From IMG/VR virus record IMGVR_UViG_3300025168_000032, positions 96,001 through 160,000 of that record: a DNA stretch of 64,000 bases; one strand, written 5' to 3'. Positions 1 to 64,000 of the stretch are shown piece by piece. This DNA comes from a virus. A program made the position numbers and the translations under genes. The notes beneath the pieces are model-generated. The model saw nothing but the letters and a program-made list of their open reading frames with translations. It was not told the origin of the DNA and made no database searches. Within the stretch, counting starts at the first letter, position 1. Every line of letters begins with the position of its first letter.

Positions 1-1
1 A

Positions 2-469
2 AGATTAGGGGTCGCAGCACATGACGGCGAACTTAATTACGGCTTAACCTTAACTGACGGTGATTCTGAAGACGAAATTGATGTAGAAATCGGAAAGAAA
101 TCTGGCTCTATGACCACTATCAAGGGTAGTCTGACTGTGACATCAACAACTGTATATACTCCGCTTAGTACTCACAACTTTACAGGTAATGATACAGGCG
201 CAGCTATACCAATAACAGCTACATATGTAAGAATAGATGCTGCTGGATCTAGCCGAACCGGTATGAGATTCGGTGGAGCCGGCACAGCAGGGCAATTTTT
301 AATTGTTGAAAACGCTGGTGGAGAGAATGTGACTTTTCACGCAACAGGTGGTACCGCTTTAACAGCAACAAACACTGATAATGATACAATCATGCCGGGC
401 GAAATAGTAACTTTTGTTAGTAATGGAAGCGCTTGGTTCTTGACTGGTGGAGATTTACAGGCTGGATAA
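2..469 (+). CDS. 5'-truncated putative virion/fibre-like protein (C-terminal part)
   Basis: The frame of ORF 110..469 stays open back to position 2; Gly/Thr-rich beta-type sequence directly upstream of the head genes. Confidence 0.5.
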   Translation, partial: RLGVAAHDGELNYGLTLTDGDSEDEIDVEIGKKSGSMTTIKGSLTVTSTTVYTPLSTHNFTGNDTGAAIPITATYVRIDAAGSSRTGMRFGGAGTAGQFLIVENAGGENVTFHATGGTALTATNTDNDTIMPGEIVTFVSNGSAWFLTGGDLQAG

Positions 470-511
470 TATCCCTGTAGGCCATAAACTCGTCCTTTTC
501 TTGTTATTAAC

Positions 512-520
512 ACTATTTAC
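512..520 (+). promoter_or_regulatory. Late-type promoter motif ACTATTTAC upstream of scaffold
   Basis: Same motif recurs upstream of at least 8 other structural/late genes. Confidence 0.65.
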
Positions 521-552
521 ATTTGATAATAGTATTATTAGGAGAAAACTTA

Positions 553-1764
553 ATGTCTTCAATGTTAGAACAAGCGATAGTTGATGCCGCAGCGCTTAGA
601 GAAGCGGCCCTCAAAAATGCCGAACAATCAATAATTGATAAATATGCCCCTGAAATCAAAGCAGCCGTTGATTCACTTCTGGAAAATGACCAGAGAAGCT
701 TCAACCTAGGTGACGTTGTTAGGCATGAGGGTAGGTTTGCTAGAGTTACAACTGAAAGTGATAATGGCAAAATAGGAATTGCACTTGTGGGCGAAGATAA
801 AACACATCTGGTCATGGAATCAGAGCTTGAAGAGTCAAGCGAAGTTGATATCCTACAAGAGGAAGAGGGTGCCCTTGGCGGTGGAGTCGAAGCTGCTGTC
901 CCAAGCCCATACCAAGCACCGTCAGCCTATGCTGATTTGAGTCCTGATCAATCTGTAGATGTAAATATGACTTTCGAGTTTGATCCTGCCATGTTTAGCG
1001 TGGACCTCGAAGATTTAGAAGATTCTGAGACCCAAAAAGAGACGGGTGACATCCTTGGTGGAGAGGCAGATGCTGCTCCCTTGGGTGACGAAGAAGACCT
1101 CTTAGGAGACCTTGGCGATTTAGGGGGTGATCTATCTGCCGAAGGCCCAGAGGAAGACGAGCTTGCACTTCAAGAAATCATGAATATATTGAATGAGATT
1201 GGTGATGATCAAGTTTTAGAAGAAGAGCTTGTTGTTGATATGGCCGGAGAACACAAAAACGGCACGTTCGAAACGAGCGAAGCTACTTTAGGCTATAACA
1301 AAGAAATGGAATTAGCCAGAATGGAAGCAGACTCACACAAAGAAGAGAACGAGCTTTTGCAAAAAAGATTAGAAGAACTCGACGAATCTCTTAATAAGTC
1401 TCAGAACCAAACAAAAGAATTTAAAAACATTATTGAAAAGATGGAAGAGGTTCTAAGTGAAACTCTCCTATCAAATGCTAAATTGCTTTATAGCAATCAA
1501 ACATTAGGCGATGCCTCCTTGAATGAGCGACAAAAACGAAAGATTGTTGAAGCCATCGCTACGGCAAGTACACCAGATGACGCAAAGACTATGCAAGAGA
1601 CTCTTAGGGCGACAGTGGGTTCCACGAAAAGAAGTGGACCAAAATCACTGAGCGAGTCAGTGCAGCGTAGATCTAATTTATCAGGCATACTGCCACGAAA
1701 AAAGAAACCAAGCCAAGAACTTTCATTTGCAGAGCGAATGAGAAAATTGGCTGGTATTAAATAG
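553..1764 (+). CDS. Prohead core/scaffolding protein (T4 gp22-like)
   Basis: Very acidic coiled-coil protein directly upstream of the capsid gene, C-terminal ERMRKLAGIK; GGAGA RBS at 541-545 supports ATG 553. Confidence 0.75.
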   Translation: MSSMLEQAIVDAAALREAALKNAEQSIIDKYAPEIKAAVDSLLENDQRSFNLGDVVRHEGRFARVTTESDNGKIGIALVGEDKTHLVMESELEESSEVDILQEEEGALGGGVEAAVPSPYQAPSAYADLSPDQSVDVNMTFEFDPAMFSVDLEDLEDSETQKETGDILGGEADAAPLGDEEDLLGDLGDLGGDLSAEGPEEDELALQEIMNILNEIGDDQVLEEELVVDMAGEHKNGTFETSEATLGYNKEMELARMEADSHKEENELLQKRLEELDESLNKSQNQTKEFKNIIEKMEEVLSETLLSNAKLLYSNQTLGDASLNERQKRKIVEAIATASTPDDAKTMQETLRATVGSTKRSGPKSLSESVQRRSNLSGILPRKKKPSQELSFAERMRKLAGIK

Positions 1765-1787
1765 AACATACTGTAGGAGGTATTAAA

Positions 1788-3602
1788 ATGTCTATTGTTC
1801 AGAAATTAACTGAAGGCATCATAAACCGTGACATGAAAGCAGAAGGGCAAGCTCTTTTGAATAAATGGCAACAAACTGGTTTACTTGAAGGCCTTAAAAC
1901 AGAGCGCTCTCAGCATAATATGGCTAGATTGCTCGAAAACCAAGCTAAAGAACTTCTTCGTGAAGCTTCTTCAATGGGTGCTGGTGACGTCGAAGGTTTC
2001 GCCGCTGTCGCATTCCCAATTGTTCGTCGTGTATTCGCCGGACTTATCGCTAATGAGCTTGTTAGCGTTCAACCAATGAGTCTACCTAGTGGACTTATTT
2101 TCTTCCTTGATTTTGCTTTTGGTGATGAAGAAGGCGGCTCTGCTGTCTCTGGTGATCGTCTTGGTAATACTCAAGGTGGTACCGCTTCCATTTACGGTAC
2201 TGATGCTCTTGCTAGTGCAGTTGTTGACGGTGTTAATATTGTCGATGCCACAACCAAGGCCGACCAATCAGGCCCTCGTGGAATGACTGGTTATGCTTAT
2301 TCTTCTCCAAGTGGAAGTAATAATGCCGCATTGACTGATGGTGCTGGTGGCATGGATATGAAAGCAGCTTTTGTTCTTGATGGTTCCGTATCTGAAGCTA
2401 ATAAAAAACTTATTCAGTACGATCCAGATCTTCTTTCTATCACAGATAGTAGCCAAGGTATTGTTGTTATTGATATTGAAGAAGAAGAAATTAGTGCTAA
2501 AGTTAGCGAAGGCGACCCTGATTTTGATAACCTTTCTGGTTTTGTTTTGATCGCTGCTTCTGCTCAATCCTATTCTGACGCTCTCGGTTCTACACCTACT
2601 CAAATTCGTCGTTTGACTTCTTTAGCTTCTGCTGCTGATGCTGCGACCACTTTGAAAGCTGTTCGTCTTGTCTTTATTGCTGCAACTGTAACTGCTGCCG
2701 ATTTGGCCAGTACTACCGCAGTTATTGCAAACAGATTGATTTTCCCTGTGAAAGATCAAATTGATCCAGCCACTGCTGTTGGTGGAGTTGTTGGTGATCT
2801 TTATGAACTTGAAAAGAATGCTAACATTCCAGAGATCGACATCAAGGTCGATTCAATCGCGATCACCGCTCAAACCAAGAAGCTTAAAGCTAAATGGACT
2901 CCTGAGCTTGGTCAAGATTTGAATGCTTATCACAACCTTGATGCTGAAGTTGAATTGACTTCTATTCTTTCTGAGCAAATCGCTCTTGAAATTGACCGTG
3001 AGATCCTTGCTGATCTTGTAAACGGTGCAACTGCTGGTAGATTCTACTGGTCTCGTTCACCCGGTCTTTTCGTTAACCGCCAAACTGGTGCTGAGCAAGG
3101 TGCTAGCTCTGCTGCTCCTGACTTCACCGGAACTGTTAGCGAATGGTATGAAACTCTTATTGAAACCATCAATGATGTTTCTGCTCAAATTCACAGAAAG
3201 ACACTTCGTGGTGGAGCTAACTTTGTAGTTTGTTCTCCTGAAGTTGCTAACATTCTTGAGTTTACTGCTGGATTCCGTGCTAACGTTACTGCTGACGCTG
3301 ATAAAGGCGACATCGGTGCTGTTAAGACTGGTTCTTTGAGCCGTAAATTCGACGTTATGGTTGATCCTTACTTCCCCCGTAATGTTGTTCTTGTCGGTCG
3401 TCGTGGTAACTCTTTCCTTGAAAGCGGTTATGTATATGCACCTTATGTGCCTCTACAAACCACACCTACCATCTTCGGTGTAGAGGACTTCGTTCCTCGT
3501 AAAGGAGTAATGACTCGTTACGCTAAGAAAATGGTTCGTCCTGATATGTACGGTATTGTTATCGTTCGTGGTCTCCTTGGTGAAGCTGGTGCAACTAGCT
3601 AA
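1788..3602 (+). CDS. gp23: Major capsid protein, T4 gp23 family
   Basis: gp23 motifs VSVQPMSLPSGLIFFL, KLKAKWTPELGQDL, EIDREI, YAPYVPL, GVMTRYA; strong codon bias. Confidence 0.97.
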   Translation: MSIVQKLTEGIINRDMKAEGQALLNKWQQTGLLEGLKTERSQHNMARLLENQAKELLREASSMGAGDVEGFAAVAFPIVRRVFAGLIANELVSVQPMSLPSGLIFFLDFAFGDEEGGSAVSGDRLGNTQGGTASIYGTDALASAVVDGVNIVDATTKADQSGPRGMTGYAYSSPSGSNNAALTDGAGGMDMKAAFVLDGSVSEANKKLIQYDPDLLSITDSSQGIVVIDIEEEEISAKVSEGDPDFDNLSGFVLIAASAQSYSDALGSTPTQIRRLTSLASAADAATTLKAVRLVFIAATVTAADLASTTAVIANRLIFPVKDQIDPATAVGGVVGDLYELEKNANIPEIDIKVDSIAITAQTKKLKAKWTPELGQDLNAYHNLDAEVELTSILSEQIALEIDREILADLVNGATAGRFYWSRSPGLFVNRQTGAEQGASSAAPDFTGTVSEWYETLIETINDVSAQIHRKTLRGGANFVVCSPEVANILEFTAGFRANVTADADKGDIGAVKTGSLSRKFDVMVDPYFPRNVVLVGRRGNSFLESGYVYAPYVPLQTTPTIFGVEDFVPRKGVMTRYAKKMVRPDMYGIVIVRGLLGEAGATS

Positions 3603-3629
3603 ATCATAGAAACCTTATAGGTTAAACTA

Positions 3630-3667
3630 GACCCCCCTTCCTTTGTTGGTCGGGGGGTTTATTTTTT
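3630..3667 (+). terminator. Rho-independent terminator after capsid gene
   Basis: CCCCCC (3632-37) / GGGGGG (3652-57) stem followed by T-rich tract. Confidence 0.8.
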
Positions 3668-3671
3668 GTAA

Positions 3672-3680
3672 ACTATTTAC
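3672..3680 (+). promoter_or_regulatory. Late-type promoter motif ACTATTTAC
   Basis: Exact match to the recurrent motif, immediately after the terminator. Confidence 0.65.
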
Positions 3681-3792
3681 CTGTGAATGAGAATATCGTT
3701 CATCCATTGTTATCGGGCAGGCTTGACTTGCCTCCTATTATCGCTGAAATAAACCGATAAAGGAACATGATTATAAAAGGAGGGTTTTTAAC
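3681..3792 (+). ncRNA. Possible structured 5' leader RNA
   Basis: TTATCGG (3710-16) / CCGATAA (3754-60) stem enclosing GGCAGG-CTTGA-CTTGCC hairpin; ~110-nt leader. Confidence 0.35.
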
Positions 3793-4572
3793 ATGGGAAC
3801 AAAAAGAATAGGTCTCGCTAGAATCGAGGCCCTAATTGAAAATTTAAAAAGAGATTTGAATCTCGGAGATGGGGCAAAATTGAATGGAATTTCAATTGAC
3901 CAAGACGTGCCTTTTGAATTACAAGGGCTGGCACACCCATGGACTCTAAATTTTGGAGGAGACCAAATCGCAGGTCTAGCCACAGCACCTACGACAGCAA
4001 ACGTATTGACTGAGCCAATCGTAGCTTTAAAATGTTCTAGGGTTCTAGAAAATATAGCTTCGGCAACTGATGTTCCGTCAGCCGCCATCGCTGCTAAAGT
4101 ATTTGGTGGAACCGGTGTTTTGGGAGTTGATGTCGCAATTGGAACCACCGGTACTCCCGGACAGACACCAATGGTTGATCAAAGAATTTCTAGACTAACT
4201 GGTAATGTTTCCGGAACTGTTGTGATGACAAATGCCGCTGATATGGCCGCTGAAGACACCGAGACTTTGATATTATTCACAGGAAATACATTCGCTTCAA
4301 GCGGTATTTTAAAGTTGGGCCTTCATGATGATCGAGCACTCGATGCAGAATCATGTGAGGTTTTTGTTACTGCTGACGGAACTGACGCTATGAGCCGTGT
4401 TACCGTGGCCGATGATGACGACACCCTGATCATTCTTACTGATACTGGTGACTGTACAATTCTCGCAGGTTCTTACTTGTACTTCCATTCTCACCATGCT
4501 ACTGATGTAACAGCGGTTAAAGGCTGTATTCGCACAACTGGTGGAACTATTGCTGTGACTTTCGCTGCTTAA
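3793..4572 (+). CDS. Hypothetical protein, likely virion/decoration
   Basis: GGAGG RBS, late motif upstream, located in head module. Confidence 0.7.
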   Translation: MGTKRIGLARIEALIENLKRDLNLGDGAKLNGISIDQDVPFELQGLAHPWTLNFGGDQIAGLATAPTTANVLTEPIVALKCSRVLENIASATDVPSAAIAAKVFGGTGVLGVDVAIGTTGTPGQTPMVDQRISRLTGNVSGTVVMTNAADMAAEDTETLILFTGNTFASSGILKLGLHDDRALDAESCEVFVTADGTDAMSRVTVADDDDTLIILTDTGDCTILAGSYLYFHSHHATDVTAVKGCIRTTGGTIAVTFAA

Positions 4573-4596
4573 GAATAGTTAAGGTATTATATTTAA

Positions 4597-4626
4597 GCCC
4601 CCTTTCTTCGGATTGGGGGTTTTTTA
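4597..4626 (+). terminator. Rho-independent terminator
   Basis: GCCCCC...TTCG...GGGGGT hairpin plus T tract. Confidence 0.8.
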
Positions 4627-4709
4627 TTTGAAAATCCAAGATCCCAAAATTTATTTCCGGGCCAATTTTCAGATTTTAAACTAATTATACCGAACCATAG
4701 GAGTTAAAA

Positions 4710-5159
4710 ATGGGAAACAGAAGAAGAAAGATGGTAAAAAGAAAATTTCAAGCATTGCCATGGAATAGGTACAACAGAACACGTAACACAGAAGAACTAC
4801 CAGAGCAAAAGGTCAACAAGATCGTTGAAGATAATTCTGTCATGCTGGAGAAGATGAACAACGTCTCAAGTATTTGTGACAATCTTTTACAAACCTTTTA
4901 TACAATGGCGGAAAACGACGAGATCGATTTTGAAGAAGAGGTTGAAGTCCACGTGCCAATGATTAAGGCAACACAGTTAGCTCCACAAACCAAGACCGCC
5001 CAACTAGCACCAGAGGTCAAAGAAAAGACAGTAAAATTACCCAACTTTAAGAGAATGACAAAGAAAAAGTTGATTGAATTTGCAAAAGCCAATGGCGTCA
5101 AAGTCTCTACTTTTATGAACAAGGCAAACATTATCAAAGCCATTGAAGCCAAACAATAG
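4710..5159 (+). CDS. Hypothetical protein with C-terminal Rho-N/HeH-like helical domain
   Basis: C-terminus FKRMTKKKLIEFAKANGVKVSTFMNKANIIKAI resembles Rho_N/HeH; late motif at 4680-4688. Confidence 0.55.
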   Translation: MGNRRRKMVKRKFQALPWNRYNRTRNTEELPEQKVNKIVEDNSVMLEKMNNVSSICDNLLQTFYTMAENDEIDFEEEVEVHVPMIKATQLAPQTKTAQLAPEVKEKTVKLPNFKRMTKKKLIEFAKANGVKVSTFMNKANIIKAIEAKQ

Positions 5160-5195
5160 ATATAAGACTATTTACATTGATTGGAGGTTTCATGA

Positions 5196-6467
5196 ATGTC
5201 TTTACCAACCTTAACACCGACTTCAACAACTAGCGCTATTGTTTTACCAGAAACGGCTTCGTTTAACGGCTCAACTGCGGCTAACTCACACGTTTCTGAT
5301 GCTTGTCCCATAGGATATTACACAGCTAGCGTCAATTTTGTCTCTGGGGCAGTTGCCCAAGTAGCTTACACTTATAAGAAACTTGGCGGAGATGTCTTAG
5401 ACATTGAGTTGACCTCTGGTAGCGTTTTCGCGAACTACGAAGAGGCTGTCTTAGAATATTCTTATATTGTAAACCTACACCAGTCAAAAAATATACTAGG
5501 GTCTTCTCTTGGGTCTACCACTGGTTCTTTTAATCACAAAGGCGAAAGAACAGACAGTGGTACTAAAAATATCGAATTAAAATATCCTAAGTTTAGTTTT
5601 GAAACAGCATTTAGGGTATCAGATGCGTTTTCCACAGAGGCTACAGTCGGCGGGAACACACCAATTTACTCTGCTTCTTTCGATTCGGTGACCAACCAGC
5701 AAGAGTATGACTTACAGAGCATTGTGTCTGCCATCGATACAGGCGATTCTAACTCACCATTCTACGGAGAAGTGGGAAATAAACGAGTTTTTATACGTCA
5801 AGTATACTACGTGTCCCCTCGACAGATGTGGCGATTTTTCGGCTATTATGGCGGCCTAAACGTTACTGGTGATATGAGCACATATGGACAGTATGCTGAC
5901 GATTCCTCGTTTCAAGTTATCCCAGCATGGCAGAACAAAATACAGGCCATGCAATACGAAGATCACCTGTATACCAGAACCAGTCATTACTCATACGAGA
6001 TTGTCGATAATACTTTATTATTATATCCGGCTCCCACTTCGCAGTCACCAGACAAATTTTTCTTTAGGTTCTCTGTATCGCAGGACCCTTGGACGGATGA
6101 TAAAGATATAGGCCAAGACGGTATCAATAATATGAACACCTTGCCATTCGAAAATATTGCTTATGAAAATATCAATTCGATCGGGAAACAGTGGATTCGA
6201 CGATTCTCTTTGGCACTATCTAAGGAAACTCTTGGGCAAATTAGAGGCAAATTCGGTGGAGCGATCCCAATACCGGGAGACAATATCACCTTAAACGCTT
6301 CAGACTTGTTGTCACAAGCCCAAACAGAGCAAGAAAAACTTAGAGAAGAACTTAAGACACAGCTTGATGAAGTCACATATCCTAAGCTTATTGCTAGTGA
6401 TAAGGAAGTATCTGACAATTCTAAAGCTATCTTGTCAGAAGTTCCACTAAAGATATTTGTAGGTTAA
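5196..6467 (+). CDS. Neck/head-completion protein (gp13-like)
   Basis: Position after capsid; LGGDVLDIEL and LSKETLGQIRGKF...IPIPG..ITLNASDL motifs typical of jumbo-phage neck proteins. Confidence 0.7.
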   Translation: MSLPTLTPTSTTSAIVLPETASFNGSTAANSHVSDACPIGYYTASVNFVSGAVAQVAYTYKKLGGDVLDIELTSGSVFANYEEAVLEYSYIVNLHQSKNILGSSLGSTTGSFNHKGERTDSGTKNIELKYPKFSFETAFRVSDAFSTEATVGGNTPIYSASFDSVTNQQEYDLQSIVSAIDTGDSNSPFYGEVGNKRVFIRQVYYVSPRQMWRFFGYYGGLNVTGDMSTYGQYADDSSFQVIPAWQNKIQAMQYEDHLYTRTSHYSYEIVDNTLLLYPAPTSQSPDKFFFRFSVSQDPWTDDKDIGQDGINNMNTLPFENIAYENINSIGKQWIRRFSLALSKETLGQIRGKFGGAIPIPGDNITLNASDLLSQAQTEQEKLREELKTQLDEVTYPKLIASDKEVSDNSKAILSEVPLKIFVG

Positions 6468-6471
6468 TTGA

Positions 6472-6963
6472 ATGTCAGATAACAAATGGAAAAAACCAGA
6501 TCAACCACCCCCACCACTCTTTCTTGGTAAAAAAGAGAAGGACCTTGTTAAACAAATCAACGACGAAATCATCGAAAGAGTCGTTGGGCAACAAGTTCTT
6601 TATTTCGCCATTGATATAGACCACACGAACTATCATCCGCTGTATGGAGAGGCGATTGAGAAGACTTTTTTGCCACCGATAAGGGTTCATGCCCTCATCG
6701 AGTACCAAGGCATAGAAAGTACCTATATGGCCGGTATTGGAGTTGACAAACTGACCAAAATAAATGTCAAATTTCACAAAAGACGCTTGACCGAAGATCA
6801 AGACTTGTTTGTTAGGGAAGGGGACTTTGTTAGATACGGAGAAATCTTTTACGAAATTGTAAAACTTAATGAACCTAAGCTCCTCTTCGGGCAGCCCGAA
6901 TCTAGGTTCGAGATACAAGCAGATTGCATAAGAGCAAGGGATGGGTTATTTAATGCCGATTAA
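6472..6963 (+). CDS. Head closure/neck protein (gp14-like)
   Basis: Synteny; YHPLYGEA and VREGDFVRYG motifs. Confidence 0.6.
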   Translation: MSDNKWKKPDQPPPPLFLGKKEKDLVKQINDEIIERVVGQQVLYFAIDIDHTNYHPLYGEAIEKTFLPPIRVHALIEYQGIESTYMAGIGVDKLTKINVKFHKRRLTEDQDLFVREGDFVRYGEIFYEIVKLNEPKLLFGQPESRFEIQADCIRARDGLFNAD

Positions 6964-7786
6964 ACATGAACCATTTGAACCATCGTCTATAGAATCTATA
7001 GATACAGCGATGTTTAAATATATTGATGAAGAATTGAACCTTCACGCCAACACCAACAATGGCTATAATAAAGCTAAGGTTCTTTGGTTAGGCGCGGAAA
7101 GAGCATTTCAAATCAAAAACAATAAAGAACTAAGAGACTCTGCTGGTAAATTGATACTACCTCTTATAGTGGTAAGCAGGGATTCAATCTCTAAAGATCC
7201 TGCTTTTAAAGGCGCCTTTCAAGCTAACGTGTTTGAACACCCAGATTACAAAGGTGGAGCCATAACTGTCTCAAGAAGGATCAAACAAGATAAAACAAGA
7301 AACTTTGTTAACACAAAAAGAAACAGAGGGTCAAAGAATGGAGACGAGACAGGCAGAGTTACAAGTTCTAACATTGTTTACCAAGAGATTGTCATGCCTG
7401 CACCGGTTTATGTAGCTGTGATGTATACTATTACCCTTAGAACCGAATACCAGCAGCAAATGAACTCACTTGCTCAGCCTTTTATGACAAAAACCGGCAA
7501 TATCAACAGTTTTATGCTTAAAAACGACAATTATCGCTATGAAGCCTTCATACAACCGGATTTTAGTGAAAGTAAAAATTTGGATAACCTAGGGGAGGAA
7601 GAAAGGATGTTCGAGACAAAGGTCCAGATTAGAGTACAAGGATATCTGGTCGGAGAGGGAGACAACAGAGAAAAGCCAAAGGTAACAATCAGAGAAAACC
7701 GAACAAAAGTGAGAATTTCTAGAGAAAGAGTTATTATTGGAGACAAAATTCCTTGGAAGGATAAAGACAGCGATTACAGAGATTAG
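6953..7786 (+). CDS. Tail terminator/completion protein (gp15-like)
   Basis: Immediately precedes sheath; PAPVYVAVMYTITLRTEYQQQMN motif. Confidence 0.55.
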   Translation: MPIKHEPFEPSSIESIDTAMFKYIDEELNLHANTNNGYNKAKVLWLGAERAFQIKNNKELRDSAGKLILPLIVVSRDSISKDPAFKGAFQANVFEHPDYKGGAITVSRRIKQDKTRNFVNTKRNRGSKNGDETGRVTSSNIVYQEIVMPAPVYVAVMYTITLRTEYQQQMNSLAQPFMTKTGNINSFMLKNDNYRYEAFIQPDFSESKNLDNLGEEERMFETKVQIRVQGYLVGEGDNREKPKVTIRENRTKVRISRERVIIGDKIPWKDKDSDYRD

Positions 7787-7845
7787 TGTCATTAGCGTTA
7801 TAAGATACTATTTACTTTGAGAAAGATTATAAGGAGATTTTTTTA

Positions 7846-10800
7846 ATGCCTAGAAAATTTGATTTTGTATCGCCCGGTATTTCTATTGAAGAGATTGATG
7901 AGAGTATTATTGAGGCGCCAGTAACTGATGACGGTTTATTAATTATTGGAAGAGCAAAGGCTGGACCAGCCATGCAACCCACCAAGATTAAAAGTTTAAG
8001 AGACTTTGTTGCTGTTTTCGGCGACCCGATTAGTGGTAAAGGAACCGCTAACAATGATGTTTGGAGAGATGGGAATAACCAATCTCCGACATACGGAGCT
8101 TATGCAGCCCAAGCGTGGCTAGCATCAGAAACCTCACCAGTTACCTTTATAAGGCTGCTTGGTCAAGATGCAGATAACCAAGCCAGCGGATATATTAAGG
8201 CTGGTTGGAATCTGGATGGTGCCAATTTAACTGCCGATACCGGTACACATGCAACAAACGTTACCGCATACGGGTTATTTATTATGCCCTCAGCATCAGC
8301 CACAGTAAACGTAACTGGAACATTGGCTGCTGTTATTTATGCAACTGGTGCTGCTGTTACTCTTAGTGGTACAATGGCTGGCGGTCTAAAAAACACCATC
8401 AATTCCTCTGCCACTACATCCTCCGCTGGATGTATGATCGAGTCTATTTCAACAGGTGGCAAAGGAAACACCTTTACGCTTGAAATTAGAGATTCATACA
8501 CCGAGTCTAGCGTTGTTGAGAAGCACGTATTTCATCTTGATCCTGATCAAAAAGATAATTATATTAGAAATGTATTGAACACTAACCCTCTTAAGACTTT
8601 TGCTACGAACTACGGCTCTGCGAATGCAAAGAAGTACTTTTTAGGTGAAACTTATGAAGAGGCAGTTCAGGCATTAGTTTCTGGCTCTACTGCTGGGGCT
8701 CAATACGGTGTAATCCTTCCATTGGTTAGTGGTTCTTCTAACATGGTAACACACCAAGAAGCAGCCACACCAGCCAAGTCTGGTTGGATTATTAACCGAG
8801 ACCCAACACCACAATTGAATTCATCAGCTTTCGATGCCTCTCAATTAAAGAAGCTTTTCCGCGTGGTTTCTCTCCATGATGGAGAATGGTTCCAAGCGAA
8901 TTATTATGTTACTATCGAAGATCTTAAGCTCGGTACTGTTACCAATCCCAATTCCTCTTTCACTCTTAGTGTTAGAAAGACTGGGCAAAATGGAGAACTT
9001 GTAGAGCAATTTTCAAATTGTAACTTAGACGAATCTTCTGATAGTTTTGTCGGAAAGAAAATTGGAGATATGAGTCAAACTTGGAATACTACCAACATGG
9101 TATTTGATATTTCTGGTGATTACATGAACCAATCTGACTATATTAGAATTGAAATGGGTGATGACTGGAAGTCTGGAATCGATGATTCATACATGCTTCC
9201 ATGGGGCTTCTTTGGGCCAGTTAGACCTAAAGGGTTTACTATGTTAGAAGGCTCCACCGGAGTACAGGCTCTTCCTGCTGCCGGAGTAGATCCAGTAGAT
9301 GCTGGTGTTGTTGCTACGGCACAAGTTACATATACTGGTGACCACGTCGATGATGGCGGAAAATTAATATTTAATCACCCTGACGGCTTCGCATACGAAG
9401 TTAGAGCGGCCGCTACTGCTAACTCTACTGCGTGGACATTAACATCAGGAGTCTACGTCTGGACTGTAGATACACAAGATAGTTCCGGAACTGGTAATAA
9501 TCATACAAAGTATGCAGATAAAGTTGCTGAAGCTCTTAATTTAATGGAAGGCTATACTGCCGCAGATAGTGGGGGTGTTGTAACAATTATTGCTGTTGGG
9601 CCCGGGGCTCATTATACATTTACAATGAGTGAGAGTGGTGACGATTCGACCCATCAGGCACTTGGATCTGTAACTGCTGGTACAGACACATCAAACTTGG
9701 CCCATGTATATGTTAAAGGTAATAACAACGTTATTCATTCTGGTGGTGATGCAGCACAATTTGCAAAGATGCCAACCATAATGTCAGCATCGATTCACTT
9801 CCCAAGGCTAAAGCTTACTGAAGAAAGCACCAATAAGGCGTCAGCAAATTATAAAAACACTGACATGTTTGGTGTAAGGCACAAATTTGCTTCTAAGAAT
9901 GAAAAGGGTGTTGCACCTAAGAGAGATTATCTTGATCTTACAAGATTTCAAGGTGGCTCTATGGACGTCCACACAACAGCAAATGCTACAGAATATAGTT
10001 TTGTATTCTCAATGGACGAAATAGCTAGAGACGCAAACGGTCTATACTATTGGGCTTCTGGCTCTCACACAATCGCTATTGGCACTCAAACACGAGCAGT
10101 CACAGCAGGGTCCGGATCTCAACAACTAATCGATGACAAGGTTCGTCAATTTGCTGTACCAATGTTTGGTGGATTTGACGGAGTTGATATCACGAAAGCT
10201 GATCCATTCTCAAGCGCTGTTGCCCTTGCATCTAAAGCAGAATCAACATCTTATGCTTATAATAGTGTATCAAGAGCAATTGATATGTGTAACACCGCAG
10301 AATCAGTTAAATATGATGTGATCTCAATACCGGGCTTAACTAACGAAAGCTTGACTAACGATCTAATCAGAATGGTTGAAGAACGCGCTGATGCTTTGGC
10401 GATCATCGATCTTGATGATGGTTATCTTGAGACATATGAGAACAATGGAACAAGAACTGGTGGTACTCTCGCTTCAGTTAAATCTAATTCTGACAGTAGA
10501 GATTATAATACAAGTTATGCTGCTACATACTTCCCAAGAGTAAGAATGAGAGATTCTCTTTCTGGAAATGGCGATATGGTTATCGCTCCTGCTTCTGTAG
10601 CCGCGATTGGAGCCTTGGCATTCTCAGACTCAGATACTGGTGCTCCATGGTTCGCCCCTGCTGGATTTAACAGAGGTGGACTGTCACAACTTGGTGGACC
10701 TCAAGGTCCAAAAGTTATTGGAGCTTTTAAGCAGCTTTCAAAATCTAACCGAGACGAACTTTACCAAAGAAACATTAACCCTGTTGCTCGATTCCCTGCA

Positions 10801-11169
10801 ATCGGTGAGACCGTTATTTTCGGTCAAAAAACTCTTCAACAAACCAAATCTGCACTTGATAGAATTAACGTTCGCAGATTGATGATCTTCCTTAAGAAGA
10901 GAGTCGGAAGAGTAGCTGAAACTGTATTGTTTGACCAAAATGTTCAAGCAACATGGTCACGCTTCAAAGCTGGTGCTGACTTGATCCTTAGAGACGCTCA
11001 GTCCAGATTGGGAATTACAGAATATCAGCTTGTTTTGGATGAAACAACCACAACAGCAGATTTGGTTGATCAAAACATTTTGTATGCTAAAGTGTTTATC
11101 AAGCCTGCTAGGGCAATCGAATTCATCGCTATCGACTTTATTGTAACGAGAAGCGGAATTGAATTTTAG
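7846..11169 (+). CDS. gp18: Contractile tail sheath protein with internal insertions
   Basis: N-terminal FVSPGISIEE; C-terminal PWFAPAGFNRG, LYQRNINP, ALDRINVRRL, KPARAIEFI. Confidence 0.96.
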   Translation: MPRKFDFVSPGISIEEIDESIIEAPVTDDGLLIIGRAKAGPAMQPTKIKSLRDFVAVFGDPISGKGTANNDVWRDGNNQSPTYGAYAAQAWLASETSPVTFIRLLGQDADNQASGYIKAGWNLDGANLTADTGTHATNVTAYGLFIMPSASATVNVTGTLAAVIYATGAAVTLSGTMAGGLKNTINSSATTSSAGCMIESISTGGKGNTFTLEIRDSYTESSVVEKHVFHLDPDQKDNYIRNVLNTNPLKTFATNYGSANAKKYFLGETYEEAVQALVSGSTAGAQYGVILPLVSGSSNMVTHQEAATPAKSGWIINRDPTPQLNSSAFDASQLKKLFRVVSLHDGEWFQANYYVTIEDLKLGTVTNPNSSFTLSVRKTGQNGELVEQFSNCNLDESSDSFVGKKIGDMSQTWNTTNMVFDISGDYMNQSDYIRIEMGDDWKSGIDDSYMLPWGFFGPVRPKGFTMLEGSTGVQALPAAGVDPVDAGVVATAQVTYTGDHVDDGGKLIFNHPDGFAYEVRAAATANSTAWTLTSGVYVWTVDTQDSSGTGNNHTKYADKVAEALNLMEGYTAADSGGVVTIIAVGPGAHYTFTMSESGDDSTHQALGSVTAGTDTSNLAHVYVKGNNNVIHSGGDAAQFAKMPTIMSASIHFPRLKLTEESTNKASANYKNTDMFGVRHKFASKNEKGVAPKRDYLDLTRFQGGSMDVHTTANATEYSFVFSMDEIARDANGLYYWASGSHTIAIGTQTRAVTAGSGSQQLIDDKVRQFAVPMFGGFDGVDITKADPFSSAVALASKAESTSYAYNSVSRAIDMCNTAESVKYDVISIPGLTNESLTNDLIRMVEERADALAIIDLDDGYLETYENNGTRTGGTLASVKSNSDSRDYNTSYAATYFPRVRMRDSLSGNGDMVIAPASVAAIGALAFSDSDTGAPWFAPAGFNRGGLSQLGGPQGPKVIGAFKQLSKSNRDELYQRNINPVARFPAIGETVIFGQKTLQQTKSALDRINVRRLMIFLKKRVGRVAETVLFDQNVQATWSRFKAGADLILRDAQSRLGITEYQLVLDETTTTADLVDQNILYAKVFIKPARAIEFIAIDFIVTRSGIEF

Positions 11170-11212
11170 TAACAGCCAACTAATTATATAAGATTTATAG
11201 GAGTATTATAAA

Positions 11213-11779
11213 ATGGCATTTTGGAGTAGCGCAGACGTAGAACCAAAGAGAAATTATAGATGGAAGGTCATCTTAGATGGTTTCGGTGGAAACAACATTC
11301 TTTGGTGGGCGAAGACCGTAACGGTTCCATCATATGATGTTTCCGAAGTCGAACACAATTTTTTTGATAATAAATATTATTATCCCGGACGTGTAAGTTG
11401 GTCAGAGGTCACTTTGACTCTTGTTGATCCTATCTCACCGGATGCTGTTCAGTTGACAAACAAATTGTTAATTGATTCAGGTTATAATATCCCTATGAAT
11501 GGCAATGGCGCGAGTGCAAATCAAAAGGCTACGATATCTAAGGCTAAAGCCACTAATGCTGGTTTTAAAAGTATGTCAATTCATGTTGTAAACGCGGACG
11601 GTCAGGATATAGAAGTTTGGTATCTCAGGAACCCGTTTCTTAAATCAGCTAAATATGGCGATTTGGATTACTCAAGTGACGATCTTAGAACTGTAGAAAT
11701 GGCAATCCGTTATGATTGGGCAGAGTGCGAAATAGGCGGAGCCAGTGGGACCCCAGAAAGACAGTTCAAACGGGTATAG
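11213..11779 (+). CDS. gp19: Tail tube protein 1 (gp19-like)
   Basis: EPKRNYRW, YYPGRVSWSEVTLTL, YGDLDYSSDD...IRYDW; late motif at 11179-11187. Confidence 0.88.
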   Translation: MAFWSSADVEPKRNYRWKVILDGFGGNNILWWAKTVTVPSYDVSEVEHNFFDNKYYYPGRVSWSEVTLTLVDPISPDAVQLTNKLLIDSGYNIPMNGNGASANQKATISKAKATNAGFKSMSIHVVNADGQDIEVWYLRNPFLKSAKYGDLDYSSDDLRTVEMAIRYDWAECEIGGASGTPERQFKRV

Positions 11780-11795
11780 ATTAATAGGAGTTTAA

Positions 11796-12272
11796 ATGAC
11801 CTTTTGGAGTGCTTCCGATTTAGAACCAACACGAAAACATCGCTTCCTCGTTGAACTTGGCGGTGTCGTCTTGTGGTGGGCAAAATCAGTTACCAAACCA
11901 AGCTTTGATATCTCCACGAACAGATACACTGCTATTAATCACTCAATTGAGTATCCGGGAATACTTACTTGGAATGATGTAACTCTCACGATTGTTGATG
12001 TTGGCAAAAAAACTAAAGAATTGTATGATAAACTCGAAGATATGGGGTATAGTGCCCCCGGCTCGACAACAGGCGGATTTGGCGGAATCAAAAAAGGCGA
12101 TAAAAGCGATTTAAAGATTTATCAAATGGATGCTAGCGGAAAAACTATTGAAGAGTGGATTTTAAACAATGTTACAATAAAGACTGTTAATTTTGGAGAT
12201 CTCAGCTACAGTGATGATGAACTGGTTGAGATGTCAATGACTATTGCCTATGATTGGGCAGAATTTAAATAA
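11796..12272 (+). CDS. gp19: Tail tube protein 2 (gp19-like paralog)
   Basis: EPTRKHRF, YPGILTWNDVTLT, FGDLSYSDD...IAYDW; clearly paralogous to 11213..11779. Confidence 0.82.
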   Translation: MTFWSASDLEPTRKHRFLVELGGVVLWWAKSVTKPSFDISTNRYTAINHSIEYPGILTWNDVTLTIVDVGKKTKELYDKLEDMGYSAPGSTTGGFGGIKKGDKSDLKIYQMDASGKTIEEWILNNVTIKTVNFGDLSYSDDELVEMSMTIAYDWAEFK

Positions 12273-12289
12273 TTTAAAAGAGGTGAAAA

Positions 12290-13141
12290 TTGTCAAGAAA
12301 TAATATGGATAGAACTGGGGCGCCACCTGCCGATGCCCCAATAATGCAACAGGCAGAAAGTGGCTTCAACCCTTTGAGCTTTGTAGCTCCAACGGAAATG
12401 GTTGATTTACCATCAAAAGGAAAGGGATACCCTGCAAACCATCCACTGCACAATAAAGAAACAGTGGAAATCAAGTTTATGACCGCTAAGGAAGAAGACA
12501 TTTTAGCGTCCCAGAGTTTGATCAAAAAGGGTATTGTTATCGAGCGATTTATTGAAAGTATTTTGCTTGATAAGAATATTAAGCCGAAAGATGTGCTTAC
12601 TGGTGATCGAAACGCTGTTATCATCGCCGCTCGTATCTCTGGATACGGCTCTGATTACGAGACAAAGGTAAATTGCCCCTCTTGTCAGAAAAGCAGCAAG
12701 TTTGAATTTGACTTAAACGATCAAAAAATACATCAAACGGAGGTTAGCGAAGATCTAAATCTGACCCATGCTGAAGATGGATTATTTCAAACCTTAATGC
12801 CCTTTTCAAAGTTTAAAATTAAATTTAAACTCCTTAAAGGAGAAGACGAAATGTATCTTGCTAAACTTATGAATAATAAGAGAAAAGGCAAACTACAAGA
12901 ATCCGTTCTCACTGATCAAATGAAACGACTGATCGTTGAGATTGAAGGTCACTCAGACCGCAACATCGTTAACAAGTATGTTGACAATATGCCAACATTA
13001 GACTCAAGGCACTTGAGAGTTTGTTATAAACTCGCCAACCCTGATGTCAAGGTTGCGAATCAGTTCACATGTCCTTCGTGTGGTTTCGAAGAAGGAATGG
13101 AGGTTCCGTTTGGCGCGGATTTTTTTTGGCCTGACCGATAA
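12290..13141 (+). CDS. Tail/baseplate assembly chaperone (T4 gp26-like) with zinc-ribbon Cys pairs
   Basis: VDLPSKG, KFMTAKEEDIL, TGDRNAVIIAARISGYG, CPSC x2; ends FFWPDR; TTG start with GAGGTG RBS. Confidence 0.75.
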   Translation: MSRNNMDRTGAPPADAPIMQQAESGFNPLSFVAPTEMVDLPSKGKGYPANHPLHNKETVEIKFMTAKEEDILASQSLIKKGIVIERFIESILLDKNIKPKDVLTGDRNAVIIAARISGYGSDYETKVNCPSCQKSSKFEFDLNDQKIHQTEVSEDLNLTHAEDGLFQTLMPFSKFKIKFKLLKGEDEMYLAKLMNNKRKGKLQESVLTDQMKRLIVEIEGHSDRNIVNKYVDNMPTLDSRHLRVCYKLANPDVKVANQFTCPSCGFEEGMEVPFGADFFWPDR

Positions 13142-13313
13142 ATACCAAAAATCCGTTTACGAACAATTCTTTATTTTAAAGCACTTCGGTGGCTGGTCAT
13201 TCATTGAGATGTATAACCTCCCGATTGGACTAAGAAACTGGTTCACAGAAAGACTACAGAAGCACTTTAAGGAAGAAAAGGAACAGATGGACAAATCAAT
13301 GAAGAAAAGATAA
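13110..13313 (+). CDS. Chaperone second part (T4 gp51-like/'T' ORF), TTG start or frameshift product
   Basis: YEQFFILKHFGGWSFIEMYNLPIGLRNWF motif; overlaps previous ORF across a T8 run; GGAGG at 13099-13103. Confidence 0.7.
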   Translation: MARIFFGLTDKYQKSVYEQFFILKHFGGWSFIEMYNLPIGLRNWFTERLQKHFKEEKEQMDKSMKKR

Positions 13314-13316
13314 GAG

Positions 13317-13341
13317 TGCCCTCGAATGAGGGCATTTTTTT
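13317..13341 (+). terminator. Rho-independent terminator
   Basis: TGCCCTC-GAAT-GAGGGCA plus T tract. Confidence 0.85.
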
Positions 13342-13377
13342 ATTTAAACTATTTATGTTTGATAGAGGGATTATATA

Positions 13378-15921
13378 ATGGCAATATCTGCTGCGGAACT
13401 GCTAAAAGCAATAGAAGAATTAAAAATAAACGACCCCAGTGGTTATAAAAAGCTCCAAAAAGCTTTTGGGGGTGATTCGTCAAATGTATTAAATACGGCA
13501 GGCCTTGACTCCAAACAGACCCAGCAAATGATAAAAGATGCTATGGCGTTGGCTGACCAAGAAGAGAGATTAGCAAGACTTTATAACGATTCAGCAGCCG
13601 CGAGAAAAGCAGCCCATGATAAATATATGACCTATAGCAAATTAGAAGAAGAAGCTTACCAAGATAACGAGGGAAATATCAAGCGAATCTCAGAACAATT
13701 GGGAATGAGCGCAGACGCAGCAAGCAAACTTGGGGGCGAACAAAAGAAAGCGGCTACGATAAGAGCCCTTGCAGCCGAAAGAGGTATTGAGATTACAGAG
13801 CAAGAGCTTGATAGAATGAAAGCCCTGTCAGATCAATACAGGACCCTTGGGCCACTACACGAGAAAGGACTGGCAGCAGGTAAAAAGCACTTTGGTGCCC
13901 TTGGAAGAATGATGGGAGTATCCACAAACGGATATGCAAATTCCATTTTTGGAAAAATGGCAGAAATAGGGGCGATCGCTTCTACTCCGAAAGGAATGCA
14001 GGGTCTGGTTGAAGCATTTAGAGCAACGATTAATGTCGCAAACGCAGCCGCTGCCATATTCTCCAAAATGATTTCCAATACGACGCTGTTTTTTACTGAA
14101 ATAGATAATGCTGCATCAAGCTTGGCAGCGTACACAGGTAACGGAGATCGAGCAACAGAAAGCATAGGTAGACTTTCCGCTGCAAACAGGATAAACGGAA
14201 TCTCAACAGCCCAAGTGGGAAAAGCCATCCAAGGCTTGACTGATAACTTTGGCGGCTTCATGACGATGGGTGCGAAGACCAAAGACGTCATGATTCAATC
14301 AGCCGCCCAGTTGGCTAAAATAGGTGTTTCTGCACAAGATTCAGGACAGTTGATGAGCTTTTTCGCAAAAGGTATGGGCCACTCTGCTGAAAAGTCAGCC
14401 CAGTTAACTAAGAACGTTGCCATGATGGGAAAACAAATGGGAATAAATGCTAGTAAGTTTGCCAAGGGCCTTAACGCCTCTTTACAAACCCTAGCAGTTT
14501 ACGGAGACAAATCAGTTGAAGTTTTTTCTGGTTTAGCCGCTGCTGCTGCCACTGCTAGTGTTGAAGTCGGAAGCCTGCTGGCATTGGCTAATAAGTTCGA
14601 TACGTTTGAAGGTTCTGCTAAGACTGTTGGTAAATTGAATGCCATTATGGGAACCCGGTTAAACGCAACAGATATGATGATGGGGGAAGAAGACGAAAGA
14701 ATAGAGACTTTGATCCAGACCGTTCAATCAACGGGGATAGATTTCAAAGATATGAACAAGTTTCAGAAAAAAGCAATCGCGAATGCAGCCGGAATAACAG
14801 ACATGAATGAGGCAATGAGAATTTTCGGGATGAACATGGGTCAGTACAAAAACTTCTCCAAAGCGCAATCTTTAGCCCAAGAACAACAAGAAGAATTAAA
14901 TAAAAGAATGCAGGACGCTACTCCTACTTTGTTGAAGATAAAGATGATGTTTGCCGAACTAGTAATTGCTATTGATCCACTTGTCGATAAAATATCAGAA
15001 GGAGTAACAGCAGTTCATAAGTTTATTACTGAAAACAAAGTATTGGTCCTAAACACAGTAAAATTTATCGGGGTTTTTGCTGGGCTATTCTTGGCATTTA
15101 AAACTTTCACGTTTTTGGCTGGTATTCTATCCGCTGGGGCACTACCAGCACTGGCAGCAGGGATGTTGGGATTAGCACCAGCAAGTGCAGCCGCAGCCGG
15201 TGGAATCACAACTGTAGCAACCGGTGTTGCGGGCGCTATGGGTATTTTAGCGACTGGTATTGCTGCTGCTGGTGCCGGGATGATGGCTGCTCTACCTGCT
15301 ACTGGTTTGTTTGTACTTGTAATGGGAGCATTGGGCTTAGCGTCTTTGGCGGTTGGTATGGGTATTGCGCTAGCAGCAGGGAGCATAGCGGCGCTTGTTG
15401 GCGTGTTGATATACGCGGTAACGTCTGGTGCAATTGGGTCGATTTTAGAGGGTATGGTTGCCCTACAAACAACTGCTATGGTCTTGGGTGTATTTGGGAG
15501 TCTAGCTGCTCTTGGAATCGGAGCCATGGCTTTGGCTATGGGCGGCTTGGCACTAGCGATGTATGCCTTGCCCTTAGAGAGACTTTCTTCTTTGGCTATA
15601 TTCGCCAAAGGAATGGCAGAAATGGAAAACAACAATGTTGAGTCGTCATTCAAGGCAGCAACCACCTTTGTGGCAGACTTAAACACAAACAGCGAAAACA
15701 TAAAACCAATGCTACAGAACATAGCACTAATGACAACAGGCGTTTCAGCAGAATCTGGCGCGATGGGTCTTTTAGGTGCTGCCATAATTAGTGTCGGGAA
15801 AGCGGTTGGGGATATTGCAAAAAAAGACCAGAAAGAAATGCTGATAAAGCTAGACGGTGAGGCGACTACCAAACTCATGCGTGGAGAGGCTGTAAAAGTA
15901 GCAGTAGGAACTGGTTATTAA
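13378..15921 (+). CDS. Tape measure protein
   Basis: 847 aa Ala/Gly-rich helical protein with hydrophobic C-terminal stretch after the chaperone pair; late motif at 13348-13356. Confidence 0.85.
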   Translation: MAISAAELLKAIEELKINDPSGYKKLQKAFGGDSSNVLNTAGLDSKQTQQMIKDAMALADQEERLARLYNDSAAARKAAHDKYMTYSKLEEEAYQDNEGNIKRISEQLGMSADAASKLGGEQKKAATIRALAAERGIEITEQELDRMKALSDQYRTLGPLHEKGLAAGKKHFGALGRMMGVSTNGYANSIFGKMAEIGAIASTPKGMQGLVEAFRATINVANAAAAIFSKMISNTTLFFTEIDNAASSLAAYTGNGDRATESIGRLSAANRINGISTAQVGKAIQGLTDNFGGFMTMGAKTKDVMIQSAAQLAKIGVSAQDSGQLMSFFAKGMGHSAEKSAQLTKNVAMMGKQMGINASKFAKGLNASLQTLAVYGDKSVEVFSGLAAAAATASVEVGSLLALANKFDTFEGSAKTVGKLNAIMGTRLNATDMMMGEEDERIETLIQTVQSTGIDFKDMNKFQKKAIANAAGITDMNEAMRIFGMNMGQYKNFSKAQSLAQEQQEELNKRMQDATPTLLKIKMMFAELVIAIDPLVDKISEGVTAVHKFITENKVLVLNTVKFIGVFAGLFLAFKTFTFLAGILSAGALPALAAGMLGLAPASAAAAGGITTVATGVAGAMGILATGIAAAGAGMMAALPATGLFVLVMGALGLASLAVGMGIALAAGSIAALVGVLIYAVTSGAIGSILEGMVALQTTAMVLGVFGSLAALGIGAMALAMGGLALAMYALPLERLSSLAIFAKGMAEMENNNVESSFKAATTFVADLNTNSENIKPMLQNIALMTTGVSAESGAMGLLGAAIISVGKAVGDIAKKDQKEMLIKLDGEATTKLMRGEAVKVAVGTGY

Positions 15922-15935
15922 AAAGAGGATAGAGA

Positions 15936-16499
15936 ATGTCATACGGTGATTTTTTAAATAGTAAGAGCCAAAAATTAAAAATAGAAAGTGCTATAACGGA
16001 TATTGAAGTGCATTTTAAGGCATTCTTAAATGATCTTTCCCAAACATTTCAATCGAATTGGCAGACCGAAGATGTGTACGGTCGTAATGACCCCATCGCT
16101 ACATTCGCCTCTACAAAGAGAACTATAAGTTTATCTTGGGATGTACCGTCCAAAGACGCCAGTGAGGCTAAAGATAACCTTGAGAATTGTAACAAGTTAA
16201 TTGCGATGGCTTATCCGGCCTATACTCCTTCTGGGGTAACAGGTATAGGAATTATTGCTAAAAACCCACTAGTTAAAGTAAAATTTGGTAACCTTGTTTG
16301 TGATTCGGACGGTGACCCTTTACTTGGGTGGATGGATTCTATAAATTGGAAACCTGCGTTGGATATGGGGATGTTTAATCCATCAGCAGGGAAATTCTAT
16401 CCAAAAGTTATTTCGCTTTCATTTAACCTCAATGTGCTGCATCAAGAATCCCTTGGACAAGAGAAGAAGGCCACCAGAAAGTTCCCATTTAAAATTTAG
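15936..16499 (+). CDS. Baseplate tube-initiator/cap-like protein
   Basis: Follows tape measure; VYGRNDPI..F..TKRTISLSWD motif of tube-fold baseplate proteins. Confidence 0.6.
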   Translation: MSYGDFLNSKSQKLKIESAITDIEVHFKAFLNDLSQTFQSNWQTEDVYGRNDPIATFASTKRTISLSWDVPSKDASEAKDNLENCNKLIAMAYPAYTPSGVTGIGIIAKNPLVKVKFGNLVCDSDGDPLLGWMDSINWKPALDMGMFNPSAGKFYPKVISLSFNLNVLHQESLGQEKKATRKFPFKI

Positions 16500-16505
16500 G
16501 AGATA

Positions 16506-16841
16506 ATGATGTCAAGGTATATAAGTAGAATGACAGCAATTAATGATTATGAGCAATATGACGATATACTCGATGAGCGAGGCGTTAAGAATATAGAACA
16601 ATATAGAACTCCCGTGTTGAAGTATTTCGATGATGACAACGTGAGAGAAGTTGATTATATAAACTATGTCTGGAAGGGTGGCGATACGTTTTGGAGATTA
16701 GCTAAAAAATACCTAAATAGCCCTAAAAATTGGTGGGTTATAGCATCTTTTAATAGAAAACCAACGGAGGCTCATGTCGAGGCCGGAGAGGTGATAAAAA
16801 TTCCTCTTTCTCTTGCACAAGCACTACAGGTGATTGAATAA
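16506..16841 (+). CDS. LysM-like baseplate wedge protein (gp53/gpX-like)
   Basis: YVWKGGDTFWRLAKKYLNSPKNWWVIASFN..PTE...GEVIKIP. Confidence 0.8.
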   Translation: MMSRYISRMTAINDYEQYDDILDERGVKNIEQYRTPVLKYFDDDNVREVDYINYVWKGGDTFWRLAKKYLNSPKNWWVIASFNRKPTEAHVEAGEVIKIPLSLAQALQVIE

Positions 16842-19800
16842 TGGCTTCCGAAGTATATAAACATTGGCAAAAAATCTACAAAGAAGGCACCGACACTCAG
16901 GTCACTTCTTATAAAACACTGCATGGCTCAAGACTAGATTCTCTTGACGATCTTCCCCCTGATGTCTATGCATACGCATTAAAGAAATACACAGAATCAA
17001 AAAACTGGGGTTGGTTTTCCACAAAAGCAACTGAAATGCCGCCAATGAGCGATGACGACTACAAGTGGTCTATAAAACAAGCATTCAACACTAACAATAA
17101 AGATGTAAAAGCCTCCGAGTGGCATGAGATTTTAAGATATCAGTGGTTTAGGTTTAAGTCTATAGGACTTACTAAATATTCACAAATGCACCTTAACTGG
17201 TTTCTGTTGTGGTTTAAATATCCACACGAAACAGTCTCCATAGGAAACGTTGGTGGAGGATTGGCCAACAGTGCAACGAAAATAAAAAATAAAGCACTAC
17301 AGGCTAAATATCTGGATCTCATTATCTCGAAAAAAGAAACTGGTATTACCAAGTTCATTGGTAAGTTGTCCCCAAAACAATTTTCGAAAGATGTGAAAAC
17401 TAAAGTAGAGTCATTATTGCAATCTCCCGTTGATATCGTAGCACCAGCGTTAATTGTCGGCCCCAAGTCTGACTACACCATCAGTGCTGTTAAGGTAGCT
17501 GGAACGATAGAGACAGTAAAAGGAAACGCTTTTCACTTAACGACAATAGATACGAAACATGATAGTGATAAGGCGTCATGGTTTGAAAAAACCTCGAAGG
17601 CAGCGGTTGAGGGGTTCGCTTCAGGGGTTTTTGGAATAACTCTAAATTTAGAAAACCTTGTTGACCGATATCAGGATGCTAAAAACCCAAATGACATTAC
17701 TAACAGAAAGTGGGTTAGTAGCCCCGCTGGATTTTCAGCAAAATATCGCGGTGTTGATGCAAAATTTGAAGCAGCCATAACAAAGGGCCTAGAAGCAATG
17801 CCGGGGCTTTCAAAGTTTTTTGTAAAGGGGCAAGAAGGAACAGGAAAAACCACAGAACACATATACAAGTGGAAATTGGAAGCTGGATTGAAGGGCGTAA
17901 ATGACTTAAGGGATCTGCCTGAAAAAAAGGGTATTTCAAAAGAATTGTTTGATGCTATTGAGGCAGAGCTTAATGGGCAATACTTGAAATTTATGGATAA
18001 ATTAGATTGGACGACATTCCTGAATAAAGAAAAACTGGCTAAAGGAGAGCAACTAGATTATTCTGGTGATACCCAGATGCAGAAATATGGAAATGCCGCA
18101 GATCAAGCCGCTGATGTTATTGCAAAATTATATGCGTCAGCACGACAAAGAGTCTTATTAGAGGAGTTTATATCAGATTTAGGTAAAGATTCCACCGCAG
18201 CAGAAAAAGCAGCCAAAGCAAAAGACCCAAATGCCTCTTTGACAGCAGAGCAGATAAGTGCCCTTGGGGCGGCTTCGATGACGGACGCTCAAGCGGCTTC
18301 AGACAAAAGACTCGCAGATGGAATCGCATCCGCCTCAAAAGCAAGTAACAGAGTTAACGAGATGCCCCCCGAAGCAGATAAGTTAACTGAAGACGAAATA
18401 AACGAGAAAAGAAAGTATGTTAAACAATGTGCTTTAATCTTAAACTTCTCTGATTTGAAAATGAAATATGAAGAAAAGAGACTTGACGACCGTAAGGCAA
18501 AACGAGGAGCGCACAAAACTGCTTGGTTTGACAATAGGTTCATTATGGTTGACACTAACAAATTACGTAGAAGGGATATCTTGAATCAATTATTTGTTCC
18601 AAAGATGGAAGATATTGAGCCGTTTATGAAATTGACACCTGATTTAGTTTCCGCTCTTACTCCGAAGATAAGGTTGTTTAAAATTTGGAATGAGGGATGT
18701 GACCTTCATCAGCAAGAAATAGCTTTTCCTAACTTCGAAGACCCAAGCAGAATAAGCGCTCTCCGTAACCTAAAAGCTGGAATTGATCGGGGGAATGGTA
18801 GTGGTATAAAAAGTTTGAATTGGACTTATGAAGGAACAAACCCAGCGGAAGCAAGATCTGCAATAGGTATGGAATTGACATTATTTTTTCAAAGTTTCGA
18901 AGAAATAATAAAAAAACGCGACAACGGCTCGTCGGAATATAGATATGTTGATTTACTGCTTCATCCGGAGAGCACCAAAACAAAATCTAAAAAAGATCAA
19001 GGATCTTTCAACCCCTACGCACAACAGAACTCTGAAAATTACAGAGTAAGAGTAGATGTAGGCTGGCAGAACATAACAGGTAAAGTAAGAGAACTCTTTA
19101 ACAGGAGAGGTGATTTAGGAATAACGGCTGATAATGTTAACGATGCAATCAACAGAATAAACAAAAGCTTTTATTTAACATTGGTTGACCACGAGATGGA
19201 CATAAAAGAGAATGGAAATATCGAAATAAAAGCCAGTTATCGCGCCTATACTGAAACTGCACTACAAGATAAACATATAGATGCTCTAGCGTCTCCAATG
19301 ATAATTGGACACAGGGCCCAATTCGGAACAGAACTACAAAAACTAATTAACGATGGCGATTGTAGCGTCGACCAATATAAAGAACTAAGAGCAACATATG
19401 CTGCCATCGATGACGAATTTAGAATCGCCGCTTATCGCTCAATTATGAAAAGAATGATGATGAGAGGGCATGTTCATTTTTGCAAAATGAATAGAGATCA
19501 AATAGGTGGTGGTTTTAAATTAAAAGGCGGAAAAGTCTTTGAAGGTGCTCCAAAGCTGGAATGGCCCAACAACAAGGGTACATACGGAGACGCTAAACTT
19601 AAAGACCACACCAGTGGCAAATCGAAAACACCACCTCCGAAAAAAGAGGCCGCAGAAAAAGTAGAAAGTGCTGAAAAGGTCAAAAAGGCTGCTGACGCTG
19701 CAAAAAAGACGCTAACAAAACCAGAAGAGAAAGATCTGAAGTCTACAAGGACATTCGAACAATTACCATCTTTAAAAGACGCGGAAGACACAGTGAGCTT

Positions 19801-21439
19801 TTTCTTCTTAGGAGATCTGATTCACACAGTATTGGACGCGATGCACTATCCTAAAAATAGAGTTACTGACAAAATAGATCCAAAAGCATTTGAAAACTTT
19901 GATTCTAAAAGTAACCAAGAAGTAGGTAAAAGAATATGTCATTTAAAAAATATAAACATTCTTTTACCAAGTTTCGATTACATAGAAAAAAAACCAAAAG
20001 CACGAAGTGCTGTAATTCCTATGAATGTTGCCGAGATCCCTGTCGCTGTTGATTACTTTCTTGAATTCATGACACAGCAAGTAATCAAAGGAGAAAGAAA
20101 ATCATACCCTGTCATGGATATGATAAGAGACCTAACAAGAAACCTCGTAGTAGATATTCTTAGCGAAAAGTGCCATGACCTTAAAGACGTTAAAAAAACT
20201 GACTTCTCACACACTGCGTTTGTAGGTTCTGGTAATAACGGTGGAGACCCGCTAAGAGGATTAAGGAGTGGTAAAGATGGTATTATTTATACCGATAAAC
20301 ATTTCAAAAAAGGTGGTGGATTACCGATTAAGGCAGTAGAGTCCAATATGCATTCTAAAGATTTCCAGCAGTATCTTGTTTTATACCCCAAGCAAGGGAC
20401 CGACAAATACAACGGTTCAGGTAATCTAAAAGAAGATGCAAAAGCGGGAGTATATCATTACGAGATTGGAGCGAGAGCAGGTCTTCTAAAAAAGATAAAG
20501 TTCACCAAAACAGATATGGTATACTTGAGGGAATCTAGGTTTATCGAGCAAGGTAATGACGGTTTATTACAACTGGGAGCAGTATATCAAGCTAGCATTG
20601 ATATGATCGGTAACACGTTGTATTTTCCCGGAATGAATTTGTGGATAGAACCAACCTCTCTTGGGACAGGCCACGAAATGGACCCACGAAGACCCGGCTC
20701 GGCAGCAAACAAACTCGGATTTGGCGGTTACCATCAAATAATCAGAGTTTCTTGCGAAATCACTCCGGGCAAGTTTTCCACAAATGTTAAAGCATTATTT
20801 ACATATAGCGGTGATGGCGGCAAAGGTTATACCGGTAAAAAGAAGCCGGCTGTGAAACCAAAGGTTAAAGAGCCAGATAAGAGCGCTAAGAGTGGTGCTA
20901 GCAAGTTAGGCACAAAACCTAGCGGAGAAAAGCAAACAAGTGCAGAAAAAACGTATTGCAACGTATTTATAAACCACAGACAACAACAATTACAAGGGCT
21001 ATTTGCAGAGCAGTCAGCAGGCCTAAAAACAATTGGTTTGTCTGGACCTGCACCTACTGTTATTAATCTCGGGGGCGCAATAGGTGCCAGCACCGGGGTG
21101 GCGTCTGTATCTGAAACGGCCTCAAAGGCCGCTAAAGAAAAATTACCTAACGAGAATATGGAAAAGGACTCTAAGAAAGTAGATCCCGCAAAAGAATCTC
21201 CGTGGGGATGGGTTGCTGAGTCCGAAGAGCACGGTAGATGGGTCAAGATTGGTTGGAAATCGGGAGGTATGATATATGATGAGCAAGGGAACCCACTAGA
21301 GATAGTGAATCCGGCGCCACCATTTGCTGAAGCGTCCCGTCCTGATGCCTTTGATACGAGCGACGAAGAATCAGATAAAGATGCTATTAAGAGATTAGAG
21401 GAAGAAACTAAGGAACCAGAGTCATCTGACTTGGGCTGA
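16841..21439 (+). CDS. Large baseplate hub protein (gp27-like core with extensions)
   Basis: Synteny after LysM; C-terminal ASIDMIGNTLYFPGMNLWI and GGYHQIIRVSCEITPGKFSTNVKA resemble hub protein C-termini. Confidence 0.6.
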   Translation: MASEVYKHWQKIYKEGTDTQVTSYKTLHGSRLDSLDDLPPDVYAYALKKYTESKNWGWFSTKATEMPPMSDDDYKWSIKQAFNTNNKDVKASEWHEILRYQWFRFKSIGLTKYSQMHLNWFLLWFKYPHETVSIGNVGGGLANSATKIKNKALQAKYLDLIISKKETGITKFIGKLSPKQFSKDVKTKVESLLQSPVDIVAPALIVGPKSDYTISAVKVAGTIETVKGNAFHLTTIDTKHDSDKASWFEKTSKAAVEGFASGVFGITLNLENLVDRYQDAKNPNDITNRKWVSSPAGFSAKYRGVDAKFEAAITKGLEAMPGLSKFFVKGQEGTGKTTEHIYKWKLEAGLKGVNDLRDLPEKKGISKELFDAIEAELNGQYLKFMDKLDWTTFLNKEKLAKGEQLDYSGDTQMQKYGNAADQAADVIAKLYASARQRVLLEEFISDLGKDSTAAEKAAKAKDPNASLTAEQISALGAASMTDAQAASDKRLADGIASASKASNRVNEMPPEADKLTEDEINEKRKYVKQCALILNFSDLKMKYEEKRLDDRKAKRGAHKTAWFDNRFIMVDTNKLRRRDILNQLFVPKMEDIEPFMKLTPDLVSALTPKIRLFKIWNEGCDLHQQEIAFPNFEDPSRISALRNLKAGIDRGNGSGIKSLNWTYEGTNPAEARSAIGMELTLFFQSFEEIIKKRDNGSSEYRYVDLLLHPESTKTKSKKDQGSFNPYAQQNSENYRVRVDVGWQNITGKVRELFNRRGDLGITADNVNDAINRINKSFYLTLVDHEMDIKENGNIEIKASYRAYTETALQDKHIDALASPMIIGHRAQFGTELQKLINDGDCSVDQYKELRATYAAIDDEFRIAAYRSIMKRMMMRGHVHFCKMNRDQIGGGFKLKGGKVFEGAPKLEWPNNKGTYGDAKLKDHTSGKSKTPPPKKEAAEKVESAEKVKKAADAAKKTLTKPEEKDLKSTRTFEQLPSLKDAEDTVSFFFLGDLIHTVLDAMHYPKNRVTDKIDPKAFENFDSKSNQEVGKRICHLKNINILLPSFDYIEKKPKARSAVIPMNVAEIPVAVDYFLEFMTQQVIKGERKSYPVMDMIRDLTRNLVVDILSEKCHDLKDVKKTDFSHTAFVGSGNNGGDPLRGLRSGKDGIIYTDKHFKKGGGLPIKAVESNMHSKDFQQYLVLYPKQGTDKYNGSGNLKEDAKAGVYHYEIGARAGLLKKIKFTKTDMVYLRESRFIEQGNDGLLQLGAVYQASIDMIGNTLYFPGMNLWIEPTSLGTGHEMDPRRPGSAANKLGFGGYHQIIRVSCEITPGKFSTNVKALFTYSGDGGKGYTGKKKPAVKPKVKEPDKSAKSGASKLGTKPSGEKQTSAEKTYCNVFINHRQQQLQGLFAEQSAGLKTIGLSGPAPTVINLGGAIGASTGVASVSETASKAAKEKLPNENMEKDSKKVDPAKESPWGWVAESEEHGRWVKIGWKSGGMIYDEQGNPLEIVNPAPPFAEASRPDAFDTSDEESDKDAIKRLEEETKEPESSDLG

Positions 21440-21519
21440 CGTTTTCGCAGGAACCGGGTAGGGGTCTTTTTGACAACTGGAGTAGCGACGAATAGTTATG
21501 GTATGGAGGTACAATTTCA

Positions 21520-22746
21520 ATGGCTAGCAAATTTAAAGGAAGAAACTCAATAAAATCGAGTATAAAGTTATATTATGAAAGAAGCAACTTTCACCTTAAT
21601 GCATATAACGATTTTGAAATATCTAACAGTTTAAGAGATTTAACTTTTGGAGAATTCCAAATGTATGGCAGGGTTGATACAAATATGTTACCAGTCGTAC
21701 CTAAAGAGGATTTTTTAGTAAGCGTATCAGCACCACAGGCACAAGAGGAGGCAGTAAGGGTATTCGACTTTGTTTTTGAAGCCTTTCAGAATGTCCAAAG
21801 TGCTTTTAGAAACGCATGTTTGCTTAACAAAGTACCCCAAGACGATCCGTACTTATCGGTAATCAACGCTGTAAAGGGCTACGAAAGTCCAGTGGATTTG
21901 TATTCTCAATATATGGAAGACATGTTAAAGGTCTATGCAGAAACATATATTGTTGCCCAAAACCGAAGAGCAAATATTATTACAATTAATGACTACATGG
22001 GTGAACTTGTAAATTATTTGAAAGTTTTAACATCCACGCTTCCTCTTACATTCTCGTCTTGGCAAAAGACAAATAAATCATCGATTTTTACTTCTGGGCT
22101 AGCCATCAGCATCGCTGATCTAAGTATAGACAATGATGCTGTCAAAGATGTTAATTTTTTATCTAATCCGGCATTCCAATATTACCTAAATGTCTGTAAG
22201 CAAAACGGATTTAATGTATCTAAAAATTCTCCGTGGGTCATATTCGCTGATATAGATTCACAAGTTATGAAACAAAACCATTTGATCCAGAGGCTCATAA
22301 CATCCCCAGCTTCTTTATTTGCTAATAGATTTGATGATGCATATACATTAGATATACAATTATTAGAAGAGGTAATTACAAGAAACTATAATAAATTTGT
22401 ATTATTTTATCCTATAGAAAAAAAATATAGTACATGTAATAATAATAAATTAATATATAATATAATAAATAGAAATAATATTAATAGTATAACAGAATCT
22501 GTTAAGAAGTCAAGGATAATAAGTATTTATGCAAATATGAAAAATATTGAGGAAAATTACATATTTAGAAAAGCTGATCTCAATATTTTAATAAAAAATG
22601 CAAATAACTTTGCCACAAGATTTGACATCCAGAGAGCAATGGGATATATTAACGAAAGATTCCGGCAGACTTTTAAATCTAAGAACGGCGGGATCAACTC
22701 GATCATCAGATCAAATAAAAATTATGAAAATAGACGTGGAGGGTAG
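21520..22746 (+). CDS. Hypothetical protein (end of structural module)
   Basis: 408-aa ORF with GGAGG RBS; no recognisable motif. Confidence 0.6.
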   Translation: MASKFKGRNSIKSSIKLYYERSNFHLNAYNDFEISNSLRDLTFGEFQMYGRVDTNMLPVVPKEDFLVSVSAPQAQEEAVRVFDFVFEAFQNVQSAFRNACLLNKVPQDDPYLSVINAVKGYESPVDLYSQYMEDMLKVYAETYIVAQNRRANIITINDYMGELVNYLKVLTSTLPLTFSSWQKTNKSSIFTSGLAISIADLSIDNDAVKDVNFLSNPAFQYYLNVCKQNGFNVSKNSPWVIFADIDSQVMKQNHLIQRLITSPASLFANRFDDAYTLDIQLLEEVITRNYNKFVLFYPIEKKYSTCNNNKLIYNIINRNNINSITESVKKSRIISIYANMKNIEENYIFRKADLNILIKNANNFATRFDIQRAMGYINERFRQTFKSKNGGINSIIRSNKNYENRRGG

Positions 22747-23937
22747 ATGAACTTTCAAATTCTTGATGATAAAGTAGAATGCTTCGGAGTATATAGCAAT
22801 GGAAAATTTACATATGATAGAATACCTGATAATGTCACAGGAACTTGGCAATGGGATAAGCGGTTTGGTAATCGCGATATTCGTTATGCTAGCATTTATT
22901 CTGGTGGTGAATCCATTTCTAAAGCGGCTCCAGAGCATCTCCGACCAAGATTCGAAAAAAGAGAATCCAAAATCCGATCCTTCATCAACTCAGCATTGAA
23001 TGCGAAGATAAAACTTAGTGAACTTTGTTTATTCGAGGTTATTCCAGAGCAGCATTTGATGCACTATTGTGAAATCAAAAATGAAATATGCGAATGGATC
23101 TTCGAAAATAACCAACAGCCTCAAAATCACGGCTTTATGGTTGATTTACACCAGATGGCTAATGATATATCACGTAACCCTATCTTAGTCGACCAAAATG
23201 CCCTCAGAAAGGCATCCAAAACTGACTTGAAGGCAAATGCGCTGCTTAATTCACTAGGTGGCAAAAACAAGCCTATTTGCTATGATGTTTGGGGATCTAA
23301 GACAGGTAGGCTGACCACCAAACAGGGATCTTTCCCAATAATGAACCTGAAAAAAGAAATTGCGAATTGTGTTGTTCCGAAGAACCATGTTTTCGTTCAA
23401 TTCGACCTTAACGGTGCCGAGATTCGCACCTTTATTTCTCTATCTACGGACACCCATCCCTCTGTAGATATACACACATGGAATATGGAGAATGTACTTG
23501 AGAACGTAACGGAGCGAAACAAGGCTAAGAAGAAGTTTCTCGCTTGGTTCTATAACCCACACTCTGATGTTGTCCAGTCGGAACATTATGATCGCAACCT
23601 TTTGTTAAATAAATATTACAATGGTAACATGGTTTCAACTCCTTTTGGCAGAGAAATAGAGGCTGACGACTTCCATGCTTTGAATTACCTGCTACAATCG
23701 TCATCGTCAGACAATTGCATGACTCAGTGTATTAAGATAAATAAGTTCCTGACTAACAATAAGTCCTTTGTTCATTCGGTTGTGCATGATTCAATTACAA
23801 TTGATCTGGATTTTGCAGATCGAAATCTTCTACCACAAATTCAAGAGTTGTTTGAAGATACGCAATTGGGGTGGTTTAAATCTTCTGTGCAAGTTGGCCA
23901 CAATCTTCGCGATTTAAGGGAGATATCATGGTCTTAA
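22747..23937 (+). CDS. polA: Compact family A DNA polymerase (polymerase domain)
   Basis: KTGRLT, motif A FDLNGAEIR, motif B RNKAKKKFLAWFYN, VSTPFGR, LNYLLQSSSSD, motif C VVHDSI. Confidence 0.85.
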   Translation: MNFQILDDKVECFGVYSNGKFTYDRIPDNVTGTWQWDKRFGNRDIRYASIYSGGESISKAAPEHLRPRFEKRESKIRSFINSALNAKIKLSELCLFEVIPEQHLMHYCEIKNEICEWIFENNQQPQNHGFMVDLHQMANDISRNPILVDQNALRKASKTDLKANALLNSLGGKNKPICYDVWGSKTGRLTTKQGSFPIMNLKKEIANCVVPKNHVFVQFDLNGAEIRTFISLSTDTHPSVDIHTWNMENVLENVTERNKAKKKFLAWFYNPHSDVVQSEHYDRNLLLNKYYNGNMVSTPFGREIEADDFHALNYLLQSSSSDNCMTQCIKINKFLTNNKSFVHSVVHDSITIDLDFADRNLLPQIQELFEDTQLGWFKSSVQVGHNLRDLREISWS

Positions 23938-24740
23938 TAGGATTAGGAACAGCAGGAACTGGTATTGTCAACAGATTTTCCAGCATTCATAAAAAGATAT
24001 GCATAACCGAATCTGATTTTCCATCTAAGTGCATGAAGGAAGAGGATTTTGAAGAATGCTGTCCGAAGTTTAAAAAGAAACTGTCCTTTAAAGAGGACGA
24101 GTGTTGGTTTGTAGTTTGTGGCGGTAGTAAATGTTCGTCTGCGTCTCTTGCGCTTTTAGAGACCATTAAGCATAAAAAGATAAATATTATTTATATATGT
24201 CCGGACCCTAACTTGTCTGGCTCCACAATAATGAGAAGGCACAAAGTGGTGTACAATGTACTACAGGAATATACAAGATCTGGCCTTTTCAATACCATGT
24301 GTTTGATTTCAAATCGAGAAACATTAAAATCTATAGGTGACCAGTCAATAATGGATATGTATTCTAACCTTAACGCGATTATATCAAATACCATTGAAAC
24401 TATAGAATGGTTTAAATCAGAAGAGTCAGTTATGGGCTCACTACATGAAACAAAATCAATTTCAAAAATTTATACAGTTTCAATCGGAAACTTCAGCGAA
24501 GACGAAGAAAACTTACTATTTTTACTTGACAATACTACAGAGACGTGGTATATTTATAGTGTAAGCAAGGAAAACCTAGAAAAAAATAAAGATCTGATTC
24601 CAATTATAAGAAACCGAGTTATTGCTGACGAAGAAAAAAATATTAATTCTTCTTTTGCAATTTATTCATCTGAACATAAACAATCATATTTTTATTCAAT
24701 TAAATTCACACACTATATACAATCCATGGAGGCGAAATGA
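23928..24740 (+). CDS. Divergent tubulin/FtsZ-superfamily protein
   Basis: N-terminal LIGLGTAGTGIV (T1 loop), degenerate T4 loop CGGSKCSSAS, later P, SN and N landmarks in the expected order. Confidence 0.65.
   Translation: MVLIGLGTAGTGIVNRFSSIHKKICITESDFPSKCMKEEDFEECCPKFKKKLSFKEDECWFVVCGGSKCSSASLALLETIKHKKINIIYICPDPNLSGSTIMRRHKVVYNVLQEYTRSGLFNTMCLISNRETLKSIGDQSIMDMYSNLNAIISNTIETIEWFKSEESVMGSLHETKSISKIYTVSIGNFSEDEENLLFLLDNTTETWYIYSVSKENLEKNKDLIPIIRNRVIADEEKNINSSFAIYSSEHKQSYFYSIKFTHYIQSMEAK
24526..24554 (+). promoter_or_regulatory. sigma70-type promoter inside tubulin gene
   Basis: TTGACA-N17-TATATT with extended TG. Confidence 0.6.
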
Positions 24741-25117
24741 TAGAAAATGAGAGCGGTAACCCACTTTATAATAAATTTACCGAGCAACACTACCAAACAA
24801 TGCAAGAATTCGCGAATGATGTCGACCTTACATTTTTAGTTGAAATCGTAGAAGATGAAGGTCATTCTGCGTTGGGCTTGTTAGAAGAAATCGAACTTGA
24901 TTCACACGCTGATTATAAACGCGGATACAATTCATATCTTAAAATTTATGAGGATTCTGATGGCGGCACATGGGGAATTGAATACTCTGTGGATAATTGG
25001 GGTGAATATTTTGATGTTAGCAAGTTCCAAAAATATAAGCAAAAGACCAAAATAATTGAAAAAGAATATTGGAGCCCAATTAGTTCAAATAAATTAAAAA
25101 AGAATTTGACAAATTAA
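24737..25117 (+). CDS. Hypothetical protein
   Basis: GGAGG RBS, ATGA overlap with upstream stop. Confidence 0.65.
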   Translation: MIENESGNPLYNKFTEQHYQTMQEFANDVDLTFLVEIVEDEGHSALGLLEEIELDSHADYKRGYNSYLKIYEDSDGGTWGIEYSVDNWGEYFDVSKFQKYKQKTKIIEKEYWSPISSNKLKKNLTN

Positions 25118-25134
25118 CCTTAATAGGCTATATT
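25106..25134 (+). promoter_or_regulatory. sigma70-type promoter
   Basis: TTGACA-N17-TATATT. Confidence 0.7.
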
Positions 25135-25274
25135 ACAAGAGAACAACAAAAAGAGATAAACTTTGTATTGCATTTGGTCTTTGATGATATACTTTAATCA
25201 CACAATATCACATTCTACCTTATCAAAAAAGCACAAATCTCGCACTCACTCATAAATAATACACTGGAGGTAAC

Positions 25275-25526
25275 ATGAGTACATTTACACAATACACCGG
25301 AACATTCGTAAAGCGTAACGGAAACCGTCGAACAATGAGTTTTATCAAGATCACTGATCTTCCAAAAACTATGGTAACCTCGACAAAGGATCGTTATCCA
25401 AAAAGTAATGGTGAAATTGAAGTTGTATATGATACGGAAAGAGATGGTTTCCGTACATTCAATCACGGTACTGTCGTAGGAACCGTTTCATCAAAACCTG
25501 TCAATCGTTCATTTGACAACCAATAA
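25275..25526 (+). CDS. Small SH3/WYL_2-like protein
   Basis: FVKRNGNRRTM...VVYDTERDGFRTFN pattern; GGAGG RBS. Confidence 0.6.
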   Translation: MSTFTQYTGTFVKRNGNRRTMSFIKITDLPKTMVTSTKDRYPKSNGEIEVVYDTERDGFRTFNHGTVVGTVSSKPVNRSFDNQ

Positions 25527-25541
25527 CCAATAGGTTATATT
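25513..25541 (+). promoter_or_regulatory. sigma70-type promoter for SSB gene
   Basis: TTGACA-N17-TATATT. Confidence 0.75.
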
Positions 25542-25545
25542 AAAA

Positions 25546-25689
25546 GTGTTGAGTGTTTTGAATAGTGAAGAGGCCTGAATAGTAGAACTCCAAACTCTAA
25601 AAACACTCAACCACTGTGGCGGAGGGGATTCCCCCTCCGACCTTAGTCTTTATAGACAAAAAACTTAGCTAACAAAAGGAAAAAATATC
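25546..25689 (+). promoter_or_regulatory. Structured 5' leader of SSB gene
   Basis: Perfect 12-bp stem GTTGAGTGTTTT (25548-59) / AAAACACTCAAC (25600-11); 8-bp hairpin CGGAGGGG/CCCCTCCG (25620-39) with no U-tract; A-rich segment before ATG. Confidence 0.6.
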
Positions 25690-26466
25690 ATGGCTTTAAA
25701 TATAGAACAAATGAGAGCAAAGCTCGAAGTGTCACGTAACGGTGGCAAAAAACAAGATAACACTAAATGGCGCCCTTCTGAGGGTGATCAAACTGTTCGC
25801 ATCATTCCTACTGATGATGGTGACCCTTTCAAGGAATTTCATTTCCATTATAATGTTGGAAGGAACCCCGGCATTCTTTGCCCCAAACGTAATCATGGGG
25901 AAGACTGTCCAATATGTGATTTCGCCTCAAAGTTGTGGCGACAAGGTGTCGAAGGTAACGACGATACCGCCAAAAGAGAAGCAAAGAAATTATTTGCTCG
26001 AAAGCGCTATTACTCACCGATTATTGTTAGAGGTGAGGAGAGCAAAGGCGTAAGGGTGTGGGCTTATGGCAAAATGGCTTATGAGACTCTACTTTCTTAC
26101 GTTTTAGATCCGGATTATGGTGACATTACTCATGCCGAAACAGGTACTGATGTTGTACTTAACTATGCCATACCCGGAACTCCGGGATCTTTTCCCAAGA
26201 CCACGCTTAAGCCCCGTCGACGGCCATCAGTGTTGTGTGATGAAGACGTAGCTGATTGTGACGAATTATTAAACTCTGTACCTGAGATGGAGACTCTCTT
26301 TCAACGACATTCTACCTCCGAAGTTCAATCGTTGTTGGACGAATACCTATCCTCCGATGAATCCTCCGAGTCTCTCTCAAGCGAAACGGGAAAATATAAT
26401 AAACAAAAAACTGTCGATGATGCATTAAAATCATTTATGAACAACGATACATCAATGGTTCGATAG
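25690..26466 (+). CDS. Single-stranded DNA-binding protein, T4 gp32-like
   Basis: VRIIP...PFKEFHFHY, CP......CPICD zinc motif, RYYSPIIVRG, DITHAETGTD, acidic C-terminus. Confidence 0.85.
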   Translation: MALNIEQMRAKLEVSRNGGKKQDNTKWRPSEGDQTVRIIPTDDGDPFKEFHFHYNVGRNPGILCPKRNHGEDCPICDFASKLWRQGVEGNDDTAKREAKKLFARKRYYSPIIVRGEESKGVRVWAYGKMAYETLLSYVLDPDYGDITHAETGTDVVLNYAIPGTPGSFPKTTLKPRRRPSVLCDEDVADCDELLNSVPEMETLFQRHSTSEVQSLLDEYLSSDESSESLSSETGKYNKQKTVDDALKSFMNNDTSMVR

Positions 26467-26482
26467 TGTGGTTAAGTGTGAC

Positions 26483-26517
26483 GCCCCCAGCACTATAAAT
26501 ATGGGGGCATTTTTTTT
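26483..26517 (+). terminator. Rho-independent terminator
   Basis: GCCCCCA...TGGGGGC plus T8 tract. Confidence 0.85.
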
Positions 26518-26529
26518 ATTGGAGCAAAT

Positions 26530-26646
26530 ATGAATATATTATTATTAATTTTATTAATCGCTTGTGGTGATGAGGAAGACTCAGCGTCAGACACAGGTGA
26601 CGAAACAACAGAGACAGAGACTGAAGCCTATATTAGGTATCACTAA
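26530..26646 (+). CDS. 38-aa putative lipoprotein (not in ORF track)
   Basis: MNILLLILLIA-CGDEEDSASDTGDE...; GGAG RBS; hydrophobic core plus lipobox-like LIAC. Confidence 0.6.
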   Translation: MNILLLILLIACGDEEDSASDTGDETTETETEAYIRYH

Positions 26647-26657
26647 AGGAGAAAACA

Positions 26658-27746
26658 ATGGGAAAGGTGATCGAAATGACTGAACACACAGGAAAAATTA
26701 ACGTTGGCGACTTAGCCAAGAAAATAAATAAGAAATTGGGCATCAAAGTTGCCCACGATTTGAATGAATCTAACCCAGTCTCTGTTAAAGATTGGATTCC
26801 AACTGGGTCTCGTTGGCTTGACTGTTCAATTAAGCCCGGAGAATACGCTGGTATCCCTGTCGGTAAAATCACAGAACTTGCTGGTTTATCTGGGGCTGGC
26901 AAGTCCTTTATGGCTGCTCAGATCGCAGGCAACGCTCAAAAGAAAGGTATGTTTGTCGTATATTTTGATGCAGAATCAGCGATAGATGAGGACTTTTTGG
27001 TGAAGGCTGGGTGCACCAAGGATCAATTGTTATATCAACAAGCAGTCTCAGTCGAAAAAACATTAGAAACGATGGAATATGTAATGGGCGAGTATAGTGA
27101 TGCAAGAGTTCTGTTTATTTGGGATTCTATTGCTGCAACCCCATCTGAAAAAGACCTTGAAGGAGATTATAACCCTCAATCTTCAATGGCTGTGAAGCCA
27201 AGAATTTTTTCCAAGGCATTTCCCAAACTTACGATCCCATTGGCGAATACTGAATCAACACTATTGTTGATTAATCAGTTAAAGACAAACATCTCTTCAC
27301 GACCAGCAGAGATGCTTATGGAGCCGTATATAGCTCCGGGTGGAAAAGCTATTGAGTACTTTTCCTCTTTGCGTATTTGGCTTACAAAGAGAAGAGCAAA
27401 AGCGTCATTTGCACTTGACGATGATGGCGTAAGAGTCGGGTCTCACGTCAAGGCCTTCATAAAGAAATCCAGAATGGGATCAGAAGGAAGGGTATGTGAG
27501 TTCAAGATAATGTGGGGAGGTCCAAAGGTTAGAATACAAGATGAAGAGTCTTGGCTAGACGTCCTTAAAGTTTCAAAACACCCCAATTTCACGCTCTCTG
27601 GGGCGTGGTACACAATGGTAGGGAAAGATGGAAAAGGTGTTAAATTTCAATCAAAACAGTGGCTTACTAAGCTAAAAGAAGAGAGTTTTAGGGAGACTGT
27701 TATTTCTTTAATGGATGAAGTTCTGATAGAGAAATATAAGTCGTAG
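26658..27746 (+). CDS. recA: RecA/UvsX recombinase
   Basis: IPTGS, GIPVGKITELAGLSGAGKS (Walker A), FDAESA, WDSIAA, LINQLK, PGGKAIEY. Confidence 0.95.
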   Translation: MGKVIEMTEHTGKINVGDLAKKINKKLGIKVAHDLNESNPVSVKDWIPTGSRWLDCSIKPGEYAGIPVGKITELAGLSGAGKSFMAAQIAGNAQKKGMFVVYFDAESAIDEDFLVKAGCTKDQLLYQQAVSVEKTLETMEYVMGEYSDARVLFIWDSIAATPSEKDLEGDYNPQSSMAVKPRIFSKAFPKLTIPLANTESTLLLINQLKTNISSRPAEMLMEPYIAPGGKAIEYFSSLRIWLTKRRAKASFALDDDGVRVGSHVKAFIKKSRMGSEGRVCEFKIMWGGPKVRIQDEESWLDVLKVSKHPNFTLSGAWYTMVGKDGKGVKFQSKQWLTKLKEESFRETVISLMDEVLIEKYKS

Positions 27747-27769
27747 TTTGTGTGTTTGATCATTGTGCT

Positions 27770-27802
27770 AACCCTCGGTTGAAATATACCGAGGGTTTTT
27801 TA
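27770..27802 (+). terminator. Rho-independent terminator after recA
   Basis: AACCCTCGGT-N8-ACCGAGGGTT 10-bp stem plus T tract. Confidence 0.88.
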
Positions 27803-27803
27803 T

Positions 27804-27832
27804 TTGACAAACATATGTGTATGGGTTACATT
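27804..27832 (+). promoter_or_regulatory. sigma70-type promoter
   Basis: TTGACA-N17-TACATT. Confidence 0.7.
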
Positions 27833-27852
27833 ACTTAAACATCGGAGGAAAT

Positions 27853-28284
27853 ATGAGTTATAGAGATTCATCAAACCAATCAGGGGACATCAGCGAAATA
27901 ACAATTAAGCTTGATTTAATTAAGAAAGGATATGTGGTCTTAGAACCATCTTCTAGAGATTGTGTATATGACCTTGTTGTGGACATGGACGGAACCTTTG
28001 AGACAGTTCAGTGCAAAACAATGCAAAATAACAGCATAACAAAGATCGTAGATCGATCAAATGAGGTTGTGTGCGCTGGCGGCAAAACAAGAAACTCATT
28101 GGACTATGCCGAGCATGGTGTTAATTGGCTAGTTGGTTGCCGCAAGGAGACAGCCGAAACATATTATTACAAACTTAAAACGTATGCTGCGATTCCGGGA
28201 AAATCGTTTAGTGTTCTGAAGAATCCACAAGACGGCTTTCCAAGTCGTGTAGTGCCAAATAGACACGCAAGGGGGAATAAATAA
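27853..28284 (+). CDS. PD-(D/E)XK endonuclease (free-standing homing-endonuclease-like)
   Basis: GDISE...YDLVVD....ETVQCKT pattern; GGAGG RBS supports ATG 27853. Confidence 0.75.
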   Translation: MSYRDSSNQSGDISEITIKLDLIKKGYVVLEPSSRDCVYDLVVDMDGTFETVQCKTMQNNSITKIVDRSNEVVCAGGKTRNSLDYAEHGVNWLVGCRKETAETYYYKLKTYAAIPGKSFSVLKNPQDGFPSRVVPNRHARGNK

Positions 28285-29267
28285 TGTTAAAACTTGAAGT
28301 AAAAAGAAGTGACAAAAAGAGAGTATTAATAATTGATGCTCTCAACATGTTCTTAAGAAGCTACACGATCATTCCAAGTATGAACCCCAAGGGCCTTCCC
28401 AACGGAGGTACAGTTGGGTTTATAAAATCGTTGCAAAAACTTTGTCGTGACTTTCGTCCAAGTGAAGTCGTTATTTGTTGGGATGGACATGGCGGTTCGG
28501 AAAAAAAGAGACAACTTAATAAGGAATACAAACAAGGTAGACGACCTGTGCGTTTCAACCGCAGAATGATTGAACTCCCAGAAGAAGATGTTTACAAAAA
28601 CAGAAGAGATCAGCAACTAAGACTACATGAATATTTGAATGAGATGCCTGTTGTACAGTTGCAGCTTGATTATGTTGAAGCTGATGACATCATAGCGTAT
28701 GTTGACACAAGAAGCAAGTATAAAGGCTGGGATAAAATAATAGTATCCTCTGATAAAGACTTTTATCAACTATGTGAGGATGACCAAACATATATATGGA
28801 GACCCATTCAAAAAGAATTGATAAGTCAAAAACAACTAGTCTACAAGTTTGGAGTACACCCGGCTAACTTTGCACTGGTCAGGGCTATTGAAGGAGACTC
28901 ATCAGATAACCTCAAGGGCGTACCAAGAATAGGTATGAAAACTGTTGTTAAATATTTTCCTTTTGTCGATAAACCACAGAAGATCTCTTGTTCAGAAATA
29001 TTCACACACTGTCAAATGGAAAAAAACAAGAAATCTGTTCACAATAAGTTGCTAGAACACAAAGAACTTGTTAAGAATAACTATACTATTATGCAGTTAT
29101 ACGATCCAAATATTTCTCTACAAGGTAAGCAACAGATTGATTATACTTTATCTAATTATAAGCCCCTGTTTAGTAAGATAAACGTTAGTAAAATGCTTAT
29201 GGAAGATGGACAAGGATCGTTGAACTTGACTGACATGTGGGTTGCTTTTAGGAAAATTGTACAGTAG
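28284..29267 (+). CDS. 5'-3' exonuclease / T4 RNase H-like flap nuclease
   Basis: LIIDALNMFLR, CWDG, YKQGR, VEADDIIA, IVSSDKDFYQL, GDSSDNLKGVPRIGMKT. Confidence 0.93.
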   Translation: MLKLEVKRSDKKRVLIIDALNMFLRSYTIIPSMNPKGLPNGGTVGFIKSLQKLCRDFRPSEVVICWDGHGGSEKKRQLNKEYKQGRRPVRFNRRMIELPEEDVYKNRRDQQLRLHEYLNEMPVVQLQLDYVEADDIIAYVDTRSKYKGWDKIIVSSDKDFYQLCEDDQTYIWRPIQKELISQKQLVYKFGVHPANFALVRAIEGDSSDNLKGVPRIGMKTVVKYFPFVDKPQKISCSEIFTHCQMEKNKKSVHNKLLEHKELVKNNYTIMQLYDPNISLQGKQQIDYTLSNYKPLFSKINVSKMLMEDGQGSLNLTDMWVAFRKIVQ

Positions 29268-29290
29268 TTATAAAACATTCGGAGGATGAT

Positions 29291-30652
29291 ATGGAATTAA
29301 AACATGAAACTTTTCAAAGGTTTGGAAAGACATTTCAAGAGAACTTGTGCCACCTGATGCTTCAGGATAGGACATTTTGTGATCAGATATGCGAAGTACT
29401 CGACGTAGAATATTTACAGTACGAACACCTTAAAGTATTCGCGAATATGTTAATAGAGTACAGAGCCAAATATAGACAGCACCCAAGCTATGAGATTATG
29501 GCGACCAATATAACCTCTGGCTTAGGGTCATACACAGATGCACTACAGAAGCAAATAAGACAGTTTTATGCTAAAGTTATTAACTCTCACGAGATCGATG
29601 GATCTGATTTCATTAAAGAACATGCCATTGATTTTTGCCGTAAGCAGGTACTTAAAAAAGCGATGATTCAGTCTGTTAAGCTTCTTAAGTCGTCTTCATT
29701 CGAGGAAATTGCTACTGTTATTGAAGATGCAATGAAGCTTGGTACGAACGTTGATTTTGGACATGATTATCATATGGATATCGACGATCGCTTCAGACTT
29801 AAATCCAGAAACCCAGTGTCGACAGGGTGGAAGAGAGTTGACGAGGTTTGTCAGGGTGGTCTTGGTAAATCAGAGCTTGGTGTTGCCATAGCTCCAACTG
29901 GCGCTGGAAAGAGTATGCTTATGGTGCATCTTGGGGCAACGGCCCTAAAGGAGGGTAAAACTGTTGTCTATTACACTCTAGAATTGGCAGACACGGTAGT
30001 TGGCCAAAGGTTCGACTCTTGCATAACAGGGATTAAACTTAATGATTTATTAAGAAACAAATTTAATATTGTGGAACAGGTAAAAGACATCAAAGGCCAT
30101 CTAATTATTAAAGAATATCCAACAAAGTCGGCAAGTACTCAAACAATAAAGAGTCATATAGAGCGCCTCAAAAAGAGGGGCATAAACCCTGATATGATAA
30201 TAGTAGATTACGCTGATTTACTCCGTCCAGTTAAAAGCTACGGAGAGAAACGCCACGACCTAGAGAGTATATATGAAGAACTTAGATCTATCGCACAAAC
30301 CTATGAATGTCCAGTTTGGACATGTTCACAAACTAATCGTGGCGGCCTAAATGCAGAAGTCATTACTATGGAGTCTATCTCCGAAGCGTTTAATAAATGT
30401 TTTGTCGCAGATTTTATATTCTCGCTGTCCAGAACAGCACAAGACAAACAGGCAAATACAGGACGATTCTTTATTGCCAAGAATAGAAACGGTCCTGATG
30501 GTTTGGTGTTCCCTATTTTTATGGACACATCAAATGTATCGATTAAGGCATTAGAGAGAACAGAGATGACAAGTGATGATAAACCCCAGCCTACGGCAAA
30601 GAGTAATCTCACATATTTGAGAGACAAGTACGCAGAAGTTCGAGGAAAATAG
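29291..30652 (+). CDS. dnaB: Replicative DNA helicase (DnaB/gp41 family)
   Basis: APTGAGKS, YYTLEL, IIKEYPT, IIVDYADLL, WTCSQTNR, AKNRNG. Confidence 0.93.
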   Translation: MELKHETFQRFGKTFQENLCHLMLQDRTFCDQICEVLDVEYLQYEHLKVFANMLIEYRAKYRQHPSYEIMATNITSGLGSYTDALQKQIRQFYAKVINSHEIDGSDFIKEHAIDFCRKQVLKKAMIQSVKLLKSSSFEEIATVIEDAMKLGTNVDFGHDYHMDIDDRFRLKSRNPVSTGWKRVDEVCQGGLGKSELGVAIAPTGAGKSMLMVHLGATALKEGKTVVYYTLELADTVVGQRFDSCITGIKLNDLLRNKFNIVEQVKDIKGHLIIKEYPTKSASTQTIKSHIERLKKRGINPDMIIVDYADLLRPVKSYGEKRHDLESIYEELRSIAQTYECPVWTCSQTNRGGLNAEVITMESISEAFNKCFVADFIFSLSRTAQDKQANTGRFFIAKNRNGPDGLVFPIFMDTSNVSIKALERTEMTSDDKPQPTAKSNLTYLRDKYAEVRGK

Positions 30653-30662
30653 GAGACCCACA

Positions 30663-32525
30663 ATGAACATAGCAAATAAAATATTATCGGATATAACAGT
30701 GCATATGAAGTATGCAAGATACTTACCGGAAAAGAATCGCAGAGAGACTTGGGATGAATTAGTAACAAGAAACAAGACTATGCATCTTAAAAAGTTTCCT
30801 AAGTTGAAACATGAGATTGAGGAAGCGTACAAATTCGTATATGATAAGAAGGTATTACCTTCTATGCGCTCAATGCAGTTTGCAGGAAAACCTATTGAGA
30901 TTAGTCCCAATCGGGTGTTTAATTGCGCCTACGCTCCTATAGACGATGTTCGTGTTTTTGGTGAAATAATGTTTTTATTATTAGGCGGAACCGGTGTTGG
31001 ATTTTCAGTGCAAAGCCACCATGTGGAGAAATTGCCACCCGTCCTTAAGCCAAATAAGAAAAGAACAAGAAGGTTTTTGATTGGAGATTCCATCGAGGGC
31101 TGGTCAGATGCAGTAACAGCGCTGATAAAATCTTATTTCAAAGGAACTTCTCAGTTGAGATTCGATTATTCAGACATACGTGCAAAGGGCGAGAGACTAG
31201 TTACAAGTGGGGGCAAAGCTCCCGGACCACGACCTCTTCGGGAGTGCTTGGTTAAAGTCGAAGGTATGCTTGATGCAAAAGAAAACGGAGAAAGACTCAG
31301 TTCTATCGAGGTTCATGACGTGGTATGTCATGTGGCAGATGCTGTTTTGGCTGGTGGTATTCGTCGCGCTGCTCTCATATCTTTGTTTAGTATTGACGAT
31401 GAGAATATGCTTGCTTCCAAGTCGGGTAACTGGTGGGAAACTAACCCCCAGCGCGGCCGGGCTAATAATTCTGCTGTCATTATGCGTCACCGCATTGATA
31501 AAGATACATTTATGAAAATATGGGAAAGAATCAGGGAATCAGGCAGCGGAGAGCCCGGTATATATTTAACAAATGATAAAGAGTATGGTTGCAACCCTTG
31601 TTGCGAGATTGCCCTTCGTCCATATCAGTTTTGTAATTTGACAGAAGTAAATGTTAGTGATGTGGTCTCCCAAAAAGAGTATGAAGATAGAGCGAGAGCC
31701 GGGTCTTTCATCGGGACCTTACAAGCGTCTTACACTGACTTTCATTATTTAAGACCAGTGTGGCAGAGAAACACAGAAAAGGATTATTTAATTGGGGTTT
31801 CAATGACAGGGATAGCATCAGGCTTTGTAGAAGGTCTGGATATGGAACAAGCAGCCAGAGTAGTGGCTAACGAGAATCATAGAGTAGCCAACCTTGTCGG
31901 GATAAAACCTGCTGCGCGTTGCACCACTACAAAACCAGCAGGAACAACCTCGTTGGTTTTAGGAACATCGAGTGGTATTCATGCATGGCATAACGATACT
32001 TACATCAGAAGGTTGAGAGTTGGAAAGAACGAGGCAATTTATTCTTATTTACTAAAAAATCACCCAGAATTGGTTGAGGATGAATACTTCCGACCACACG
32101 ATACAGCAGTTATATCAGTTCCACAAAAGGCTCCGTTGGGTGCCACAACAAGGGTAGAAAGCGCGTTGAATCTCTTGGAGAGGGTTAAGAACGTTCACTT
32201 AAAGTGGGTCAAGACTGGGCACCGTAGCGGCCAGAACACAAACAATGTTTCAGCCACAATCAATATAAAAGAAACAGAATGGGATGAAGTCGGAGAGTGG
32301 ATGTGGGATAACAGGAAAAACTATAATGGTTTAGCCATTTTACCCCATGATGGCGGCAGCTATCGGCAAGCTCCTTTTGAAGACTGCACAGAAGAGAAAT
32401 ACAATGAAATGTTAAAACATCTTGTTGATATAGATTTGACACAAGTTATAGAGACAGAAGACGAAACTGATCTTAAAGGTGAAATTGCCTGTGCCGGTGG
32501 AACCTGCACCGTTGAATTTCTATAG
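30663..32525 (+). CDS. nrdJ: Class II (adenosylcobalamin-dependent) ribonucleotide reductase
   Basis: YARY...RRETW, FNCAY, GGTGVG, AGGIRRAA, GCNPCCEI...FCNLTE, TTKPAGT, C-terminal ACAGGTC. Confidence 0.92.
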   Translation: MNIANKILSDITVHMKYARYLPEKNRRETWDELVTRNKTMHLKKFPKLKHEIEEAYKFVYDKKVLPSMRSMQFAGKPIEISPNRVFNCAYAPIDDVRVFGEIMFLLLGGTGVGFSVQSHHVEKLPPVLKPNKKRTRRFLIGDSIEGWSDAVTALIKSYFKGTSQLRFDYSDIRAKGERLVTSGGKAPGPRPLRECLVKVEGMLDAKENGERLSSIEVHDVVCHVADAVLAGGIRRAALISLFSIDDENMLASKSGNWWETNPQRGRANNSAVIMRHRIDKDTFMKIWERIRESGSGEPGIYLTNDKEYGCNPCCEIALRPYQFCNLTEVNVSDVVSQKEYEDRARAGSFIGTLQASYTDFHYLRPVWQRNTEKDYLIGVSMTGIASGFVEGLDMEQAARVVANENHRVANLVGIKPAARCTTTKPAGTTSLVLGTSSGIHAWHNDTYIRRLRVGKNEAIYSYLLKNHPELVEDEYFRPHDTAVISVPQKAPLGATTRVESALNLLERVKNVHLKWVKTGHRSGQNTNNVSATINIKETEWDEVGEWMWDNRKNYNGLAILPHDGGSYRQAPFEDCTEEKYNEMLKHLVDIDLTQVIETEDETDLKGEIACAGGTCTVEFL

Positions 32526-32573
32526 AGCAACTAAAAAATAGTAAAATATCATTTTAAAAAACCGGAGGATAAA

Positions 32574-33176
32574 ATGAAAGCAATAATGAATGTATCACCT
32601 TTACTTAAGGACCATGAATTGAGATATCGCCCAATTGTTATCTCTGTCAACGAGTTTGACGAAAAATCTGCAAAAGAGTTCTCGCAAAAGATGACTCTCG
32701 CACACAACACGGGACAGCCAGTTATACCTATCGTGATTGATTCCTATGGCGGTCAGGTCTATTCTCTTATGAATATGATCGCAGAAATAGAGAATTCATC
32801 ACTACCGGTCATGACAATCGCCCAAGGTAAAGCAATGTCTTGTGGCGCTGTTTTACTGTCCTATGGATCGGAAGGGATGCGATACGCGGCCCCTACTGCG
32901 ACAATTATGATTCATGATGTGGCGGCTGGTGCAATGGGAAAAATAGAAGATCTTAAGTCTAAAACAAGGGAAGCCAACAGGCTTAACAAAAAGATATTCT
33001 CGATGATGGATAAAAACTGCGGAAAACCCGAGGGGTTCTTTTTGGATAAGCTTCAGCAGAAGAGTCGAGCAGACTGGTATTTAACAGCGAAAAAAGCTAA
33101 GAAGCATAACCTTGTAAATCATTTGCGAGTCCCCACTATGAAAATCAATATAGGTGTATCAATAACAGTAAAATAA
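32574..33176 (+). CDS. clpP: ClpP-family protease, copy 1 (triad intact)
   Basis: IDSYGG, AMSCG (Ser), IMIHD (His), ADWYLTA (Asp). Confidence 0.9.
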   Translation: MKAIMNVSPLLKDHELRYRPIVISVNEFDEKSAKEFSQKMTLAHNTGQPVIPIVIDSYGGQVYSLMNMIAEIENSSLPVMTIAQGKAMSCGAVLLSYGSEGMRYAAPTATIMIHDVAAGAMGKIEDLKSKTREANRLNKKIFSMMDKNCGKPEGFFLDKLQQKSRADWYLTAKKAKKHNLVNHLRVPTMKINIGVSITVK

Positions 33177-33181
33177 ATTAC

Positions 33182-33211
33182 TTGACTTTATACTCTTAGC
33201 ATGTTATAATA
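33182..33211 (+). promoter_or_regulatory. sigma70-type promoter upstream of groES
   Basis: TTGACT-N18-TATAAT with extended TG. Confidence 0.65.
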
Positions 33212-33244
33212 TATAATGTGTTAAGAGTTTTTTTGGAGGTTATT

Positions 33245-33538
33245 ATGAACTTTAAGCCGTTTAATCGTTATATTTTAGTGGAACCAGTCGAGGAAAAAGA
33301 AGAAGGATTTACAGCGACAATAGTACTACCGGAAAATTACACCAAACCGGTGTCTGCTTATCTTAGGTGTGTAGTATTGTCTGTCTCTAGAGATTCCAAA
33401 TTTTCATCCCTCCTTTCGAAAGGGGATGAAATTATAATTGAAAGAAGAATGCTCTGTAATGTTGATATAACAGAAAAACCAGTCTATTTAGTATTAGAAA
33501 ATTATATTTATGGGAGTATTACAGATGAAAATAACTAG
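33245..33538 (+). CDS. groES: Co-chaperonin GroES-like
   Basis: FKPFNRYILVEP...TIVLPE...VLSVS....KGDEII....IYG pattern; GGAGG RBS supports ATG 33245. Confidence 0.75.
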   Translation: MNFKPFNRYILVEPVEEKEEGFTATIVLPENYTKPVSAYLRCVVLSVSRDSKFSSLLSKGDEIIIERRMLCNVDITEKPVYLVLENYIYGSITDENN

Positions 33539-34199
33539 AGAACTTTTAAAAGAGCTTATTACTGAGACTATGAAAGAAAACACAATGATCCTGTCTGAGG
33601 CCAGAGTAGATCTCAGCCTTGACAATATCATGAATATGTTGAAAGACAAAAACCCAAAGGCGACCTTACAGAGAGTGGGTATCATGACTGCTGAAAACCC
33701 AAGAGGTGTTAAGAGCGACGCTCAGTCAAACATGGAAATGTTACAAGATTTCAAACAAACTCTAGATCGATCTTCACTGGACTATGTTGAGATGGGTGGG
33801 AAGTACGGAAGCCCAGAAAACAGTTTGTTAATTTTAAATCCAACCAAGATGGATATTATATCATTCGGTAAGAAATATGGTCAAGCTGCTGTAATTTACG
33901 GTCAAAGATTAAAGAGAAACTATCGTGAAGGACAAGAATCTCAATATTTTAGAATTGACTATTATCAAACAGAACCAGATGGAGAAAAAGATCCAGATTA
34001 TGGCCCTCAAGAATACTATCTAGTTGACTCAAGAGACATGGTTGTATCTGATGACACAAGGCAAGATTATTACAGCGAGATTGGCGGCCGAAAGTTTTAT
34101 ATTCCGTTTTTCTCTGAAACCCCTGAACATAAAATGGGTGATGAATCTGGCGTAGTTGCCTCTGATCCTGAAAGTGAAATAAAATCCTACATGAGGTAA
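33525..34199 (+). CDS. Hypothetical protein with N-terminal MKIT..LL..LI.E motif and TAENP core (DUF3293-like)
   Basis: MKITRELLKELITE; GIMTAENPRG; YGQAAVIYG; CTATTTA at 33484-90. Confidence 0.65.
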   Translation: MKITRELLKELITETMKENTMILSEARVDLSLDNIMNMLKDKNPKATLQRVGIMTAENPRGVKSDAQSNMEMLQDFKQTLDRSSLDYVEMGGKYGSPENSLLILNPTKMDIISFGKKYGQAAVIYGQRLKRNYREGQESQYFRIDYYQTEPDGEKDPDYGPQEYYLVDSRDMVVSDDTRQDYYSEIGGRKFYIPFFSETPEHKMGDESGVVASDPESEIKSYMR

Positions 34200-34931
34200 A
34201 TGATGGAAGAATATGATAAAAGTATCAATTTGTATAGTGACGGCATTGGTTCGGTATGTTACGTTGATCATATGGGCAGCGACATTACCGTTGTTAACAG
34301 CGCAAGGGTTAGTTTTGGTGTGCAAAAGTCTGATCTTGATGGGCGCGACAAGCGACTTATTAATTACCTTATCAAACATAGGCACACCTCTACATTGGAA
34401 CATAATCTTGTTACCTTTAAATTTGTTGTGCCTTTGTTCGTTCGTTCTCAGCACCATCGCCATAGAACATGGTCCTACAATGAGATTTCTAGAAGATATA
34501 CCGACAAGGATCTACAATTTTATGAACCAAAGCAATTCAGAACGCAACACAAGTCAAACCGACAAGCTTCCAACCCAGACGAGTTAATAGATCCTAATTG
34601 GAGTCGTATATACAATTCAGTTATCCCAACTAAAACGAGAACCGCGTCTGAAGTGGTAAAAGCTCATCACGAATCAAGTCTAAAGCTTTTTTATACACTC
34701 ATTGACAAAGGAGTGTGTAGAGAACAAGCTCGCGGAGTTCTACCACAGAACCTCTACACTGAATTCTACGGCACAGTAAATCTATCCAACCTCTTGAAGT
34801 TTATTGACCTTCGCACACACGAAGGAGCACAATGGGAGATTCAAAAAGTGGCGGAGGCCTGCTTGGAAATAGCAACAGATCTATGGCCGGTGACTGTTAA
34901 TTCATACAGGAAACTGCGAGGTGGGACATAA
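34200..34931 (+). CDS. thyX: Flavin-dependent thymidylate synthase
   Basis: VNSARVS, HTSTLEH, SQHHRHRTWSYNEISRRY, EQARGVLP, AQWEI. Confidence 0.96.
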   Translation: MMEEYDKSINLYSDGIGSVCYVDHMGSDITVVNSARVSFGVQKSDLDGRDKRLINYLIKHRHTSTLEHNLVTFKFVVPLFVRSQHHRHRTWSYNEISRRYTDKDLQFYEPKQFRTQHKSNRQASNPDELIDPNWSRIYNSVIPTKTRTASEVVKAHHESSLKLFYTLIDKGVCREQARGVLPQNLYTEFYGTVNLSNLLKFIDLRTHEGAQWEIQKVAEACLEIATDLWPVTVNSYRKLRGGT

Positions 34932-35205
34932 GTTCAAAGTTGGAGATCTTGTGGAACTAAGTGATTTTGGCCAAACTATGGCTGGCGATTGGAGTATAAA
35001 ATACGGCGTGGTAGTGAAAGGGCCCTATAGCATGGGATTACCGGGAGGCCAAGAGCCAGAGGGATACTACATAGCATATGATATAATGCTGGGTGATGAA
35101 CTAATTAAGAGGATACCAATTCAATTTATTATGAGGATGGACAAAGATGAAGAAAATAATAAATCAGTGGAAAAAATGGTCATTCGAGACCCCAAAGAGT
35201 GGTAA
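34921..35205 (+). CDS. Small GDLV SH3/KOW-like protein
   Basis: KFKVGDLVEL...GVVVKGP...YDIML. Confidence 0.65.
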   Translation: MGHKFKVGDLVELSDFGQTMAGDWSIKYGVVVKGPYSMGLPGGQEPEGYYIAYDIMLGDELIKRIPIQFIMRMDKDEENNKSVEKMVIRDPKEW

Positions 35206-36048
35206 ATGATAACTGAATACCATTTTAATAAGCTTAATATTGGTGGATCTGTGGAGTGTTTGCTTCATTCATTTATAAATGATGAGCAGGTTCTATTAAT
35301 CGATCCGCTGTATCCTTTCCAGTTATCAACTGTAGAATATACTAGCAGTCTTAAGTTTTTGGGATACGACAACAATCGAAAGACTTACAAATCAGAGATG
35401 TGGGACAGATTGTCCTTCCTTTTATCAATGTCAGGTCAGATTATATTTCCTAACATAGTAAAGACATATAGGGAGGAAAACAATAGGTTTATTCTTGTCA
35501 CCGAGTCTAACAAAAGAATTATTATTACTTATGACGAACTCACTATATTCGAAAAAATGGGAGATTCCCATGTTAGTGTTTATGATTGGTTCAATGTTAG
35601 GTCTGGTAACAATCACACCTATGATGTTATCGAGGACAACAAGAGTGACTTTGTTCATACACTGCATTTCTATAAAGCAAACAGAATCGGGACCAACAGT
35701 TTCATGAGAGATATATGTGCAGAATCTCGATTGCCAACAAGATATTTGAATGATGTGGGCCATACCGAAGGTATAGCTAGGTTGAAAACTATTAAGATGA
35801 TGCTTGGGTCTGGCATAAGGGGCCAAAGCAATGGCTACGGAACAAAGGGACAACAGGTTCATATGCCGATCAAAATTGAGCACACGCACCGTGAGGTTAT
35901 AGAGGATTATACGCCCACTAGGACATTAGATGAAATTTTACAAGATAAAAGAAAGGAAGGTAAAGCATGGAATTTAGCGAAGAGGCTTTTTAGACATAAG
36001 CAAATTGCTATATTGCAAAAAAGTATAAGACTTCCTGCTTACCTATGA
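35206..36048 (+). CDS. Hypothetical protein, possible degenerate dinucleotide-binding fold
   Basis: N-terminal KLNIGGSVECLL loosely resembles a Rossmann beta-alpha start; overlaps next gene. Confidence 0.5.
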   Translation: MITEYHFNKLNIGGSVECLLHSFINDEQVLLIDPLYPFQLSTVEYTSSLKFLGYDNNRKTYKSEMWDRLSFLLSMSGQIIFPNIVKTYREENNRFILVTESNKRIIITYDELTIFEKMGDSHVSVYDWFNVRSGNNHTYDVIEDNKSDFVHTLHFYKANRIGTNSFMRDICAESRLPTRYLNDVGHTEGIARLKTIKMMLGSGIRGQSNGYGTKGQQVHMPIKIEHTHREVIEDYTPTRTLDEILQDKRKEGKAWNLAKRLFRHKQIAILQKSIRLPAYL

Positions 36049-36944
36049 AAGCGTTCAGTTCACAAGCAAATTTCCATCTTGCAGGGATCATACCGGTTGC
36101 CGGCCAGCCTTTGGACTTTGGTATGCCATACCCTGATTGTTTGGTCCCAATAGCACCAGACTACACGATGATCGAAGCTGCTATCATTGAAGCGGCATTT
36201 GCTGGCTGTGATACGATATGGGTTATTTGCAATGATGATTTGGCACCTGTAGTTAGGCATAGGGTCGGAGACTTTATCCAAGATCCGGTGCATTTTTATA
36301 ATAAATTTGATGCATTGCCGAGTCTTCGTAGAAAGCGTATACCAATCTATTGGGTCCCGGTCCACGCAAAAGATAGACACAGAAGAGATAGTCTTTCATG
36401 GTCAGTTCTGACCGGGGCAATCTCTTGCTTGAAGATCGCTAGTCAATTATCGAAGTGGTTAATACCAGAAAAGTACTATGTTTCGTTTCCTTACGGGATT
36501 ATGGACCCAAGAAAACTACAAAAAGTTAGAGGCAAAATAAGAAATAAAAACAACTTTTATGTGGTCTCTGAGGGAAAGACTGTGGAGGATAATATGTATT
36601 CTAGTTTTACTTTTGGTAAAGAAGAATTTATAATTTATCGTCGTAATGCTAGAAAAGGAACCGGAATGTACACTACAGAAATTGTTGATGAACGAGGGCT
36701 CCCCAGAAGCAAAATACCAGTAGAAGAAAGGTGGAGTGCGAGATTTTTTGAACCAAAAGATGTTTTTTACGGTGTGAACGTTAACAACGGGTACCAACAC
36801 AATGTAGAAAACTTTTATAATTTGGATGGCTGGGATGCTTATCGTGAATATATGTTGTCCGATTTAGCTAGAGAAACACAGCGCCCAACAAAAGAATTGT
36901 TTTCTTACAGAGAATTCAACAGGATTGCAGAAGACCGAGACTAG
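36045..36944 (+). CDS. Nucleotidyltransferase-like (sugar-phosphate NTP_transferase fold), degenerate signature
   Basis: GIIPVAG....GMPYPDCLVPI...MIEAAIIEAAFAGCDTIWVI. Confidence 0.65.
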   Translation: MKAFSSQANFHLAGIIPVAGQPLDFGMPYPDCLVPIAPDYTMIEAAIIEAAFAGCDTIWVICNDDLAPVVRHRVGDFIQDPVHFYNKFDALPSLRRKRIPIYWVPVHAKDRHRRDSLSWSVLTGAISCLKIASQLSKWLIPEKYYVSFPYGIMDPRKLQKVRGKIRNKNNFYVVSEGKTVEDNMYSSFTFGKEEFIIYRRNARKGTGMYTTEIVDERGLPRSKIPVEERWSARFFEPKDVFYGVNVNNGYQHNVENFYNLDGWDAYREYMLSDLARETQRPTKELFSYREFNRIAEDRD

Positions 36945-36951
36945 TTAAGGT

Positions 36952-37593
36952 ATGTCCTTGGTACAAAAGAGATACAAAAAATTAGTTAAAGAGTTGGTTT
37001 TTGTTTATACTGAATTGGAATTTGTTAAGGAAGTTTTAGCAGACGCCCATTCTGATTTTGAAGCATACTACCAGAGGTTTTGTGCTGAAAACAATGTTCC
37101 TCTTACCGATTTAAATGAAAAACACAAAGAAAGAATAGAGGAAGTGATCCCGCACCCAAAAAAACAAGAGGCTGACGAGGAAGGTATAATAAAAGTTGAG
37201 GCTCCACCTGAACCTCCACCGCCAAAAATATACAAAGTGTTCACAAAGATGTATAGAATGATAACTTCCAGAATTCACCCTGATAAGTTTGCTGGTCGCG
37301 AAGAGACACCAGAGATAAAAGAAAAGATCTTGATGTTTAAGGATTGTACGAAATCCTATAACGATAGAAACTGGGGCAAGTTCCTTGATATTTGTGAAAA
37401 ACTTGATATAATACCAACCAGATATGAAGGAGTTAGTTCGGTAATAAGAGATGAGATTTCAGATATTAACAAAAAAATAGTTAATGGCAAAAGGGCGTTT
37501 AGCTGGAAGTTGTATGAGTGTGAAGAGGATGACTCTTGCAAAGACAAAGTAATCAAGGACTTTTTGTTTCAATTATTTAAATACAAAGCATAG
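36952..37593 (+). CDS. J-domain (DnaJ-like) protein
   Basis: KMYRMITSRIHPDKF: helix II plus HPD motif. Confidence 0.7.
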   Translation: MSLVQKRYKKLVKELVFVYTELEFVKEVLADAHSDFEAYYQRFCAENNVPLTDLNEKHKERIEEVIPHPKKQEADEEGIIKVEAPPEPPPPKIYKVFTKMYRMITSRIHPDKFAGREETPEIKEKILMFKDCTKSYNDRNWGKFLDICEKLDIIPTRYEGVSSVIRDEISDINKKIVNGKRAFSWKLYECEEDDSCKDKVIKDFLFQLFKYKA

Positions 37594-37601
37594 GAGTTAA
37601 T

Positions 37602-38579
37602 ATGCATTTCGATCCAAACGAAAAATTACGTAGCCTAATCACCAAGAACGGTGGCTTTGCTAACGCCCATTCCCACTTAGACCGTGCCCACACTGTCACA
37701 GAGAAAAACTTACAAGATGTAGTTTACAACCATCTTCATGAAAAATGGCTTTATGTTGATGGCTATAAGGCGTCTGCATCAGAAGCCCAATACTATAATA
37801 ATATTTCCCAAGCTTTGGTCGGGCAAATATCTATGGGAACCACCTCTTGTTTGTCATTTATAGACATTGACCACGTTGCGGGCTATCGAGCTTTGCGGGC
37901 AGCACGTTCTGCAAAAAAAGATTTTGAAGGTCAATTGGACTTCAAGATAGCATGTCAGACACTAAAAGGTATTTTAGATAAACGATGCAAGATCATGCTA
38001 ATTGAGTGTTTGGAGTATAATCTGATTGACGTTATTGGATCATTGCCCGGAGCCGACAAAGGGCAGGAAGAGAAACATATTGACTATCTGATGCGGCTAG
38101 CTAAAGTGTACAATAAGAGACTCCATGTTCATGTTGACCAGCTAAATACCAGAGCGGAAAAGGAAACCGAAATGCTAGCCAGAATGACAATAAAACATGG
38201 CATGGAAAACCGAGTTACGGCTGTCCATTCGATTAGTCTGTCATGCCACCCTAAACACTACCGGGACGATGTGTATAAAATGTCAAAAGATGCGGGCCTA
38301 TCATTCATAACTTGTCCGACTGCTTGGATTGACGCAAGAAGGTCGGAGGAAGAAACCCCAACCCACAATGCTGTTACGCCAGTGGATGAGTTGTTGAATA
38401 ATGATTTAATTGTAGCGATAGGTTCAGACAACATCCATGATGTTTATAAGCCCTTTTCAACAGGTGATATGTTTACGGAAATAAAGTTTTTACTTGAGTC
38501 ATTGCACATTTATGATATGCAGACCCTAGTTAATATAGCAACCAAAAATGGTTTAGAGGTTATAGGTTCTCTTGATTAG
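37602..38579 (+). CDS. Metal-dependent amidohydrolase, CodA/AtzC-like
   Basis: NAHSHLDR, ACQT, HVHVDQ, VTAVHS, CPT, IGSDNIHD..KPF..GDM. Confidence 0.85.
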   Translation: MHFDPNEKLRSLITKNGGFANAHSHLDRAHTVTEKNLQDVVYNHLHEKWLYVDGYKASASEAQYYNNISQALVGQISMGTTSCLSFIDIDHVAGYRALRAARSAKKDFEGQLDFKIACQTLKGILDKRCKIMLIECLEYNLIDVIGSLPGADKGQEEKHIDYLMRLAKVYNKRLHVHVDQLNTRAEKETEMLARMTIKHGMENRVTAVHSISLSCHPKHYRDDVYKMSKDAGLSFITCPTAWIDARRSEEETPTHNAVTPVDELLNNDLIVAIGSDNIHDVYKPFSTGDMFTEIKFLLESLHIYDMQTLVNIATKNGLEVIGSLD

Positions 38580-38873
38580 ATGCGTAAAAATAAATTTAAA
38601 GTTGGTGATTTGGTTGTTTTAACGGGGTTAGACGGCGTGATAGGGTATAAACATATAATCAATGGCGAGCTTGGGGTTATAATCGAAGTTATCTCATTAC
38701 CAGCACCAGAAATACCTTTATCCATGGCCAGTTTCTTTTTTGATTATTTGGTTTTAGTCAGTGGCACAGAGATCATGCTGTTCGAGGAAGAATTGAGAGA
38801 ATACCCGATAGATTACAAGCCGTGTGTGGCTTGCGACTGTGACCCGTGTGATTGTGAGTGGGGCATAGAGTGA
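38580..38873 (+). CDS. GDLV SH3/KOW-like protein with Cys-rich tail
   Basis: KFKVGDLVVL...GELGVII; C-terminal CVACDCDPCDC. Confidence 0.65.
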   Translation: MRKNKFKVGDLVVLTGLDGVIGYKHIINGELGVIIEVISLPAPEIPLSMASFFFDYLVLVSGTEIMLFEEELREYPIDYKPCVACDCDPCDCEWGIE

Positions 38874-39061
38874 GGCAGATAAAAGGAAAATCGATAGCAT
38901 TTATAGAAGCTTGTGGTCCAATACCAAAAGGAGCTAGGGGACTTTGCACAGAAGAGTGCCTTCAGACAAATACAATCAGAATATGGCTGATTCAGTCTGT
39001 ATTCGGAGTTAACGAATTTGCCATCTCAAGAAAACATATCGGAAAAATCCACATTTTTTAA
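38870..39061 (+). CDS. Small hypothetical beta protein
   Basis: GTGA overlap with upstream stop. Confidence 0.45.
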   Translation: MRQIKGKSIAFIEACGPIPKGARGLCTEECLQTNTIRIWLIQSVFGVNEFAISRKHIGKIHIF

Positions 39062-39248
39062 AGTTGGTGATCTGGTTCAATACTACGCTATGTCTGACGG
39101 TGACGGTGCATGGTTGTCTCCCGGATCATACGGCGTAATTCTGAAAATATCTGTAGAATTGGGCCGCGATGGCGCTGCACAAGTTCACTGGATAGACGGT
39201 AGCGGTATTTGTTTTATTTGTTGCAGTTATTTAAGAATAATTTTTTGA
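39018..39248 (+). CDS. Small GDLV SH3/KOW-like protein
   Basis: FFKVGDLVQY...YGVILKI...AQVHW. Confidence 0.6.
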   Translation: MPSQENISEKSTFFKVGDLVQYYAMSDGDGAWLSPGSYGVILKISVELGRDGAAQVHWIDGSGICFICCSYLRIIF

Positions 39249-40390
39249 CAAGCACTGGAAACGTGTTATGTTATATATGGTTCCGTTCAGGAACCAATTT
39301 CTGGCCGTTTAGGCCATACAAAAATGGAAACAAAATGTTAAAAGAAAAAACAAATGGAACAACAACCTTAAATGTTGGAAACTACAAAAATAACATCACG
39401 ACATATGAAAGCATGGGCGCTAAATTTGTTGGCGCTGAGTGGTTTGACTGGGATCAATTGGAAATTTCCGATAGGCAATATCAAACACGGGTGGCCGATG
39501 CAGATCTTGGGCATATCGCAACTTTGGCTGCTGATATTGAAAATATCGGAATCCAAACACTTCCGATTGTTGAATTTGACCCTGTAAAGGTAAAATATCG
39601 TGTTTTGTCTGGGTTTCATCGTATGTTGGCACTGCACAAAAACAATGATAACCCAGAATCAGCAAAGAATAAATACCCAGCCATTGTCTTGGAATTTCAA
39701 GATAGTATAAAGAGGTGGGAATTTTTACAACACTGTAATAATCATCGCCCATCAAAATCGCATGGAAAAAGTGATGCTGTTGCGTATATTAAAAAGATGC
39801 AATCGATGGGGCACTTTGACAAATACGGTAAAGATGAAAAAGCGATTCAGAATCAAGTCTATCAAATGCTTACAAAACATTATCCTAGAATTAAAACAAG
39901 TACAAAAGCATCAATTTTTGAAGAAGCTTTGAATTTTAAAACAAAGAAAGTGAAAACTTGGACCCCTTCAGAAGCCAAAGTCGAAGTCCAAAGAATTCAC
40001 GGCAAGCCCCACAAAAGTGGAGCCGTTGAAGGTGATGCTTGCTATATTACTTCTGACTATAATGTTGTTAGAAAGTCGATTTATGTTAAGAGTACAGATC
40101 GAGCAAATCAAATTCACGACAAAACATCGTCAAGTCGGTTGGATATTAAGCTTGTTACTTGGGCTCCAAAACAATATAATATCGGCAGTGGGATTAAAGA
40201 TTTGAAAGCATTTAGAAAAAATGCTTTAAAAGATTTGACCGTAATGAACAATATGGTCTGGGGACCGTCAAAGGTTAGTTTGGTTACGGAAGTTGACTTC
40301 TTGCACCAAGCACTAACCGGTGAAGAGAAGGAGTCAATCCCAATAAAATATAAGTGGTCTTCAAAAAACAAGAAGTTCAACTTAGTTTAA
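39209..40390 (+). CDS. ParB/Srx N-terminal domain protein (true start probably downstream)
   Basis: YQTR...LAADIENIGIQTLPIV...YRVLSGFHR; TTGACA promoter at 39245 implies a later start. Confidence 0.65.
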   Translation: MFYLLQLFKNNFLTSTGNVLCYIWFRSGTNFWPFRPYKNGNKMLKEKTNGTTTLNVGNYKNNITTYESMGAKFVGAEWFDWDQLEISDRQYQTRVADADLGHIATLAADIENIGIQTLPIVEFDPVKVKYRVLSGFHRMLALHKNNDNPESAKNKYPAIVLEFQDSIKRWEFLQHCNNHRPSKSHGKSDAVAYIKKMQSMGHFDKYGKDEKAIQNQVYQMLTKHYPRIKTSTKASIFEEALNFKTKKVKTWTPSEAKVEVQRIHGKPHKSGAVEGDACYITSDYNVVRKSIYVKSTDRANQIHDKTSSSRLDIKLVTWAPKQYNIGSGIKDLKAFRKNALKDLTVMNNMVWGPSKVSLVTEVDFLHQALTGEEKESIPIKYKWSSKNKKFNLV

Positions 40391-40403
40391 GTTTTTCGTA
40401 AGA

Positions 40404-40431
40404 GCCCCTTGACATTTGTCAGGGGGTTTGT
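40404..40431 (+). terminator. Hairpin/terminator overlapping a TTGACA hexamer upstream of dnaE
   Basis: CCCCTTGACA-TT-TGTCAGGGGG followed by TTTGTT. Confidence 0.6.
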
Positions 40432-40467
40432 TATTTATATATTATAGAGTTTACATCGGAGGTAAAT

Positions 40468-43400
40468 ATGAACAACATTAAATTCGTTGGGCTTCATGCT
40501 CACTGTGGAGTTGGTTCTCCATTTGACGGCTTCGGATTCCCCGCTGACCACATGGACTTCGCACATAAGAATGGCTGCGAAGCTCTGGCCTTGACAGATC
40601 ATGGTAATATGAACGGGACAAGCTACCAAGTACTACACGCCAAGAAGATGCAAAAGCAAGGAAAGAGTTTCAAGCCCATATTCGGCGTCGAGGCGTATTT
40701 TATCTCTGATGTTGTTGAGTGGCGCAAGACCTACGAAGAGCATAAGGCTGATAAGAAGAAAGCTCGCGCCCTTTCAAAAGAACAGTCAGGCACCAACATT
40801 GAAGCCGAAGGTGCCAGCAAGAGCAAGGGGACTGCAATTAATCGCTCTCGTCACATTGTTCTTCTTGCAATGAGCCAAGAGGGTCTTAACAATATTTATA
40901 AGATGGTCTCAGAATCTTATACCGGAGACTACTTCTATCGTAAACCAAGGATTGATTATGCACTACTTAACAAATATTCTAGCGGCGTTATTTGCCTTTC
41001 CGCTTGTCTTGGCGGTATATATGCTGGTTGCTATTGGGCCAACCGCGAAGAGGGCAAAGAGGCTGTTCTTGCGGCTATGCGAGACACCACCGAAAGAATG
41101 GTTTCAATCCTTGGAGACCGTTGGTACGGAGAACTTCAATGGAATAACGTCCCGGAGCAACATGAACTCAACAACTATGTTATCCAAATGCACGAAGAAT
41201 ATGGAATCCCGTTAGTTTCCACAGCAGATTCCCATTACCCAACACCAGACGCTTGGAACGACAGAGAACTATATAAGAGACTTGGCTGGCTTGGTAGGGG
41301 AAAACCCGAATGGCTTGACATGAATCTTCCGACATCAGTTCAAGAGATGGAGTATGAGCTTTATCCAAAGAACGGAGATCAAATGTGGGAAGCATATAAG
41401 AAATATTCTAATGATTGTGGAGTAAAATATGATGATAAACTTGTACTTGATAGCATTGAGAGAACTCACGATATTGCTTTCAACCGGATTGAAAGATTTT
41501 ATCCTGATGATACCGTTCGTTTACCTGACTTTGTGGTTCCTGCTGGATATACTGCCGATGATTATCTCAAGCGTATAGCCACTGAGGGTTTGTTTTCTTT
41601 ACTTAAGAAGACTTCTCGCTTGGAGCACAACACTGAATATAAACTCAGACTTGACCACGAACTCAAAGTTATTGCTGATCGTGGGTTTTCTAAATACTTT
41701 CTAACCATGAAGGCAATCGCGGATAAAACAAATGAAATACAAATCTCTGGGCCCGGTCGAGGCTCTGCGGCTGGTTCTCTTGTTGCTTATGCTCTTGGTA
41801 TTACTCAAGTGGACCCAGTTTCTTACGACCTCCTCTTCTCGCGGTTTTTACGTGCTGATGCTACTGATTACCCTGATATCGATTACGATGTGTCTGAGCC
41901 GATGGCTCTAAAAGAAAAACTGATCGATGATTGGGGTAGCAATGTTGTTGTTCCTATATCGAACTTCAGCACCTTGCAACTTAAGTCGCTCATCAAAGAC
42001 ATCAGTAAGTTTTATGACGTGCCATTCGTGGAAGCGAACGCAGTAACAAACAAGATGTTGTTTGAGGCTACACCGTTGGCCAAAGCCAAGCATGGCATCA
42101 AAGCGGGGGTATATAATCCTACATTCGACGAGGTTATCCAATACAGCGAGTCGCTCCAAAAATTTTTTTCCACATACCCCAAGATTAAGGATCATGTGTT
42201 GGGTCTTGTAGGGCAAGTCCGGCAGGTTTCCCGTCACGCAGGTGGTGTGGTGATCGGAGAGGACTTGGACAAGTACATGCCACTCATAGCATCCAAGGGA
42301 GTCAGGCAGACTCCGTGGAGCGAGGGTATGAATGTTCGACACCTTGAGCCTATGGGTTTCATCAAGTTTGATTTGCTCGGTCTATCGACTCTTCGTATGG
42401 TTGAGGATTGCATCTCCCTCATTCTCAAGAGACACCACGACATACCAGAGCCCACGTTTGCACAGATCAAAGACTATTACGACACCAAGTTACACCCAGA
42501 TGTTATAGATTTAGGAGACCAGAACGTTTATGAAAATATATTCCACAAAGGAAAGTGGGTTGGAATCTTCCAGTTCGCGGAACAAGGCGCACAAAAATTT
42601 GCTCAACGAGCCAAACCAAGATCCATTATCGATATATCTGCTATTACTAGCATATACCGTCCCGGTCCTTTATCGGCTGGTGTTGATAAGCAATATGTAA
42701 AAGCCAAGGAAGAACCCGAATCAGTCAAGTACCTCAACAAAATTGTTCGCTCCGTGACTCAGGAAACACATGGGTTCTTAATTTTTCAAGAACAAATCGC
42801 CATGCTAGCTCATAAGCTAGGTGACAATATCACCCTCGACGAAGGGAACCTATTGCGTAAGCTGCTCACCAAGAAGGGAACAGGTAAAGGAAACGAGGAC
42901 AAAGAACGGATATACGACAAGTTCATCAGGGGATGTAGAGACAAACGCATTTCGGATAAAAAAGCTAACGCTTTATGGACAACTTTCGAGTACTTTTCGG
43001 GCTATGGCTTTAACAAGTCACATGCCGTTTCTTATTCTATTATCAGCTATCAGTGCGCTTGGCTATGCAACTATTACCAAGCAGAGTGGACAGCAGCGTT
43101 CCTCGAAAGAGAACCAGAGTCGCGCAAAGAGAAAGCCATAAACCTCGCAAAACAGCACGGTTTTACGATCAAGGATATCGACCTTAATACCTCTGGCATG
43201 AGGTGGGAGATACTTGATAAAAACACCCTTGTTGCCCCCCTGACGACTATCAAGGGACTGGGGGAGAAAGCCATTGAACAGATCCTCAACAACCGTCCGT
43301 TCAATACGGTGGAGGAGTTTATCTTTAATGAGGACATTGTATACTCAAAGCTCAACAAGAGAGCGTTCGATGTTCTTTGTAGAGCAGGAGCCTTACGGGA

Positions 43401-43899
43401 TTTGGTTGACGAACGATTCACAGGAGACAAACATTTCTGGTCGGCAGTGTGTGTAGATCGCCCAAGAAAGCCCAAAAATCTCATTGAGAACATTGAGAAG
43501 TATGCACCGGAAGGTTCCTTCACAGAAGAGGAAAAAATTACCTTCTTAAGCGACTTAACTGGCATCTTCCCTATGTCTAAGGTTATAACCCCTGACGTTC
43601 AAGCTAGAATTGATGAATGGTGTTCTCCTCCGATATCAGAATACGACCCAGACCTTGGGTATTGTTGGTGCATCCCCCGCTCAATAACCCAAAAGAAATC
43701 AAAGAATGGAAAGAACTTTTATGTTGTTGAGGTAATAGACGCCAACTCTGTTTTGACCAAGATTCGCTGTTGGTCTGTCAAGCCTGAGCGGGATAACATC
43801 CACATTAATAGGCCATATATGATTAAGCCGAAATACAATGCAGATTGGGGATTCAGCACTTATGGTATGGTAAACAATTCTTGGTTTTTGTTGGGATAG
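40468..43899 (+). CDS. dnaE: DNA polymerase III alpha subunit (family C)
   Basis: PHP LHAH...LALTDHG; GRGSAAGSLVAYALGIT; PDIDYD; RHAGGVV; IKFDLLGL; IFQEQ; YGFNKSHA; C-terminal OB fold. Confidence 0.97.
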   Translation: MNNIKFVGLHAHCGVGSPFDGFGFPADHMDFAHKNGCEALALTDHGNMNGTSYQVLHAKKMQKQGKSFKPIFGVEAYFISDVVEWRKTYEEHKADKKKARALSKEQSGTNIEAEGASKSKGTAINRSRHIVLLAMSQEGLNNIYKMVSESYTGDYFYRKPRIDYALLNKYSSGVICLSACLGGIYAGCYWANREEGKEAVLAAMRDTTERMVSILGDRWYGELQWNNVPEQHELNNYVIQMHEEYGIPLVSTADSHYPTPDAWNDRELYKRLGWLGRGKPEWLDMNLPTSVQEMEYELYPKNGDQMWEAYKKYSNDCGVKYDDKLVLDSIERTHDIAFNRIERFYPDDTVRLPDFVVPAGYTADDYLKRIATEGLFSLLKKTSRLEHNTEYKLRLDHELKVIADRGFSKYFLTMKAIADKTNEIQISGPGRGSAAGSLVAYALGITQVDPVSYDLLFSRFLRADATDYPDIDYDVSEPMALKEKLIDDWGSNVVVPISNFSTLQLKSLIKDISKFYDVPFVEANAVTNKMLFEATPLAKAKHGIKAGVYNPTFDEVIQYSESLQKFFSTYPKIKDHVLGLVGQVRQVSRHAGGVVIGEDLDKYMPLIASKGVRQTPWSEGMNVRHLEPMGFIKFDLLGLSTLRMVEDCISLILKRHHDIPEPTFAQIKDYYDTKLHPDVIDLGDQNVYENIFHKGKWVGIFQFAEQGAQKFAQRAKPRSIIDISAITSIYRPGPLSAGVDKQYVKAKEEPESVKYLNKIVRSVTQETHGFLIFQEQIAMLAHKLGDNITLDEGNLLRKLLTKKGTGKGNEDKERIYDKFIRGCRDKRISDKKANALWTTFEYFSGYGFNKSHAVSYSIISYQCAWLCNYYQAEWTAAFLEREPESRKEKAINLAKQHGFTIKDIDLNTSGMRWEILDKNTLVAPLTTIKGLGEKAIEQILNNRPFNTVEEFIFNEDIVYSKLNKRAFDVLCRAGALRDLVDERFTGDKHFWSAVCVDRPRKPKNLIENIEKYAPEGSFTEEEKITFLSDLTGIFPMSKVITPDVQARIDEWCSPPISEYDPDLGYCWCIPRSITQKKSKNGKNFYVVEVIDANSVLTKIRCWSVKPERDNIHINRPYMIKPKYNADWGFSTYGMVNNSWFLLG

Positions 43900-43959
43900 T
43901 TCTTGACAAACTCGCATAATGTGTTAATATTATAATACAATTCAAAGTTTGGGATTGAT

Positions 43960-44130
43960 ATGAATTTTAATAATTTGAATAAAGCCGTATTAATTGGTGA
44001 TTTGGTTTGCTTAGATGGTGCTCACTTCATTGTCATAAATGTGAACAAAGATACAATACCTGAGATTTTAACCGGGATCTCTGTAGAGCATTCATACGAG
44101 CTTAATTTTACAATAGAAAATGTAGCATAA
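43960..44130 (+). CDS. 56-aa GDLV SH3/KOW-like protein (not in ORF track)
   Basis: MNFNNLNKAVLIGDLVCLDGAHFIVINV...; TTGACA promoter at 43903. Confidence 0.5.
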   Translation: MNFNNLNKAVLIGDLVCLDGAHFIVINVNKDTIPEILTGISVEHSYELNFTIENVA

Positions 44131-44141
44131 AGGAGGTTAAC

Positions 44142-44612
44142 ATGATTTTTAGTAAAGAACAGATTCGAGCGTTAAATGATTTAAATGTGTCTGGAAAAGG
44201 CGGCAAAGATAGAGAGATAGCAGAAGCTTTAGGACATCAACGAGTTTCGTCGAAATACTATGATGGTGTTGATGCCTATGGTCAAACTTGGGAATATAAA
44301 AAACAAACAAGTATGCAATTTCTTGACCCATATAAATTTTCCCAAATGATGGAAGAAGAAAAGCAAATCCCAATTTTATTTTTTAACCACGTTGAAGGCA
44401 AAATTGTATCAGTTCACAAAGCAACATATGAAGAGGTTATAAAGAAGATGGGGTATACCAAGGAAGGCTTGTCAATGTTAAACACCCTCTTCGAAAGACC
44501 AGAGTACTCCAACAGAACGCCACAGCCAAAAGCAGTATTGACTAAAAAAGAGATTCTTTCTTTTGAAAAGGTATTGGACCTATTTGAAAATGGAGATAAA
44601 AATGAAAATTAA
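44142..44612 (+). CDS. Putative PD-(D/E)XK restriction-like endonuclease
   Basis: YDGVDAYGQTWEYKK fits D...EXK; AGGAGG RBS. Confidence 0.5.
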   Translation: MIFSKEQIRALNDLNVSGKGGKDREIAEALGHQRVSSKYYDGVDAYGQTWEYKKQTSMQFLDPYKFSQMMEEEKQIPILFFNHVEGKIVSVHKATYEEVIKKMGYTKEGLSMLNTLFERPEYSNRTPQPKAVLTKKEILSFEKVLDLFENGDKNEN

Positions 44613-45033
44613 AATAAAAAAAGTAAGCCCTAACGCTATTATTCCAAAGTATGCTAAAACTGGTGATGCTGCAATGGATTTAGTTGCAACCTCGATGGAA
44701 GTTGATCGTCATGGTAACCTCGTATACAAAACCGGCTTGGCTCTTGAGATTCCCGAAGGCTTTGTTGGTCTTCTTTTCCCGAGGAGTTCCGTATCTAAGA
44801 CAAGCATGTCATTGGCTAATTCTGTCGGTGTCATCGACAGTGGGTATCGAGGTGAAATAATGTTGAAATACAAAGATATTGGTAGATCTTCGAACATTCA
44901 AGTGGTTTACAAAGCCGGAGACAGGGTAGGGCAATTAATGATAATTCCTCATCCAAAAGTAGAGTTTATTGAAGTTAGCGAACTATCTAATAGTGATAGA
45001 GGAAGCGGTGGTTTTGGGAGTACTGGGCAATGA
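44602..45033 (+). CDS. dut: Trimeric dUTPase
   Basis: AAMDL, PRSS, GVIDSGYRGEI, RVGQL, RGSGGFGSTG. Confidence 0.96.
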   Translation: MKIKIKKVSPNAIIPKYAKTGDAAMDLVATSMEVDRHGNLVYKTGLALEIPEGFVGLLFPRSSVSKTSMSLANSVGVIDSGYRGEIMLKYKDIGRSSNIQVVYKAGDRVGQLMIIPHPKVEFIEVSELSNSDRGSGGFGSTGQ

Positions 45034-45317
45034 ACAGAAAACAACGTAGAGCGAGACAAAAAGCTATTAAGAAAGCGGGTGTAGCGGATACCGACTTTGA
45101 CAAGCAGCTTGGCTTGTTTGACCTAATTCCAAAGGATTGTATGATTTGTCATACTGACTTCGACAAGTCAAACAAAAAAATGGTCTCGACTTGGAATGTT
45201 GTGGTGCGAGAAGAAGAAAAAAAAGTACGAATTTATTGTCCAACATGTTGGTCAAAGGCGCAGAATCTATTAAATGAGCTTGGGATCAACAACAATGAAG
45301 AACAAAACAAAGGATAA
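45030..45317 (+). CDS. Zinc-finger-like small protein
   Basis: MNRKQRR N-terminus; CMIC and YCPTC pairs. Confidence 0.65.
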   Translation: MNRKQRRARQKAIKKAGVADTDFDKQLGLFDLIPKDCMICHTDFDKSNKKMVSTWNVVVREEEKKVRIYCPTCWSKAQNLLNELGINNNEEQNKG

Positions 45318-45627
45318 AACTAAAAGATTAGTTTTCGATGACACAGATTACAGACACGCTCAGCTTAAGGTTAGACTTGATTACGATGGACTAACACAGG
45401 CTGAGTTTTTTCGTTCTTTCATAACTGGATATTTGCAAAAAGATCCTTTTGTTATGAAGTATATTAGTTCCTATAAAGAGGGCAAACGAATTCAGAGTAA
45501 AAGGAATATCAAAATAATAATGAAAGATCATGAAACTGCTGAGACGTTGATGTCGCAATTCGGCATTGAACAAGATGAATTAGAGCATATTTTTGATATG
45601 ATAGCAAAAGAGCACCCTGATTTATAA
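45295..45627 (+). CDS. Putative ribbon-helix-helix DNA-binding protein
   Basis: KRLVF beta-strand then HAQLKVRL..DGLTQAEFFRSFI helices. Confidence 0.5.
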   Translation: MKNKTKDKTKRLVFDDTDYRHAQLKVRLDYDGLTQAEFFRSFITGYLQKDPFVMKYISSYKEGKRIQSKRNIKIIMKDHETAETLMSQFGIEQDELEHIFDMIAKEHPDL

Positions 45628-45691
45628 TTTTGAGTGTTTTATCATTTTGGTGCCTATTTACTACTGAAAAACATTTTTAGGAGATTTATAA

Positions 45692-46276
45692 ATGGCTAAG
45701 AAAAAACTTTTAAACGAAGCAACCGTTAGGCGCTTCATGGGACTTGCTGGTATGGAATCAAATCTGGTTTCAAATGCTATTAGCGAAATGTACAACTACA
45801 ATGAAGAAGAAGAGGACATGGCTGATGAAGAAATGCCTCCCGCAGAACCAGAAATGGCTGCTGTCGAACCAATGGACGCTGCTCCTGAAGAGCCTGATAT
45901 GGGTGATGAAATGGACGCAGAAATGGGTGAAGAAGGTGAGCTTAACATTGATGAAGATGCAATCAAAATGGCAGTAAAAGCTTATGAAGATCTTGGCGAA
46001 GTTGTTGACATGCTTTCAAGTGCACTACCTGACGGCGAAATGGATATGGGCGATGAAATGGACGCAGAAATGCCCGCTGAAGAGCCCGCAATGGACGCCG
46101 AAGAACCTGCAATGGATGATAAAGAAGAAGGTATGCTTGAGGGCGTTAATCTTGAACTTTCTGAAGACGAAGTGGTACAAGAAGTCGCTCGTCGTGTTGC
46201 TAAAAGAATTCTTCAAGCAAAAAAAGCCAAGGCCCAACTTGATGAAGCTCTCGGAAGAAAGTCTAGTCTAAAATAG
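45692..46276 (+). CDS. Highly acidic late protein, probable internal head/core protein
   Basis: Late motif CCTATTTAC at 45653-61; LLNE..RRFMGLAG resembles scaffold C-terminus; Glu/Asp/Met-rich repeats. Confidence 0.65.
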   Translation: MAKKKLLNEATVRRFMGLAGMESNLVSNAISEMYNYNEEEEDMADEEMPPAEPEMAAVEPMDAAPEEPDMGDEMDAEMGEEGELNIDEDAIKMAVKAYEDLGEVVDMLSSALPDGEMDMGDEMDAEMPAEEPAMDAEEPAMDDKEEGMLEGVNLELSEDEVVQEVARRVAKRILQAKKAKAQLDEALGRKSSLK

Positions 46277-46277
46277 T

Positions 46278-46306
46278 TTGACTTAGAATCAAAAACGTGT
46301 TATATT
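46278..46306 (+). promoter_or_regulatory. sigma70-type promoter
   Basis: TTGACT-N17-TATATT with extended TG. Confidence 0.7.
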
Positions 46307-46310
46307 TAGA

Positions 46311-46337
46311 GGACGGGGGTTGGAACCGTCCTTTTTT
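46311..46337 (+). terminator. Rho-independent terminator overlapping transcription start
   Basis: GGACGG...CCGTCC plus T6. Confidence 0.7.
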
Positions 46338-46352
46338 ATTTTTGGAGTGCCA

Positions 46353-46736
46353 ATGGACCAGATAATTTATATTACAATTTCATTTATAGTAGGAGTAGTT
46401 CTTACGAGGTTGTGGTATAGCATTGTGGGCCTTGGTTATACCTCCATCTTAATGAAGCGTACAATCAATGACTGCTTATTAGTCATGGCTGACAACATAC
46501 AATCGTCTCATGAATCTTGTGAGATCAAATATGCCGCTTTTAAAATCGCGGAGAGAGACGATAAATATATTGAATTTCAAAAAAAGATAGATAAACAACA
46601 ACAAAGGACATTGCAAAAAACAATCATAAGGAACTTTATGAATTCAGTGCCCCAGAGTTATAACCACCTCGTTGAATTCCATGATTGGGACTCTGCAATG
46701 AAACACTTGACCGATCAACTTAAAAGGAGGATTTAA
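46353..46736 (+). CDS. Membrane-anchored hypothetical protein
   Basis: N-terminal hydrophobic helix; GGAG RBS. Confidence 0.65.
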   Translation: MDQIIYITISFIVGVVLTRLWYSIVGLGYTSILMKRTINDCLLVMADNIQSSHESCEIKYAAFKIAERDDKYIEFQKKIDKQQQRTLQKTIIRNFMNSVPQSYNHLVEFHDWDSAMKHLTDQLKRRI

Positions 46737-47350
46737 TGATGATTAAGATAACAGATAAACCAAAGGACGAGGAAAAAGAAACGAAAGAAGACCTAATGGA
46801 ACTCCTAGGCGCAGCACAACAACCAGAGATCAGAACGATTGCGATGTTTGGTGATGTAGATGAGGAAAAAGCAGGCGACTTATGTATGGGCTTGTTGATG
46901 CTTACAGACTTTAGTCCCAAAGAGCCTCCTTACGAACCAATAAAGATGTACCTTTCAACCTACGGTGGTTCTGCTGACGAAATGTTCTCCATTTATGATA
47001 TGATGTCACTGTCTAAGACAAAGTGTGAGATTCACACAATTGGTCTTGGCAAGGTTATGTCGGCTGGGACACTATTGCTGGCTGCCGGTACCAAAGGTCA
47101 AAGGACTATCGGTCGACATTGCAGAGTTATGATCCACGCAGTAGCCGCAGGTTCTGCTGGTGAACTACATGATATTGAGAATGAAGTTAAGTCCATAAAG
47201 CACATTCAAGAACTATATATTAATGCTTTATCAAAGGAGACATGTATGACTAAGCGCACAATTCAGAAATTGCTGGATCGCAAGGTTAATGTTTATCTCA
47301 CAGCGGAAGAAGCCGTAGAGTATGGTATCGCAGATACAATTATTAACTAA
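46736..47350 (+). CDS. clpP: ClpP-family protease, copy 2 (triad Asp replaced by Asn)
   Basis: LSTYGG, VMSAG (Ser), VMIHA (His), VNVYLTAEEAVEYGIAD. Confidence 0.9.
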   Translation: MMIKITDKPKDEEKETKEDLMELLGAAQQPEIRTIAMFGDVDEEKAGDLCMGLLMLTDFSPKEPPYEPIKMYLSTYGGSADEMFSIYDMMSLSKTKCEIHTIGLGKVMSAGTLLLAAGTKGQRTIGRHCRVMIHAVAAGSAGELHDIENEVKSIKHIQELYINALSKETCMTKRTIQKLLDRKVNVYLTAEEAVEYGIADTIIN

Positions 47351-47361
47351 GAGGAATACAG

Positions 47362-48270
47362 ATGGATAAGATTTTTTATAATGAAGCGTCTGCTGTTAAA
47401 CTTGGATGGACGCCTGAATGGTTTGGTGCTTACGAGTTTGATGAAGACTTGCTAAAGAAGATCAGGGCATTTCAGAGGAAATATCACTTAACAGCCGATG
47501 GTATGTGTGGCCCAACTACTTTTCGTAGAATCAACACAGTTCGAGAAGAACAGCTTGAGACTTTTGAACATAAAGAAATTCGAGAGGGCTCCTCAAATCA
47601 CATTATTTACAACAATGATTATTTTCCAATTGACTGGCATAAAGTGGTACTACCATTTAATGCCAATGGCTTAAAACTAACCAAAGGCTATAAGAAGGTG
47701 ACCAAGCAGCGCAAGCCAAAGATGTTCGTTTCGCATTGGGACGTCTGTCTTAGCTCAAAGTCCTGCTTCAAGGTGCTTTCTCGACGTGGCCTTAGTGTTC
47801 ACTTCGCCATCGACAACGATGGAACCATATTCCAGTTCATGGACATGAACCATATAGCTTACCATGCTGGTGGTAAATTCAATACCACTTCGGTTGGAGT
47901 GGAGATCAGCAACGCATATTACCCAAAGTACCAAGACTGGTACAAACGTCATGGCTTTGGAGAGCGCCCTTTAATTGAGGGGCAGAAGGTCCATGGTAAA
48001 AATATGAAACCCTTCACGGACTTTTATCCAGTTCAAAAGCAAGCACTCAAAGCTTTGATGAAAGCTGTCCATGGCGCAATGCCTTGGATTCCCTTGGAGT
48101 GCCCCGTTGACAGCAATGGCGAGACAAGTTACGCTCTCGATCCTGTTGCGTCTAAGAATAGATACAGTGGCTATGTCTCGCATTATCACCTTACAAGGCG
48201 GAAAATCGACTGTGCAGGTCTCGACCTAAAATCTATTTTGGAGGAAATTAAGAATGAAGATAACCAATGA
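47362..48270 (+). CDS. Endolysin: PG-binding domain plus N-acetylmuramoyl-L-alanine amidase
   Basis: IRAFQRKYHLTADGMCGPTT; SHWD...SVHF...AYHAG...SVGVEI...VSHYH...KIDC. Confidence 0.88.
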   Translation: MDKIFYNEASAVKLGWTPEWFGAYEFDEDLLKKIRAFQRKYHLTADGMCGPTTFRRINTVREEQLETFEHKEIREGSSNHIIYNNDYFPIDWHKVVLPFNANGLKLTKGYKKVTKQRKPKMFVSHWDVCLSSKSCFKVLSRRGLSVHFAIDNDGTIFQFMDMNHIAYHAGGKFNTTSVGVEISNAYYPKYQDWYKRHGFGERPLIEGQKVHGKNMKPFTDFYPVQKQALKALMKAVHGAMPWIPLECPVDSNGETSYALDPVASKNRYSGYVSHYHLTRRKIDCAGLDLKSILEEIKNEDNQ

Positions 48271-49615
48271 TCTACTTGATAATCTGATTATAGAGCAGAT
48301 AAGAGTCTTAGCCGAAGATTTGTCTTATAGCATTAAGAGTAATGATGGTCAAGAGTCTCAAGAATTTGAAGACTTACAATCGTTTGCACAGTATATTGTG
48401 GACCTAAGCGATGAAGAGACTTATACAATAAACACACCCCAGACAGATGGAGACGTTCGAGGCTCTGGTGCAACAATTAAGAGCAAGTTTGCATTACCAA
48501 GCAAGAAGTCAAGCGATAATGGCGAGTCCAAAACGGGGTATCTTGGCGACATTCCGATATCGCATTACCGAGATGATATGGTCAGACTACCAGAGATATA
48601 CCTACAAGCATTCAAAAACGCTGGGTTTTCTTCTGGAACGCTTGCAGATAGGATTGCACGGCTCAACAACATGCTTAGTGAATTTGGAACTGCTAAAAAG
48701 GAAAAATCTCCGGCTAAACCGTTGAACGAACAGTTTTCTCAAATATTGGTCGTGGAGTTTTTAGAAAGAGTAGTTTCACACGTTAGGGGTGGAGCAACCA
48801 CAAGACTCAAAGAGGGCGGGTTCTTGTTTGAGTCATTTTTAGCTTTTATTCTGTCTGGAACTTTGCCTGTTGCCAATGATTCATACGAGGACATCATTGA
48901 CAATAAACTTAACAATATATCCGTTAAGTTTATGTCCGAAAAATCATCCTTTTATCAAGCGTGGTCTACCGTTGCTGGCTATTTTAACAAAAACGAAAGC
49001 CCGATGTATCACATCTCAGCCTTGAAGGAAAGAGTCTCCAAGGCAGGAAGTCAGATTTCATTTTACATTAGCGAATTTACATATAAAGATTATTTAAATC
49101 TTGCAAGACAAATTGAGAACATGAACCCAGAAGCTGAAATGGCAGAAACTGATAAAGCGATCTTTATTAAGGGTGGTGGTGTAAACTATTCTGTTAGTAA
49201 TAAACAAGACAACGATACAAGATCAGCCGAAGTTAGCCTCAACGAGTATGAAACTGGTAAAGAGCCAAGAATAACATTCAAAGATTATGGAAAGAATGTT
49301 GGTGGCACCTTATTTCTACCAAGCCAGATCAATATCCGAAAGAAATCCAAAACCTTGATGGATAATTATAACGAAAACATCGATCTCCTATTTAGAGAGA
49401 TTACAAACTTCAGAAAGCTTTCAAACATATTTTTCTCTGTCTCGGATGAGGACACGACCAAAATTGCTGATAAGATAATAACCAGCTATGGACAAATCAA
49501 AACTGGGGTGAATCAGGGATTCAAACAAAGAGAGACAGAAAAGGAAATAAATGAAAAAATTACTTATGAACTACTTGACAAACTTGTAAAAGAGGTTATA
49601 TTAAAGGGTAAGTGA
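48254..49615 (+). CDS. Hypothetical protein with MKIT..LL..LI.E motifs at both ends and a possible restriction-nuclease-like core
   Basis: MKITNDLLDNLIIE; GFLFESFLA...YEDII...ISVKF; C-terminal KITYELLDKLVKE. Confidence 0.6.
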   Translation: MKITNDLLDNLIIEQIRVLAEDLSYSIKSNDGQESQEFEDLQSFAQYIVDLSDEETYTINTPQTDGDVRGSGATIKSKFALPSKKSSDNGESKTGYLGDIPISHYRDDMVRLPEIYLQAFKNAGFSSGTLADRIARLNNMLSEFGTAKKEKSPAKPLNEQFSQILVVEFLERVVSHVRGGATTRLKEGGFLFESFLAFILSGTLPVANDSYEDIIDNKLNNISVKFMSEKSSFYQAWSTVAGYFNKNESPMYHISALKERVSKAGSQISFYISEFTYKDYLNLARQIENMNPEAEMAETDKAIFIKGGGVNYSVSNKQDNDTRSAEVSLNEYETGKEPRITFKDYGKNVGGTLFLPSQINIRKKSKTLMDNYNENIDLLFREITNFRKLSNIFFSVSDEDTTKIADKIITSYGQIKTGVNQGFKQRETEKEINEKITYELLDKLVKEVILKGK

Positions 49616-49622
49616 TTTTAAT

Positions 49623-49781
49623 ATGAATGATCCCAAAGAACAATGGTTGGCAGTTGACAGTATGATTAAGAAACTTAAACGTCTTAAGTACTGGCTAACT
49701 TCCCTTGATCCAGAAAAGAAACATATTATTAATGCTATAAACGAACTCGAACAAGCAAAACAACTATTGGAGGAAAAATGA
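49623..49781 (+). CDS. 52-aa hypothetical protein (not in ORF track)
   Basis: MNDPKEQWL...LLEEK*; stop overlaps groEL ATG; TTGACA-N16-TATATT at 49575-49602. Confidence 0.5.
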   Translation: MNDPKEQWLAVDSMIKKLKRLKYWLTSLDPEKKHIINAINELEQAKQLLEEK

Positions 49782-51343
49782 CGAAACATTATAGCAATGG
49801 GCAGGAGCTTAACACAAGGATTCTGTCTGGGATTAATAAACTGGCAGACAACGTAGCTACGACTCTCGGACCAAAGGGTCGCAACGTAATACTATTCCAT
49901 AAGGAGCAGGGTATCCCTGTTATTACAAAAGATGGAGTAACTGTTGCTAAGTTCGTGGGCTTTGAAGACCCGATGGAAAACGTTGGAGCACAGATTGTAA
50001 AACAAGCAGCAGAGCAGTCTGCTACAAAAGCTGGCGATGGTACTACAACTGCTACTGTCCTGACTAGAGCAATCTTACAGAGGGCCCAGAAGTACCTTAT
50101 GGCTGGTGTTTCTCCAATCGAGATCAAGCGTGGGATGGATAATGCCACAAATCTTATTGTTGACCGTTTGAGTGAAATGTCCACCCCGATTCGATCGGAG
50201 GAAGATATTCGGCACATTGCTACGATCTCAGCGAACAACGACAAATCAATAGGCACTTTGATAGCCACAGCGGTTGATTCAGCAGGTAAAGATGGTTCTG
50301 TTCTTGTTGAAGAAGCAAAATCAATCAACACATCCTTAGATTTGATTGAAGGTTTCCGTTTTGATTCTGGGTATCTATCTTCCACCTTTATCAACAACGA
50401 GAGATCAGGGACCATTGAGTATAATAGTCCCCTCATTCTAATCACAGACGAGAAGATCGAAACCATCGAGCAGATATTACCCACCCTTGAGCTTGCGTCA
50501 AGAGACAACAGTCCGTTGTTGATTGTTGCAGATGTAGAAGGCCAAGCCTTGGCTGCTGTTATCGCCAACGCGGTTCGCGGCACAATGAAAATAGTAGCGG
50601 TTAAACCACCCAGATATGGAGAAGAGAGAAGGAACATATTAAAAGACATGGCTTTGAAGACTGGCGCTACCTTTATAACAAGAGAGAGCGGGGTAGCCCT
50701 GAGACAGGTACAATTGCCCCACTTTGGTAATTGTAAATCGATATCTATCAACAAAGGATGGAGTACCATTGTCGGTGCAAGTGGCCCAGAAGAAGAAACA
50801 GAAAACAGGATTGAAGCACTGAAAGCAGAGATCAAACAAACAGACGACATCAAGGCTTGCGAGAGAATCCAAGAACGGATTACTCGTCTTGCTTCTGGTG
50901 TGGCTGTGATTCGAGTTGGAGCGGCAACAGAGATTGAAATGATGGAAAAGAAACACAGGATTGATGATGCTTTGGAGGCTGTAAGATCAGCACAGGAAGA
51001 AGGAATTGTCTCAGGTGGTGGCATAGCCTTGATTCGAGCAACACAAGATCTACTTGTGCGAACGGAGTCCGAAGAACAGTCTATCGGTGCCAAGATCATT
51101 CTTGAGGCCATTGAAGAACCTCTGCGACAAATGGCTAAAAACGCTGGAAAATCGCCTGATATTCTTGTTGCTAGGGTAAGGCAGTGCTCCTCGAATATGG
51201 GCTATAATTTCATGACTGACACCATTGTGAACATGCTTGAAGAGGGCATAGTAGATCCAGCTAAGGTGACTCGCTGCGCGTTGCAGAACGCTGTCTCAGT
51301 CGCATCCACTTTGATTACCACCAGTCATGCTATTGTATCTTAA
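49778..51343 (+). CDS. groEL: Chaperonin GroEL (no GGM tail)
   Basis: TLGPKGRNV, ITKDGVTVAK, AGDGTTTATVL, GVAVIRVGAATEIE, GIVSGGG, GIVDPAKVTRCALQNA. Confidence 0.97.
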   Translation: MTKHYSNGQELNTRILSGINKLADNVATTLGPKGRNVILFHKEQGIPVITKDGVTVAKFVGFEDPMENVGAQIVKQAAEQSATKAGDGTTTATVLTRAILQRAQKYLMAGVSPIEIKRGMDNATNLIVDRLSEMSTPIRSEEDIRHIATISANNDKSIGTLIATAVDSAGKDGSVLVEEAKSINTSLDLIEGFRFDSGYLSSTFINNERSGTIEYNSPLILITDEKIETIEQILPTLELASRDNSPLLIVADVEGQALAAVIANAVRGTMKIVAVKPPRYGEERRNILKDMALKTGATFITRESGVALRQVQLPHFGNCKSISINKGWSTIVGASGPEEETENRIEALKAEIKQTDDIKACERIQERITRLASGVAVIRVGAATEIEMMEKKHRIDDALEAVRSAQEEGIVSGGGIALIRATQDLLVRTESEEQSIGAKIILEAIEEPLRQMAKNAGKSPDILVARVRQCSSNMGYNFMTDTIVNMLEEGIVDPAKVTRCALQNAVSVASTLITTSHAIVS

Positions 51344-51372
51344 AAGTACTATTTATAGCGGAGGTTCTTGTT

Positions 51373-51639
51373 ATGACTGAAGACCAAATAACAAAAATAA
51401 CAACCGGTATTCTTGAAATCAAAAATGATATCGAAAGAATAGCGGAGAAGCAAGATGAAATGGTGAGAGATATGCGCGATGTAAAGACCGCGATTTACAA
51501 CCCGGACTCGGGTTTGTATGCTAGATTGCGAGCGATAGAGCAATGGAAAGAGGCCCAAGCTAAAATACAATGGGGTGTTATTATGACAGTTTTTGGATTA
51601 TTAACAACCACAATATACAAAATGATAATGAGTTCTTAA
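51373..51639 (+). CDS. Coiled-coil protein with C-terminal membrane helix, holin/XhlA-like
   Basis: Late motif ACTATTTAT at 51348-56; heptad region then WGVIMTVFGLLTT. Confidence 0.5.
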   Translation: MTEDQITKITTGILEIKNDIERIAEKQDEMVRDMRDVKTAIYNPDSGLYARLRAIEQWKEAQAKIQWGVIMTVFGLLTTTIYKMIMSS

Positions 51640-51652
51640 TTCAGGAGGTAAT

Positions 51653-51994
51653 ATGAAAGTAAGAATCAACCAAGCAGTGAATCTCGATGAGGTTCCTGAG
51701 AAATTAACAGACATGATGTCTGATATAAGAAAAGAAATTGGTAAAGTGTCGGAATTATCTATGGAGGCAGAGTCTGCCTCGGAAATAGTTTCTGGTTCAG
51801 TTTTAAAATACCAGCTAGTATTGGAGATGCTTTTAGAAATAAAGCGTCAAGTGTCGGATGTTGACCAAATGGTAGAAGATATGTCATCCATTCTTAATGG
51901 GTACGTAGGCATCCTTGAGCCAAAACCTTCTACCCCCGTACCCGCACCTGAGCCCATACCCGAGCATGTTATAAAAGAACCAGATGCTGACTAA
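51653..51994 (+). CDS. Hypothetical coiled-coil protein
   Basis: AGGAGG RBS. Confidence 0.6.
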   Translation: MKVRINQAVNLDEVPEKLTDMMSDIRKEIGKVSELSMEAESASEIVSGSVLKYQLVLEMLLEIKRQVSDVDQMVEDMSSILNGYVGILEPKPSTPVPAPEPIPEHVIKEPDAD

Positions 51995-52217
51995 GGGCGA
52001 CCTTGTTAAGGTAAAACAGGACACTTTCATGTACCCTGCTACCTTAGAGCCATGGTATATAACCAAGCTAAAAACACCACAATACGGCGTTGTTATAAAG
52101 CAAGAAAGCGAAACTGAGACTAAGGTTTTTGTGAACGAGCAAGCTTGGATCATAAACAATAAATGTTTACAATTAGTGGGAGATTACAATGTTCATAAAG
52201 TTAAACAAAATAAATAA
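51984..52217 (+). CDS. Small GDLV SH3/KOW-like protein
   Basis: MLTKGDLVKV...YGVVIK. Confidence 0.6.
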   Translation: MLTKGDLVKVKQDTFMYPATLEPWYITKLKTPQYGVVIKQESETETKVFVNEQAWIINNKCLQLVGDYNVHKVKQNK

Positions 52218-52470
52218 GACACATTCTGGTGAATTTTATCTGTCAGAGGTAAGGATCAATCCAGCGAAAATACTCTTCATTTCTGAAAATGATCAAATTA
52301 AAGTGGCAATGATGGAAGGAAAAACCCAACTTGGCCTTAACTCTGTAGCTCGATTTTCAGATTTGTCTTTTGCTTTCGATAGCGGCAGCGAGACTATAAC
52401 GGTGGTAGGAGATCCGGCTCTGATAGAGGCCAAGATATTAAGTTCAAATAGACAATTACTTAGGGGATAA
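52189..52470 (+). CDS. FlbD-like small protein
   Basis: MFIKL...INPAKILFISE pattern. Confidence 0.45.
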   Translation: MFIKLNKINKTHSGEFYLSEVRINPAKILFISENDQIKVAMMEGKTQLGLNSVARFSDLSFAFDSGSETITVVGDPALIEAKILSSNRQLLRG

Positions 52471-52471
52471 C

Positions 52472-52750
52472 ATGAATCAATATTACAAAATTTATGCTTG
52501 GGCCGAATGTCCATATTGCATAAAAGCCAAAGAGTTGCTGGTCCGAAACAACAAGCAGTTTATGTTTTGTTGCATTGATGATTCTAAAGAATTGCTAACA
52601 CACATTAAAGAAAAGCACAACTGGATGACAGTCCCAATGATAATCAAACACACAAGAGTAAGCTCAACGGAATGGACTGAGGAGTTTATAGGTGGGTTTT
52701 CGGATCTTACAAAGATCTTTGGAGGTAGTGATGAAGAAATTAATAGTTAA
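52472..52750 (+). CDS. Glutaredoxin
   Basis: CPYC, TVPMI, FIGGFSDL. Confidence 0.9.
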   Translation: MNQYYKIYAWAECPYCIKAKELLVRNNKQFMFCCIDDSKELLTHIKEKHNWMTVPMIIKHTRVSSTEWTEEFIGGFSDLTKIFGGSDEEINS

Positions 52751-53111
52751 AAGAGCACCGCAAAAGAGCCATAAGCCATGGGGACACGAGGTGGAATGGG
52801 CCATAAACAACAAATATATTGGCAAAATTATTCATATTGATAGAATGAAGTCTCCACCCAAGCAATATCATGACGTGAAGGACAAGACTATACATGTACT
52901 TAACGGGGTATTGATAGTTGATGTTTGGGAAAAACCAGACGGCAAATCATTTTCCACCATGGTCTTAACAGAGGGGGAGAGTGTAAGAATTCAACCAAAG
53001 ACAGTCCATAAATTTAGTGCCCCTATCGAAGGTTACGTTAGATTGATCGAAGCATCAACACCACAATATGATGATGTAGTGTTACTACAGGACGATCATG
53101 GCGGAGCTTGA
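52731..53111 (+). CDS. Cupin (mannose-6-phosphate isomerase-like)
   Basis: KPWGHE, QYHDVKDKT, GESVRIQPKTVHKF, EASTP..DDVV. Confidence 0.8.
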   Translation: MKKLIVKRAPQKSHKPWGHEVEWAINNKYIGKIIHIDRMKSPPKQYHDVKDKTIHVLNGVLIVDVWEKPDGKSFSTMVLTEGESVRIQPKTVHKFSAPIEGYVRLIEASTPQYDDVVLLQDDHGGA

Positions 53112-53271
53112 ACCGGAACAAAGATACAGGGTTGAGTTTGTTGACAATGATCATTTTATAACGTGTATGTTTAAAAAACATCATCGTGGTTTTTTGATTT
53201 TTGTTGACGAAAACAACATAAAAATCGTTTGTAGGCCCTCAAGTATAAGGAAAATAGAAAAACACACTTAA
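53098..53271 (+). CDS. 57-aa hypothetical beta protein (not in ORF track)
   Basis: MAELEPEQRYRVEF...KIEKHT*. Confidence 0.45.
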   Translation: MAELEPEQRYRVEFVDNDHFITCMFKKHHRGFLIFVDENNIKIVCRPSSIRKIEKHT

Positions 53272-53343
53272 CGCAAATTATGTAAGAACTCTTTTTAGGT
53301 AACAATGGTCTTTCGGTTCATAGTTATTATAGGGGGGAATGTT

Positions 53344-54036
53344 ATGTTGATATTGTTATTATCGTGTTTGATATCTATGGAGGTAGATGATCAGGCCACG
53401 ACTCTTTCGTTTGAAAACCAAGGTTTACCATCTTGTAATCAAAAGATTACAAGAGGTATGAAAAGCTCAGTCCGTATTGGGTTTTCGTTGGGTGATGGTT
53501 ACGGAGGGTGGGGTTCTGGAAATTATTTTAAGCTTGGAAAGTACAAGTTTGTAATAACGGCAGCCCATGTTGTCGCGGAGGGAAACATATTCCTAATGGA
53601 CAATGACGAAGAGATACCAGTGAGGGTAATATATACTAATGCAAGTAGGGACATCGCTATTGTCGAGCCTTTGACGGACCCGTCTTTTGAGCCTATAAAG
53701 CTTAAGATCAACGACGACCCGGATGTTGTAGGTAATTTAGTCAACTACACAGGTTTTCCAGATAACCTTGGGCAGACTACTTATACAGGTTTTGTGTCTA
53801 AAAGTAATTTAGAATCAATATTAATTCAGTCTTTTGCCCTTCCGGGGTCTTCTGGTTCTGTTGTGTTCGACAAGAAGGGAAGAGCAGTCGGGTTAGTTTC
53901 CGCTGTAAAGGTTATAGATACCCCGCTATCGCCATTCCCAGAGTTAGTTGAAACCCTTGTTTATGTTGAAAGGTTTAGTTTTATAAACAAGAGTTTCCTT
54001 AAGGAGGTATTCATGAGTGCTGACGAAGGAAGGTAA
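53344..54036 (+). CDS. Trypsin-like serine protease with short signal/lipobox
   Basis: ITAAHVV (His), RDIAIV (Asp), PGSSGS (Ser); N-terminal MLILLLSC. Confidence 0.88.
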   Translation: MLILLLSCLISMEVDDQATTLSFENQGLPSCNQKITRGMKSSVRIGFSLGDGYGGWGSGNYFKLGKYKFVITAAHVVAEGNIFLMDNDEEIPVRVIYTNASRDIAIVEPLTDPSFEPIKLKINDDPDVVGNLVNYTGFPDNLGQTTYTGFVSKSNLESILIQSFALPGSSGSVVFDKKGRAVGLVSAVKVIDTPLSPFPELVETLVYVERFSFINKSFLKEVFMSADEGR

Positions 54037-54256
54037 ATCAAGGTTCTCCGTAGGTACTTTGCTTAAGGACACAGGAAAGGTGGGTGTTGTAAGTAAAATA
54101 CTACAATCAGGAGCACTACAGACGGAAGTCTCTACTATCAAGTGGAGATTAAACTATGAAATATGCTATATAGATGGGGATGTACAGATCATAGGCGAGA
54201 GCACGTTGTTAAGGCTCATTGAAGCTGGTGTTATAGAAATATTATCTACTAATTAG
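54017..54256 (+). CDS. Small SH3/KOW-like protein
   Basis: FSVGTLLK...VGVVSKI...YEICY. Confidence 0.55.
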   Translation: MLTKEGKSRFSVGTLLKDTGKVGVVSKILQSGALQTEVSTIKWRLNYEICYIDGDVQIIGESTLLRLIEAGVIEILSTN

Positions 54257-54266
54257 AGGGTCTTAT

Positions 54267-54473
54267 GTGGGTATCGAAAGGAAAGAAACATACGTTAAGG
54301 GTGATCTTGTGATTATTGATGACGACAAAAACTTTAGAGAGATAGCAGTAATTTTATCTCCCAGTATACCCATGTACCATCGGTTATATGAGTTCTATCA
54401 AGTTTTTTCGATCATAGAAGGGTGTGTGTATATCGTCCCCTGTGAGATGGTCAAAGGTCGGATTAAAGGTTGA
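54267..54473 (+). CDS. Small GDLV SH3/KOW-like protein
   Basis: YVKGDLVII...AVIL...YQVF. Confidence 0.55.
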   Translation: MGIERKETYVKGDLVIIDDDKNFREIAVILSPSIPMYHRLYEFYQVFSIIEGCVYIVPCEMVKGRIKG

Positions 54474-54504
54474 CAAACAAAAGTAAACATGTTACATATT
54501 ATAT

Positions 54505-54708
54505 ATGGAGAGGAAAGTGAAAAAATATTATATTGGAGATTTGGTAATGCACATAAGTACTAATCGGATTGGTGTTGTCACTACAGACAGTAACATACTA
54601 CTCGGATACCCACGGGGGGTGCATGTTTGTTACGTTGCGTGGTCAGACACGCACTACTCCAATCTAATGGATATAGGGGCACTCTCCGGAGTTTTCAAGA
54701 GTAAATGA
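54505..54708 (+). CDS. Small GDLV SH3/KOW-like protein
   Basis: YYIGDLVMH...IGVVT...YVAW; TTGACA at 54470. Confidence 0.6.
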   Translation: MERKVKKYYIGDLVMHISTNRIGVVTTDSNILLGYPRGVHVCYVAWSDTHYSNLMDIGALSGVFKSK

Positions 54709-54962
54709 ATTTTAATAATTCTCACTTATCTAAGTCTTTCGAGGATATAGAACATAAGCGTAGATGGTGGCAAGGAAAGCTTGTCAAGGTAAGGAGCACA
54801 ATAAATACACTTTTCATTAACACTCCACCAGAAGAAGAAATAGGAATAGTGGTGGAGTTTCTACAAACAAGCGTTGGCGATCATCTTCGAGTACACTTTG
54901 TAAGTTATGGCAAGTGTACATGGGTTTTCCCGTCTGACGTATTCACACAGGATGAGACATGA
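54705..54962 (+). CDS. Small SH3/KOW-like protein
   Basis: WQGKLVKV...IGIVVE...RVHF. Confidence 0.55.
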   Translation: MNFNNSHLSKSFEDIEHKRRWWQGKLVKVRSTINTLFINTPPEEEIGIVVEFLQTSVGDHLRVHFVSYGKCTWVFPSDVFTQDET

Positions 54963-55327
54963 GTTATTTTAAGAAGTTTATAGCAATTTCAGCTTTTATG
55001 ATGGCACCTTTCTACGAAGCTTGTGCAATGCGAGTTCTTATAAAGGATAATCATTACACAACCCAGTCAGCGACCACAGTCTACAACGTAGAAGAGTACC
55101 ACAAAGAGACTCAACAACCCCAACCCACAGTTGGGTCACAAAGTCCAACATCCAAGCGCAAAATAAAGCGTAAAAAGAAAGCAATACGCAGAGTTCCCAA
55201 GCACAAAAAAAGAAAAAAGATTAGTAAGCGTCCATCTCGTAAAGTTAAAAAAGAATGGAAGCGAAAAGGCAGAAAAGCAGTTAATAAAAGAAATAAAAAA
55301 CACAAATATAAAAAAAGGGACAAATAA
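54959..55327 (+). CDS. Signal-peptide-bearing Lys/Arg-rich protein
   Basis: Hydrophobic N-terminus, extremely basic C-terminal half; stop falls inside first palindromic promoter. Confidence 0.55.
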   Translation: MSYFKKFIAISAFMMAPFYEACAMRVLIKDNHYTTQSATTVYNVEEYHKETQQPQPTVGSQSPTSKRKIKRKKKAIRRVPKHKKRKKISKRPSRKVKKEWKRKGRKAVNKRNKKHKYKKRDK

Positions 55328-55361
55328 TGTCCTACCCGTATACTACCTACTATGATACATT
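55318..55361 (+). promoter_or_regulatory. Palindromic early promoter module, copy 1
   Basis: GGACA-AATAA-TGTCC-TACCCG-N17-TACATT. Confidence 0.85.
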
Positions 55362-55383
55362 ATAGACAAGACAGGAGAGTGCG

Positions 55384-55515
55384 ATGAAAAACAACCTATT
55401 TATTTTGATATCAGTGGCACTTCTTATTGTAGTGGCTGATCCCAGATGGGCTTTCCTGATTTCTTGTTTAGTTTTAACCACAATATTGCTTTCCATTGGA
55501 GGTAACAATGAGTAG
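55384..55515 (+). CDS. 43-aa two-helix membrane peptide (not in ORF track)
   Basis: AGGAGA RBS after promoter copy 1; MKNNLFILISVALLIVVADPRWAFLISCLVLTTILLSIGGNNE. Confidence 0.55.
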   Translation: MKNNLFILISVALLIVVADPRWAFLISCLVLTTILLSIGGNNE

Positions 55516-55801
55516 TTTATTTTTTGGAGGGGAAAAAGCCCCTAAAGAGGAAGCAGAAGCAGCCCTCATGAAAGACATGGTAGAATATACCGATAACCGA
55601 TTTTGGGTCCGTTTCGAGAGTGATGACACCAGCACACATCTAACCGCCATTATTGAGAGTAAGCACAACGCCACATCTTCACTATTTAAGTTAAAAAAAC
55701 CTTTGCCGGCTAAATATATGGGCTGGCGATTGATTGTTAAATCAGTTCCGCCTAACTATATAGAATATATTTTGCTTGCAAAGGAGAAAGCTAATGATTA
55801 G
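55508..55801 (+). CDS. Hypothetical protein
   Basis: GGAGG RBS. Confidence 0.6.
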   Translation: MSSLFFGGEKAPKEEAEAALMKDMVEYTDNRFWVRFESDDTSTHLTAIIESKHNATSSLFKLKKPLPAKYMGWRLIVKSVPPNYIEYILLAKEKAND

Positions 55802-55976
55802 GCCATTTAAAATAACAAAAAAACACTTAGGTAAGTACGAAGAACTCTCAAATTATGATCTTGGAATGTATGCAATCCAAGTCAGACCAGAACAACCCCT
55901 GATGGTGTACGAAACCATTCAGATAGCGGTCAAAGCATACAGTTATTTTCAGAACATAATCAAAAAGGACAATTAA
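55794..55976 (+). CDS. Hypothetical protein
   Basis: AGGAG RBS; stop lies in promoter copy 2. Confidence 0.55.
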   Translation: MIRPFKITKKHLGKYEELSNYDLGMYAIQVRPEQPLMVYETIQIAVKAYSYFQNIIKKDN

Positions 55977-56010
55977 TGTCCTACCCACCTACCCCCGAGC
56001 ATGATATGTT
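55967..56010 (+). promoter_or_regulatory. Palindromic early promoter module, copy 2
   Basis: GGACA-ATTAA-TGTCC-TACCCA-N17-TATGTT, CCAAGGAG RBS. Confidence 0.85.
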
Positions 56011-56033
56011 ATGTATACAACCAAGGAGATAGT

Positions 56034-56279
56034 ATGAATGAGAAACTTGAAGCGATCAAAGAAGCAATAACCTTTATTAGGCACAATTGGCTCGATAACT
56101 CTGGTATATGGAGAGGCGAACTAAATGACTTTGTTGGGGCCATCAAACTAAGCAATGTCTCAGGTCGCGAGGTCACGCGCTTAGTCAAAGCTATTGCTGA
56201 TGGTGAACACACACCAGTAGACGGGATAACTGGAACTTTACTTGGAGGAAAGTTGACAATCGTTAGGGTTTCGAGATGA
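56034..56279 (+). CDS. Hypothetical protein
   Basis: CCAAGGAG RBS supports ATG 56034. Confidence 0.6.
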   Translation: MNEKLEAIKEAITFIRHNWLDNSGIWRGELNDFVGAIKLSNVSGREVTRLVKAIADGEHTPVDGITGTLLGGKLTIVRVSR

Positions 56280-57070
56280 TAGGTATAGAGTGGGGATCAG
56301 GAACTGTACGTTGCAGCTTTTGTGGCAAAAGGGGGCACAATATCTCCTCCTGTAGCCATGTCGAGGAAGTATTCCAGACCATCACGAAGAACAACCAAGA
56401 CACAACAGATCTAACGTTCACTCAAAGACAAGCCGTGCATGAAATGAAAAATAGAACCGTCCGAAACCAAAAAAGAAAAAACCGTAGAAATGCTAAGAAA
56501 GGCTCACGCTGTTCTTTTTGTAGAGAGGGAGGGCACAGGAGAACTACCTGCACTAAACACAAGTCTTTTGGAAAAAAAATATATAGAGCAAACCAAATCT
56601 GGAAAAAAGAGTTTGCTGAACTTGTTAACGAGACTGGAATAGGCGTAGGGTCGCTTATCGAGTTTCCGAGAGCTTCAATCATGTGGTATGCAGCAGATAA
56701 CGACAAACTAAGGGGAATAGTTACTGCTTTTAATATGGATAGCCTAAACATATTTTCTGCTTGGCCTAATCAAGATAAATACAGAACCGTACCCAATATG
56801 ATTGTTGTAGACTGTGCGGATTATAAGCAGGTTAATTGGCCATTCAATAAAATCCAGCCGTTTGTTGATAACGGCCTAACTTTATCACGATGGGGTAACG
56901 TCACAACCGATATTATTTGTAGTGCTCCATGGCAGCCACCTACTGGGTGGCTGGAAAGCAAAGAAAACCCAGAGATTGAATATGTACTTGGCAGTCTTTC
57001 TCGTGAACATAGAGCGTATGCAGCAATTGACACCCTTGTAAAAAACTGGCTAAACAGGGATAATAAATGA
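56276..57070 (+). CDS. Double CCHC zinc-knuckle protein with SH3/KOW-like C-terminal part
   Basis: CSFCGKRGHNISSC and CSFCREGGHRRTTC (both CX2CX4HX4C). Confidence 0.8.
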   Translation: MIGIEWGSGTVRCSFCGKRGHNISSCSHVEEVFQTITKNNQDTTDLTFTQRQAVHEMKNRTVRNQKRKNRRNAKKGSRCSFCREGGHRRTTCTKHKSFGKKIYRANQIWKKEFAELVNETGIGVGSLIEFPRASIMWYAADNDKLRGIVTAFNMDSLNIFSAWPNQDKYRTVPNMIVVDCADYKQVNWPFNKIQPFVDNGLTLSRWGNVTTDIICSAPWQPPTGWLESKENPEIEYVLGSLSREHRAYAAIDTLVKNWLNRDNK

Positions 57071-57136
57071 GCAAGACGCTTAGGAGAGCAGTGATACGCT
57101 CAAGAACAAACAGCGAATGGTATAACACCAAAAGGC

Positions 57137-57180
57137 GGTCAAAAAATGACCTACCCGATTCACCAAAGGCAAGATATATT
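57137..57180 (+). promoter_or_regulatory. Palindromic early promoter module, copy 3
   Basis: GGTCA-AAAAA-TGACC-TACCCG-N17-TATATT, CCAAGGAGG RBS. Confidence 0.8.
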
Positions 57181-57204
57181 ACTAACACACCCAAGGAGGA
57201 TGTA

Positions 57205-57375
57205 ATGGTTGACGTTGACAAGATAATACAATATGAAAATGGAGAGATGCAGGAAGATGAAGTAATAGAGTTCTTTCAAGAGCTTATTAACACAGGTCAT
57301 GCTTGGACCCTCCAAGGGCATTACGGTAGAGTTGCCAGCGGTCTTATTAAGGCTGGCCTCTGTACAAGACCATGA
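57205..57375 (+). CDS. Small conserved-looking phage protein
   Basis: RBS after promoter copy 3; IIQYENGEM...FFQELINTGHAWTLQGHYGR. Confidence 0.7.
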   Translation: MVDVDKIIQYENGEMQEDEVIEFFQELINTGHAWTLQGHYGRVASGLIKAGLCTRP

Positions 57376-57539
57376 TGATCGGGGACTTGATCTATATTTC
57401 AGATTGGAAGGAGTATGCTATTGTAATGGAGAAGGGCGAGGTTTTTACTGATGAATGCTCATGGCGCGTGTCGATTATCTCAGACCCTGAATTGGTCGAA
57501 GTTTTTAGTTATGAGATGGAGGTGATTAATGAAGCATGA
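57372..57539 (+). CDS. 55-aa GDLV SH3/KOW-like protein (not in ORF track)
   Basis: MMIGDLIYISDWKEYAIV...MEVINEA*. Confidence 0.65.
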   Translation: MMIGDLIYISDWKEYAIVMEKGEVFTDECSWRVSIISDPELVEVFSYEMEVINEA

Positions 57540-57747
57540 ACCAGCTAAATACGAAGTTGGTGACTTGGTTGGCATTGGCTGGAATGGTAAGTTAAAATGC
57601 CCAAATCCAGCCATTGTGATAAAGGTTTTAGACCCCGTTTCTATCTCTTGCGGTAGCACCTTGTATGTCGTCAGACCAGTTAAGGACCATGAGAGTGAGA
57701 GTTGGTGTGACTATACGCATCTGACCCCTTGGGTAACGGACAAATAA
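57529..57747 (+). CDS. GDLV SH3/KOW-like protein
   Basis: YEVGDLVGI...AIVIKV...YVVRP. Confidence 0.7.
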   Translation: MKHEPAKYEVGDLVGIGWNGKLKCPNPAIVIKVLDPVSISCGSTLYVVRPVKDHESESWCDYTHLTPWVTDK

Positions 57748-57781
57748 TGTCCTACCCACCTACCCCTGCCTGTGATATACT
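57738..57781 (+). promoter_or_regulatory. Palindromic early promoter module, copy 4
   Basis: GGACA-AATAA-TGTCC-TACCCA-N17-TATACT. Confidence 0.85.
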
Positions 57782-57805
57782 ATATACATAACCAAGGAGA
57801 ACAAA

Positions 57806-57859
57806 ATGAACGAACATGAAGAAGAAGAAAGAATGTGGAGAACGTGGGGTGACCAATGA
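57806..57859 (+). CDS. 17-aa mini-ORF/remnant
   Basis: CCAAGGAGAACAAAATG context; MNEHEEEERMWRTWGDQ*; ATGA-coupled to next gene. Confidence 0.5.
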   Translation: MNEHEEEERMWRTWGDQ

Positions 57860-58029
57860 AAGTAGGAGATTTAGTAAGATACGATATGGATGATCTTTGC
57901 GTAGGTGTTGTCACCTGCATCGATCCAGAAGAGCTTGGTGATGATGGCGAAGTGGAAGTCGTTTGGGTCGGTGGTGCTGTAAGCAACCATTCAACTTATT
58001 TTTTGGAGGTGATCAGTGAAAATAAATGA
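57856..58029 (+). CDS. 57-aa GDLV SH3/KOW-like protein (not in ORF track)
   Basis: MKVGDLVRY...VGVVT...EVVW...FLEVISENK*. Confidence 0.7.
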   Translation: MKVGDLVRYDMDDLCVGVVTCIDPEELGDDGEVEVVWVGGAVSNHSTYFLEVISENK

Positions 58030-58210
58030 TTTAGTAAAAGTAGGTGACTTAGTAAGGTACAAACATCGTTACATAGGAGAACAGTTTGTAGTTGTAGCCG
58101 TTCGCACAAACCACACCAGCCCCAAACGTCTAAAGGTGCTGTGCGTATCAGCCAAGACCCTAAAAAAAACAAGATGGTCTTGGTCATCGACCGTTAGTGT
58201 GCTTGCGTGA
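58016..58210 (+). CDS. GDLV SH3/KOW-like protein
   Basis: VKVGDLVRY; GGAGG RBS, GTG start. Confidence 0.7.
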   Translation: MKINDLVKVGDLVRYKHRYIGEQFVVVAVRTNHTSPKRLKVLCVSAKTLKKTRWSWSSTVSVLA

Positions 58211-58413
58211 ATGTTGGTGATTTGGTCTGGGTATACCGCAATGCTCACCCAAGCCGAGAAAGGTTTATAGGTGTGATCACTGAGATCGAAGACCCTTGGG
58301 GTTCGGATCGTGGGTGTAGCGTGTTTGTTACCTTTTTTGACGGAGACTGGGGAGTATATCACCCATCCCAAATCAATCTTATCCCAAAAGAGAAAGAACA
58401 TGAAAGTAGGTGA
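58207..58413 (+). CDS. GDLV SH3/KOW-like protein
   Basis: MNVGDLVWV...IGVIT...VFVTF. Confidence 0.7.
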   Translation: MNVGDLVWVYRNAHPSRERFIGVITEIEDPWGSDRGCSVFVTFFDGDWGVYHPSQINLIPKEKEHESR

Positions 58414-58564
58414 TTTAATAGTGCCAACCAAAAGGATGCGAGACTTCGGCTATCACGAGGTTGGTATTGTAATTAGGATATGGGGTGGCAGATCGGTGGT
58501 CGCCTTTCCAGATGGAAGCTCCCAGACTTTCCACCCATCTCAATTGAAACCGGACAAAAATTGA
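58400..58564 (+). CDS. GDLV SH3/KOW-like protein
   Basis: MKVGDLIVP...VGIVI...VVAFPDG...QLKPDKN*. Confidence 0.7.
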   Translation: MKVGDLIVPTKRMRDFGYHEVGIVIRIWGGRSVVAFPDGSSQTFHPSQLKPDKN

Positions 58565-58595
58565 CCTACCCATGTACCCCCGAGCATGATATATT
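58552..58595 (+). promoter_or_regulatory. Palindromic early promoter module, copy 5
   Basis: GGACA-AAAAT-TGACC-TACCCA-N17-TATATT. Confidence 0.85.
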
Positions 58596-58618
58596 ATATG
58601 TAGACCCAAGGAGAAACC

Positions 58619-59323
58619 ATGAGAAGAAGAACATCAGAAGAAATCGCAGCAGCGATTGAAAGAGCAGAACAAATGGGAAGACATAGATCCGTAAAGGTTA
58701 TGGCTGATATGAAAACGCAATTTGACAGCCGAGGGTGTCTATCAGATCGCCAATGGGACTACTTGAACAAACTTATGCTTGATAATTGCAAAGCAGCATT
58801 GGTGGATTTTAATGAATACTTTGAACGCTTTACCACAGATAAAGAGTTTAGGGAAAAGGCGGAGGTCGTGTCTCGATATTACCAAGGGGCCGGACAATAC
58901 TACGTCAGAGCAGCGACGCAAACACTGATAGCATTAAAGAGTAATGACAAGAATGATTTGCCACCGTACCATTCTTTTTCCAAAATGATAAATAACAAAT
59001 ACGCTGATAAGGTATGGGATAGCCATAGTAAACCACCTTTATATTCAGCAGGTGACTTGATAAAAATACGCTCTACTGGTATCAATCGGATATGGAGCCA
59101 AAGAAAAAGCACCGAAGAGGAGCAAGCTGGGATCGAGAACCTCAACAGCCACCCTTGTTTGGTCATCAAGGCAAACGCGAAACCCATCACTACTGCGCTT
59201 CAATACAAACCAAAACAGGGTGGCGCAAGGGTTTACTCTGTTATGCCAGTCGGCAGCACGTTGATTTACTATATCTTAGAATGTGATTTGAAGAAGAATC
59301 GCACACCAAAAGCCAAAAAATAG
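58619..59323 (+). CDS. Hypothetical protein with LSDRQ motif and C-terminal SH3/KOW-like domain
   Basis: GCLSDRQWDYL; LYSAGDLIKIR...CLVI...YSVMP. Confidence 0.65.
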   Translation: MRRRTSEEIAAAIERAEQMGRHRSVKVMADMKTQFDSRGCLSDRQWDYLNKLMLDNCKAALVDFNEYFERFTTDKEFREKAEVVSRYYQGAGQYYVRAATQTLIALKSNDKNDLPPYHSFSKMINNKYADKVWDSHSKPPLYSAGDLIKIRSTGINRIWSQRKSTEEEQAGIENLNSHPCLVIKANAKPITTALQYKPKQGGARVYSVMPVGSTLIYYILECDLKKNRTPKAKK

Positions 59324-59331
59324 GGACTGAT

Positions 59332-59598
59332 ATGGATATTATATTTGAAGAGGTGCCGCTGCCATTCAAACTTGGCCTTGGAAACAAAAATGGCAAGATA
59401 ACAAGAGTGCTGGTGCACCATAAGGGAAATTTTTATATAGTATCAGAGAACACAGCCCTAAAAGAGACGCTGGTTTTTCCTGCTTCTCCAACGGGCGAGA
59501 TACTTGACTGGGTTGAAGTGGGCGGCGGAGACGGATTAACACTAAAAGAGGTTTTGGCTAACTTCGACCAGAACCTACATTCCGAGATGTATTTTTAA
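59332..59598 (+). CDS. Hypothetical protein
   Basis: 88-aa ORF between gene and promoter copy 6. Confidence 0.6.
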   Translation: MDIIFEEVPLPFKLGLGNKNGKITRVLVHHKGNFYIVSENTALKETLVFPASPTGEILDWVEVGGGDGLTLKEVLANFDQNLHSEMYF

Positions 59599-59601
59599 GC
59601 C

Positions 59602-59645
59602 GGACATTTTCTGACCTACCCATCTACCCCTGCCCATGATACATT
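59602..59645 (+). promoter_or_regulatory. Palindromic early promoter module, copy 6
   Basis: GGACA-TTTTC-TGACC-TACCCA-N17-TACATT. Confidence 0.85.
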
Positions 59646-59669
59646 GTATACAGAACCAAGGAGAACCCA

Positions 59670-60539
59670 ATGAAAATATTTGAAGAAAAGAACAGACCCA
59701 CACACAAAAGCAGTGCGAACGCTTGTGGCTATTGCCGCAACACAGGACACAATAGATCCAACTGTCCTCATGCACCAGAAGACTGGTCACACTTTACCAC
59801 TTATCAAATACCATTGAAGACCTCAAAGGTACAATCTCAATGGATAAAGTATCCAAAGTATTGGGGTGCTTGGTATGAAGAGTGTAAAAAGACTGTGGAA
59901 CTTCAACAGCGCAATGCACAAAAGGTCAAGGCTAAAAGATCGACAACCAGACACTGTGGTTTCTGTGGTGATGCTGGTCACACTCGTCGTAACTGCTCAG
60001 AGATGGAGGAGTTCCTTAAACAGTGCTACAAAGCCAATGAGAACTGGCGAAGGGCTGCATACAACATTCTCGTTAAAGAGCATGGCATTGATATAGGGGC
60101 AGCGGTGCAAGTTTCCCAAAGTCAGTGGGTTGGGGGTGAGAATATTAAGACTGAACATATTGGACTCATCACCTCCGTTAATTGGGATAGTTTAAATGTT
60201 ATGACTGCTTATGACAGCGGCTATGATTGGCAGCGGTATGCCCAATGTATTGACGTTAGGGTCATGGTTGACGGAAAAGATCATCGTCTTTCACTAAAAG
60301 ACAAGCTTCACGGTACGTCTCTTTCAGAGGTAATCAACAAGAGAAACACAAATACAGGCTATTATTATCAGCAACTTTCCTTAGACAAGGTGATCGGCAA
60401 GTCAGCGCAGCCACTAAAAGAAGAATGGGTCACGTCTTACAAAGACGCTTTTGATTACCTTGCTAAGAAGCTTAGTTTAGAACAGCTTGAAGATCGTGGG
60501 ATACTCAGTCATATCCAAAGCTGGGCAAATCGGTCATAA
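59670..60539 (+). CDS. Double CCHC zinc-knuckle protein, paralog of 56276..57070
   Basis: CGYCRNTGHNRSNC and CGFCGDAGHTRRNC; shared YKANENW and GLITSVNWDSLNV segments. Confidence 0.8.
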   Translation: MKIFEEKNRPTHKSSANACGYCRNTGHNRSNCPHAPEDWSHFTTYQIPLKTSKVQSQWIKYPKYWGAWYEECKKTVELQQRNAQKVKAKRSTTRHCGFCGDAGHTRRNCSEMEEFLKQCYKANENWRRAAYNILVKEHGIDIGAAVQVSQSQWVGGENIKTEHIGLITSVNWDSLNVMTAYDSGYDWQRYAQCIDVRVMVDGKDHRLSLKDKLHGTSLSEVINKRNTNTGYYYQQLSLDKVIGKSAQPLKEEWVTSYKDAFDYLAKKLSLEQLEDRGILSHIQSWANRS

Positions 60540-60575
60540 TCTGTCCTACCCAATTCCTATCCACCATGATACATT
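60532..60575 (+). promoter_or_regulatory. Palindromic early promoter module, copy 7
   Basis: GGTCA-TAATC-TGTCC-TACCCA-N17-TACATT. Confidence 0.85.
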
Positions 60576-60599
60576 GTATACAGAACCAAGGAGAACAAA

Positions 60600-60752
60600 A
60601 TGAAGTTTAAAGTAGGAGATTTAGTAAAGACCCACCGTGGCAATGTTGCCCTCGTTACAGAGGTTGGCGAAGACTGGTGCAATATACTATTTTGCAACAG
60701 TGGGTTTTTAAGAACTGGCTTTCCAGCGTGGTGGTTAGAGGTGGTACAATGA
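60600..60752 (+). CDS. 50-aa GDLV SH3/KOW-like protein (not in ORF track)
   Basis: MKFKVGDLVKTHRGNVALVTEV...WLEVVQ*. Confidence 0.7.
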   Translation: MKFKVGDLVKTHRGNVALVTEVGEDWCNILFCNSGFLRTGFPAWWLEVVQ

Positions 60753-60898
60753 AAATCGGTGATTTAGTAAAATACGATTACGATGGAGATACCGGCATAG
60801 TCATTGACATAGATGCAACTGGTATGCTTTTCGTTCACTGGAGTGACGGCAAAGAAGGGTGGCATATCCACAGCGAGTTGGAGGCAGTATGCAAGTAG
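60749..60898 (+). CDS. GDLV SH3/KOW-like protein
   Basis: MKIGDLVKY..DTGIVI...FVHW...ELEAVCK*. Confidence 0.75.
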   Translation: MKIGDLVKYDYDGDTGIVIDIDATGMLFVHWSDGKEGWHIHSELEAVCK

Positions 60899-60908
60899 GT
60901 GATTTAGT
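60879..60908 (+). repeat. 30-bp gene-junction repeat, copy 1
   Basis: TGGAGGCAGTATGCAAGTAGGTGATTTAGT. Confidence 0.85.
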
Positions 60909-61044
60909 CAAGAACAGGCACGGCAACACGGGGATCATTACAAAACGATATGGCTTCAAGAAACGGAGGACTTGGTGGGTGCATTGGCTTTGTGGTGAGG
61001 ACTGCCCGATTCATGAGCGATTTGTGGAGGCAGTATGCAGATAG
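60889..61044 (+). CDS. GDLV SH3/KOW-like protein
   Basis: MQVGDLVKN..NTGIIT...WVHW...FVEAVCR*. Confidence 0.75.
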   Translation: MQVGDLVKNRHGNTGIITKRYGFKKRRTWWVHWLCGEDCPIHERFVEAVCR

Positions 61045-61054
61045 GTGATTTAGT
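61025..61054 (+). repeat. 30-bp gene-junction repeat, copy 2
   Basis: TGGAGGCAGTATGCAGATAGGTGATTTAGT (2 mismatches to copy 1). Confidence 0.85.
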
Positions 61055-61271
61055 AAGGATAGATAAGAGTTCCGCTATGGTTGGTCACGTTGGCAAGGTG
61101 GGCTTAGTTGTCAGAAGAGTGAAACAAACATTGAAGCCATCTAACACGTGGCTGATCGCGTTTTCAGATGGCAGTACGGTTATTTTTCATAGAGTAGATT
61201 TATTAGAGGTGCCAAATGAAAATAGGAGATTTAGTACAACTATCAGCTTATGGGGAAGCGAGGAACCATAA
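61035..61271 (+). CDS. GDLV SH3/KOW-like protein
   Basis: MQIGDLVRI...VGLVV...WLIAF...LLEV. Confidence 0.7.
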   Translation: MQIGDLVRIDKSSAMVGHVGKVGLVVRRVKQTLKPSNTWLIAFSDGSTVIFHRVDLLEVPNENRRFSTTISLWGSEEP

Positions 61272-61431
61272 CCACGGTTGGTATGGTGGCTGGGGGCTTA
61301 TATTGGAAATCCATAATGACTCAACCTATCCCATCAAAGCCCAGTGGTACAATACCCGTAGTGGCAAAGATCAAGGCGGAGCGCGATTCCACCCAAGAGA
61401 ATTGAAGAAATATAAACCGGACAAAAATTGA
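61216..61431 (+). CDS. GDLV SH3/KOW-like protein
   Basis: MKIGDLVQL...WGLILEI...KAQW...ELKKYKPDKN*. Confidence 0.75.
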   Translation: MKIGDLVQLSAYGEARNHNHGWYGGWGLILEIHNDSTYPIKAQWYNTRSGKDQGGARFHPRELKKYKPDKN

Positions 61432-61462
61432 CCTACCCATTTACCCCTGACCATGCTATATT
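61419..61462 (+). promoter_or_regulatory. Palindromic early promoter module, copy 8
   Basis: GGACA-AAAAT-TGACC-TACCCA-N17-TATATT. Confidence 0.85.
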
Positions 61463-61486
61463 ATGTACAGAACCAAGGAGAACAAA

Positions 61487-61657
61487 ATGCAAGTAGGTGA
61501 TTTAATGATTGACGAAAAGACCTTGAGGGAAATAGGGGAAGCAGTTTATGTCATCTTTCTTGGTTACAACCAATGGGGTGAGATCAAGGTTATGCTTCCA
61601 GACGGATTTGTTTACCAAGGCTGCGAATTGGACTTCAAGGAGGTAGTATGCAAGTAG
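61487..61657 (+). CDS. GDLV SH3/KOW-like protein
   Basis: MQVGDLMID...FKEVVCK*. Confidence 0.7.
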   Translation: MQVGDLMIDEKTLREIGEAVYVIFLGYNQWGEIKVMLPDGFVYQGCELDFKEVVCK

Positions 61658-61667
61658 GTGATTTAGT
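61638..61667 (+). repeat. 30-bp gene-junction repeat, copy 3
   Basis: AGGAGGTAGTATGCAAGTAGGTGATTTAGT (2 mismatches). Confidence 0.85.
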
Positions 61668-61866
61668 AAAGCAAAAAAGCGATTGGGTTCGGCACAATCC
61701 GTGGATGAGTGGTACTGAACTTGATGACAGCCCAGACATCTTGGGAATTATAGTAAAGGTTGAGGTTCCAGCGTGTTCCATAACATCTGGCTGGTATATA
61801 ATTGAATGGCTGAACGGTGGAAGGAACCACACAAAAGGAGACAGGTTGGAGGCAATATGCAAGTAG
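61648..61866 (+). CDS. GDLV SH3/KOW-like protein
   Basis: MQVGDLVKQ...LGIIVKV...YIIEW...LEAICK*. Confidence 0.75.
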   Translation: MQVGDLVKQKSDWVRHNPWMSGTELDDSPDILGIIVKVEVPACSITSGWYIIEWLNGGRNHTKGDRLEAICK

Positions 61867-61876
61867 GAGATTTGGT
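61847..61876 (+). repeat. 30-bp gene-junction repeat, copy 4
   Basis: TGGAGGCAATATGCAAGTAGGAGATTTGGT (3 mismatches). Confidence 0.85.
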
Positions 61877-62069
61877 AACAAGAGATAAGTACCACATGAG
61901 TCATGGCAAATTATTCGGAACCATCGTAAAAAGGAAGCCGCTGGAATTTTGCTTGGGCCCCGACGGAAAGCAGGCATATCAATATAAAATCTATTGGTTG
62001 TGTTGTCAAACAAAGATTTGTGCCGATGACTGGTGGATCGATCAATTTTTGGAGGCAGTATGCAAGTAG
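61857..62069 (+). CDS. GDLV SH3/KOW-like protein
   Basis: MQVGDLVTR...FGTIVK...YKIYW...FLEAVCK*. Confidence 0.75.
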   Translation: MQVGDLVTRDKYHMSHGKLFGTIVKRKPLEFCLGPDGKQAYQYKIYWLCCQTKICADDWWIDQFLEAVCK

Positions 62070-62079
62070 GTGATTTGGT
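62050..62079 (+). repeat. 30-bp gene-junction repeat, copy 5
   Basis: TGGAGGCAGTATGCAAGTAGGTGATTTGGT (1 mismatch). Confidence 0.85.
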
Positions 62080-62236
62080 AACCCACAGACCAACAGGAGC
62101 GGTGGGTATTATTATAGAAGAGAACGGGACCAGTGTCTGTATCGTGTGGAACTACGACCCATTGCATAAAGACGAGGGTGAAGAGGAGTGGATAAGCAAG
62201 TTTTTCATCGAAAACCTAAAACCGGTCAAAAAATGA
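62060..62236 (+). CDS. GDLV SH3/KOW-like protein
   Basis: MQVGDLVTH...AVGIII...CIVW...LKPVKK*. Confidence 0.75.
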   Translation: MQVGDLVTHRPTGAVGIIIEENGTSVCIVWNYDPLHKDEGEEEWISKFFIENLKPVKK

Positions 62237-62267
62237 CCTACCCATCCACCCCTGCCTATGCTATATT
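62224..62267 (+). promoter_or_regulatory. Palindromic early promoter module, copy 9
   Basis: GGTCA-AAAAA-TGACC-TACCCA-N17-TATATT. Confidence 0.85.
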
Positions 62268-62292
62268 ATATACATAACCAAGGAGAAAACTT

Positions 62293-62583
62293 ATGACCTT
62301 TCGCAATATGAAACAACTAAAATCTTTCAGTCACTCGCAAGGATGGCACTACTTTGCTTGGGATGTTGTGCATGGTCGTCGAACCCAAAAGACCCCACCT
62401 TATGGAGGCTGCGTTTTTGTAGCATCGGAGAAACATAGTGATGGAACTCGATACTACGATATTCTTAGAATTATGCCCTTGGGTAACATTAAGTATGTAC
62501 CCAGCAATAGGCCGTTCACGAACAGAAAGAAAGCTCACGCTTTTGCAAAAGCCTTCGCAAAGAAAATCTCACAACGGACATAA
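62293..62583 (+). CDS. Hypothetical early protein
   Basis: CCAAGGAG RBS; stop inside promoter copy 10. Confidence 0.65.
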   Translation: MTFRNMKQLKSFSHSQGWHYFAWDVVHGRRTQKTPPYGGCVFVASEKHSDGTRYYDILRIMPLGNIKYVPSNRPFTNRKKAHAFAKAFAKKISQRT

Positions 62584-62619
62584 ATTGTCCTACCCATTCA
62601 GACTGAAACAGCATATATT
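62576..62619 (+). promoter_or_regulatory. Palindromic early promoter module, copy 10
   Basis: GGACA-TAAAT-TGTCC-TACCCA-N17-TATATT. Confidence 0.85.
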
Positions 62620-62643
62620 ACTTATACCAACCAAGGAGAGAGC

Positions 62644-62868
62644 ATGTCAAAACAAACAACATTCATCGTATCAGGCTGGGTAGAGCGTCACTACCGACTG
62701 GAAATAGAAGCTTCTTCTTATGAGGAGGCAGAAAGGATAGCAGAGAGCAAGCTTGATTATTCAGAGGGTTCCGAGCTTGATGATTATGAGGATGGTACAC
62801 ACGTTCGCATTAGTGATGTAGAGTGTGAAGACCCCGAATGGGATGAAGAATCCGAAGAAGAATTATAA
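62644..62868 (+). CDS. Small acidic protein, DpnD/PcfM-like pattern
   Basis: TFIVSGWVERHYRLEIEASSYEEAERIA. Confidence 0.6.
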   Translation: MSKQTTFIVSGWVERHYRLEIEASSYEEAERIAESKLDYSEGSELDDYEDGTHVRISDVECEDPEWDEESEEEL

Positions 62869-62871
62869 AAC

Positions 62872-62915
62872 GGACAAAAAATGTCCTACCCAAACAGACC
62901 TAAACTACTTATATT
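62872..62915 (+). promoter_or_regulatory. Palindromic early promoter module, copy 11
   Basis: GGACA-AAAAA-TGTCC-TACCCA-N17-TATATT. Confidence 0.85.
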
Positions 62916-62964
62916 ATAGATACAAAACAAACACAAACTTTAACTTTCCAAAAGGAGTCCTATC

Positions 62965-64000
62965 ATGGCTATCGACTTTCGTACTTACAACTCAGTTATT
63001 CACCTCGTCATCAATGCAAAGTTTCCTATACTTATTCGTGGTCGTCACGGTGTTGGGAAATCAGAGCTTGTCTATAAGACAGCAAAAGACCTTGGTCTGC
63101 CTATCGTTGAGCGTCGAGCCTCACAGATGACAGAAGGCGACTTACTCGGCCTACCAAAGGTAGAGAAGGGTATCACTAAGTGGCTTGCCCCTGAGTGGTT
63201 GCACAATGCCTGTAAAAACCCTGTGGTCCTTTTCCTCGACGAGGTTGATCGAGCTACAATGGAAGTCCGTCAAGGTATCTTTGAGCTTTGCGATAGCCGT
63301 AAAATCGCTGGCTACACCCTTCATCCAGATACTCTCATCTTTGCCGCTGTTAACGGTGGAGAGCACGGTGCCCAGTACCAAGTAGGAGAGATGGACCCTG
63401 CTGAACTTGACCGCTACACTGTCTTTGATGTGGAGCCTACTACTGAAGATTGGCTGGATTGGGCTTCTGACCGTGTATCCTCAGAAGTCTGGGACTTTAT
63501 TAACGCTAACCATAGTCATTTAGAGCACAAGGATGAGTATGAGCCTAACAAGGTTTACCCTTCTCGACGCTCTTGGGTTCGCCTTGACAAGGCCCTTAAA
63601 GGCTTAAAGCAAATCGAGCATGGTACTACACTATACCACCTTAGCCACGCCTTCGTAGGTATGGAGGCTGCGGTTGCTTTCAACGACTTCATCCAGAACT
63701 ATGAACGTCAGGTCACTGTAGAAGACATCCTTGACAGAGGTAAGTTTGAACTCATGAAGGACTGGAAAAACAATGATCACCTTGCTCTTATCGAGAAGAT
63801 GAAGGCAGAAAAGATATTTGATGAGGATCTTAGTGATGTTCGCACTGCTAACCTTGCCGAGTATTTCGTAATTCTCCCAAGTGAGATCGCCATGACCATT
63901 TGGACCAACATCGGCAAAGGAAAAGTGCAGTCTAACATCGCAGCTTTCCACGGGCAAATCACAAAAGCTGGCGTAGTTGTTAAAATGCACCTTGTAAAGC
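62965..64000 (+). CDS. MoxR-like AAA+ ATPase, 3'-truncated by window edge (absent from ORF track)
   Basis: AAGGAG RBS; MAIDFRTY...PILIRGRHGVGKS (Walker A), VLFLDEVDRA (Walker B), MDPAELDRY, YPSRRSW; frame read from the start motifs and from 63601 to the window end without a stop. Confidence 0.9.
   Translation, partial: MAIDFRTYNSVIHLVINAKFPILIRGRHGVGKSELVYKTAKDLGLPIVERRASQMTEGDLLGLPKVEKGITKWLAPEWLHNACKNPVVLFLDEVDRATMEVRQGIFELCDSRKIAGYTLHPDTLIFAAVNGGEHGAQYQVGEMDPAELDRYTVFDVEPTTEDWLDWASDRVSSEVWDFINANHSHLEHKDEYEPNKVYPSRRSWVRLDKALKGLKQIEHGTTLYHLSHAFVGMEAAVAFNDFIQNYERQVTVEDILDRGKFELMKDWKNNDHLALIEKMKAEKIFDEDLSDVRTANLAEYFVILPSEIAMTIWTNIGKGKVQSNIAAFHGQITKAGVVVKMHLVK

Follow-up and report, generated by a model that had tools for sequence, protein, structure and literature searches.

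Predicted PeSL-type early promoter cassettes with a TACCC box in the -35 slot of an uncultured marine T4-like phage

At least 15 copies of one predicted promoter cassette, which would serve small early genes, occur in this phage. Our preferred reading, with a probability of about 0.45 for the statement as a whole, is that these are PeSL-type early cassettes used by the host sigma-70 polymerase with a dyad-bound activator, for which Fis or an equivalent is the best candidate. The activator-site architecture taken by itself is probable. A sequence-only reading had described the repeats as a new-looking promoter class. What is new is the TACCC variant; the architecture is that of the PeSL/PmSL cassettes already known from T4-type phages.

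Results

Copy number and anatomy of the cassettes

The window, that is, the whole 64,000-nucleotide stretch analysed, comprises bases 96001-160000 of the 185,652-bp phage record. The sequence-only reading had listed 11 copies of GGWCA-N5-TGWCC-TACCCR in it, and all 11 starts were matched with no mismatch in a search that permitted two (chance expectation ~0.16 from 100 shuffles, none of which reached 11; Table 1). Exactly 17 nt separated TACCCR from a TAnnnT -10 hexamer (TATATT, TACATT, TATGTT or TATACT) in 11/11 copies, again as claimed. Over the whole record, TACCCR-N17-TAnnnT occurred 15 times on the + strand, every time inside the array, and once on the - strand. The array extends to 15 TACCC-type sites and three dyads that are separated by 9-10 bp from a TTGACA-type -35 downstream. 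All 18 dyad cassettes lie on the + strand within 14 kb, with none in the rest of the 186-kb genome, and TACCCR occupies the -35 slot in 15 of them.

The extended TG said to be usual was present at -15/-14 in 8/11 window copies, 8/15 genome copies and 122/235 metagenome promoters; G at -14 was found in 13/15 genome copies and 203/235 metagenome promoters. Ribosome-binding sequences had also been noted, and CCAAGGAG or CCCAAGGAG stands ahead of 9 of the 11 start codons. The stop codon of the preceding ORF falls inside the dyad in 10/15 cassettes. A generic sigma-70 consensus scan did not detect the cassette promoters, because their -35 is off-consensus. Taken together, the sequence features support the view of the repeats as promoter modules.

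Table 1. Dyad cassettes of the phage (cassettes 1-11 in window positions; copies 12-15 and spaced dyads in genome positions)
Feature	Position	Strand	Elements	Context
Cassette 1	55318..55361	+	GGACA-N5-TGTCC (55318-55332), TACCCG, 17 nt, TACATT	Small ORFs 55384-55976 downstream; TAA stop of preceding ORF in dyad centre
Cassette 2	55967..56010	+	Dyad, TACCCA, second box TACCCC 8 nt after first, TG-extended TATGTT	Lineage-specific 81-aa ORF (56034-56279) and 264-aa CCHC zinc-knuckle protein downstream
Cassette 3	57137..57180	+	GGTCA-N5-TGACC, TACCCG, 17 nt, TATATT; AG instead of TG before -10	Orthologous cassette in relative L097
Cassette 4	57738..57781	+	Dyad, TACCCA, second box TACCCC, TG-extended TATACT	GDLV-type small ORFs downstream
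Cassette 5	58552..58595	+	GGACA-N5-TGACC (centre cannot pair), TACCCA, TG-extended TATATT	234-aa ORF 58619-59323 downstream; RNA folding energy just -1.0 kcal/mol
Cassette 6	59602..59645	+	GGACA-N5-TGACC (cannot pair), TACCCA, second box, TG-extended TACATT	289-aa CCHC zinc-knuckle protein downstream; orthologue in relative L111
Cassette 7	60532..60575	+	GGTCA-N5-TGTCC (cannot pair), TACCCA, TG-extended TACATT	Run of GDLV small ORFs downstream
Cassette 8	61419..61462	+	GGACA-N5-TGACC (cannot pair), TACCCA, second box, TG-extended TATATT	TGA of right half-site is stop of preceding ORF
Cassette 9	62224..62267	+	GGTCA-N5-TGACC, TACCCA, second box CACCCC, TG-extended TATATT	96-aa ORF downstream
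Cassette 10	62576..62619	+	Dyad, TACCCA, 17 nt, TATATT without TG	74-aa acidic ORF downstream
Cassette 11	62872..62915	+	Dyad, TACCCA, 17 nt, TATATT, then long CA-rich leader	AAA ATPase (from 62965) downstream, then 393-aa gene
Copy 12	160222	+	Full copy	Just beyond window end
Copy 13	161681	+	Full copy	Just beyond window end
Copy 14	162455	+	Full copy	Just beyond window end
Copy 15	162773	+	Full copy	Just beyond window end
Spaced dyad	164347	+	Dyad, 9-10 nt, TTGACA or TCGACA	
Spaced dyad	164638	+	Dyad, 9-10 nt, TTGACA or TCGACA	
Spaced dyad	165274	+	Dyad, 9-10 nt, TTGACA or TCGACA	

Base pairing within the dyad is not conserved

Of 132 distinct dyads from the phage and its IMG/VR relatives, 41 have two W positions that do not complement each other (Fisher p = 0.085), as do 112 of 256 metagenome dyads. 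Mismatched dyads folded at -1 to -2 kcal/mol, not better than shuffles, and Rfam gave no match for the element. On the + strand no T-run or U-tract follows the dyads, and a terminator scan called none of them a + strand terminator. The PeSL-like "stem-loop" of these cassettes is not a hairpin; 31-44% of copies are unpairable at the W positions and the U-tract is lacking. On the classical PeSL interpretation, the dyad would have no promoter role and would serve either as a stem-loop, in RNA or DNA, for termination or insulation of the upstream unit, or as the site of a dedicated recombinase; we consider this very improbable. It can draw on the PeSL stem-loops of RB49, which have been demonstrated to be transcription terminators (PMC2839356), on the folding of perfect dyad copies at -6 to -7 kcal/mol and on T-rich tails after the dyads on the - strand. 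However, the failure to pair lies at the centre of a 5-bp stem, the coding strand has no U-tract, and neither a terminator nor a recombination site would predict the 10-bp phasing with the promoter or the -35 rule described below.

Helical phasing and the -35 rule

Among 131 sites, the distance from the end of the dyad to the -10 was 22/23 nt in 87, 32/33 nt in 11 and 42/43 nt in 20, against a flat null of ~2% per position. If transcription starts 7 nt past the -10, the dyad centres would lie at about -43, -53 and -63, always on the same helical face. The 10-nt inserts between dyad and promoter are unrelated sequences, from five phages; in relatives with a distal dyad, the DNA separating it from the -35 contains A-rich stretches. 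A perfect TTGACA was present in only 2/89 abutting promoters, versus 30/33 spaced ones (p = 8e-23), and 83/89 abutting promoters had G at -14. The claim that TACCCR sits where TTGACA otherwise sits was borne out at an orthologous promoter: the slot before the AAA ATPase gene reads TTGACA, TCGACA or TTGACT in relatives and TACCCA here, in the layouts TTGACA-N17-TAnnnT and TACCCA-N17-TATATT, respectively. Phasing and -35 rule fit a class II activator-dependent promoter, where a dimeric activator would replace -35 recognition at promoters with G at -14. The proposal that the dyad is an activator site thus gains from two sequence patterns, the single helical face and the disappearance of perfect -35 boxes wherever the dyad abuts.

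TACCC is the mark of one sub-lineage

TACCCR, which takes the -35 slot in orthologous promoters, is fixed in one sub-lineage. It was found as TACCC at 235 of 256 distinct dyad sites on 109 marine metagenome stretches, and it is retained in orthologous cassettes of relatives with 83-86% identical core proteins while the spacers diverge. We count this conservation as a sign of selection. A second TACC box follows the first by 8 or 11 nt in 101/235 promoters (about 45%). A simple model in which the -35 is not needed fails to explain either the strict retention of TACCC or this second box. NarL-type sites consist of the heptamer TACYYMT, pairs of which are bound by a GerE/LuxR-type HTH protein; TACCCAT or TACCCCT in some copies matches the heptamer, but the 7-2-7 arrangement is absent and no GerE domain was detected in the phage, and this candidate was rejected.

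Relatives at similar distance have 0, 2, 3 or 8-25 dyads each, and in each complete relative the dyads are confined to one 14-22-kb small-gene region. Comparison of this phage with relatives L111 and L097 showed modules gained, lost or moved, with breakpoints at cassette borders.

Fis as a candidate reader of the dyad

All dyads read G..CA-N5-TG..C, with G at -7, C at +7 and Y-R steps (CA, TG) at +/-3-4. The five central positions, which in a Fis site are A/T-rich with a narrow minor groove, are 86, 98, 99, 99 and 69% A/T over 132 sites, of which a single one has G at -8 and a single one C at +8. The published rules for Fis are a 15-bp core with G at -7 and C at +7, Y-R steps at +/-3-4, and no G at -8 or C at +8 (PMC4784862). 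The GGTCA...TGACC form of the dyad matches the Fis consensus GNTYAAAWTTTRANC (PMC6907758) exactly. The reference list of PMC4784862 includes works on proP P2, where Fis is a class II activator, and on Fis action at rrnB P1. On this resemblance, the host nucleoid protein Fis or a functional equivalent is the best candidate for the dyad reader, and a tentative one, to which we give somewhat less than an even chance. Against it, natural Fis sites vary far more than the dyads, in which GG and CC are invariant; the preferred base at -5 is T, from which the dominant GGACA form deviates, and C is not the optimal flank at -8.

The agreement of the dyad with the core motif of Fis makes one of the earlier suggestions, host-regulator gating, plausible. 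In 596 Gb of prokaryote genomes (185,579 species) the composite motif was matched at chance level only, and hence no host regulon of exactly this design was found. Related capsid contigs carry MAG labels of Legionellales, Acidiferrobacteraceae and Gammaproteobacteria, along with Pirellulales and Flavobacteriales, and hint only weakly at a gammaproteobacterial host that would have Fis. In the phage itself, the top match to the Fis-type HTH (PF02954) scored 11 bits, under the cut-off.

Discussion

In the model that we prefer, the cassettes would be repeated PeSL-type early promoters transcribed by the host sigma-70 RNA polymerase. The 15-bp dyad, C-GGWCA-W5-TGWCC, would be the double-stranded docking site of a dimeric, probably DNA-bending activator. 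Behind it come the hexamer in the -35 slot, the 17-nt spacer and a TAnnnT -10, in almost all cases accompanied by G at -14, then a conserved leader and a strong Shine-Dalgarno sequence. Where the dyad abuts the core, its protein would take over -35 recognition as class II activators do, so that the hexamer would be free to depart from TTGACA; this sub-lineage has TACCC(A/G) fixed there. With the dyad a helical turn or two further upstream, a perfect TTGACA is retained. The repeated cassettes may double as recombination joints for swaps of small genes. If Fis or an equivalent is the reader, early-gene expression would be tied to the host's growth state.

Alternatively, the phage itself may encode the dimer, which could bind the dyad just as well; such a regulator, brought in by the virion or synthesised early, would turn the small-gene region on, or later off, with the architecture unchanged. 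Half-sites that stay invariant over several hundred sites suit a dedicated regulator better than Fis, and the restriction of the dyads to one region per genome points the same way. Yet no ORF within 10 kb on either side tracks dyad presence (9 dyad-rich versus 23 dyad-poor loci), no DNA-binding domain was recognised in the tested small ORFs (Pfam, PHROGs, NCBIfam), and the patchy dyad counts of relatives are easier to understand with an always-available host factor; we regard a phage regulator as unlikely, if a serious competitor. Less likely still is that TACCC acts as the operator of a phage repressor that closes the early cassettes later, activation coming solely from the dyad and the extended -10. 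Overlap with the -35 and spacer is a classic position for repression, the tandem boxes keep fixed offsets, and the TTGACA promoters of the replication genes have no TACCC; but no candidate repressor was found and more than half of the promoters have a single box, which makes this reading quite improbable.

Sigma appropriation of the kind exerted by T4 MotA/AsiA, which the sequence-only reading had brought up, finds little in its favour among the phage genes. Here a phage factor would substitute for sigma region 4 by recognising TACCC, frequently as a pair of boxes 8 or 11 nt apart, and the cassettes would by analogy form a delayed-early or middle promoter class. TACCC does sit exactly in the -35 slot, apparently under selection. 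The genome also has TTGACA promoters elsewhere and at three dyad promoters, and those three could be an immediate-early set; one of them precedes an 84-aa ORF absent from 10/10 complete non-TACCC relatives. The 81-aa ORF behind cassette 2 likewise occurs only in TACCC-type contigs. Both candidates carry little weight because lineage-specific ORFans are numerous, and the structure model of the 81-aa product is unusable (pLDDT 55). Against this reading, six-frame searches of the 186-kb record with PF09114 and PF09010 gave no MotA or AsiA match at E<=1, and homologues of sigma region 4, GerE-type proteins and T7-type RNA polymerase were not found in the phage, so that sigma appropriation is unsupported. 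TACCC furthermore never occurs as a promoter box without an abutting dyad, and some abutting promoters in diverged TACCC-lineage contigs have unrelated hexamers, for example GAGCTA, TTCCCT or TCCCCA. We judge the reading improbable. Were it true, a TACCC-docking protein and a dyad-bound dimer would together replace sigma-70 region 4 and -35 recognition, a sigma appropriation without sequence relation to MotA/AsiA in a widespread marine phage lineage.

Comparison with known systems

Like our cassettes, the PeSLs and PmSLs (promoter-early and promoter-middle stem-loops) of RB49/phi1, T4/PST and KVP40/nt-1 (Arbiol et al. 2010, PMC2839356; Comeau et al. 2014, PMC4122927) combine a repeated intergenic dyad with a promoter, a Shine-Dalgarno sequence and a start codon, stand ahead of small variable genes in one hyperplastic region, and have indels and gene moves at their borders. 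In PmSLs the -35 is already replaced by another box, the Mot box (PMC2839356, PMC4122927). In contrast to these systems, the phage dyad does not look like a conserved hairpin or terminator and is phase-locked to the promoter, and the -35 substitute is TACCCR in a genome with no detectable MotA or AsiA. A PeSL early promoter has a recognisable sigma-70 -35, whereas only the -10 and the 17-nt spacing are kept here; moreover, this phage resembles T4 only distantly (gp23-type capsid, DnaE polymerase). T4 middle promoters likewise keep a normal TAnnnT -10 while their -35 region holds a non-sigma box, but the Mot box (TGCTT) is centred near -30 and MotA boxes are autonomous, whereas TACCCR lies at -35 to -30 and depends on an abutting dyad for its occurrence.

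Class II promoters of the CRP/FNR/NtcA type are similar in having the site of a dimer next to or overlapping a weak -35, where the activator makes up for the lost contact; their sites are 5-N6-5 or 5-N4-5, whereas the phage dyad is 5-N5-5 (15 bp) with other half-site sequences. The E. coli Fis promoters rrnB P1 (upstream sites plus UP element) and proP P2 share with our cassettes the 15-bp G...C core, A/T centre and Y-R steps; the site also keeps to a single helical face, either ahead of the -35 or overlapping it, and an overlapped -35 is poor. Their classical positions are -41 (proP P2 about -41) and -71, as against -43, -53 and -63 predicted here, and natural Fis sites are much less uniform than the phage dyads, for which Fis is a candidate binder.

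Copy number and anatomy of the cassettes

The sequence-only reading had proposed eleven promoters in which a GGWCA-N5-TGWCC palindrome (the dyad) abuts a TACCCR hexamer. GGWCA-N5-TGWCC-TACCCR was present at all eleven sites with 0 mismatches (chance expectation 0.16), and the full record contains 15 such copies, so that four lie just past the window end. The spacing of exactly 17 nt from TACCCR to a TAnnnT -10 hexamer, also claimed in that reading, was true for 15/15 copies, and TACCCR-N17-TAnnnT was confined to these copies on the + strand of the record. Cassettes are tightly packed between ORFs. In 10/15 cassettes the upstream ORF terminates within the dyad, its stop codon being a central TAA or the TGA of TGACC, and 22–27 nt separate the -10 hexamer from the start codon in 14/15. 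Three additional dyads stand at a distance from their -35 hexamer, and plain dyad-free TTGACA-N17-TAnnnT promoters are found elsewhere in the genome, for example upstream of replication genes. No enrichment of the T4 late box (TATAAATA) was observed. At the promoter of the AAA ATPase gene and at the three TTGACA-type dyad promoters, a long CA-rich leader (AAAACAAACA...) separates the -10 hexamer from the start codon; the orthologous promoters of relatives keep similar leaders.

Coordinates of the features discussed (window, positions in the 64,000-nt stretch; genome, positions in the whole virus record)
Feature	Coordinates	Description
Cassettes 1–11	window, starts 55318 to 62872	dyad + TACCCR + 17 nt + TAnnnT
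All dyad-TACCCR copies	genome 151318 to 162773	15 copies, all + strand
Spaced dyads	genome 164347, 164638, 165274	followed by 9–10 nt, TTGACA or TCGACA, 16–17 nt, TATATT
CA-rich leader, ATPase promoter (cassette 11)	window 62916-62964	
CA-rich leaders, TTGACA-type dyad promoters	genome 164400-164495, 164691-164721, 165327-165371	
T-rich tails after several dyads	window 55318-62886	- strand
GDLV-type paralogues	window 57856-58564, 60600-62236	50–90 aa; also in many other places
CCHC zinc-knuckle paralogue	window 56276-57070	264 aa, two motifs
CCHC zinc-knuckle paralogue	window 59670-60539	289 aa, two motifs
Lineage-specific ORF	window 56034-56279	81 aa
Lineage-specific ORF	genome 164722-164976	84 aa, downstream of dyad + TCGACA promoter
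Region of short ORFs (L132)	genome 40.8-47.8 kb (beyond the window)	~7 kb, poorly supported ORFs on either strand, no tRNA genes

Helical phasing of the dyad and the -35 rule

For the ATPase encoded downstream of cassette 11, IMG/VR contains 219 relatives, a subset of which carry 8–25 dyad copies each within a single 15–22-kb region of small genes. The gap between dyad end and -10 hexamer, measured at 131 distinct sites, was 22/23 nt in 87, 32/33 nt in 11, and 42/43 nt in 20, against a flat null of ~2% per position. The inserts of 10 nt came from five phages and were unrelated in sequence. The dyad is locked to one helical face relative to the promoter; with a transcription start 7 nt past the -10 hexamer, its centres would lie at about -43, -53, and -63. 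A perfect TTGACA was present in 30/33 spaced promoters versus only 2/89 abutting ones (p = 8e-23), and 83/89 abutting promoters carried a G at -14. This phasing and the -35 rule together would be expected if an activator touched RNA polymerase from one face and, at the closest position, took the place of -35 recognition. A terminator or a recombination site offers no reason for either regularity. In the 20-nt-gap promoters of two related contigs (L022 and L038), a semi-conserved A-rich block (g.yaaagtaaca...aaaac) lies between the dyad and TTGACA; it resembles an UP element with the -35 box on one side and a distal activator site on the other.

TACCC as occupant of the -35 slot

Placement of TACCCR in the -35 position, as originally proposed, was supported by the orthologous promoters of the ATPase gene: this phage has TACCCA at the same spacing as the -35 hexamer of its relatives. 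Dyad-free relatives carry an A/T-rich upstream stretch and TTGACA-N17-TAnnnT at this promoter, and dyad-bearing relatives the dyad plus TCGACA, TTGACT, or TTGAAA. The abutting hexamer differs by lineage, being TCGACA in relatives L010, L011, and L013, TTGnnn in L015, L022, and L038, and TACCCA in this phage. The TACCC form is shared with the closest relatives (L111, L097/L113, L126, L127; GroEL 83–85% and DnaE 86% identical), and orthologous cassettes conserve the half-sites, TACC, and the -10 hexamer around divergent spacers. Among marine metagenome contigs, 109 stretches contained the full composite, each in up to 11 copies; among their 256 distinct dyads, TACC came next in 235. In ~45% of TACC promoters, another such box follows the first by 8 or 11 nt, and a few diverged members have GAGCTA, TTCCCT, or TCCCCA in the hexamer slot. 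TACCC never occurs as a promoter box in the genome without an abutting dyad. TACCC in the -35 slot is lineage-specific and under selection, a wholly non-sigma hexamer that one sub-lineage has fixed there. The sequence-only reading had also proposed scanning candidate host genomes for the motif; 596 Gb of prokaryote genomes gave 8 scattered single matches, about the chance level, and a host regulon sharing this composite was rejected. The sole marine single-cell match to the composite motif (L142) was unrelated to the phage.

The dyad as a probable protein site

In a 5-bp stem the two W positions would have to pair with each other at the centre, but they vary almost independently. A/A or T/T occupied them in 41/132 distinct dyads from this phage and its IMG/VR relatives (Fisher p = 0.085) and in 112/256 distinct dyads from metagenome contigs. 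Upon RNA folding, perfect dyads gave -6 to -7 kcal/mol and mismatched ones -1 to -2 kcal/mol, no better than shuffled sequence. No T-run follows the dyads on the coding strand, a terminator scan of the + strand called 0 dyads and only 3 weak, unrelated candidates in the region, and an Rfam search for known RNA families gave no match. A hairpin or terminator was rejected on the pairing statistics, the folding energies, and the absent U-tract, and the dyad is read as a protein site. On the - strand, T-rich tails follow several dyads because the + strand is A-rich upstream of them, and the terminator scan therefore scores those dyads as weak terminators of antisense transcription.

Candidate readers of the dyad and of TACCC

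Activation by Fis is helical-face dependent. The dyad has all the sequence features published for high-affinity Fis binding (rules, PMC4784862; effect of the centre, PMC3711457): its 15-bp core carries G at -7, C at +7, Y-R steps at +/-3-4, and an A/T centre, and both G at -8 and C at +8 are almost absent. The GGTCA...TGACC form matches the Fis consensus GNTYAAAWTTTRANC exactly (PMC6907758). According to references listed in PMC4784862, Fis activates proP P2 in class II fashion and acts from upstream sites at rrnB P1. The dyad is much more uniform than natural Fis sites. Host Fis is the leading candidate reader of the dyad, and a phage-encoded dimer reading it instead would fit the data equally well. 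Neither a Fis-type HTH nor GerE scored above threshold in the phage, and no ORF within 10 kb on each side tracked the presence of the dyad. Sigma-70 region 4 (two models), T7-type polymerase, MotA, and AsiA were likewise below threshold, and the T4 MotA/AsiA-like sigma appropriation envisaged in the sequence-only reading accordingly found no counterpart among the detected phage proteins. Pfam, NCBIfam, and PHROGs gave no informative match for candidate regulators or for the small ORFs in the array. Two ORFs, of 81 and 84 aa, are missing from 10/10 complete non-TACCC relatives and are weak candidates for a TACCC reader, as such absence says little when ORFans are very common. For the 81-aa ORF, AlphaFold gave an unusable model with a pLDDT of only 55, and an Atlas search gave no result.

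Genome setting and gene cargo

The phage record (185,652 bp, ~92% complete, 40% G+C) carries nearly all genes on the + strand, among them those for a gp23-type capsid protein, contractile sheath, DnaE-type polymerase, DnaB, GroEL, and class II ribonucleotide reductase. No DNA-level match to a cultured relative with a known host was found; the closest capsids (~48% identical) belong to Flavobacterium and Microcystis phages. Metagenome-assembled genomes holding related capsid contigs are labelled mostly, not exclusively, Gammaproteobacteria, and the 3 tRNA genes of the phage are uninformative on host.

The cassettes mark joints at which these phages swap their numerous small orphan genes. Their main cargo is a set of paralogues with the N-terminus M-K/Q-V/I-G-D-L-V, present in all relatives examined (including L009, L050, and L066). 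The conserved start of these proteins is encoded by AAGTCGGTGACTT, which is palindrome-like yet coding; in relatives, AAGTC-N3-GACTT looked like a second palindrome but was rejected, since it codes for the MKVGDLV N-terminus. The pair of CCHC zinc-knuckle paralogues is conserved in most relatives, with or without the dyad, and matched no family in Pfam, NCBIfam, or PHROGs. The IMG/VR contigs of the closest TACCC-type relatives (L111, L113/L097, L126) end within the cassette array, perhaps because repeats break short-read metagenome assemblies, and this restricts comparison of the downstream side.

Comparison with known promoter cassettes

The original observation is borne out, its interpretation in part: the -35 placement of TACCCR and an activator-type role of the dyad are supported, sigma appropriation is not. 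Most likely, these are activator-gated promoters that carry G at -14, would not depend on a -35 box, and are arranged as PeSL-type cassettes (promoter-early stem-loop); the best candidate for their reader would be host Fis. Across hundreds of promoters, they form a clean natural series in which the same activator-type dyad is set zero, one, or two turns of the helix away from the core promoter and the -35 box is degenerate solely at the closest position. The series could serve as a test bed for how -35 recognition becomes dispensable under class II-type activation, and for whether marine T4-like phages couple early expression to host growth state via Fis.

The nearest described elements are the PeSL and PmSL (promoter-middle stem-loop) cassettes of T4-type phages, repeated units of stem-loop, promoter, and Shine-Dalgarno sequence in hyperplastic regions, which mediate modular shuffling and, in PmSLs, have a Mot box in place of the -35 (PMC2839356, PMC4122927). 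Layout, location, and the association with gene gain, loss, and movement are alike. In contrast to those elements, the dyad here is neither hairpin nor terminator and is phased with the promoter, and, unlike in PmSLs, the -35 substitute is TACCC, without MotA or AsiA. Should TACCC be read by a factor of its own, -35 replacement would have been invented a second time, independently of T4 MotA/AsiA.

What the first reader, a model, noticed from the sequence alone, without database searches (positions are those of the whole stretch)
57372..62236. Large expansion of 50-95-aa 'GDLV' SH3/KOW-like mini-proteins (about 24 in window, 15 within 5 kb)
Members start M(K/Q/N)(V/I)GDL(V/I), continue with a G(I/V)(V/I) strand and an aromatic (W/Y/F) strand, and often end LE(V/A)(V/I). 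The loops are hypervariable. Stand-alone ORFs are at 34921, 38580, 39018, 43960, 51984, 54017, 54267, 54505, 54705, 57372, 57529, 57856, 58016, 58207, 58400, 60600, 60749, 60889, 61035, 61216, 61487, 61648, 61857 and 62060; several are missed by the 60-aa ORF cutoff. A conserved small beta-barrel scaffold with variable surfaces suggests a diversified binder library, for example anti-defence or host-protein inhibitors.
Basis: partly seen in the sequence, partly recalled or inferred. Interest (0 to 1): 0.7.

Follow-up and report, generated by a model that had tools for sequence, protein, structure and literature searches.

The report
Shuffled SH3-like phage mini-gene array
An uncultured 186-kb marine T4-like phage carries about 24 very different copies of one tiny barrel-shaped protein, encoded as overlapping genes that close relatives gain, lose and swap at a shared joint; the genes are kept by selection, but what the proteins bind is unknown.

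Summary
All 24 listed ORFs exist, and 15 lie in 57372-62236. About 20 are supported as one family by leave-one-out profiles; 4 are weak (61487, 43960, 54017, 54705).

A high-confidence model (pLDDT 92) is a five-stranded SH3/Tudor/KOW-type small beta-barrel. No member reaches any Pfam or PHROG threshold.

Orthologs in related marine phages show dN/dS of 0.10-0.25. Surface positions are as constrained as scaffold positions (0.11 against 0.12), so the genes are real and old. There is no sign of active diversification.

Much of the N- and C-terminal "motif" is DNA architecture:
- The LE(A/V)(V/I) tail carries the Shine-Dalgarno of the next gene.
- Stops lie inside the next gene's ATG-MAR-GTA-GGT-GAT codons, giving overlaps of 4, 10 or 14 nt.

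The 15 genes sit in four cassettes bounded by a ~70-nt dyad-plus-promoter repeat that resembles T4 PeSLs.

A relative about 92% identical in DNA differs by five whole-mini-gene insertions or replacements, and every breakpoint falls in the junction.

The binder / host-takeover function is inferred, not shown.

This scan has already reported the same phenomenon in at least 8 other genomes. I found no paper that describes it.

The parts
57372..57747 (+). Cassette 1 mini-genes: 57372-57539 (55 aa) and 57529-57747 (72 aa). They overlap by 11 nt. The second is last in its cassette and has no LEV tail.
   Evidence: leave-one-out E 0.046 and 0.013; orthologs of 57529 in L001 and L007
57856..58564 (+). 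Cassette 2 mini-genes: 57856-58029, 58016-58210, 58207-58413 and 58400-58564. Overlaps are 14, 4 and 14 nt. The last gene ends KPDKN* inside the next dyad.
   Evidence: orthologs at 56-75% aa identity with dN/dS 0.17-0.22
60600..61431 (+). Cassette 5 mini-genes: 60600-60752, 60749-60898, 60889-61044, 61035-61271 and 61216-61431. Overlaps are 4, 10, 10 and 56 nt. The 60889 gene is the modelled member. The 61216 type is the most widely conserved subfamily and is always last in its cassette.
   Evidence: dN/dS 0.16-0.19
61487..62236 (+). Cassette 6 mini-genes: 61487-61657 (weak member), 61648-61866, 61857-62069 and 62060-62236. All three overlaps are 10 nt (ATGCAAGTAG).
   Evidence: repeat family D4; dN/dS 0.13-0.25
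34921..54962 (+). Nine dispersed members among replication and metabolism genes. Supported: 34921-35205, 38580-38873, 39018-39248, 54505-54708. Marginal: 51984-52217, 54267-54473. Not significant on their own: 43960-44130, 54017-54256, 54705-54962.
   Evidence: orthologs in L001 and L006
57136..57204 (+). Cassette-boundary element: dyad GGWCA-N5-TGWCC, then TACCCA (-35-like), a 17-nt spacer, TGnTATATT (extended -10), AAGGAG and ATG. Further copies start at 57737, 58551, 59601, 60531, 61418, 62223, 62575 and 62871. Upstream copies are near 55317 and 55966.
   Evidence: (repeat families D1, D2, D6). There are about 15 copies, all in genome 151.3-162.8 kb and all on the + strand.
60869..60910 (+). 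Example of the dual-coding gene junction. TTGGAGGCAGT-ATG-CAA-GTA-GGT-GAT-TTA-GT encodes the LEAVCK* tail of the upstream gene, the SD, and the MQVGDLV start of the next gene. Other copies are at 60729, 61015, 61628, 61837 and 62040.
   Evidence: (D4: 6 copies of 42 nt, 67-86% identical)
57205..57375 (+). Non-family first gene of cassette 1 (56 aa, DUF7417). Its real start lies after the promoter element, not at 57067.
   Evidence: PF24192, E 2e-17, 63 bits
58619..60539 (+). Cassettes 3 and 4 hold larger non-family genes: 58619-59323 (234 aa), 59332-59598 (88 aa) and 59670-60539 (289 aa, two CX2CX4HX4C knuckles). They interrupt the mini-gene array.
   Evidence: orthologs in L001, L007-L009, L013

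Best explanation
This is an old, clade-specific multigene family of stand-alone SH3/Tudor/KOW-type small beta-barrel proteins (49-97 aa). It lies in the hyperplastic accessory region of a marine, distantly T4-like myovirus.

Shown:
- The genes lie in cassettes of 2-5 overlapping genes. The overlaps suggest translational coupling, which was not measured. Each cassette sits behind a repeated dyad-plus-sigma70-like-promoter element.
- Each gene boundary is one ~35-40-nt quasi-repeat. It holds the next gene's SD (read as Leu-Glu-Ala/Val in the upstream gene), the ATG, and the GTA-GGT-GAT-TTR-GTA codons.
- The TAG and TGA inside those codons terminate the upstream gene in either other frame.
- Close relatives differ by whole mini-genes that are inserted, deleted or replaced, with breakpoints inside that junction.
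- Each ortholog is under purifying selection over its whole length.

Inferred:
- Homologous recombination at the junctions, and at the promoter elements, moves mini-genes through a shared pool in the phage population.
- Each barrel is a small binding module with its own partner. The module is most likely made early or in the middle of infection and acts on host proteins (takeover or counter-defence).
For: Fold:
- The AF2 model of 60889-61041 has pLDDT 92 and five strands.
- The best PDB matches are Tudor, NusG/Spt5 KOW and NdhS, with Z 7.5-7.9 and rmsd 0.9-1.7 A over 44-50 of 51 residues. Foldseek TM is 0.75-0.83.
- The 100-member profile hits MIB1 SH3 repeats and eS4/Spt5 KOW at E 6e-4 to 5e-3.

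Selection:
- Ten ortholog pairs give dN/dS 0.10-0.25.
- Pooled values are 0.12 for scaffold and 0.11 for other positions.
- The last six codons give 1.0 with low dS, as expected for dual coding.

Junction:
- Of 58 overlapping adjacent pairs, 22 overlap by 4 nt, 18 by 10 nt and 13 by 14 nt.
- Genes followed by a gap of at least 40 nt mostly lack the LEV tail; 4 of 35 have it.
- Codon choice in V-G-D-L-V is far narrower than for the same residues elsewhere: GTA 66 against 27%, GGT 72 against 34%, GAT 89 against 61%, with p from 1e-6 to 1e-14.

Shuffling:
- L013 is ~92% identical in six colinear blocks but differs by five whole-gene events. All block edges fall in the junction.
- The L007 mosaic switches partner inside ATGAAARTAGGTGATTTAGTA.
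- Gene and cassette order differ in L006-L008.

Clade-wide distribution:
- 10-17 members lie in each 6.5-13-kb locus of L001-L004, and the two whole records give 23 and 16 matches.
- 593 representatives match in 1.84 billion proteins.

Distinct partners:
- pI ranges from 4.1 to 10.6, and no surface position is conserved.

Cassette elements.
Against: - No experiment or homology links any member to a target or a phenotype.
- The time of expression is guessed from promoter-like sequence only. The -35 box is non-canonical (TACCCA), and the dyad could be an activator site rather than a terminator.
- The host is unknown.
- Fold-search scores (Z<8, Foldseek E 0.05-0.2) are in the range that the tool warns may reflect only a common arrangement, although every top hit belongs to one fold class.
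- Only one member has a confident model.
- Four of the 24 listed ORFs are not demonstrable members.
- Recombination at the junction is inferred from breakpoints, not observed.
Confidence: 0.6

Rival explanations
1. All members address one class of target. They are KOW/Tudor-type adaptors that dock on the host transcription-translation machinery (RNA polymerase beta lobe, ribosome, Rho/NusG partners) or on nucleic acid, rather than on many unrelated host proteins.
For: The best structural matches are NusG/Spt5 KOW, eS4 KOW and the UvrD/PcrA C-terminal Tudor domain. The model of 54017 matches the CarD RNAP-interacting domain and UvrD-CTD bound to the RNAP lobe best, at Z 6.3-6.8. The profile hits KOW-bearing ribosomal proteins and Spt5.
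Against: No exposed residue is conserved across the family. pI spans 4.1-10.6 and a third of members are acidic, which fits neither uniform nucleic-acid binding nor one docking site. Fold similarity of this size is generic. The 54017 model has low confidence.
Confidence: 0.15
2. The mini-genes are nearly neutral passengers. The junction repeat makes any small ORF easy to duplicate and move, so arrays grow by recombination drive and the proteins do little.
For: Turnover between ~92% identical genomes is very high. An unrelated helical 65-aa ORF rides the same junction in L013. Cultured relatives (Mel-JY01, immuto) have no copy.
Against: Orthologs keep dN/dS of 0.10-0.25 at dS up to saturation, including surface positions. 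Frames stay open in all loci. The 61216 subfamily is retained in every related locus examined.
Confidence: 0.15
3. This is an actively diversifying binder library. The loops would be under positive selection or targeted mutagenesis, in the manner of a diversity-generating retroelement.
For: Loops and outward-facing strand positions are extremely variable among paralogs.
Against: In orthologs the non-scaffold positions are as constrained as the scaffold, 0.11 against 0.12. No template/variable repeat pair was found: only the junction and promoter repeats appear. Variation arises by exchange of whole genes, not by point changes in loops.
Confidence: 0.05
4. Members translated together from one cassette assemble into hetero-oligomers, such as Sm-like rings, so the cassette rather than the single gene is the functional unit.
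For: Overlapping genes consistent with translational coupling suggest equimolar synthesis of 2-5 paralogs per cassette. Some small barrels (Sm/Hfq, R67 DHFR) are obligate oligomers (general knowledge; R67 appears).
Against: Neighbours are swapped freely between near-identical phages, which is hard to reconcile with fixed partners.
Confidence: 0.05

Closest known systems
PeSL (promoter-early stem-loop) cassettes in hyperplastic regions of T4-type phages (Arbiol et al. 2010, PMC2839356; Comeau et al. 2014, PMC4122927)
   Same: A repeated composite element sits between small accessory genes. It comprises the upstream stop, a stem-loop, a sigma70-like promoter, the SD and the start, and it is confined to a variable region. 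Related phages differ by indels and swaps bounded by the repeats.
   Different: A second, finer layer exists here. Single genes are exchanged at a ~35-nt dual-coding junction inside operons, with no promoter or stem-loop. The cargo is one protein family rather than unrelated ORFans. The -35 box is TACCCA, not the host consensus. Promoter and terminator activity and mini-circles were not tested.
SH3/Tudor-like small beta-barrel clusters of phage proteins (Viral AlphaFold Database, PMC12487901); survey of small beta-barrels (bioRxiv 10.1101/140376)
   Same: Same fold class. That paper reports these as the largest bacteria-virus-only structural clusters, about 1.3% of proteins, with no function given. 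BFVD matches are uncharacterised phage mini-proteins.
   Different: This genome carries about 24-28 copies. They are organised in overlapping arrays with a shared junction, a feature that paper does not describe.
KOW domains (NusG, Spt5, uL24, eS4) and bacterial Tudor-like domains (UvrD/PcrA C-terminus, CarD/Mfd RNAP-interacting domain)
   Same: A five-stranded barrel with a G-D-x-V start of strand 1 and a G-(I/V)-(I/V) strand 2. Z is 7.0-7.6 at rmsd 1.1-1.9 A. Profile E-values are 1e-3 to 5e-3.
   Different: No member matches PF00467 or any KOW/Tudor Pfam model at its threshold. The proteins stand alone with no partner domain. The KOW glycine-rich loop is replaced by a loop of variable length.
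Integron gene-cassette arrays
   Same: Arrays of small, promoter-less, same-strand genes that are gained, lost and reordered as units at a short repeat at each boundary.
   Different: There is no integrase and there are no attC hairpins. The repeat is coding and is shared by both neighbours. Exchange is presumably by general homologous recombination. This is an analogy only.

Membership tests
SH3-like / Tudor / KOW small beta-barrel fold class | Five-stranded, highly bent antiparallel barrel of about 50-70 residues | tested here: met
   The model of 60889 has pLDDT 92 and strands at 6-9, 14-23, 28-34, 38-42 and 46-48. All top PDB matches are of this class, with Z up to 7.9 and TM 0.75-0.83. 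Only one member was modelled with confidence. The 54017 model is weak but of the same class.
Pfam KOW motif (PF00467) | Score over the gathering cut-off (22.3 bits) for the KOW motif | tested here: not met
   None of 100 members matches PF00467 at E<=0.1. Only KOWx/KOW6_SPT5 appear, at E 0.01-0.03. Long multi-repeat relatives (P0018, P0065, P0115) do pass, by summed repeats.
Pfam DUF4314 (PF14192), SH3_15 Mind-bomb repeat (PF18346), SH3-C_UBE2O (PF23044) | Score over each family's gathering cut-off | tested here: not met
   The best scores are 18.6 bits (cut-off 27), 17.3 (24) and 17.9 (21), and at most 3 of 100 members match. The family profile hits the MIB1 repeat structure at E 5.6e-4, so distant kinship is possible.
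PHROG families (phrog_9237, phrog_3782) | Significant match to a catalogued phage protein family | tested here: not met
   Only 4 of 100 members match phrog_9237, with best E 0.0022, and that family has no function assigned.
PeSL-type regulatory cassette | Repeated intergenic composite of stem-loop, sigma70-like promoter and SD/start, clustered in a variable region | tested here: met
   About 15 copies lie only in genome 151.3-162.8 kb. Each has a 5-bp dyad with a 5-nt loop, then TACCCA, 17 nt, TGnTATATT, AAGGAG and ATG. The anatomy matches the published description.
PeSL-type regulatory cassette | Promoter and terminator activity; early timing | not testable with these tools
   This is a sequence resemblance only. 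The generic promoter scan did not single these sites out. No MotA or AsiA homolog was found, but that search has no positive control.
PeSL-type regulatory cassette | Related phages differ by exchanges bounded by the repeats | tested here: met
   Cassette order differs in L007 and L008 relative to the window. The finer exchanges are at gene junctions, not at the promoter elements.
Diversity-generating retroelement target | Template/variable repeat pair with adenine-specific differences, and a nearby reverse transcriptase | tested here: not met
   The repeat search of 57000-62600 returns only the junction and promoter repeats. Ortholog loops are under purifying selection. A reverse transcriptase was not searched for specifically.

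The most novel reading that the evidence does not exclude
The array is a natural plug-and-play cassette system. A population-wide pool of small-barrel binders, each neutralising a different host defence or host factor, is dealt out to individual phage genomes by recombination at a junction. That junction has evolved to be frame-proof: it carries the SD, the start, and stops in both other frames. The result would be integron-like cargo exchange without an integrase, and a ready-made scaffold family for binder engineering.
Probability: 0.25. Interest if true: 0.85.

Novelty: new variant of a known kind. Interest (0 to 1): 0.55.

Why it matters
Small SH3/Tudor-like barrels are reported as the largest phage-only fold class, and their function is unknown (PMC12487901). 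This locus gives that class a concrete genetic system with four testable properties:
- dozens of paralogs per genome;
- purifying selection on each paralog's own surface;
- overlapping genes whose layout suggests coupled expression;
- unit-wise exchange between strains at a dual-coding joint.

If the members are host-directed binders, the arrays are a large untapped source of inhibitors and counter-defence proteins in abundant marine phages. The junction would then be a new, integrase-free way of shuffling genes. It extends the PeSL idea from promoter cassettes down to single genes inside operons.

Tried and rejected
- Megablast and blastn of the region against 50,697 phage records found nothing beyond a 24-nt chance hit.
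- tblastn of one member found only chance hits in Lactococcus tape-measure genes, at E 0.1-1.
- The cultured phages nearest by major capsid protein (Microcystis phage Mel-JY01, Flavobacterium phage immuto) have no copy. The huge phage LR756508 has one.
- A Pfam scan of long multi-repeat relatives, looking for an informative fusion partner, returned only KOW/SH3-type repeats.
- hhalign of the four weak ORFs against the family profile aligned only 12 columns for two of them and gave 16-50% probability for the others.
- The language-model atlas search returned only unnamed clusters, and the atlas structure library was not available.
- The homodimer test with complex prediction could not be run because the machine was unreachable four times. 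Nothing is known here about self-association.
- The MotA and AsiA searches were empty, without a working control.
- Literature searches for the motif or for described arrays of this kind found nothing.
- A DGR-type mechanism and a polyprotein or frameshift reading were considered and dropped. Each gene has its own SD and ATG, and variation comes from whole-gene exchange.


Full report
**Context.** The window is bases 96001-160000 of a 185,652-bp IMG/VR virus record that is estimated 92% complete.
- Large ORFs match a T4-type major head protein, tail sheath, DnaB-like helicase, ribonucleotide reductase and GroEL.
- The capsid protein is only 47-50% identical to its nearest neighbours. These are Flavobacterium phage immuto, Microcystis phage Mel-JY01 and an uncultured 484-kb phage.
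- The region has no close DNA match among 50,697 phage records.
- Relatives come from marine metagenomes, including TARA.

**Observation.**
- All 24 start coordinates give open + strand frames of 49-97 aa, and 15 of them lie in 57372-62236.
- The 20-nt start motif occurs 11 times in the window, against 0.03 expected.
- In leave-one-out profile tests, 13 members have E<1e-3 at genome scale and 7 are marginal.
- Four are not significant on their own: 61487, 43960, 54017 and 54705. For two of these only the N-terminal motif aligns.
- The whole genome holds a few more weak copies outside the window.

**Fold.**
- With the 20 window paralogs as the alignment, member 60889-61041 folds with pLDDT 92 into five strands.
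- An exhaustive structural comparison puts Tudor domains, NusG and Spt5 KOW domains, NdhS and PsaE on top. Z is 7.0-7.9 and rmsd is 0.9-1.9 A over 44-50 of 51 residues.
- Foldseek agrees, with TM 0.75-0.83 and weak E-values.
- The scores are in the range where the tool warns of generic similarity. Even so, every top hit belongs to the same fold class.
- The 100-member profile reaches the Mind-bomb SH3 repeat and KOW-bearing proteins at E 6e-4 to 5e-3.
- The weakest listed ORF, 54017, was modelled with its two orthologs. It gives pLDDT 70 in one of five models, and that model matches the CarD and UvrD Tudor-like domains best. This is consistent with membership but is not proof.
- No member passes any Pfam or PHROG threshold.
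- All 210 word-search relatives are unnamed.

**Scaffold and surface.** In 100 aligned members from this phage and nine related loci:
- G4, D5, L6, V7, G15, the two hydrophobics after it, an aromatic at 29, V/I31, W33, D35-G36 and L46 are conserved.
- Alternate strand positions and the loops exceed 3 bits of entropy.
- The first loop takes insertions of 0-19 residues.
- Isoelectric points run from 4.1 to 10.6.

**The genes are real and old.**
- Ten ortholog pairs (56-90% aa identity) give dN/dS of 0.10-0.25.
- Pooled values are 0.12 for scaffold codons and 0.11 for all other internal codons.
- So each paralog's own surface is conserved, and there is no sign of ongoing diversification.
- The last six codons give dN/dS 1.0 with depressed dS, which is the signature of overlapping coding.

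**Anatomy of the array.**
- A ~70-nt repeat occurs about 15 times, only in genome 151.3-162.8 kb. It runs: dyad GGWCA-N5-TGWCC, TACCCA, a 17-nt spacer, TGnTATATT, AAGGAG, ATG.
- The repeat divides the finding's stretch into cassettes. The 15 mini-genes occupy four of them (2, 4, 5 and 4 genes). Larger genes fill the others.
- Within a cassette the genes overlap.
- Across all loci, 22 of 58 adjacent overlapping pairs overlap by 4 nt, 18 by 10 nt and 13 by 14 nt.
- The upstream tail Leu-Glu-Ala/Val is TTG-GAG-GCA/GTG, which is the next gene's Shine-Dalgarno.
- The upstream stop is the TAG in GTA-GGT or the TGA in GGT-GAT of the next gene.
- Genes with no coupled successor mostly lack the LEV tail, and several end inside the dyad as KPDKN* or KPVKK*.
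- When the next gene uses GGA instead of GGT, the upstream frame runs on. The 61035 gene gains 18 residues in this way and overlaps its neighbour by 56 nt.
- Codon choice in the V-G-D-L-V motif is much narrower than for the same residues elsewhere in the same genes, with p from 1e-6 to 1e-14.
- Part of both "protein motifs" is therefore a DNA-level constraint.

**Shuffling.**
- Related IMG/VR loci carry 10-17 members in each 6.5-13-kb locus, and two whole records give 23 and 16 matches. The cultured relatives have none.
- Only about a third of the window's members have orthologs in L001, although flanking genes are about 60% identical.
- The clearest case is L013, the end of a 140-kb contig, with L014-L016 in support. 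It is ~92% identical to window 56654-62688 in six colinear blocks.
- Between those blocks it differs from the window as follows:
  - an extra non-family 65-aa ORF and an extra 56-aa member;
  - three other members in place of the bodies of 60600, 60749 and 60889;
  - a different 52-aa member in place of 61487;
  - no 61648;
  - an extra 49-aa member before 62060.
- Every block edge lies in the junction. Homology ends just after the GDL(V) codons and resumes at TGGAGG..ATG.
- An alignment of L007, L006 and two window junctions shows the partner switch inside ATGAAARTAGGTGATTTAGTA.
- Several of the alternate genes recur in other loci, so the phages draw on a shared pool.

**Function.** Nothing links a member to a target.
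- The position behind repeated sigma70-like promoters resembles the PeSL-rich early regions of T4-type phages. Timing is untested, and the dyad could be an activator site.
- I judge a set of specific binding modules aimed at host proteins to be the most likely reading. The reasons are the stand-alone interaction fold, the per-paralog surface conservation, the varied charge and the high strain-level turnover.
- A shared transcription or translation target, near-neutral passengers, and cassette-level hetero-oligomers remain as rivals.

**Prior knowledge.**
- SH3/Tudor-like barrels are reported as the largest phage-only fold clusters, with no function assigned.
- I found no paper on such arrays or on the motif.
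- This scan's own notes describe the same phenomenon in at least eight other genomes, and the same dyad element in this genome. I read those notes after reaching the same reading.

Noticed in passing
window 56276-57070 and 59670-60539: Two paralogous proteins (26% identity, E 2e-21). Each has two CX2CX4HX4C zinc knuckles of the retroviral nucleocapsid type and a conserved C-terminal part. No Pfam family passes its threshold. Zinc knuckles of this type are unusual in phages.
   Followed up: partly
window 55317-64000 (genome 151.3-162.8 kb): The dyad GGWCA-N5-TGWCC abuts the -35-like TACCCA, so its centre lies near -44. That is the position of a class II activator site. With a poor -35 box, it may be a regulator-binding site rather than, or as well as, a terminator stem-loop.
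   Followed up: partly
window 57067-57375: The longest ORF (102 aa) runs through a promoter element. The real gene is probably 57205-57375 (56 aa), a clear DUF7417 member (E 2e-17). Its orthologs head a mini-gene cassette in L006, L007 and L013.
   Followed up: partly
window 57806-57859: A 17-codon acidic leader ORF (MNEHEEEE...) sits between the promoter element and the first mini-gene of cassette 2. It overlaps that gene's start by ATGA.
   Followed up: no
L013 1378-1575: A 65-aa predicted helical ORF, unrelated to the barrel family, is inserted at a mini-gene junction in the 92%-identical relative. The junction can therefore carry other cargo.
   Followed up: no
window 61035-61271: This mini-gene has an 18-residue C-terminal extension that overlaps the next gene by 56 nt. 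The next gene encodes Gly as GGA, which removes the usual TGA stop.
   Followed up: yes
window 49778-51343 and 53305-54036: A phage-encoded GroEL (phrog_5725, E 6e-143) with a 440-aa antisense ORF that is probably spurious. Nearby is a trypsin-like peptidase with a hydrophobic N-terminus.
   Followed up: no
proteins P0001, P0002, P0007, P0039: Metagenomic proteins of 340-800 aa are made of 3-9 tandem copies of a very similar FK(V/I)GD(L/R)V barrel joined by linkers. These are fused counterparts of the stand-alone array, of unknown origin.
   Followed up: partly
window 38580-38873: This dispersed member carries a Cys/Asp-rich tail (CVACDCDPCDC) after the barrel, possibly a metal-binding extension.
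   Followed up: no

Follow-up and report, generated by a model that had tools for sequence, protein, structure and literature searches.

A chain of very small genes (mini-genes), linked by copies of a 30-nt direct repeat, was identified in the window, a stretch of 64,000 nucleotides corresponding to bases 96001-160000 of a 185,652-bp virus record that is estimated to be 92% complete. The source of the window is an uncultured marine T4-related myovirus. All genes of the 185.7-kb genome are located on one strand, and the genome encodes a T4-type major head protein, a tail sheath, a ribonucleotide reductase, a DnaE-type polymerase and GroEL. The closest cultured relatives of the capsid are myoviruses of Flavobacterium, Microcystis and Rhodothermus (40-50% identity). 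No match was found among 50,697 records of isolate phages, either by megablast or by tblastn with one mini-protein; the clade and the mini-protein family are known from metagenomes only.

The mini-genes of the array form two operons on the plus strand. Operon 1 (60600-61431) contains five mini-genes at 60600-60752, 60749-60898, 60889-61044, 61035-61271 and 61216-61431, here labelled A, B, C, D and E, respectively. Operon 2 (61487-62236) contains four mini-genes at 61487-61657, 61648-61866, 61857-62069 and 62060-62236, labelled F, G, H and I, respectively. Six more members of the family are present in an upstream cluster on the same strand (57372-58564; starts at 57372, 57529, 57856, 58016, 58207 and 58400). 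Genome-wide, a profile search recovered about 24 members, concentrated at 57.3-62.2 kb of the window. Operons 1 and 2 are each preceded by a dyad-plus-promoter-like module on the plus strand (60532-60593, dyad families D1 and D2, and 61419-61480), and a third module is located at 62224-62285. A gene encoding a RecA/UvsX-type recombinase (PF00154, E 1.9e-34) is present on the plus strand at 26658-27746. The mini-gene chain appears to sit in the early, variable region of the phage genome.

Anatomy of the joint

The 30-mer occurs at 60879, 61025, 61638, 61847 and 62050 with 0, 2, 2, 3 and 1 mismatches, respectively, whereas 0 copies are expected by chance (100 shuffles of the sequence). The original prediction had placed it at these five sites with 0-3 mismatches and at distances of 146, 209 and 203 bp, all of which is confirmed; over the whole array the copy-to-copy distances are irregular (146 to 613 bp). 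All five copies coincide with a 10-nt stop/start overlap of neighbouring mini-genes of 49-78 codons each. The copies at 60879-60908, 61025-61054, 61638-61667, 61847-61876 and 62050-62079 (plus strand, junction type 1) join the genes B/C, C/D, F/G, G/H and H/I, respectively. Every copy plays the triple role that had been predicted for it, as it carries the last codons and stop of the upstream open reading frame, the motif GGAGG, and the first seven codons, ATG included, of the downstream open reading frame, which is read one base back relative to the first. The distance from GGAGG to ATG is 4 nt. The upstream tails read L/V/K-E-A/V-V/I-C-K/R followed by a stop, and the downstream starts read M-Q-V/I-G-D-L-V. 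The tail E-A-V-C-K, which had been assigned to each copy, is exact in two of the five, the others reading E-A-V-C-R, E-V-V-C-K or E-A-I-C-K, and the start M-Q-V-G-D-L-V is found in four, with M-Q-I in the fifth. Start motifs of this kind number 12 in the window against 0.04 expected.

A second junction type contains GAGGTG at 57519, 58006, 60738 and 61206. Three of these positions had been predicted correctly, and the remaining junction lies at 58006 instead of 58008. The junction at 60738-60768 (plus strand) is an ATGA-type overlap that joins genes A and B and reads L-E-V-V-Q-stop over M-K-I-G-D-L-V. Two type-2-like junctions are located on the plus strand in the first mini-gene cluster, at 57519-57540 (genes 57372-57539 and 57529-57747) and, with a GTG start, at 58006-58030 (genes 57856-58029 and 58016-58210). 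The type-2 junction at 61206-61236 (plus strand), which contains the start of gene 61216-61431, is a natural exception inside the window. The Gly codon at this joint is GGA and not GGT, so that TGA is absent and the upstream open reading frame 61035-61271 continues into the next gene with an overlap of 56 nt.

The joint was compared among about 90 related IMG/VR contigs, 12 of which were retrieved via the joint and 80 via the neighbouring ATPase. Three main classes of junction were found in these contigs. In the class of the window, the upstream stop is TAG, which arises where the Val codon GTA meets the G of the following Gly codon. In the most frequent class, GGT-GAT supplies TGA as the stop and the tails resemble ...E-V-I-N-E-S-R, and the third class is a plain ATGA overlap. 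The residues at the protein ends (C-K, C-E, C-S-K and N-E-S-R) are therefore the out-of-frame reading of the first codons of the next gene. The preceding L-E-V is both the last strand of the encoded barrel and the codons that spell the ribosome site of the next gene. Its Glu is encoded by GAG in 287 cases and by GAA in 17, compared with 44% GAG in the gene bodies. The distance from the end of GAGG to the start codon is 4-7 nt. Among 989 genes, 83% have an upstream open reading frame whose stop lies at +1, +7 or +11 relative to the start. The stop/start overlap and the ribosome site within upstream coding sequence are the anatomy of a translationally coupled operon, from which we infer that successive mini-genes would be translationally coupled. 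Fusion of successive barrels by programmed frameshifting was also considered. It was rejected because a slippery site is lacking and because every gene has a conserved ribosome site and start codon of its own.

The conservation of the joint results largely from three overlapping constraints, namely the upstream C-terminus, the ribosome site and the downstream N-terminus. The codons of V-G-D-L-V are biased relative to background (GGT 68% vs 34%; Leu TTR 76% vs 33%; GTA for the second Val 43% vs 20%). The biases at Leu and the second Val persist in genes that are not overlapped, and they may reflect translation-initiation needs or maintained homology. Junctions of one genome are slightly more similar to each other than to junctions of other genomes (0.742 vs 0.712; permutation p 0.004), and a GGAGGCA variant, rare elsewhere, is private to the window, where it is present in four of the five copies; together these suggest some concerted evolution. 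The codon bias and the homogenisation within genomes that go beyond constraint are modest.

These data bear on the reading of the locus as an ordinary array of paralogues, where ribosome-site and dual-frame constraint alone keep the joint conserved, rearrangement occurs by random illegitimate recombination followed by selection (Hendrix-type), and the repeat has no causal part. The few free sites in the five copies of the window vary in an ordinary manner, roughly as this reading expects, and the GGT share falls from 74% to 41% in genes without an overlapping upstream gene. Illegitimate recombination is also the favoured general model of phage mosaics (PMC3029335). However, the greater likeness of junctions within genomes, the private GGAGGCA and the persistence of the Leu and second-Val biases in non-overlapped genes speak against it, as do the ends of the rearranged segments described below, and we regard this reading as quite improbable. 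The original prediction had allowed that a ribosome site and dual-frame constraint might explain the conservation fully; this is largely so within the window, but a modest extra bias and the polymorphism of the array go beyond it. Since the identity of the 30-mer is mostly explained by the overlapping constraints, it does not separate selected recombination from recombination as a by-product.

The mini-proteins

A jackhmmer search started from a single member of the window recovered 878 of 950 non-redundant mini-proteins, which indicates that the mini-genes constitute one very diverse family, with about 950 members in the approximately 90 related contigs. The paralogues of the window show less than 35% mutual identity outside the N-terminus and are therefore old copies rather than recent duplicates. 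The gene bodies are under purifying selection (dN/dS 0.19 in 38 independent ortholog pairs), and genes of the family almost never occur on the opposite strand.

An AlphaFold (AF2) model of the protein encoded by 62060-62233, built from 132 aligned members, has a pLDDT of 90 and contains five strands (residues 6-9, 15-22, 25-30, 41-46 and 50-52). Its Foldseek neighbours are KOW domains (Spt5, NusG), Tudor domains and HspQ, with TM scores of 0.70-0.76; the KOW neighbours have TM scores of 0.72-0.76 at an rmsd of about 2 Å. The sole sequence link to KOW is a profile match to the Spt5 KOW domain (E 7.5e-5). A Pfam scan of ten members gave nothing above threshold, KOW (PF00467) included, and when ten members were scanned against Pfam and PHROGs, the only matches were SH3- or Tudor-like and below threshold. 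More than 1,100 relatives, all unnamed, were found in a database of 5.8 billion proteins. Structure searches against the PDB and viral models returned generic small-barrel neighbours and uncharacterised viral proteins only, and a protein atlas search returned unnamed clusters only.

Each mini-gene is predicted to encode a five-strand KOW/SH3-like barrel of 50-80 residues. The mini-proteins share the five-strand barrel fold with KOW, SH3-like and Tudor barrels (Spt5, the KOW domain of NusG, uL24 and HspQ), and their N-terminal G-D-x-V ... G motif aligns with the KOW motif, but they differ from these barrels in being stand-alone proteins of 50-80 residues whose relatives are all unnamed. They are probably binders of host factors, a role that is putative. 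A fused barrel domain was also sought in the neighbouring 289-aa and 234-aa proteins and rejected, as the comparison with the family profile was not significant (probability 6% and 1%, respectively).

The alternation of a repeat with variable units gives the locus a superficial repeat-spacer look, which is all that favours its interpretation as a non-coding array, CRISPR-like or of structured RNA, with coincidental open reading frames. This interpretation is refuted by the dN/dS value, the confident fold prediction and the strand specificity of the genes, together with the irregular spacing of the copies. An Rfam search at the joints gave no match, CRISPR included, and 80-nt folds around the five copies are no more stable than those of shuffled sequences (z -0.85 to +1.63). 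The analogy to CRISPR and integrons that had been drawn in the original prediction is not supported, as the spacers are homologous genes of a barrel family under purifying selection and the repeat is unstructured.

Cassette polymorphism at the joint

Two metagenome contigs from different projects (L095 and L096) were found by a metagenome scan with the protein encoded by 62060-62233. Both are 90-93% identical to the window at 59-64 kb, yet they carry other sets of cassettes. The window has the order A-B-C-D-E in operon 1 and F-G-H-I in operon 2. With lower-case letters for cassettes that are not in the window, the order is A-x1-x2-x3-x4-D-E and z-B-H-I in L096, and y1-y2-x4-D-E and z-H-w-I in L095. 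All BLAST breakpoints between the window and these contigs fall between -21 and +28 nt of the ATG of a mini-gene. Such zones make up about one quarter of the array, and by our own arithmetic the chance that nine independent breakpoints all lie inside them is about 1e-5. The identity with L096 stops at 60768, the end of the ATGA-type junction; near the second copy of the 30-mer the match of both contigs starts at 61014, and at the fourth it starts at 61847 in L095 and at 61845 in L096. At the fifth copy, L095 contains the extra cassette w, flanked on each side by a copy of the 30-mer found at 62050 in the window (alignment A5). The body of cassette B (60749) is found in the second operon of L096 with the start M-Q-V instead of M-K-I (alignment A6), which places the crossover inside the G-D-L-V codons. 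In a further contig, L094, cassette I shows 96% amino-acid identity in a backbone that is only about 75% identical, with a promoter module and then cassette A downstream of it.

Contigs of four other marine samples showed no deletion joints at 56000-64000. They consist of short, identical, low-depth unitigs only, and these four runs are thus silent on population polymorphism. One contig of run X2 matches the window from 62064 on, and its sequence upstream of this point differs.

Similar differences were found elsewhere in the clade. Contigs L067 and L069, which are 99.3% identical, differ by one 214-nt cassette between two 12-nt repeats, and L061 and L063 (97% identical) differ by two single-cassette indels bordered by the same motif. 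The repeats bordering the indels in these two pairs are 11-14 nt long. Between L067 and L068, an identity of 97.6% ends 12 nt before a start codon. L008 and L011 share one 53-codon cassette that is 95-97% identical, and both of its flanks are unrelated. About a dozen islands are 92-98% identical in backgrounds of 72-82% identity. All of them end at joints or at promoter modules, the dyad-plus-promoter modules of the relatives being the other class of island boundary. Several further islands of high identity between contigs are tRNA genes and were excluded. Cassettes that are at least 90% identical in different contigs have homologous neighbours in 3 of 13 cases upstream and in 2 of 11 cases downstream. 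Without exception, both ends of the resolved indels and replacements carry 11-30 nt of shared microhomology, and the junctions are chimeric; this argues against random illegitimate recombination with a non-causal repeat. The crossover points vary within the repeat.

All sequences used for comparison are contigs from assemblies, and short-k assembly can be misled by repeats of 20-33 nt, so that the mosaics might be artefacts produced by mis-joins at short repeats with no true polymorphism behind them. However, the shared cassettes are 93-98% and not 100% identical to the other copy, and the repeats that flank the indels measure only 11-14 nt. In six contig pairs, each drawn from different samples, the arrays are 99.9-100% identical, which argues against assembly noise, and L095 and L096 have a novel segment order in common although they come from different projects. 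We consider an artefact very improbable. As judged from the metagenome assemblies, the gain, loss, replacement and relocation of cassettes at the joint in close relatives are real. Cassette polymorphism with breakpoints in the repeat, which the original prediction had proposed to look for by read mapping, was thus found both in the lineage of the window (90-93% identity) and in pairs of 97-99% identity.

Proposed recombination at the joint and known systems

Taken as a whole, the 30-mer is likely to be the standard joint of a chain of coupled barrel mini-genes, whose cassettes recombine at the joint by general recombination. A ribosome that finishes one mini-gene would stand on the start of the next, because the first codons of the next gene supply the last residues and the stop of the upstream gene. 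Each gene also starts and ends with the same stretch of 12-33 nt, so that recombination or slippage between any two copies could delete, duplicate, insert or swap whole genes. Such exchange may take place within one genome or between co-infecting relatives, and it is probably carried out by the RecA/UvsX-type enzyme of the phage. The register of the joint should keep every product intact and coupled. The claim that any crossover between copies leaves the genes intact and in a coupled arrangement is supported. The outcome would be a library of small barrel proteins with fast turnover. Of the proposed system for acquiring and shuffling effector domains, the shuffling of cassettes is supported and the acquisition of arbitrary domains is not; the units all belong to one barrel family.

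The regular layout of a repeat with variable units and the mobility of whole units could also be produced by a dedicated site-specific, integron-like system, with the repeat as the site of a specialised recombinase that might be novel and hidden among the many unannotated genes. Yet neither the tyrosine recombinase profile (PF00589; controls positive) nor the serine recombinase profile (PF00239) matched in the 185.7-kb genome, estimated to be 92% complete. The repeat shows no hairpin or attC-like structure in the folds given above, and the crossover position varies inside it. There is very little chance that such a system operates here. The claim that the layout needs no integrase agrees with these results, as no integrase or resolvase is encoded and no dedicated machinery is evident. 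With no such enzyme, no RNA structure, varying crossovers and a RecA/UvsX gene present, the simplest reading is that general recombination or slippage acts on shared stretches of 11-33 nt.

A more far-reaching version of the general-recombination reading holds that the joint is a selected universal adaptor, that single cassettes are excised as circles, and that the clade shares a combinatorial library of KOW-like binders, more than 1000 in number, which would serve in host takeover or anti-defence. In this version, the codon choices of the joint would put a stop in each alternative frame no further than 14 nt from every start, so that a cassette inserted in any frame would be terminated and re-coupled. 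The single-cassette circles would be analogous to the mini-circles of PeSL (promoter-early stem-loop) cassettes and would carry genes between co-infecting phages. If true, the joint would be a recombinase-free, translation-level counterpart of the integron. We consider this version rather unlikely.

PeSL cassettes are known from T4-type phages, where they occur in hyperplastic regions (Arbiol et al. 2010, PMC2839356; Comeau et al. 2014, PMC4122927). PeSL-mediated shuffling is the closest published precedent, and the joint is an intra-operon, coding variant of it. Both are short conserved repeats between small non-essential genes of T4-related phages, and both are points of homologous exchange at which whole genes are deleted, inserted or replaced while expression is kept. 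Both are also proposed to work without a dedicated recombinase. PeSLs are intergenic elements of about 100 bp that consist of a promoter and a terminator stem-loop and therefore act at the level of transcription. In contrast, the joint consists of 12-33 nt of overlapping coding sequence within an operon. It contains neither the strong sigma-70-like early promoter nor the stem-loop terminator of a PeSL, and it shares with the PeSL the role of an exchange point; a search for promoter-like sites on the plus strand at the five copies found none. The joint preserves reading frames and the predicted translational coupling, and it links members of one protein family, whereas PeSLs link unrelated ORFans. 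The dyad-plus-promoter modules of the window (60532, 61419 and 62224) are the PeSL-like, promoter-bearing elements, and they are located between operons.

Short conserved boundary sequences ("linkers") have been proposed to mediate modular exchange in lambdoid phages (PMC3029335). As with the joint, mosaics would be formed there by homologous recombination at short sequences at gene boundaries. In lambdoid phages and mycobacteriophages, however, linkers are absent at most mosaic junctions (PMC3029335), whereas here a linker is present at every resolved junction. Translational coupling via overlapping stop and start codons has been reviewed (PMC12548453). Compared with such overlaps, the joint likewise includes ATGA-type and longer overlaps in which the upstream coding sequence contains the ribosome site, but here one coupling cassette is reused hundreds of times, sets the upstream C-terminus and is also a recombination site. 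The joint resembles integron and CRISPR arrays in that a repeat alternates with variable units that are gained and lost one by one. It differs from integrons in the absence of an IntI-type integrase and of attC imperfect hairpins, and from CRISPR arrays in that no cas genes are seen, the repeat is not structured and the units are homologous protein genes.

Two models of phage mosaicism compete, namely homologous exchange at conserved linkers and random illegitimate recombination followed by selection. As the resolved exchanges all lie in a linker of 12-33 nt that doubles as a signal for translational coupling, and hundreds of contigs with about a thousand cassettes are available, the linker model becomes directly testable in this clade. 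The joint is an example of one short sequence with simultaneous roles in protein structure, in translation and in genome plasticity, and its design could be copied for the synthetic shuffling of small-protein libraries. The analysis also draws attention to a very large family of small barrels, as yet unnamed, in abundant marine phages, and the turnover of the barrel cassettes suggests a role in an arms race.

Other genes of the window and its relatives

Genes 56276-57070 and 59670-60539 encode a pair of paralogues, 264 aa and 289 aa in length, respectively, each with paired CCHC zinc-knuckle motifs. Both are retained in relatives with 30-63% identity. Pfam searches returned a weak zinc-finger match and nothing else for these proteins, and the mini-gene profile gave no significant match to them. 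A 102-aa protein with a DUF7417 domain (57067-57375; E = 5.7e-17) is conserved, adjoining the arrays in several relatives as well. The window also encodes a GroEL-type chaperonin (49778-51343) and a RecA/UvsX-type recombinase (26658-27746).

In four relatives, tRNA genes lie 3' of the ATPase gene that neighbours the arrays (L072:5816-5977, L092:18105-18266, L059:14841-14994 and L089:17318-17471) and appear as conserved DNA islands. A search of the window for a tRNA gene found none.

Promoter-like modules and operon-final C-termini

A repeated module precedes each operon, and its copies lie within 55318-62915. Dyad-plus-promoter-like modules are located at 57137, 57738, 58552, 59602, 60532, 61419, 62224, 62576 and 62872. 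Each is composed of a GGWCA-N5-TGWCC dyad followed by TACCCA, about 17 nt, a TAnnnT hexamer and a CCAAGGAG ribosome site, an arrangement similar to the promoter-early stem-loop (PeSL) of T4-type phages. Some of the high-identity islands in relatives are bounded by such dyad modules.

The operon-final genes (58400-58564, 61216-61431 and 62060-62236) all end in K-P-D/V-K-N/K. The codons for these last residues belong to the dyad of the next promoter module, so that here too the downstream element fixes the C-terminus.

Overlap exception and further cassette contexts

In the commonest class of junction, the Gly-Asp codons near the start of a mini-gene are GGT-GAT, in which an out-of-frame TGA stops the upstream gene. 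At the start of gene 61216-61431 the Gly codon is GGA, which removes this TGA; the upstream protein (61035-61271) is consequently extended by about 16 residues and the overlap is enlarged to 56 nt. This start is a natural illustration of why GGT-GAT is favoured.

A second small cluster, containing three members of the mini-gene family with tails ending in L-E-V-I-N-E-N-R, is present in the same genome outside the window at 65.7-66.3 kb (G000:C1:65756-66249). In another marine sample, a contig of run X2 matches cassette 62060 from base 62064 and continues downstream, while its upstream sequence differs from that of the window and ends in a GTG-type start. This contig probably carries cassette 62060 in a different context.
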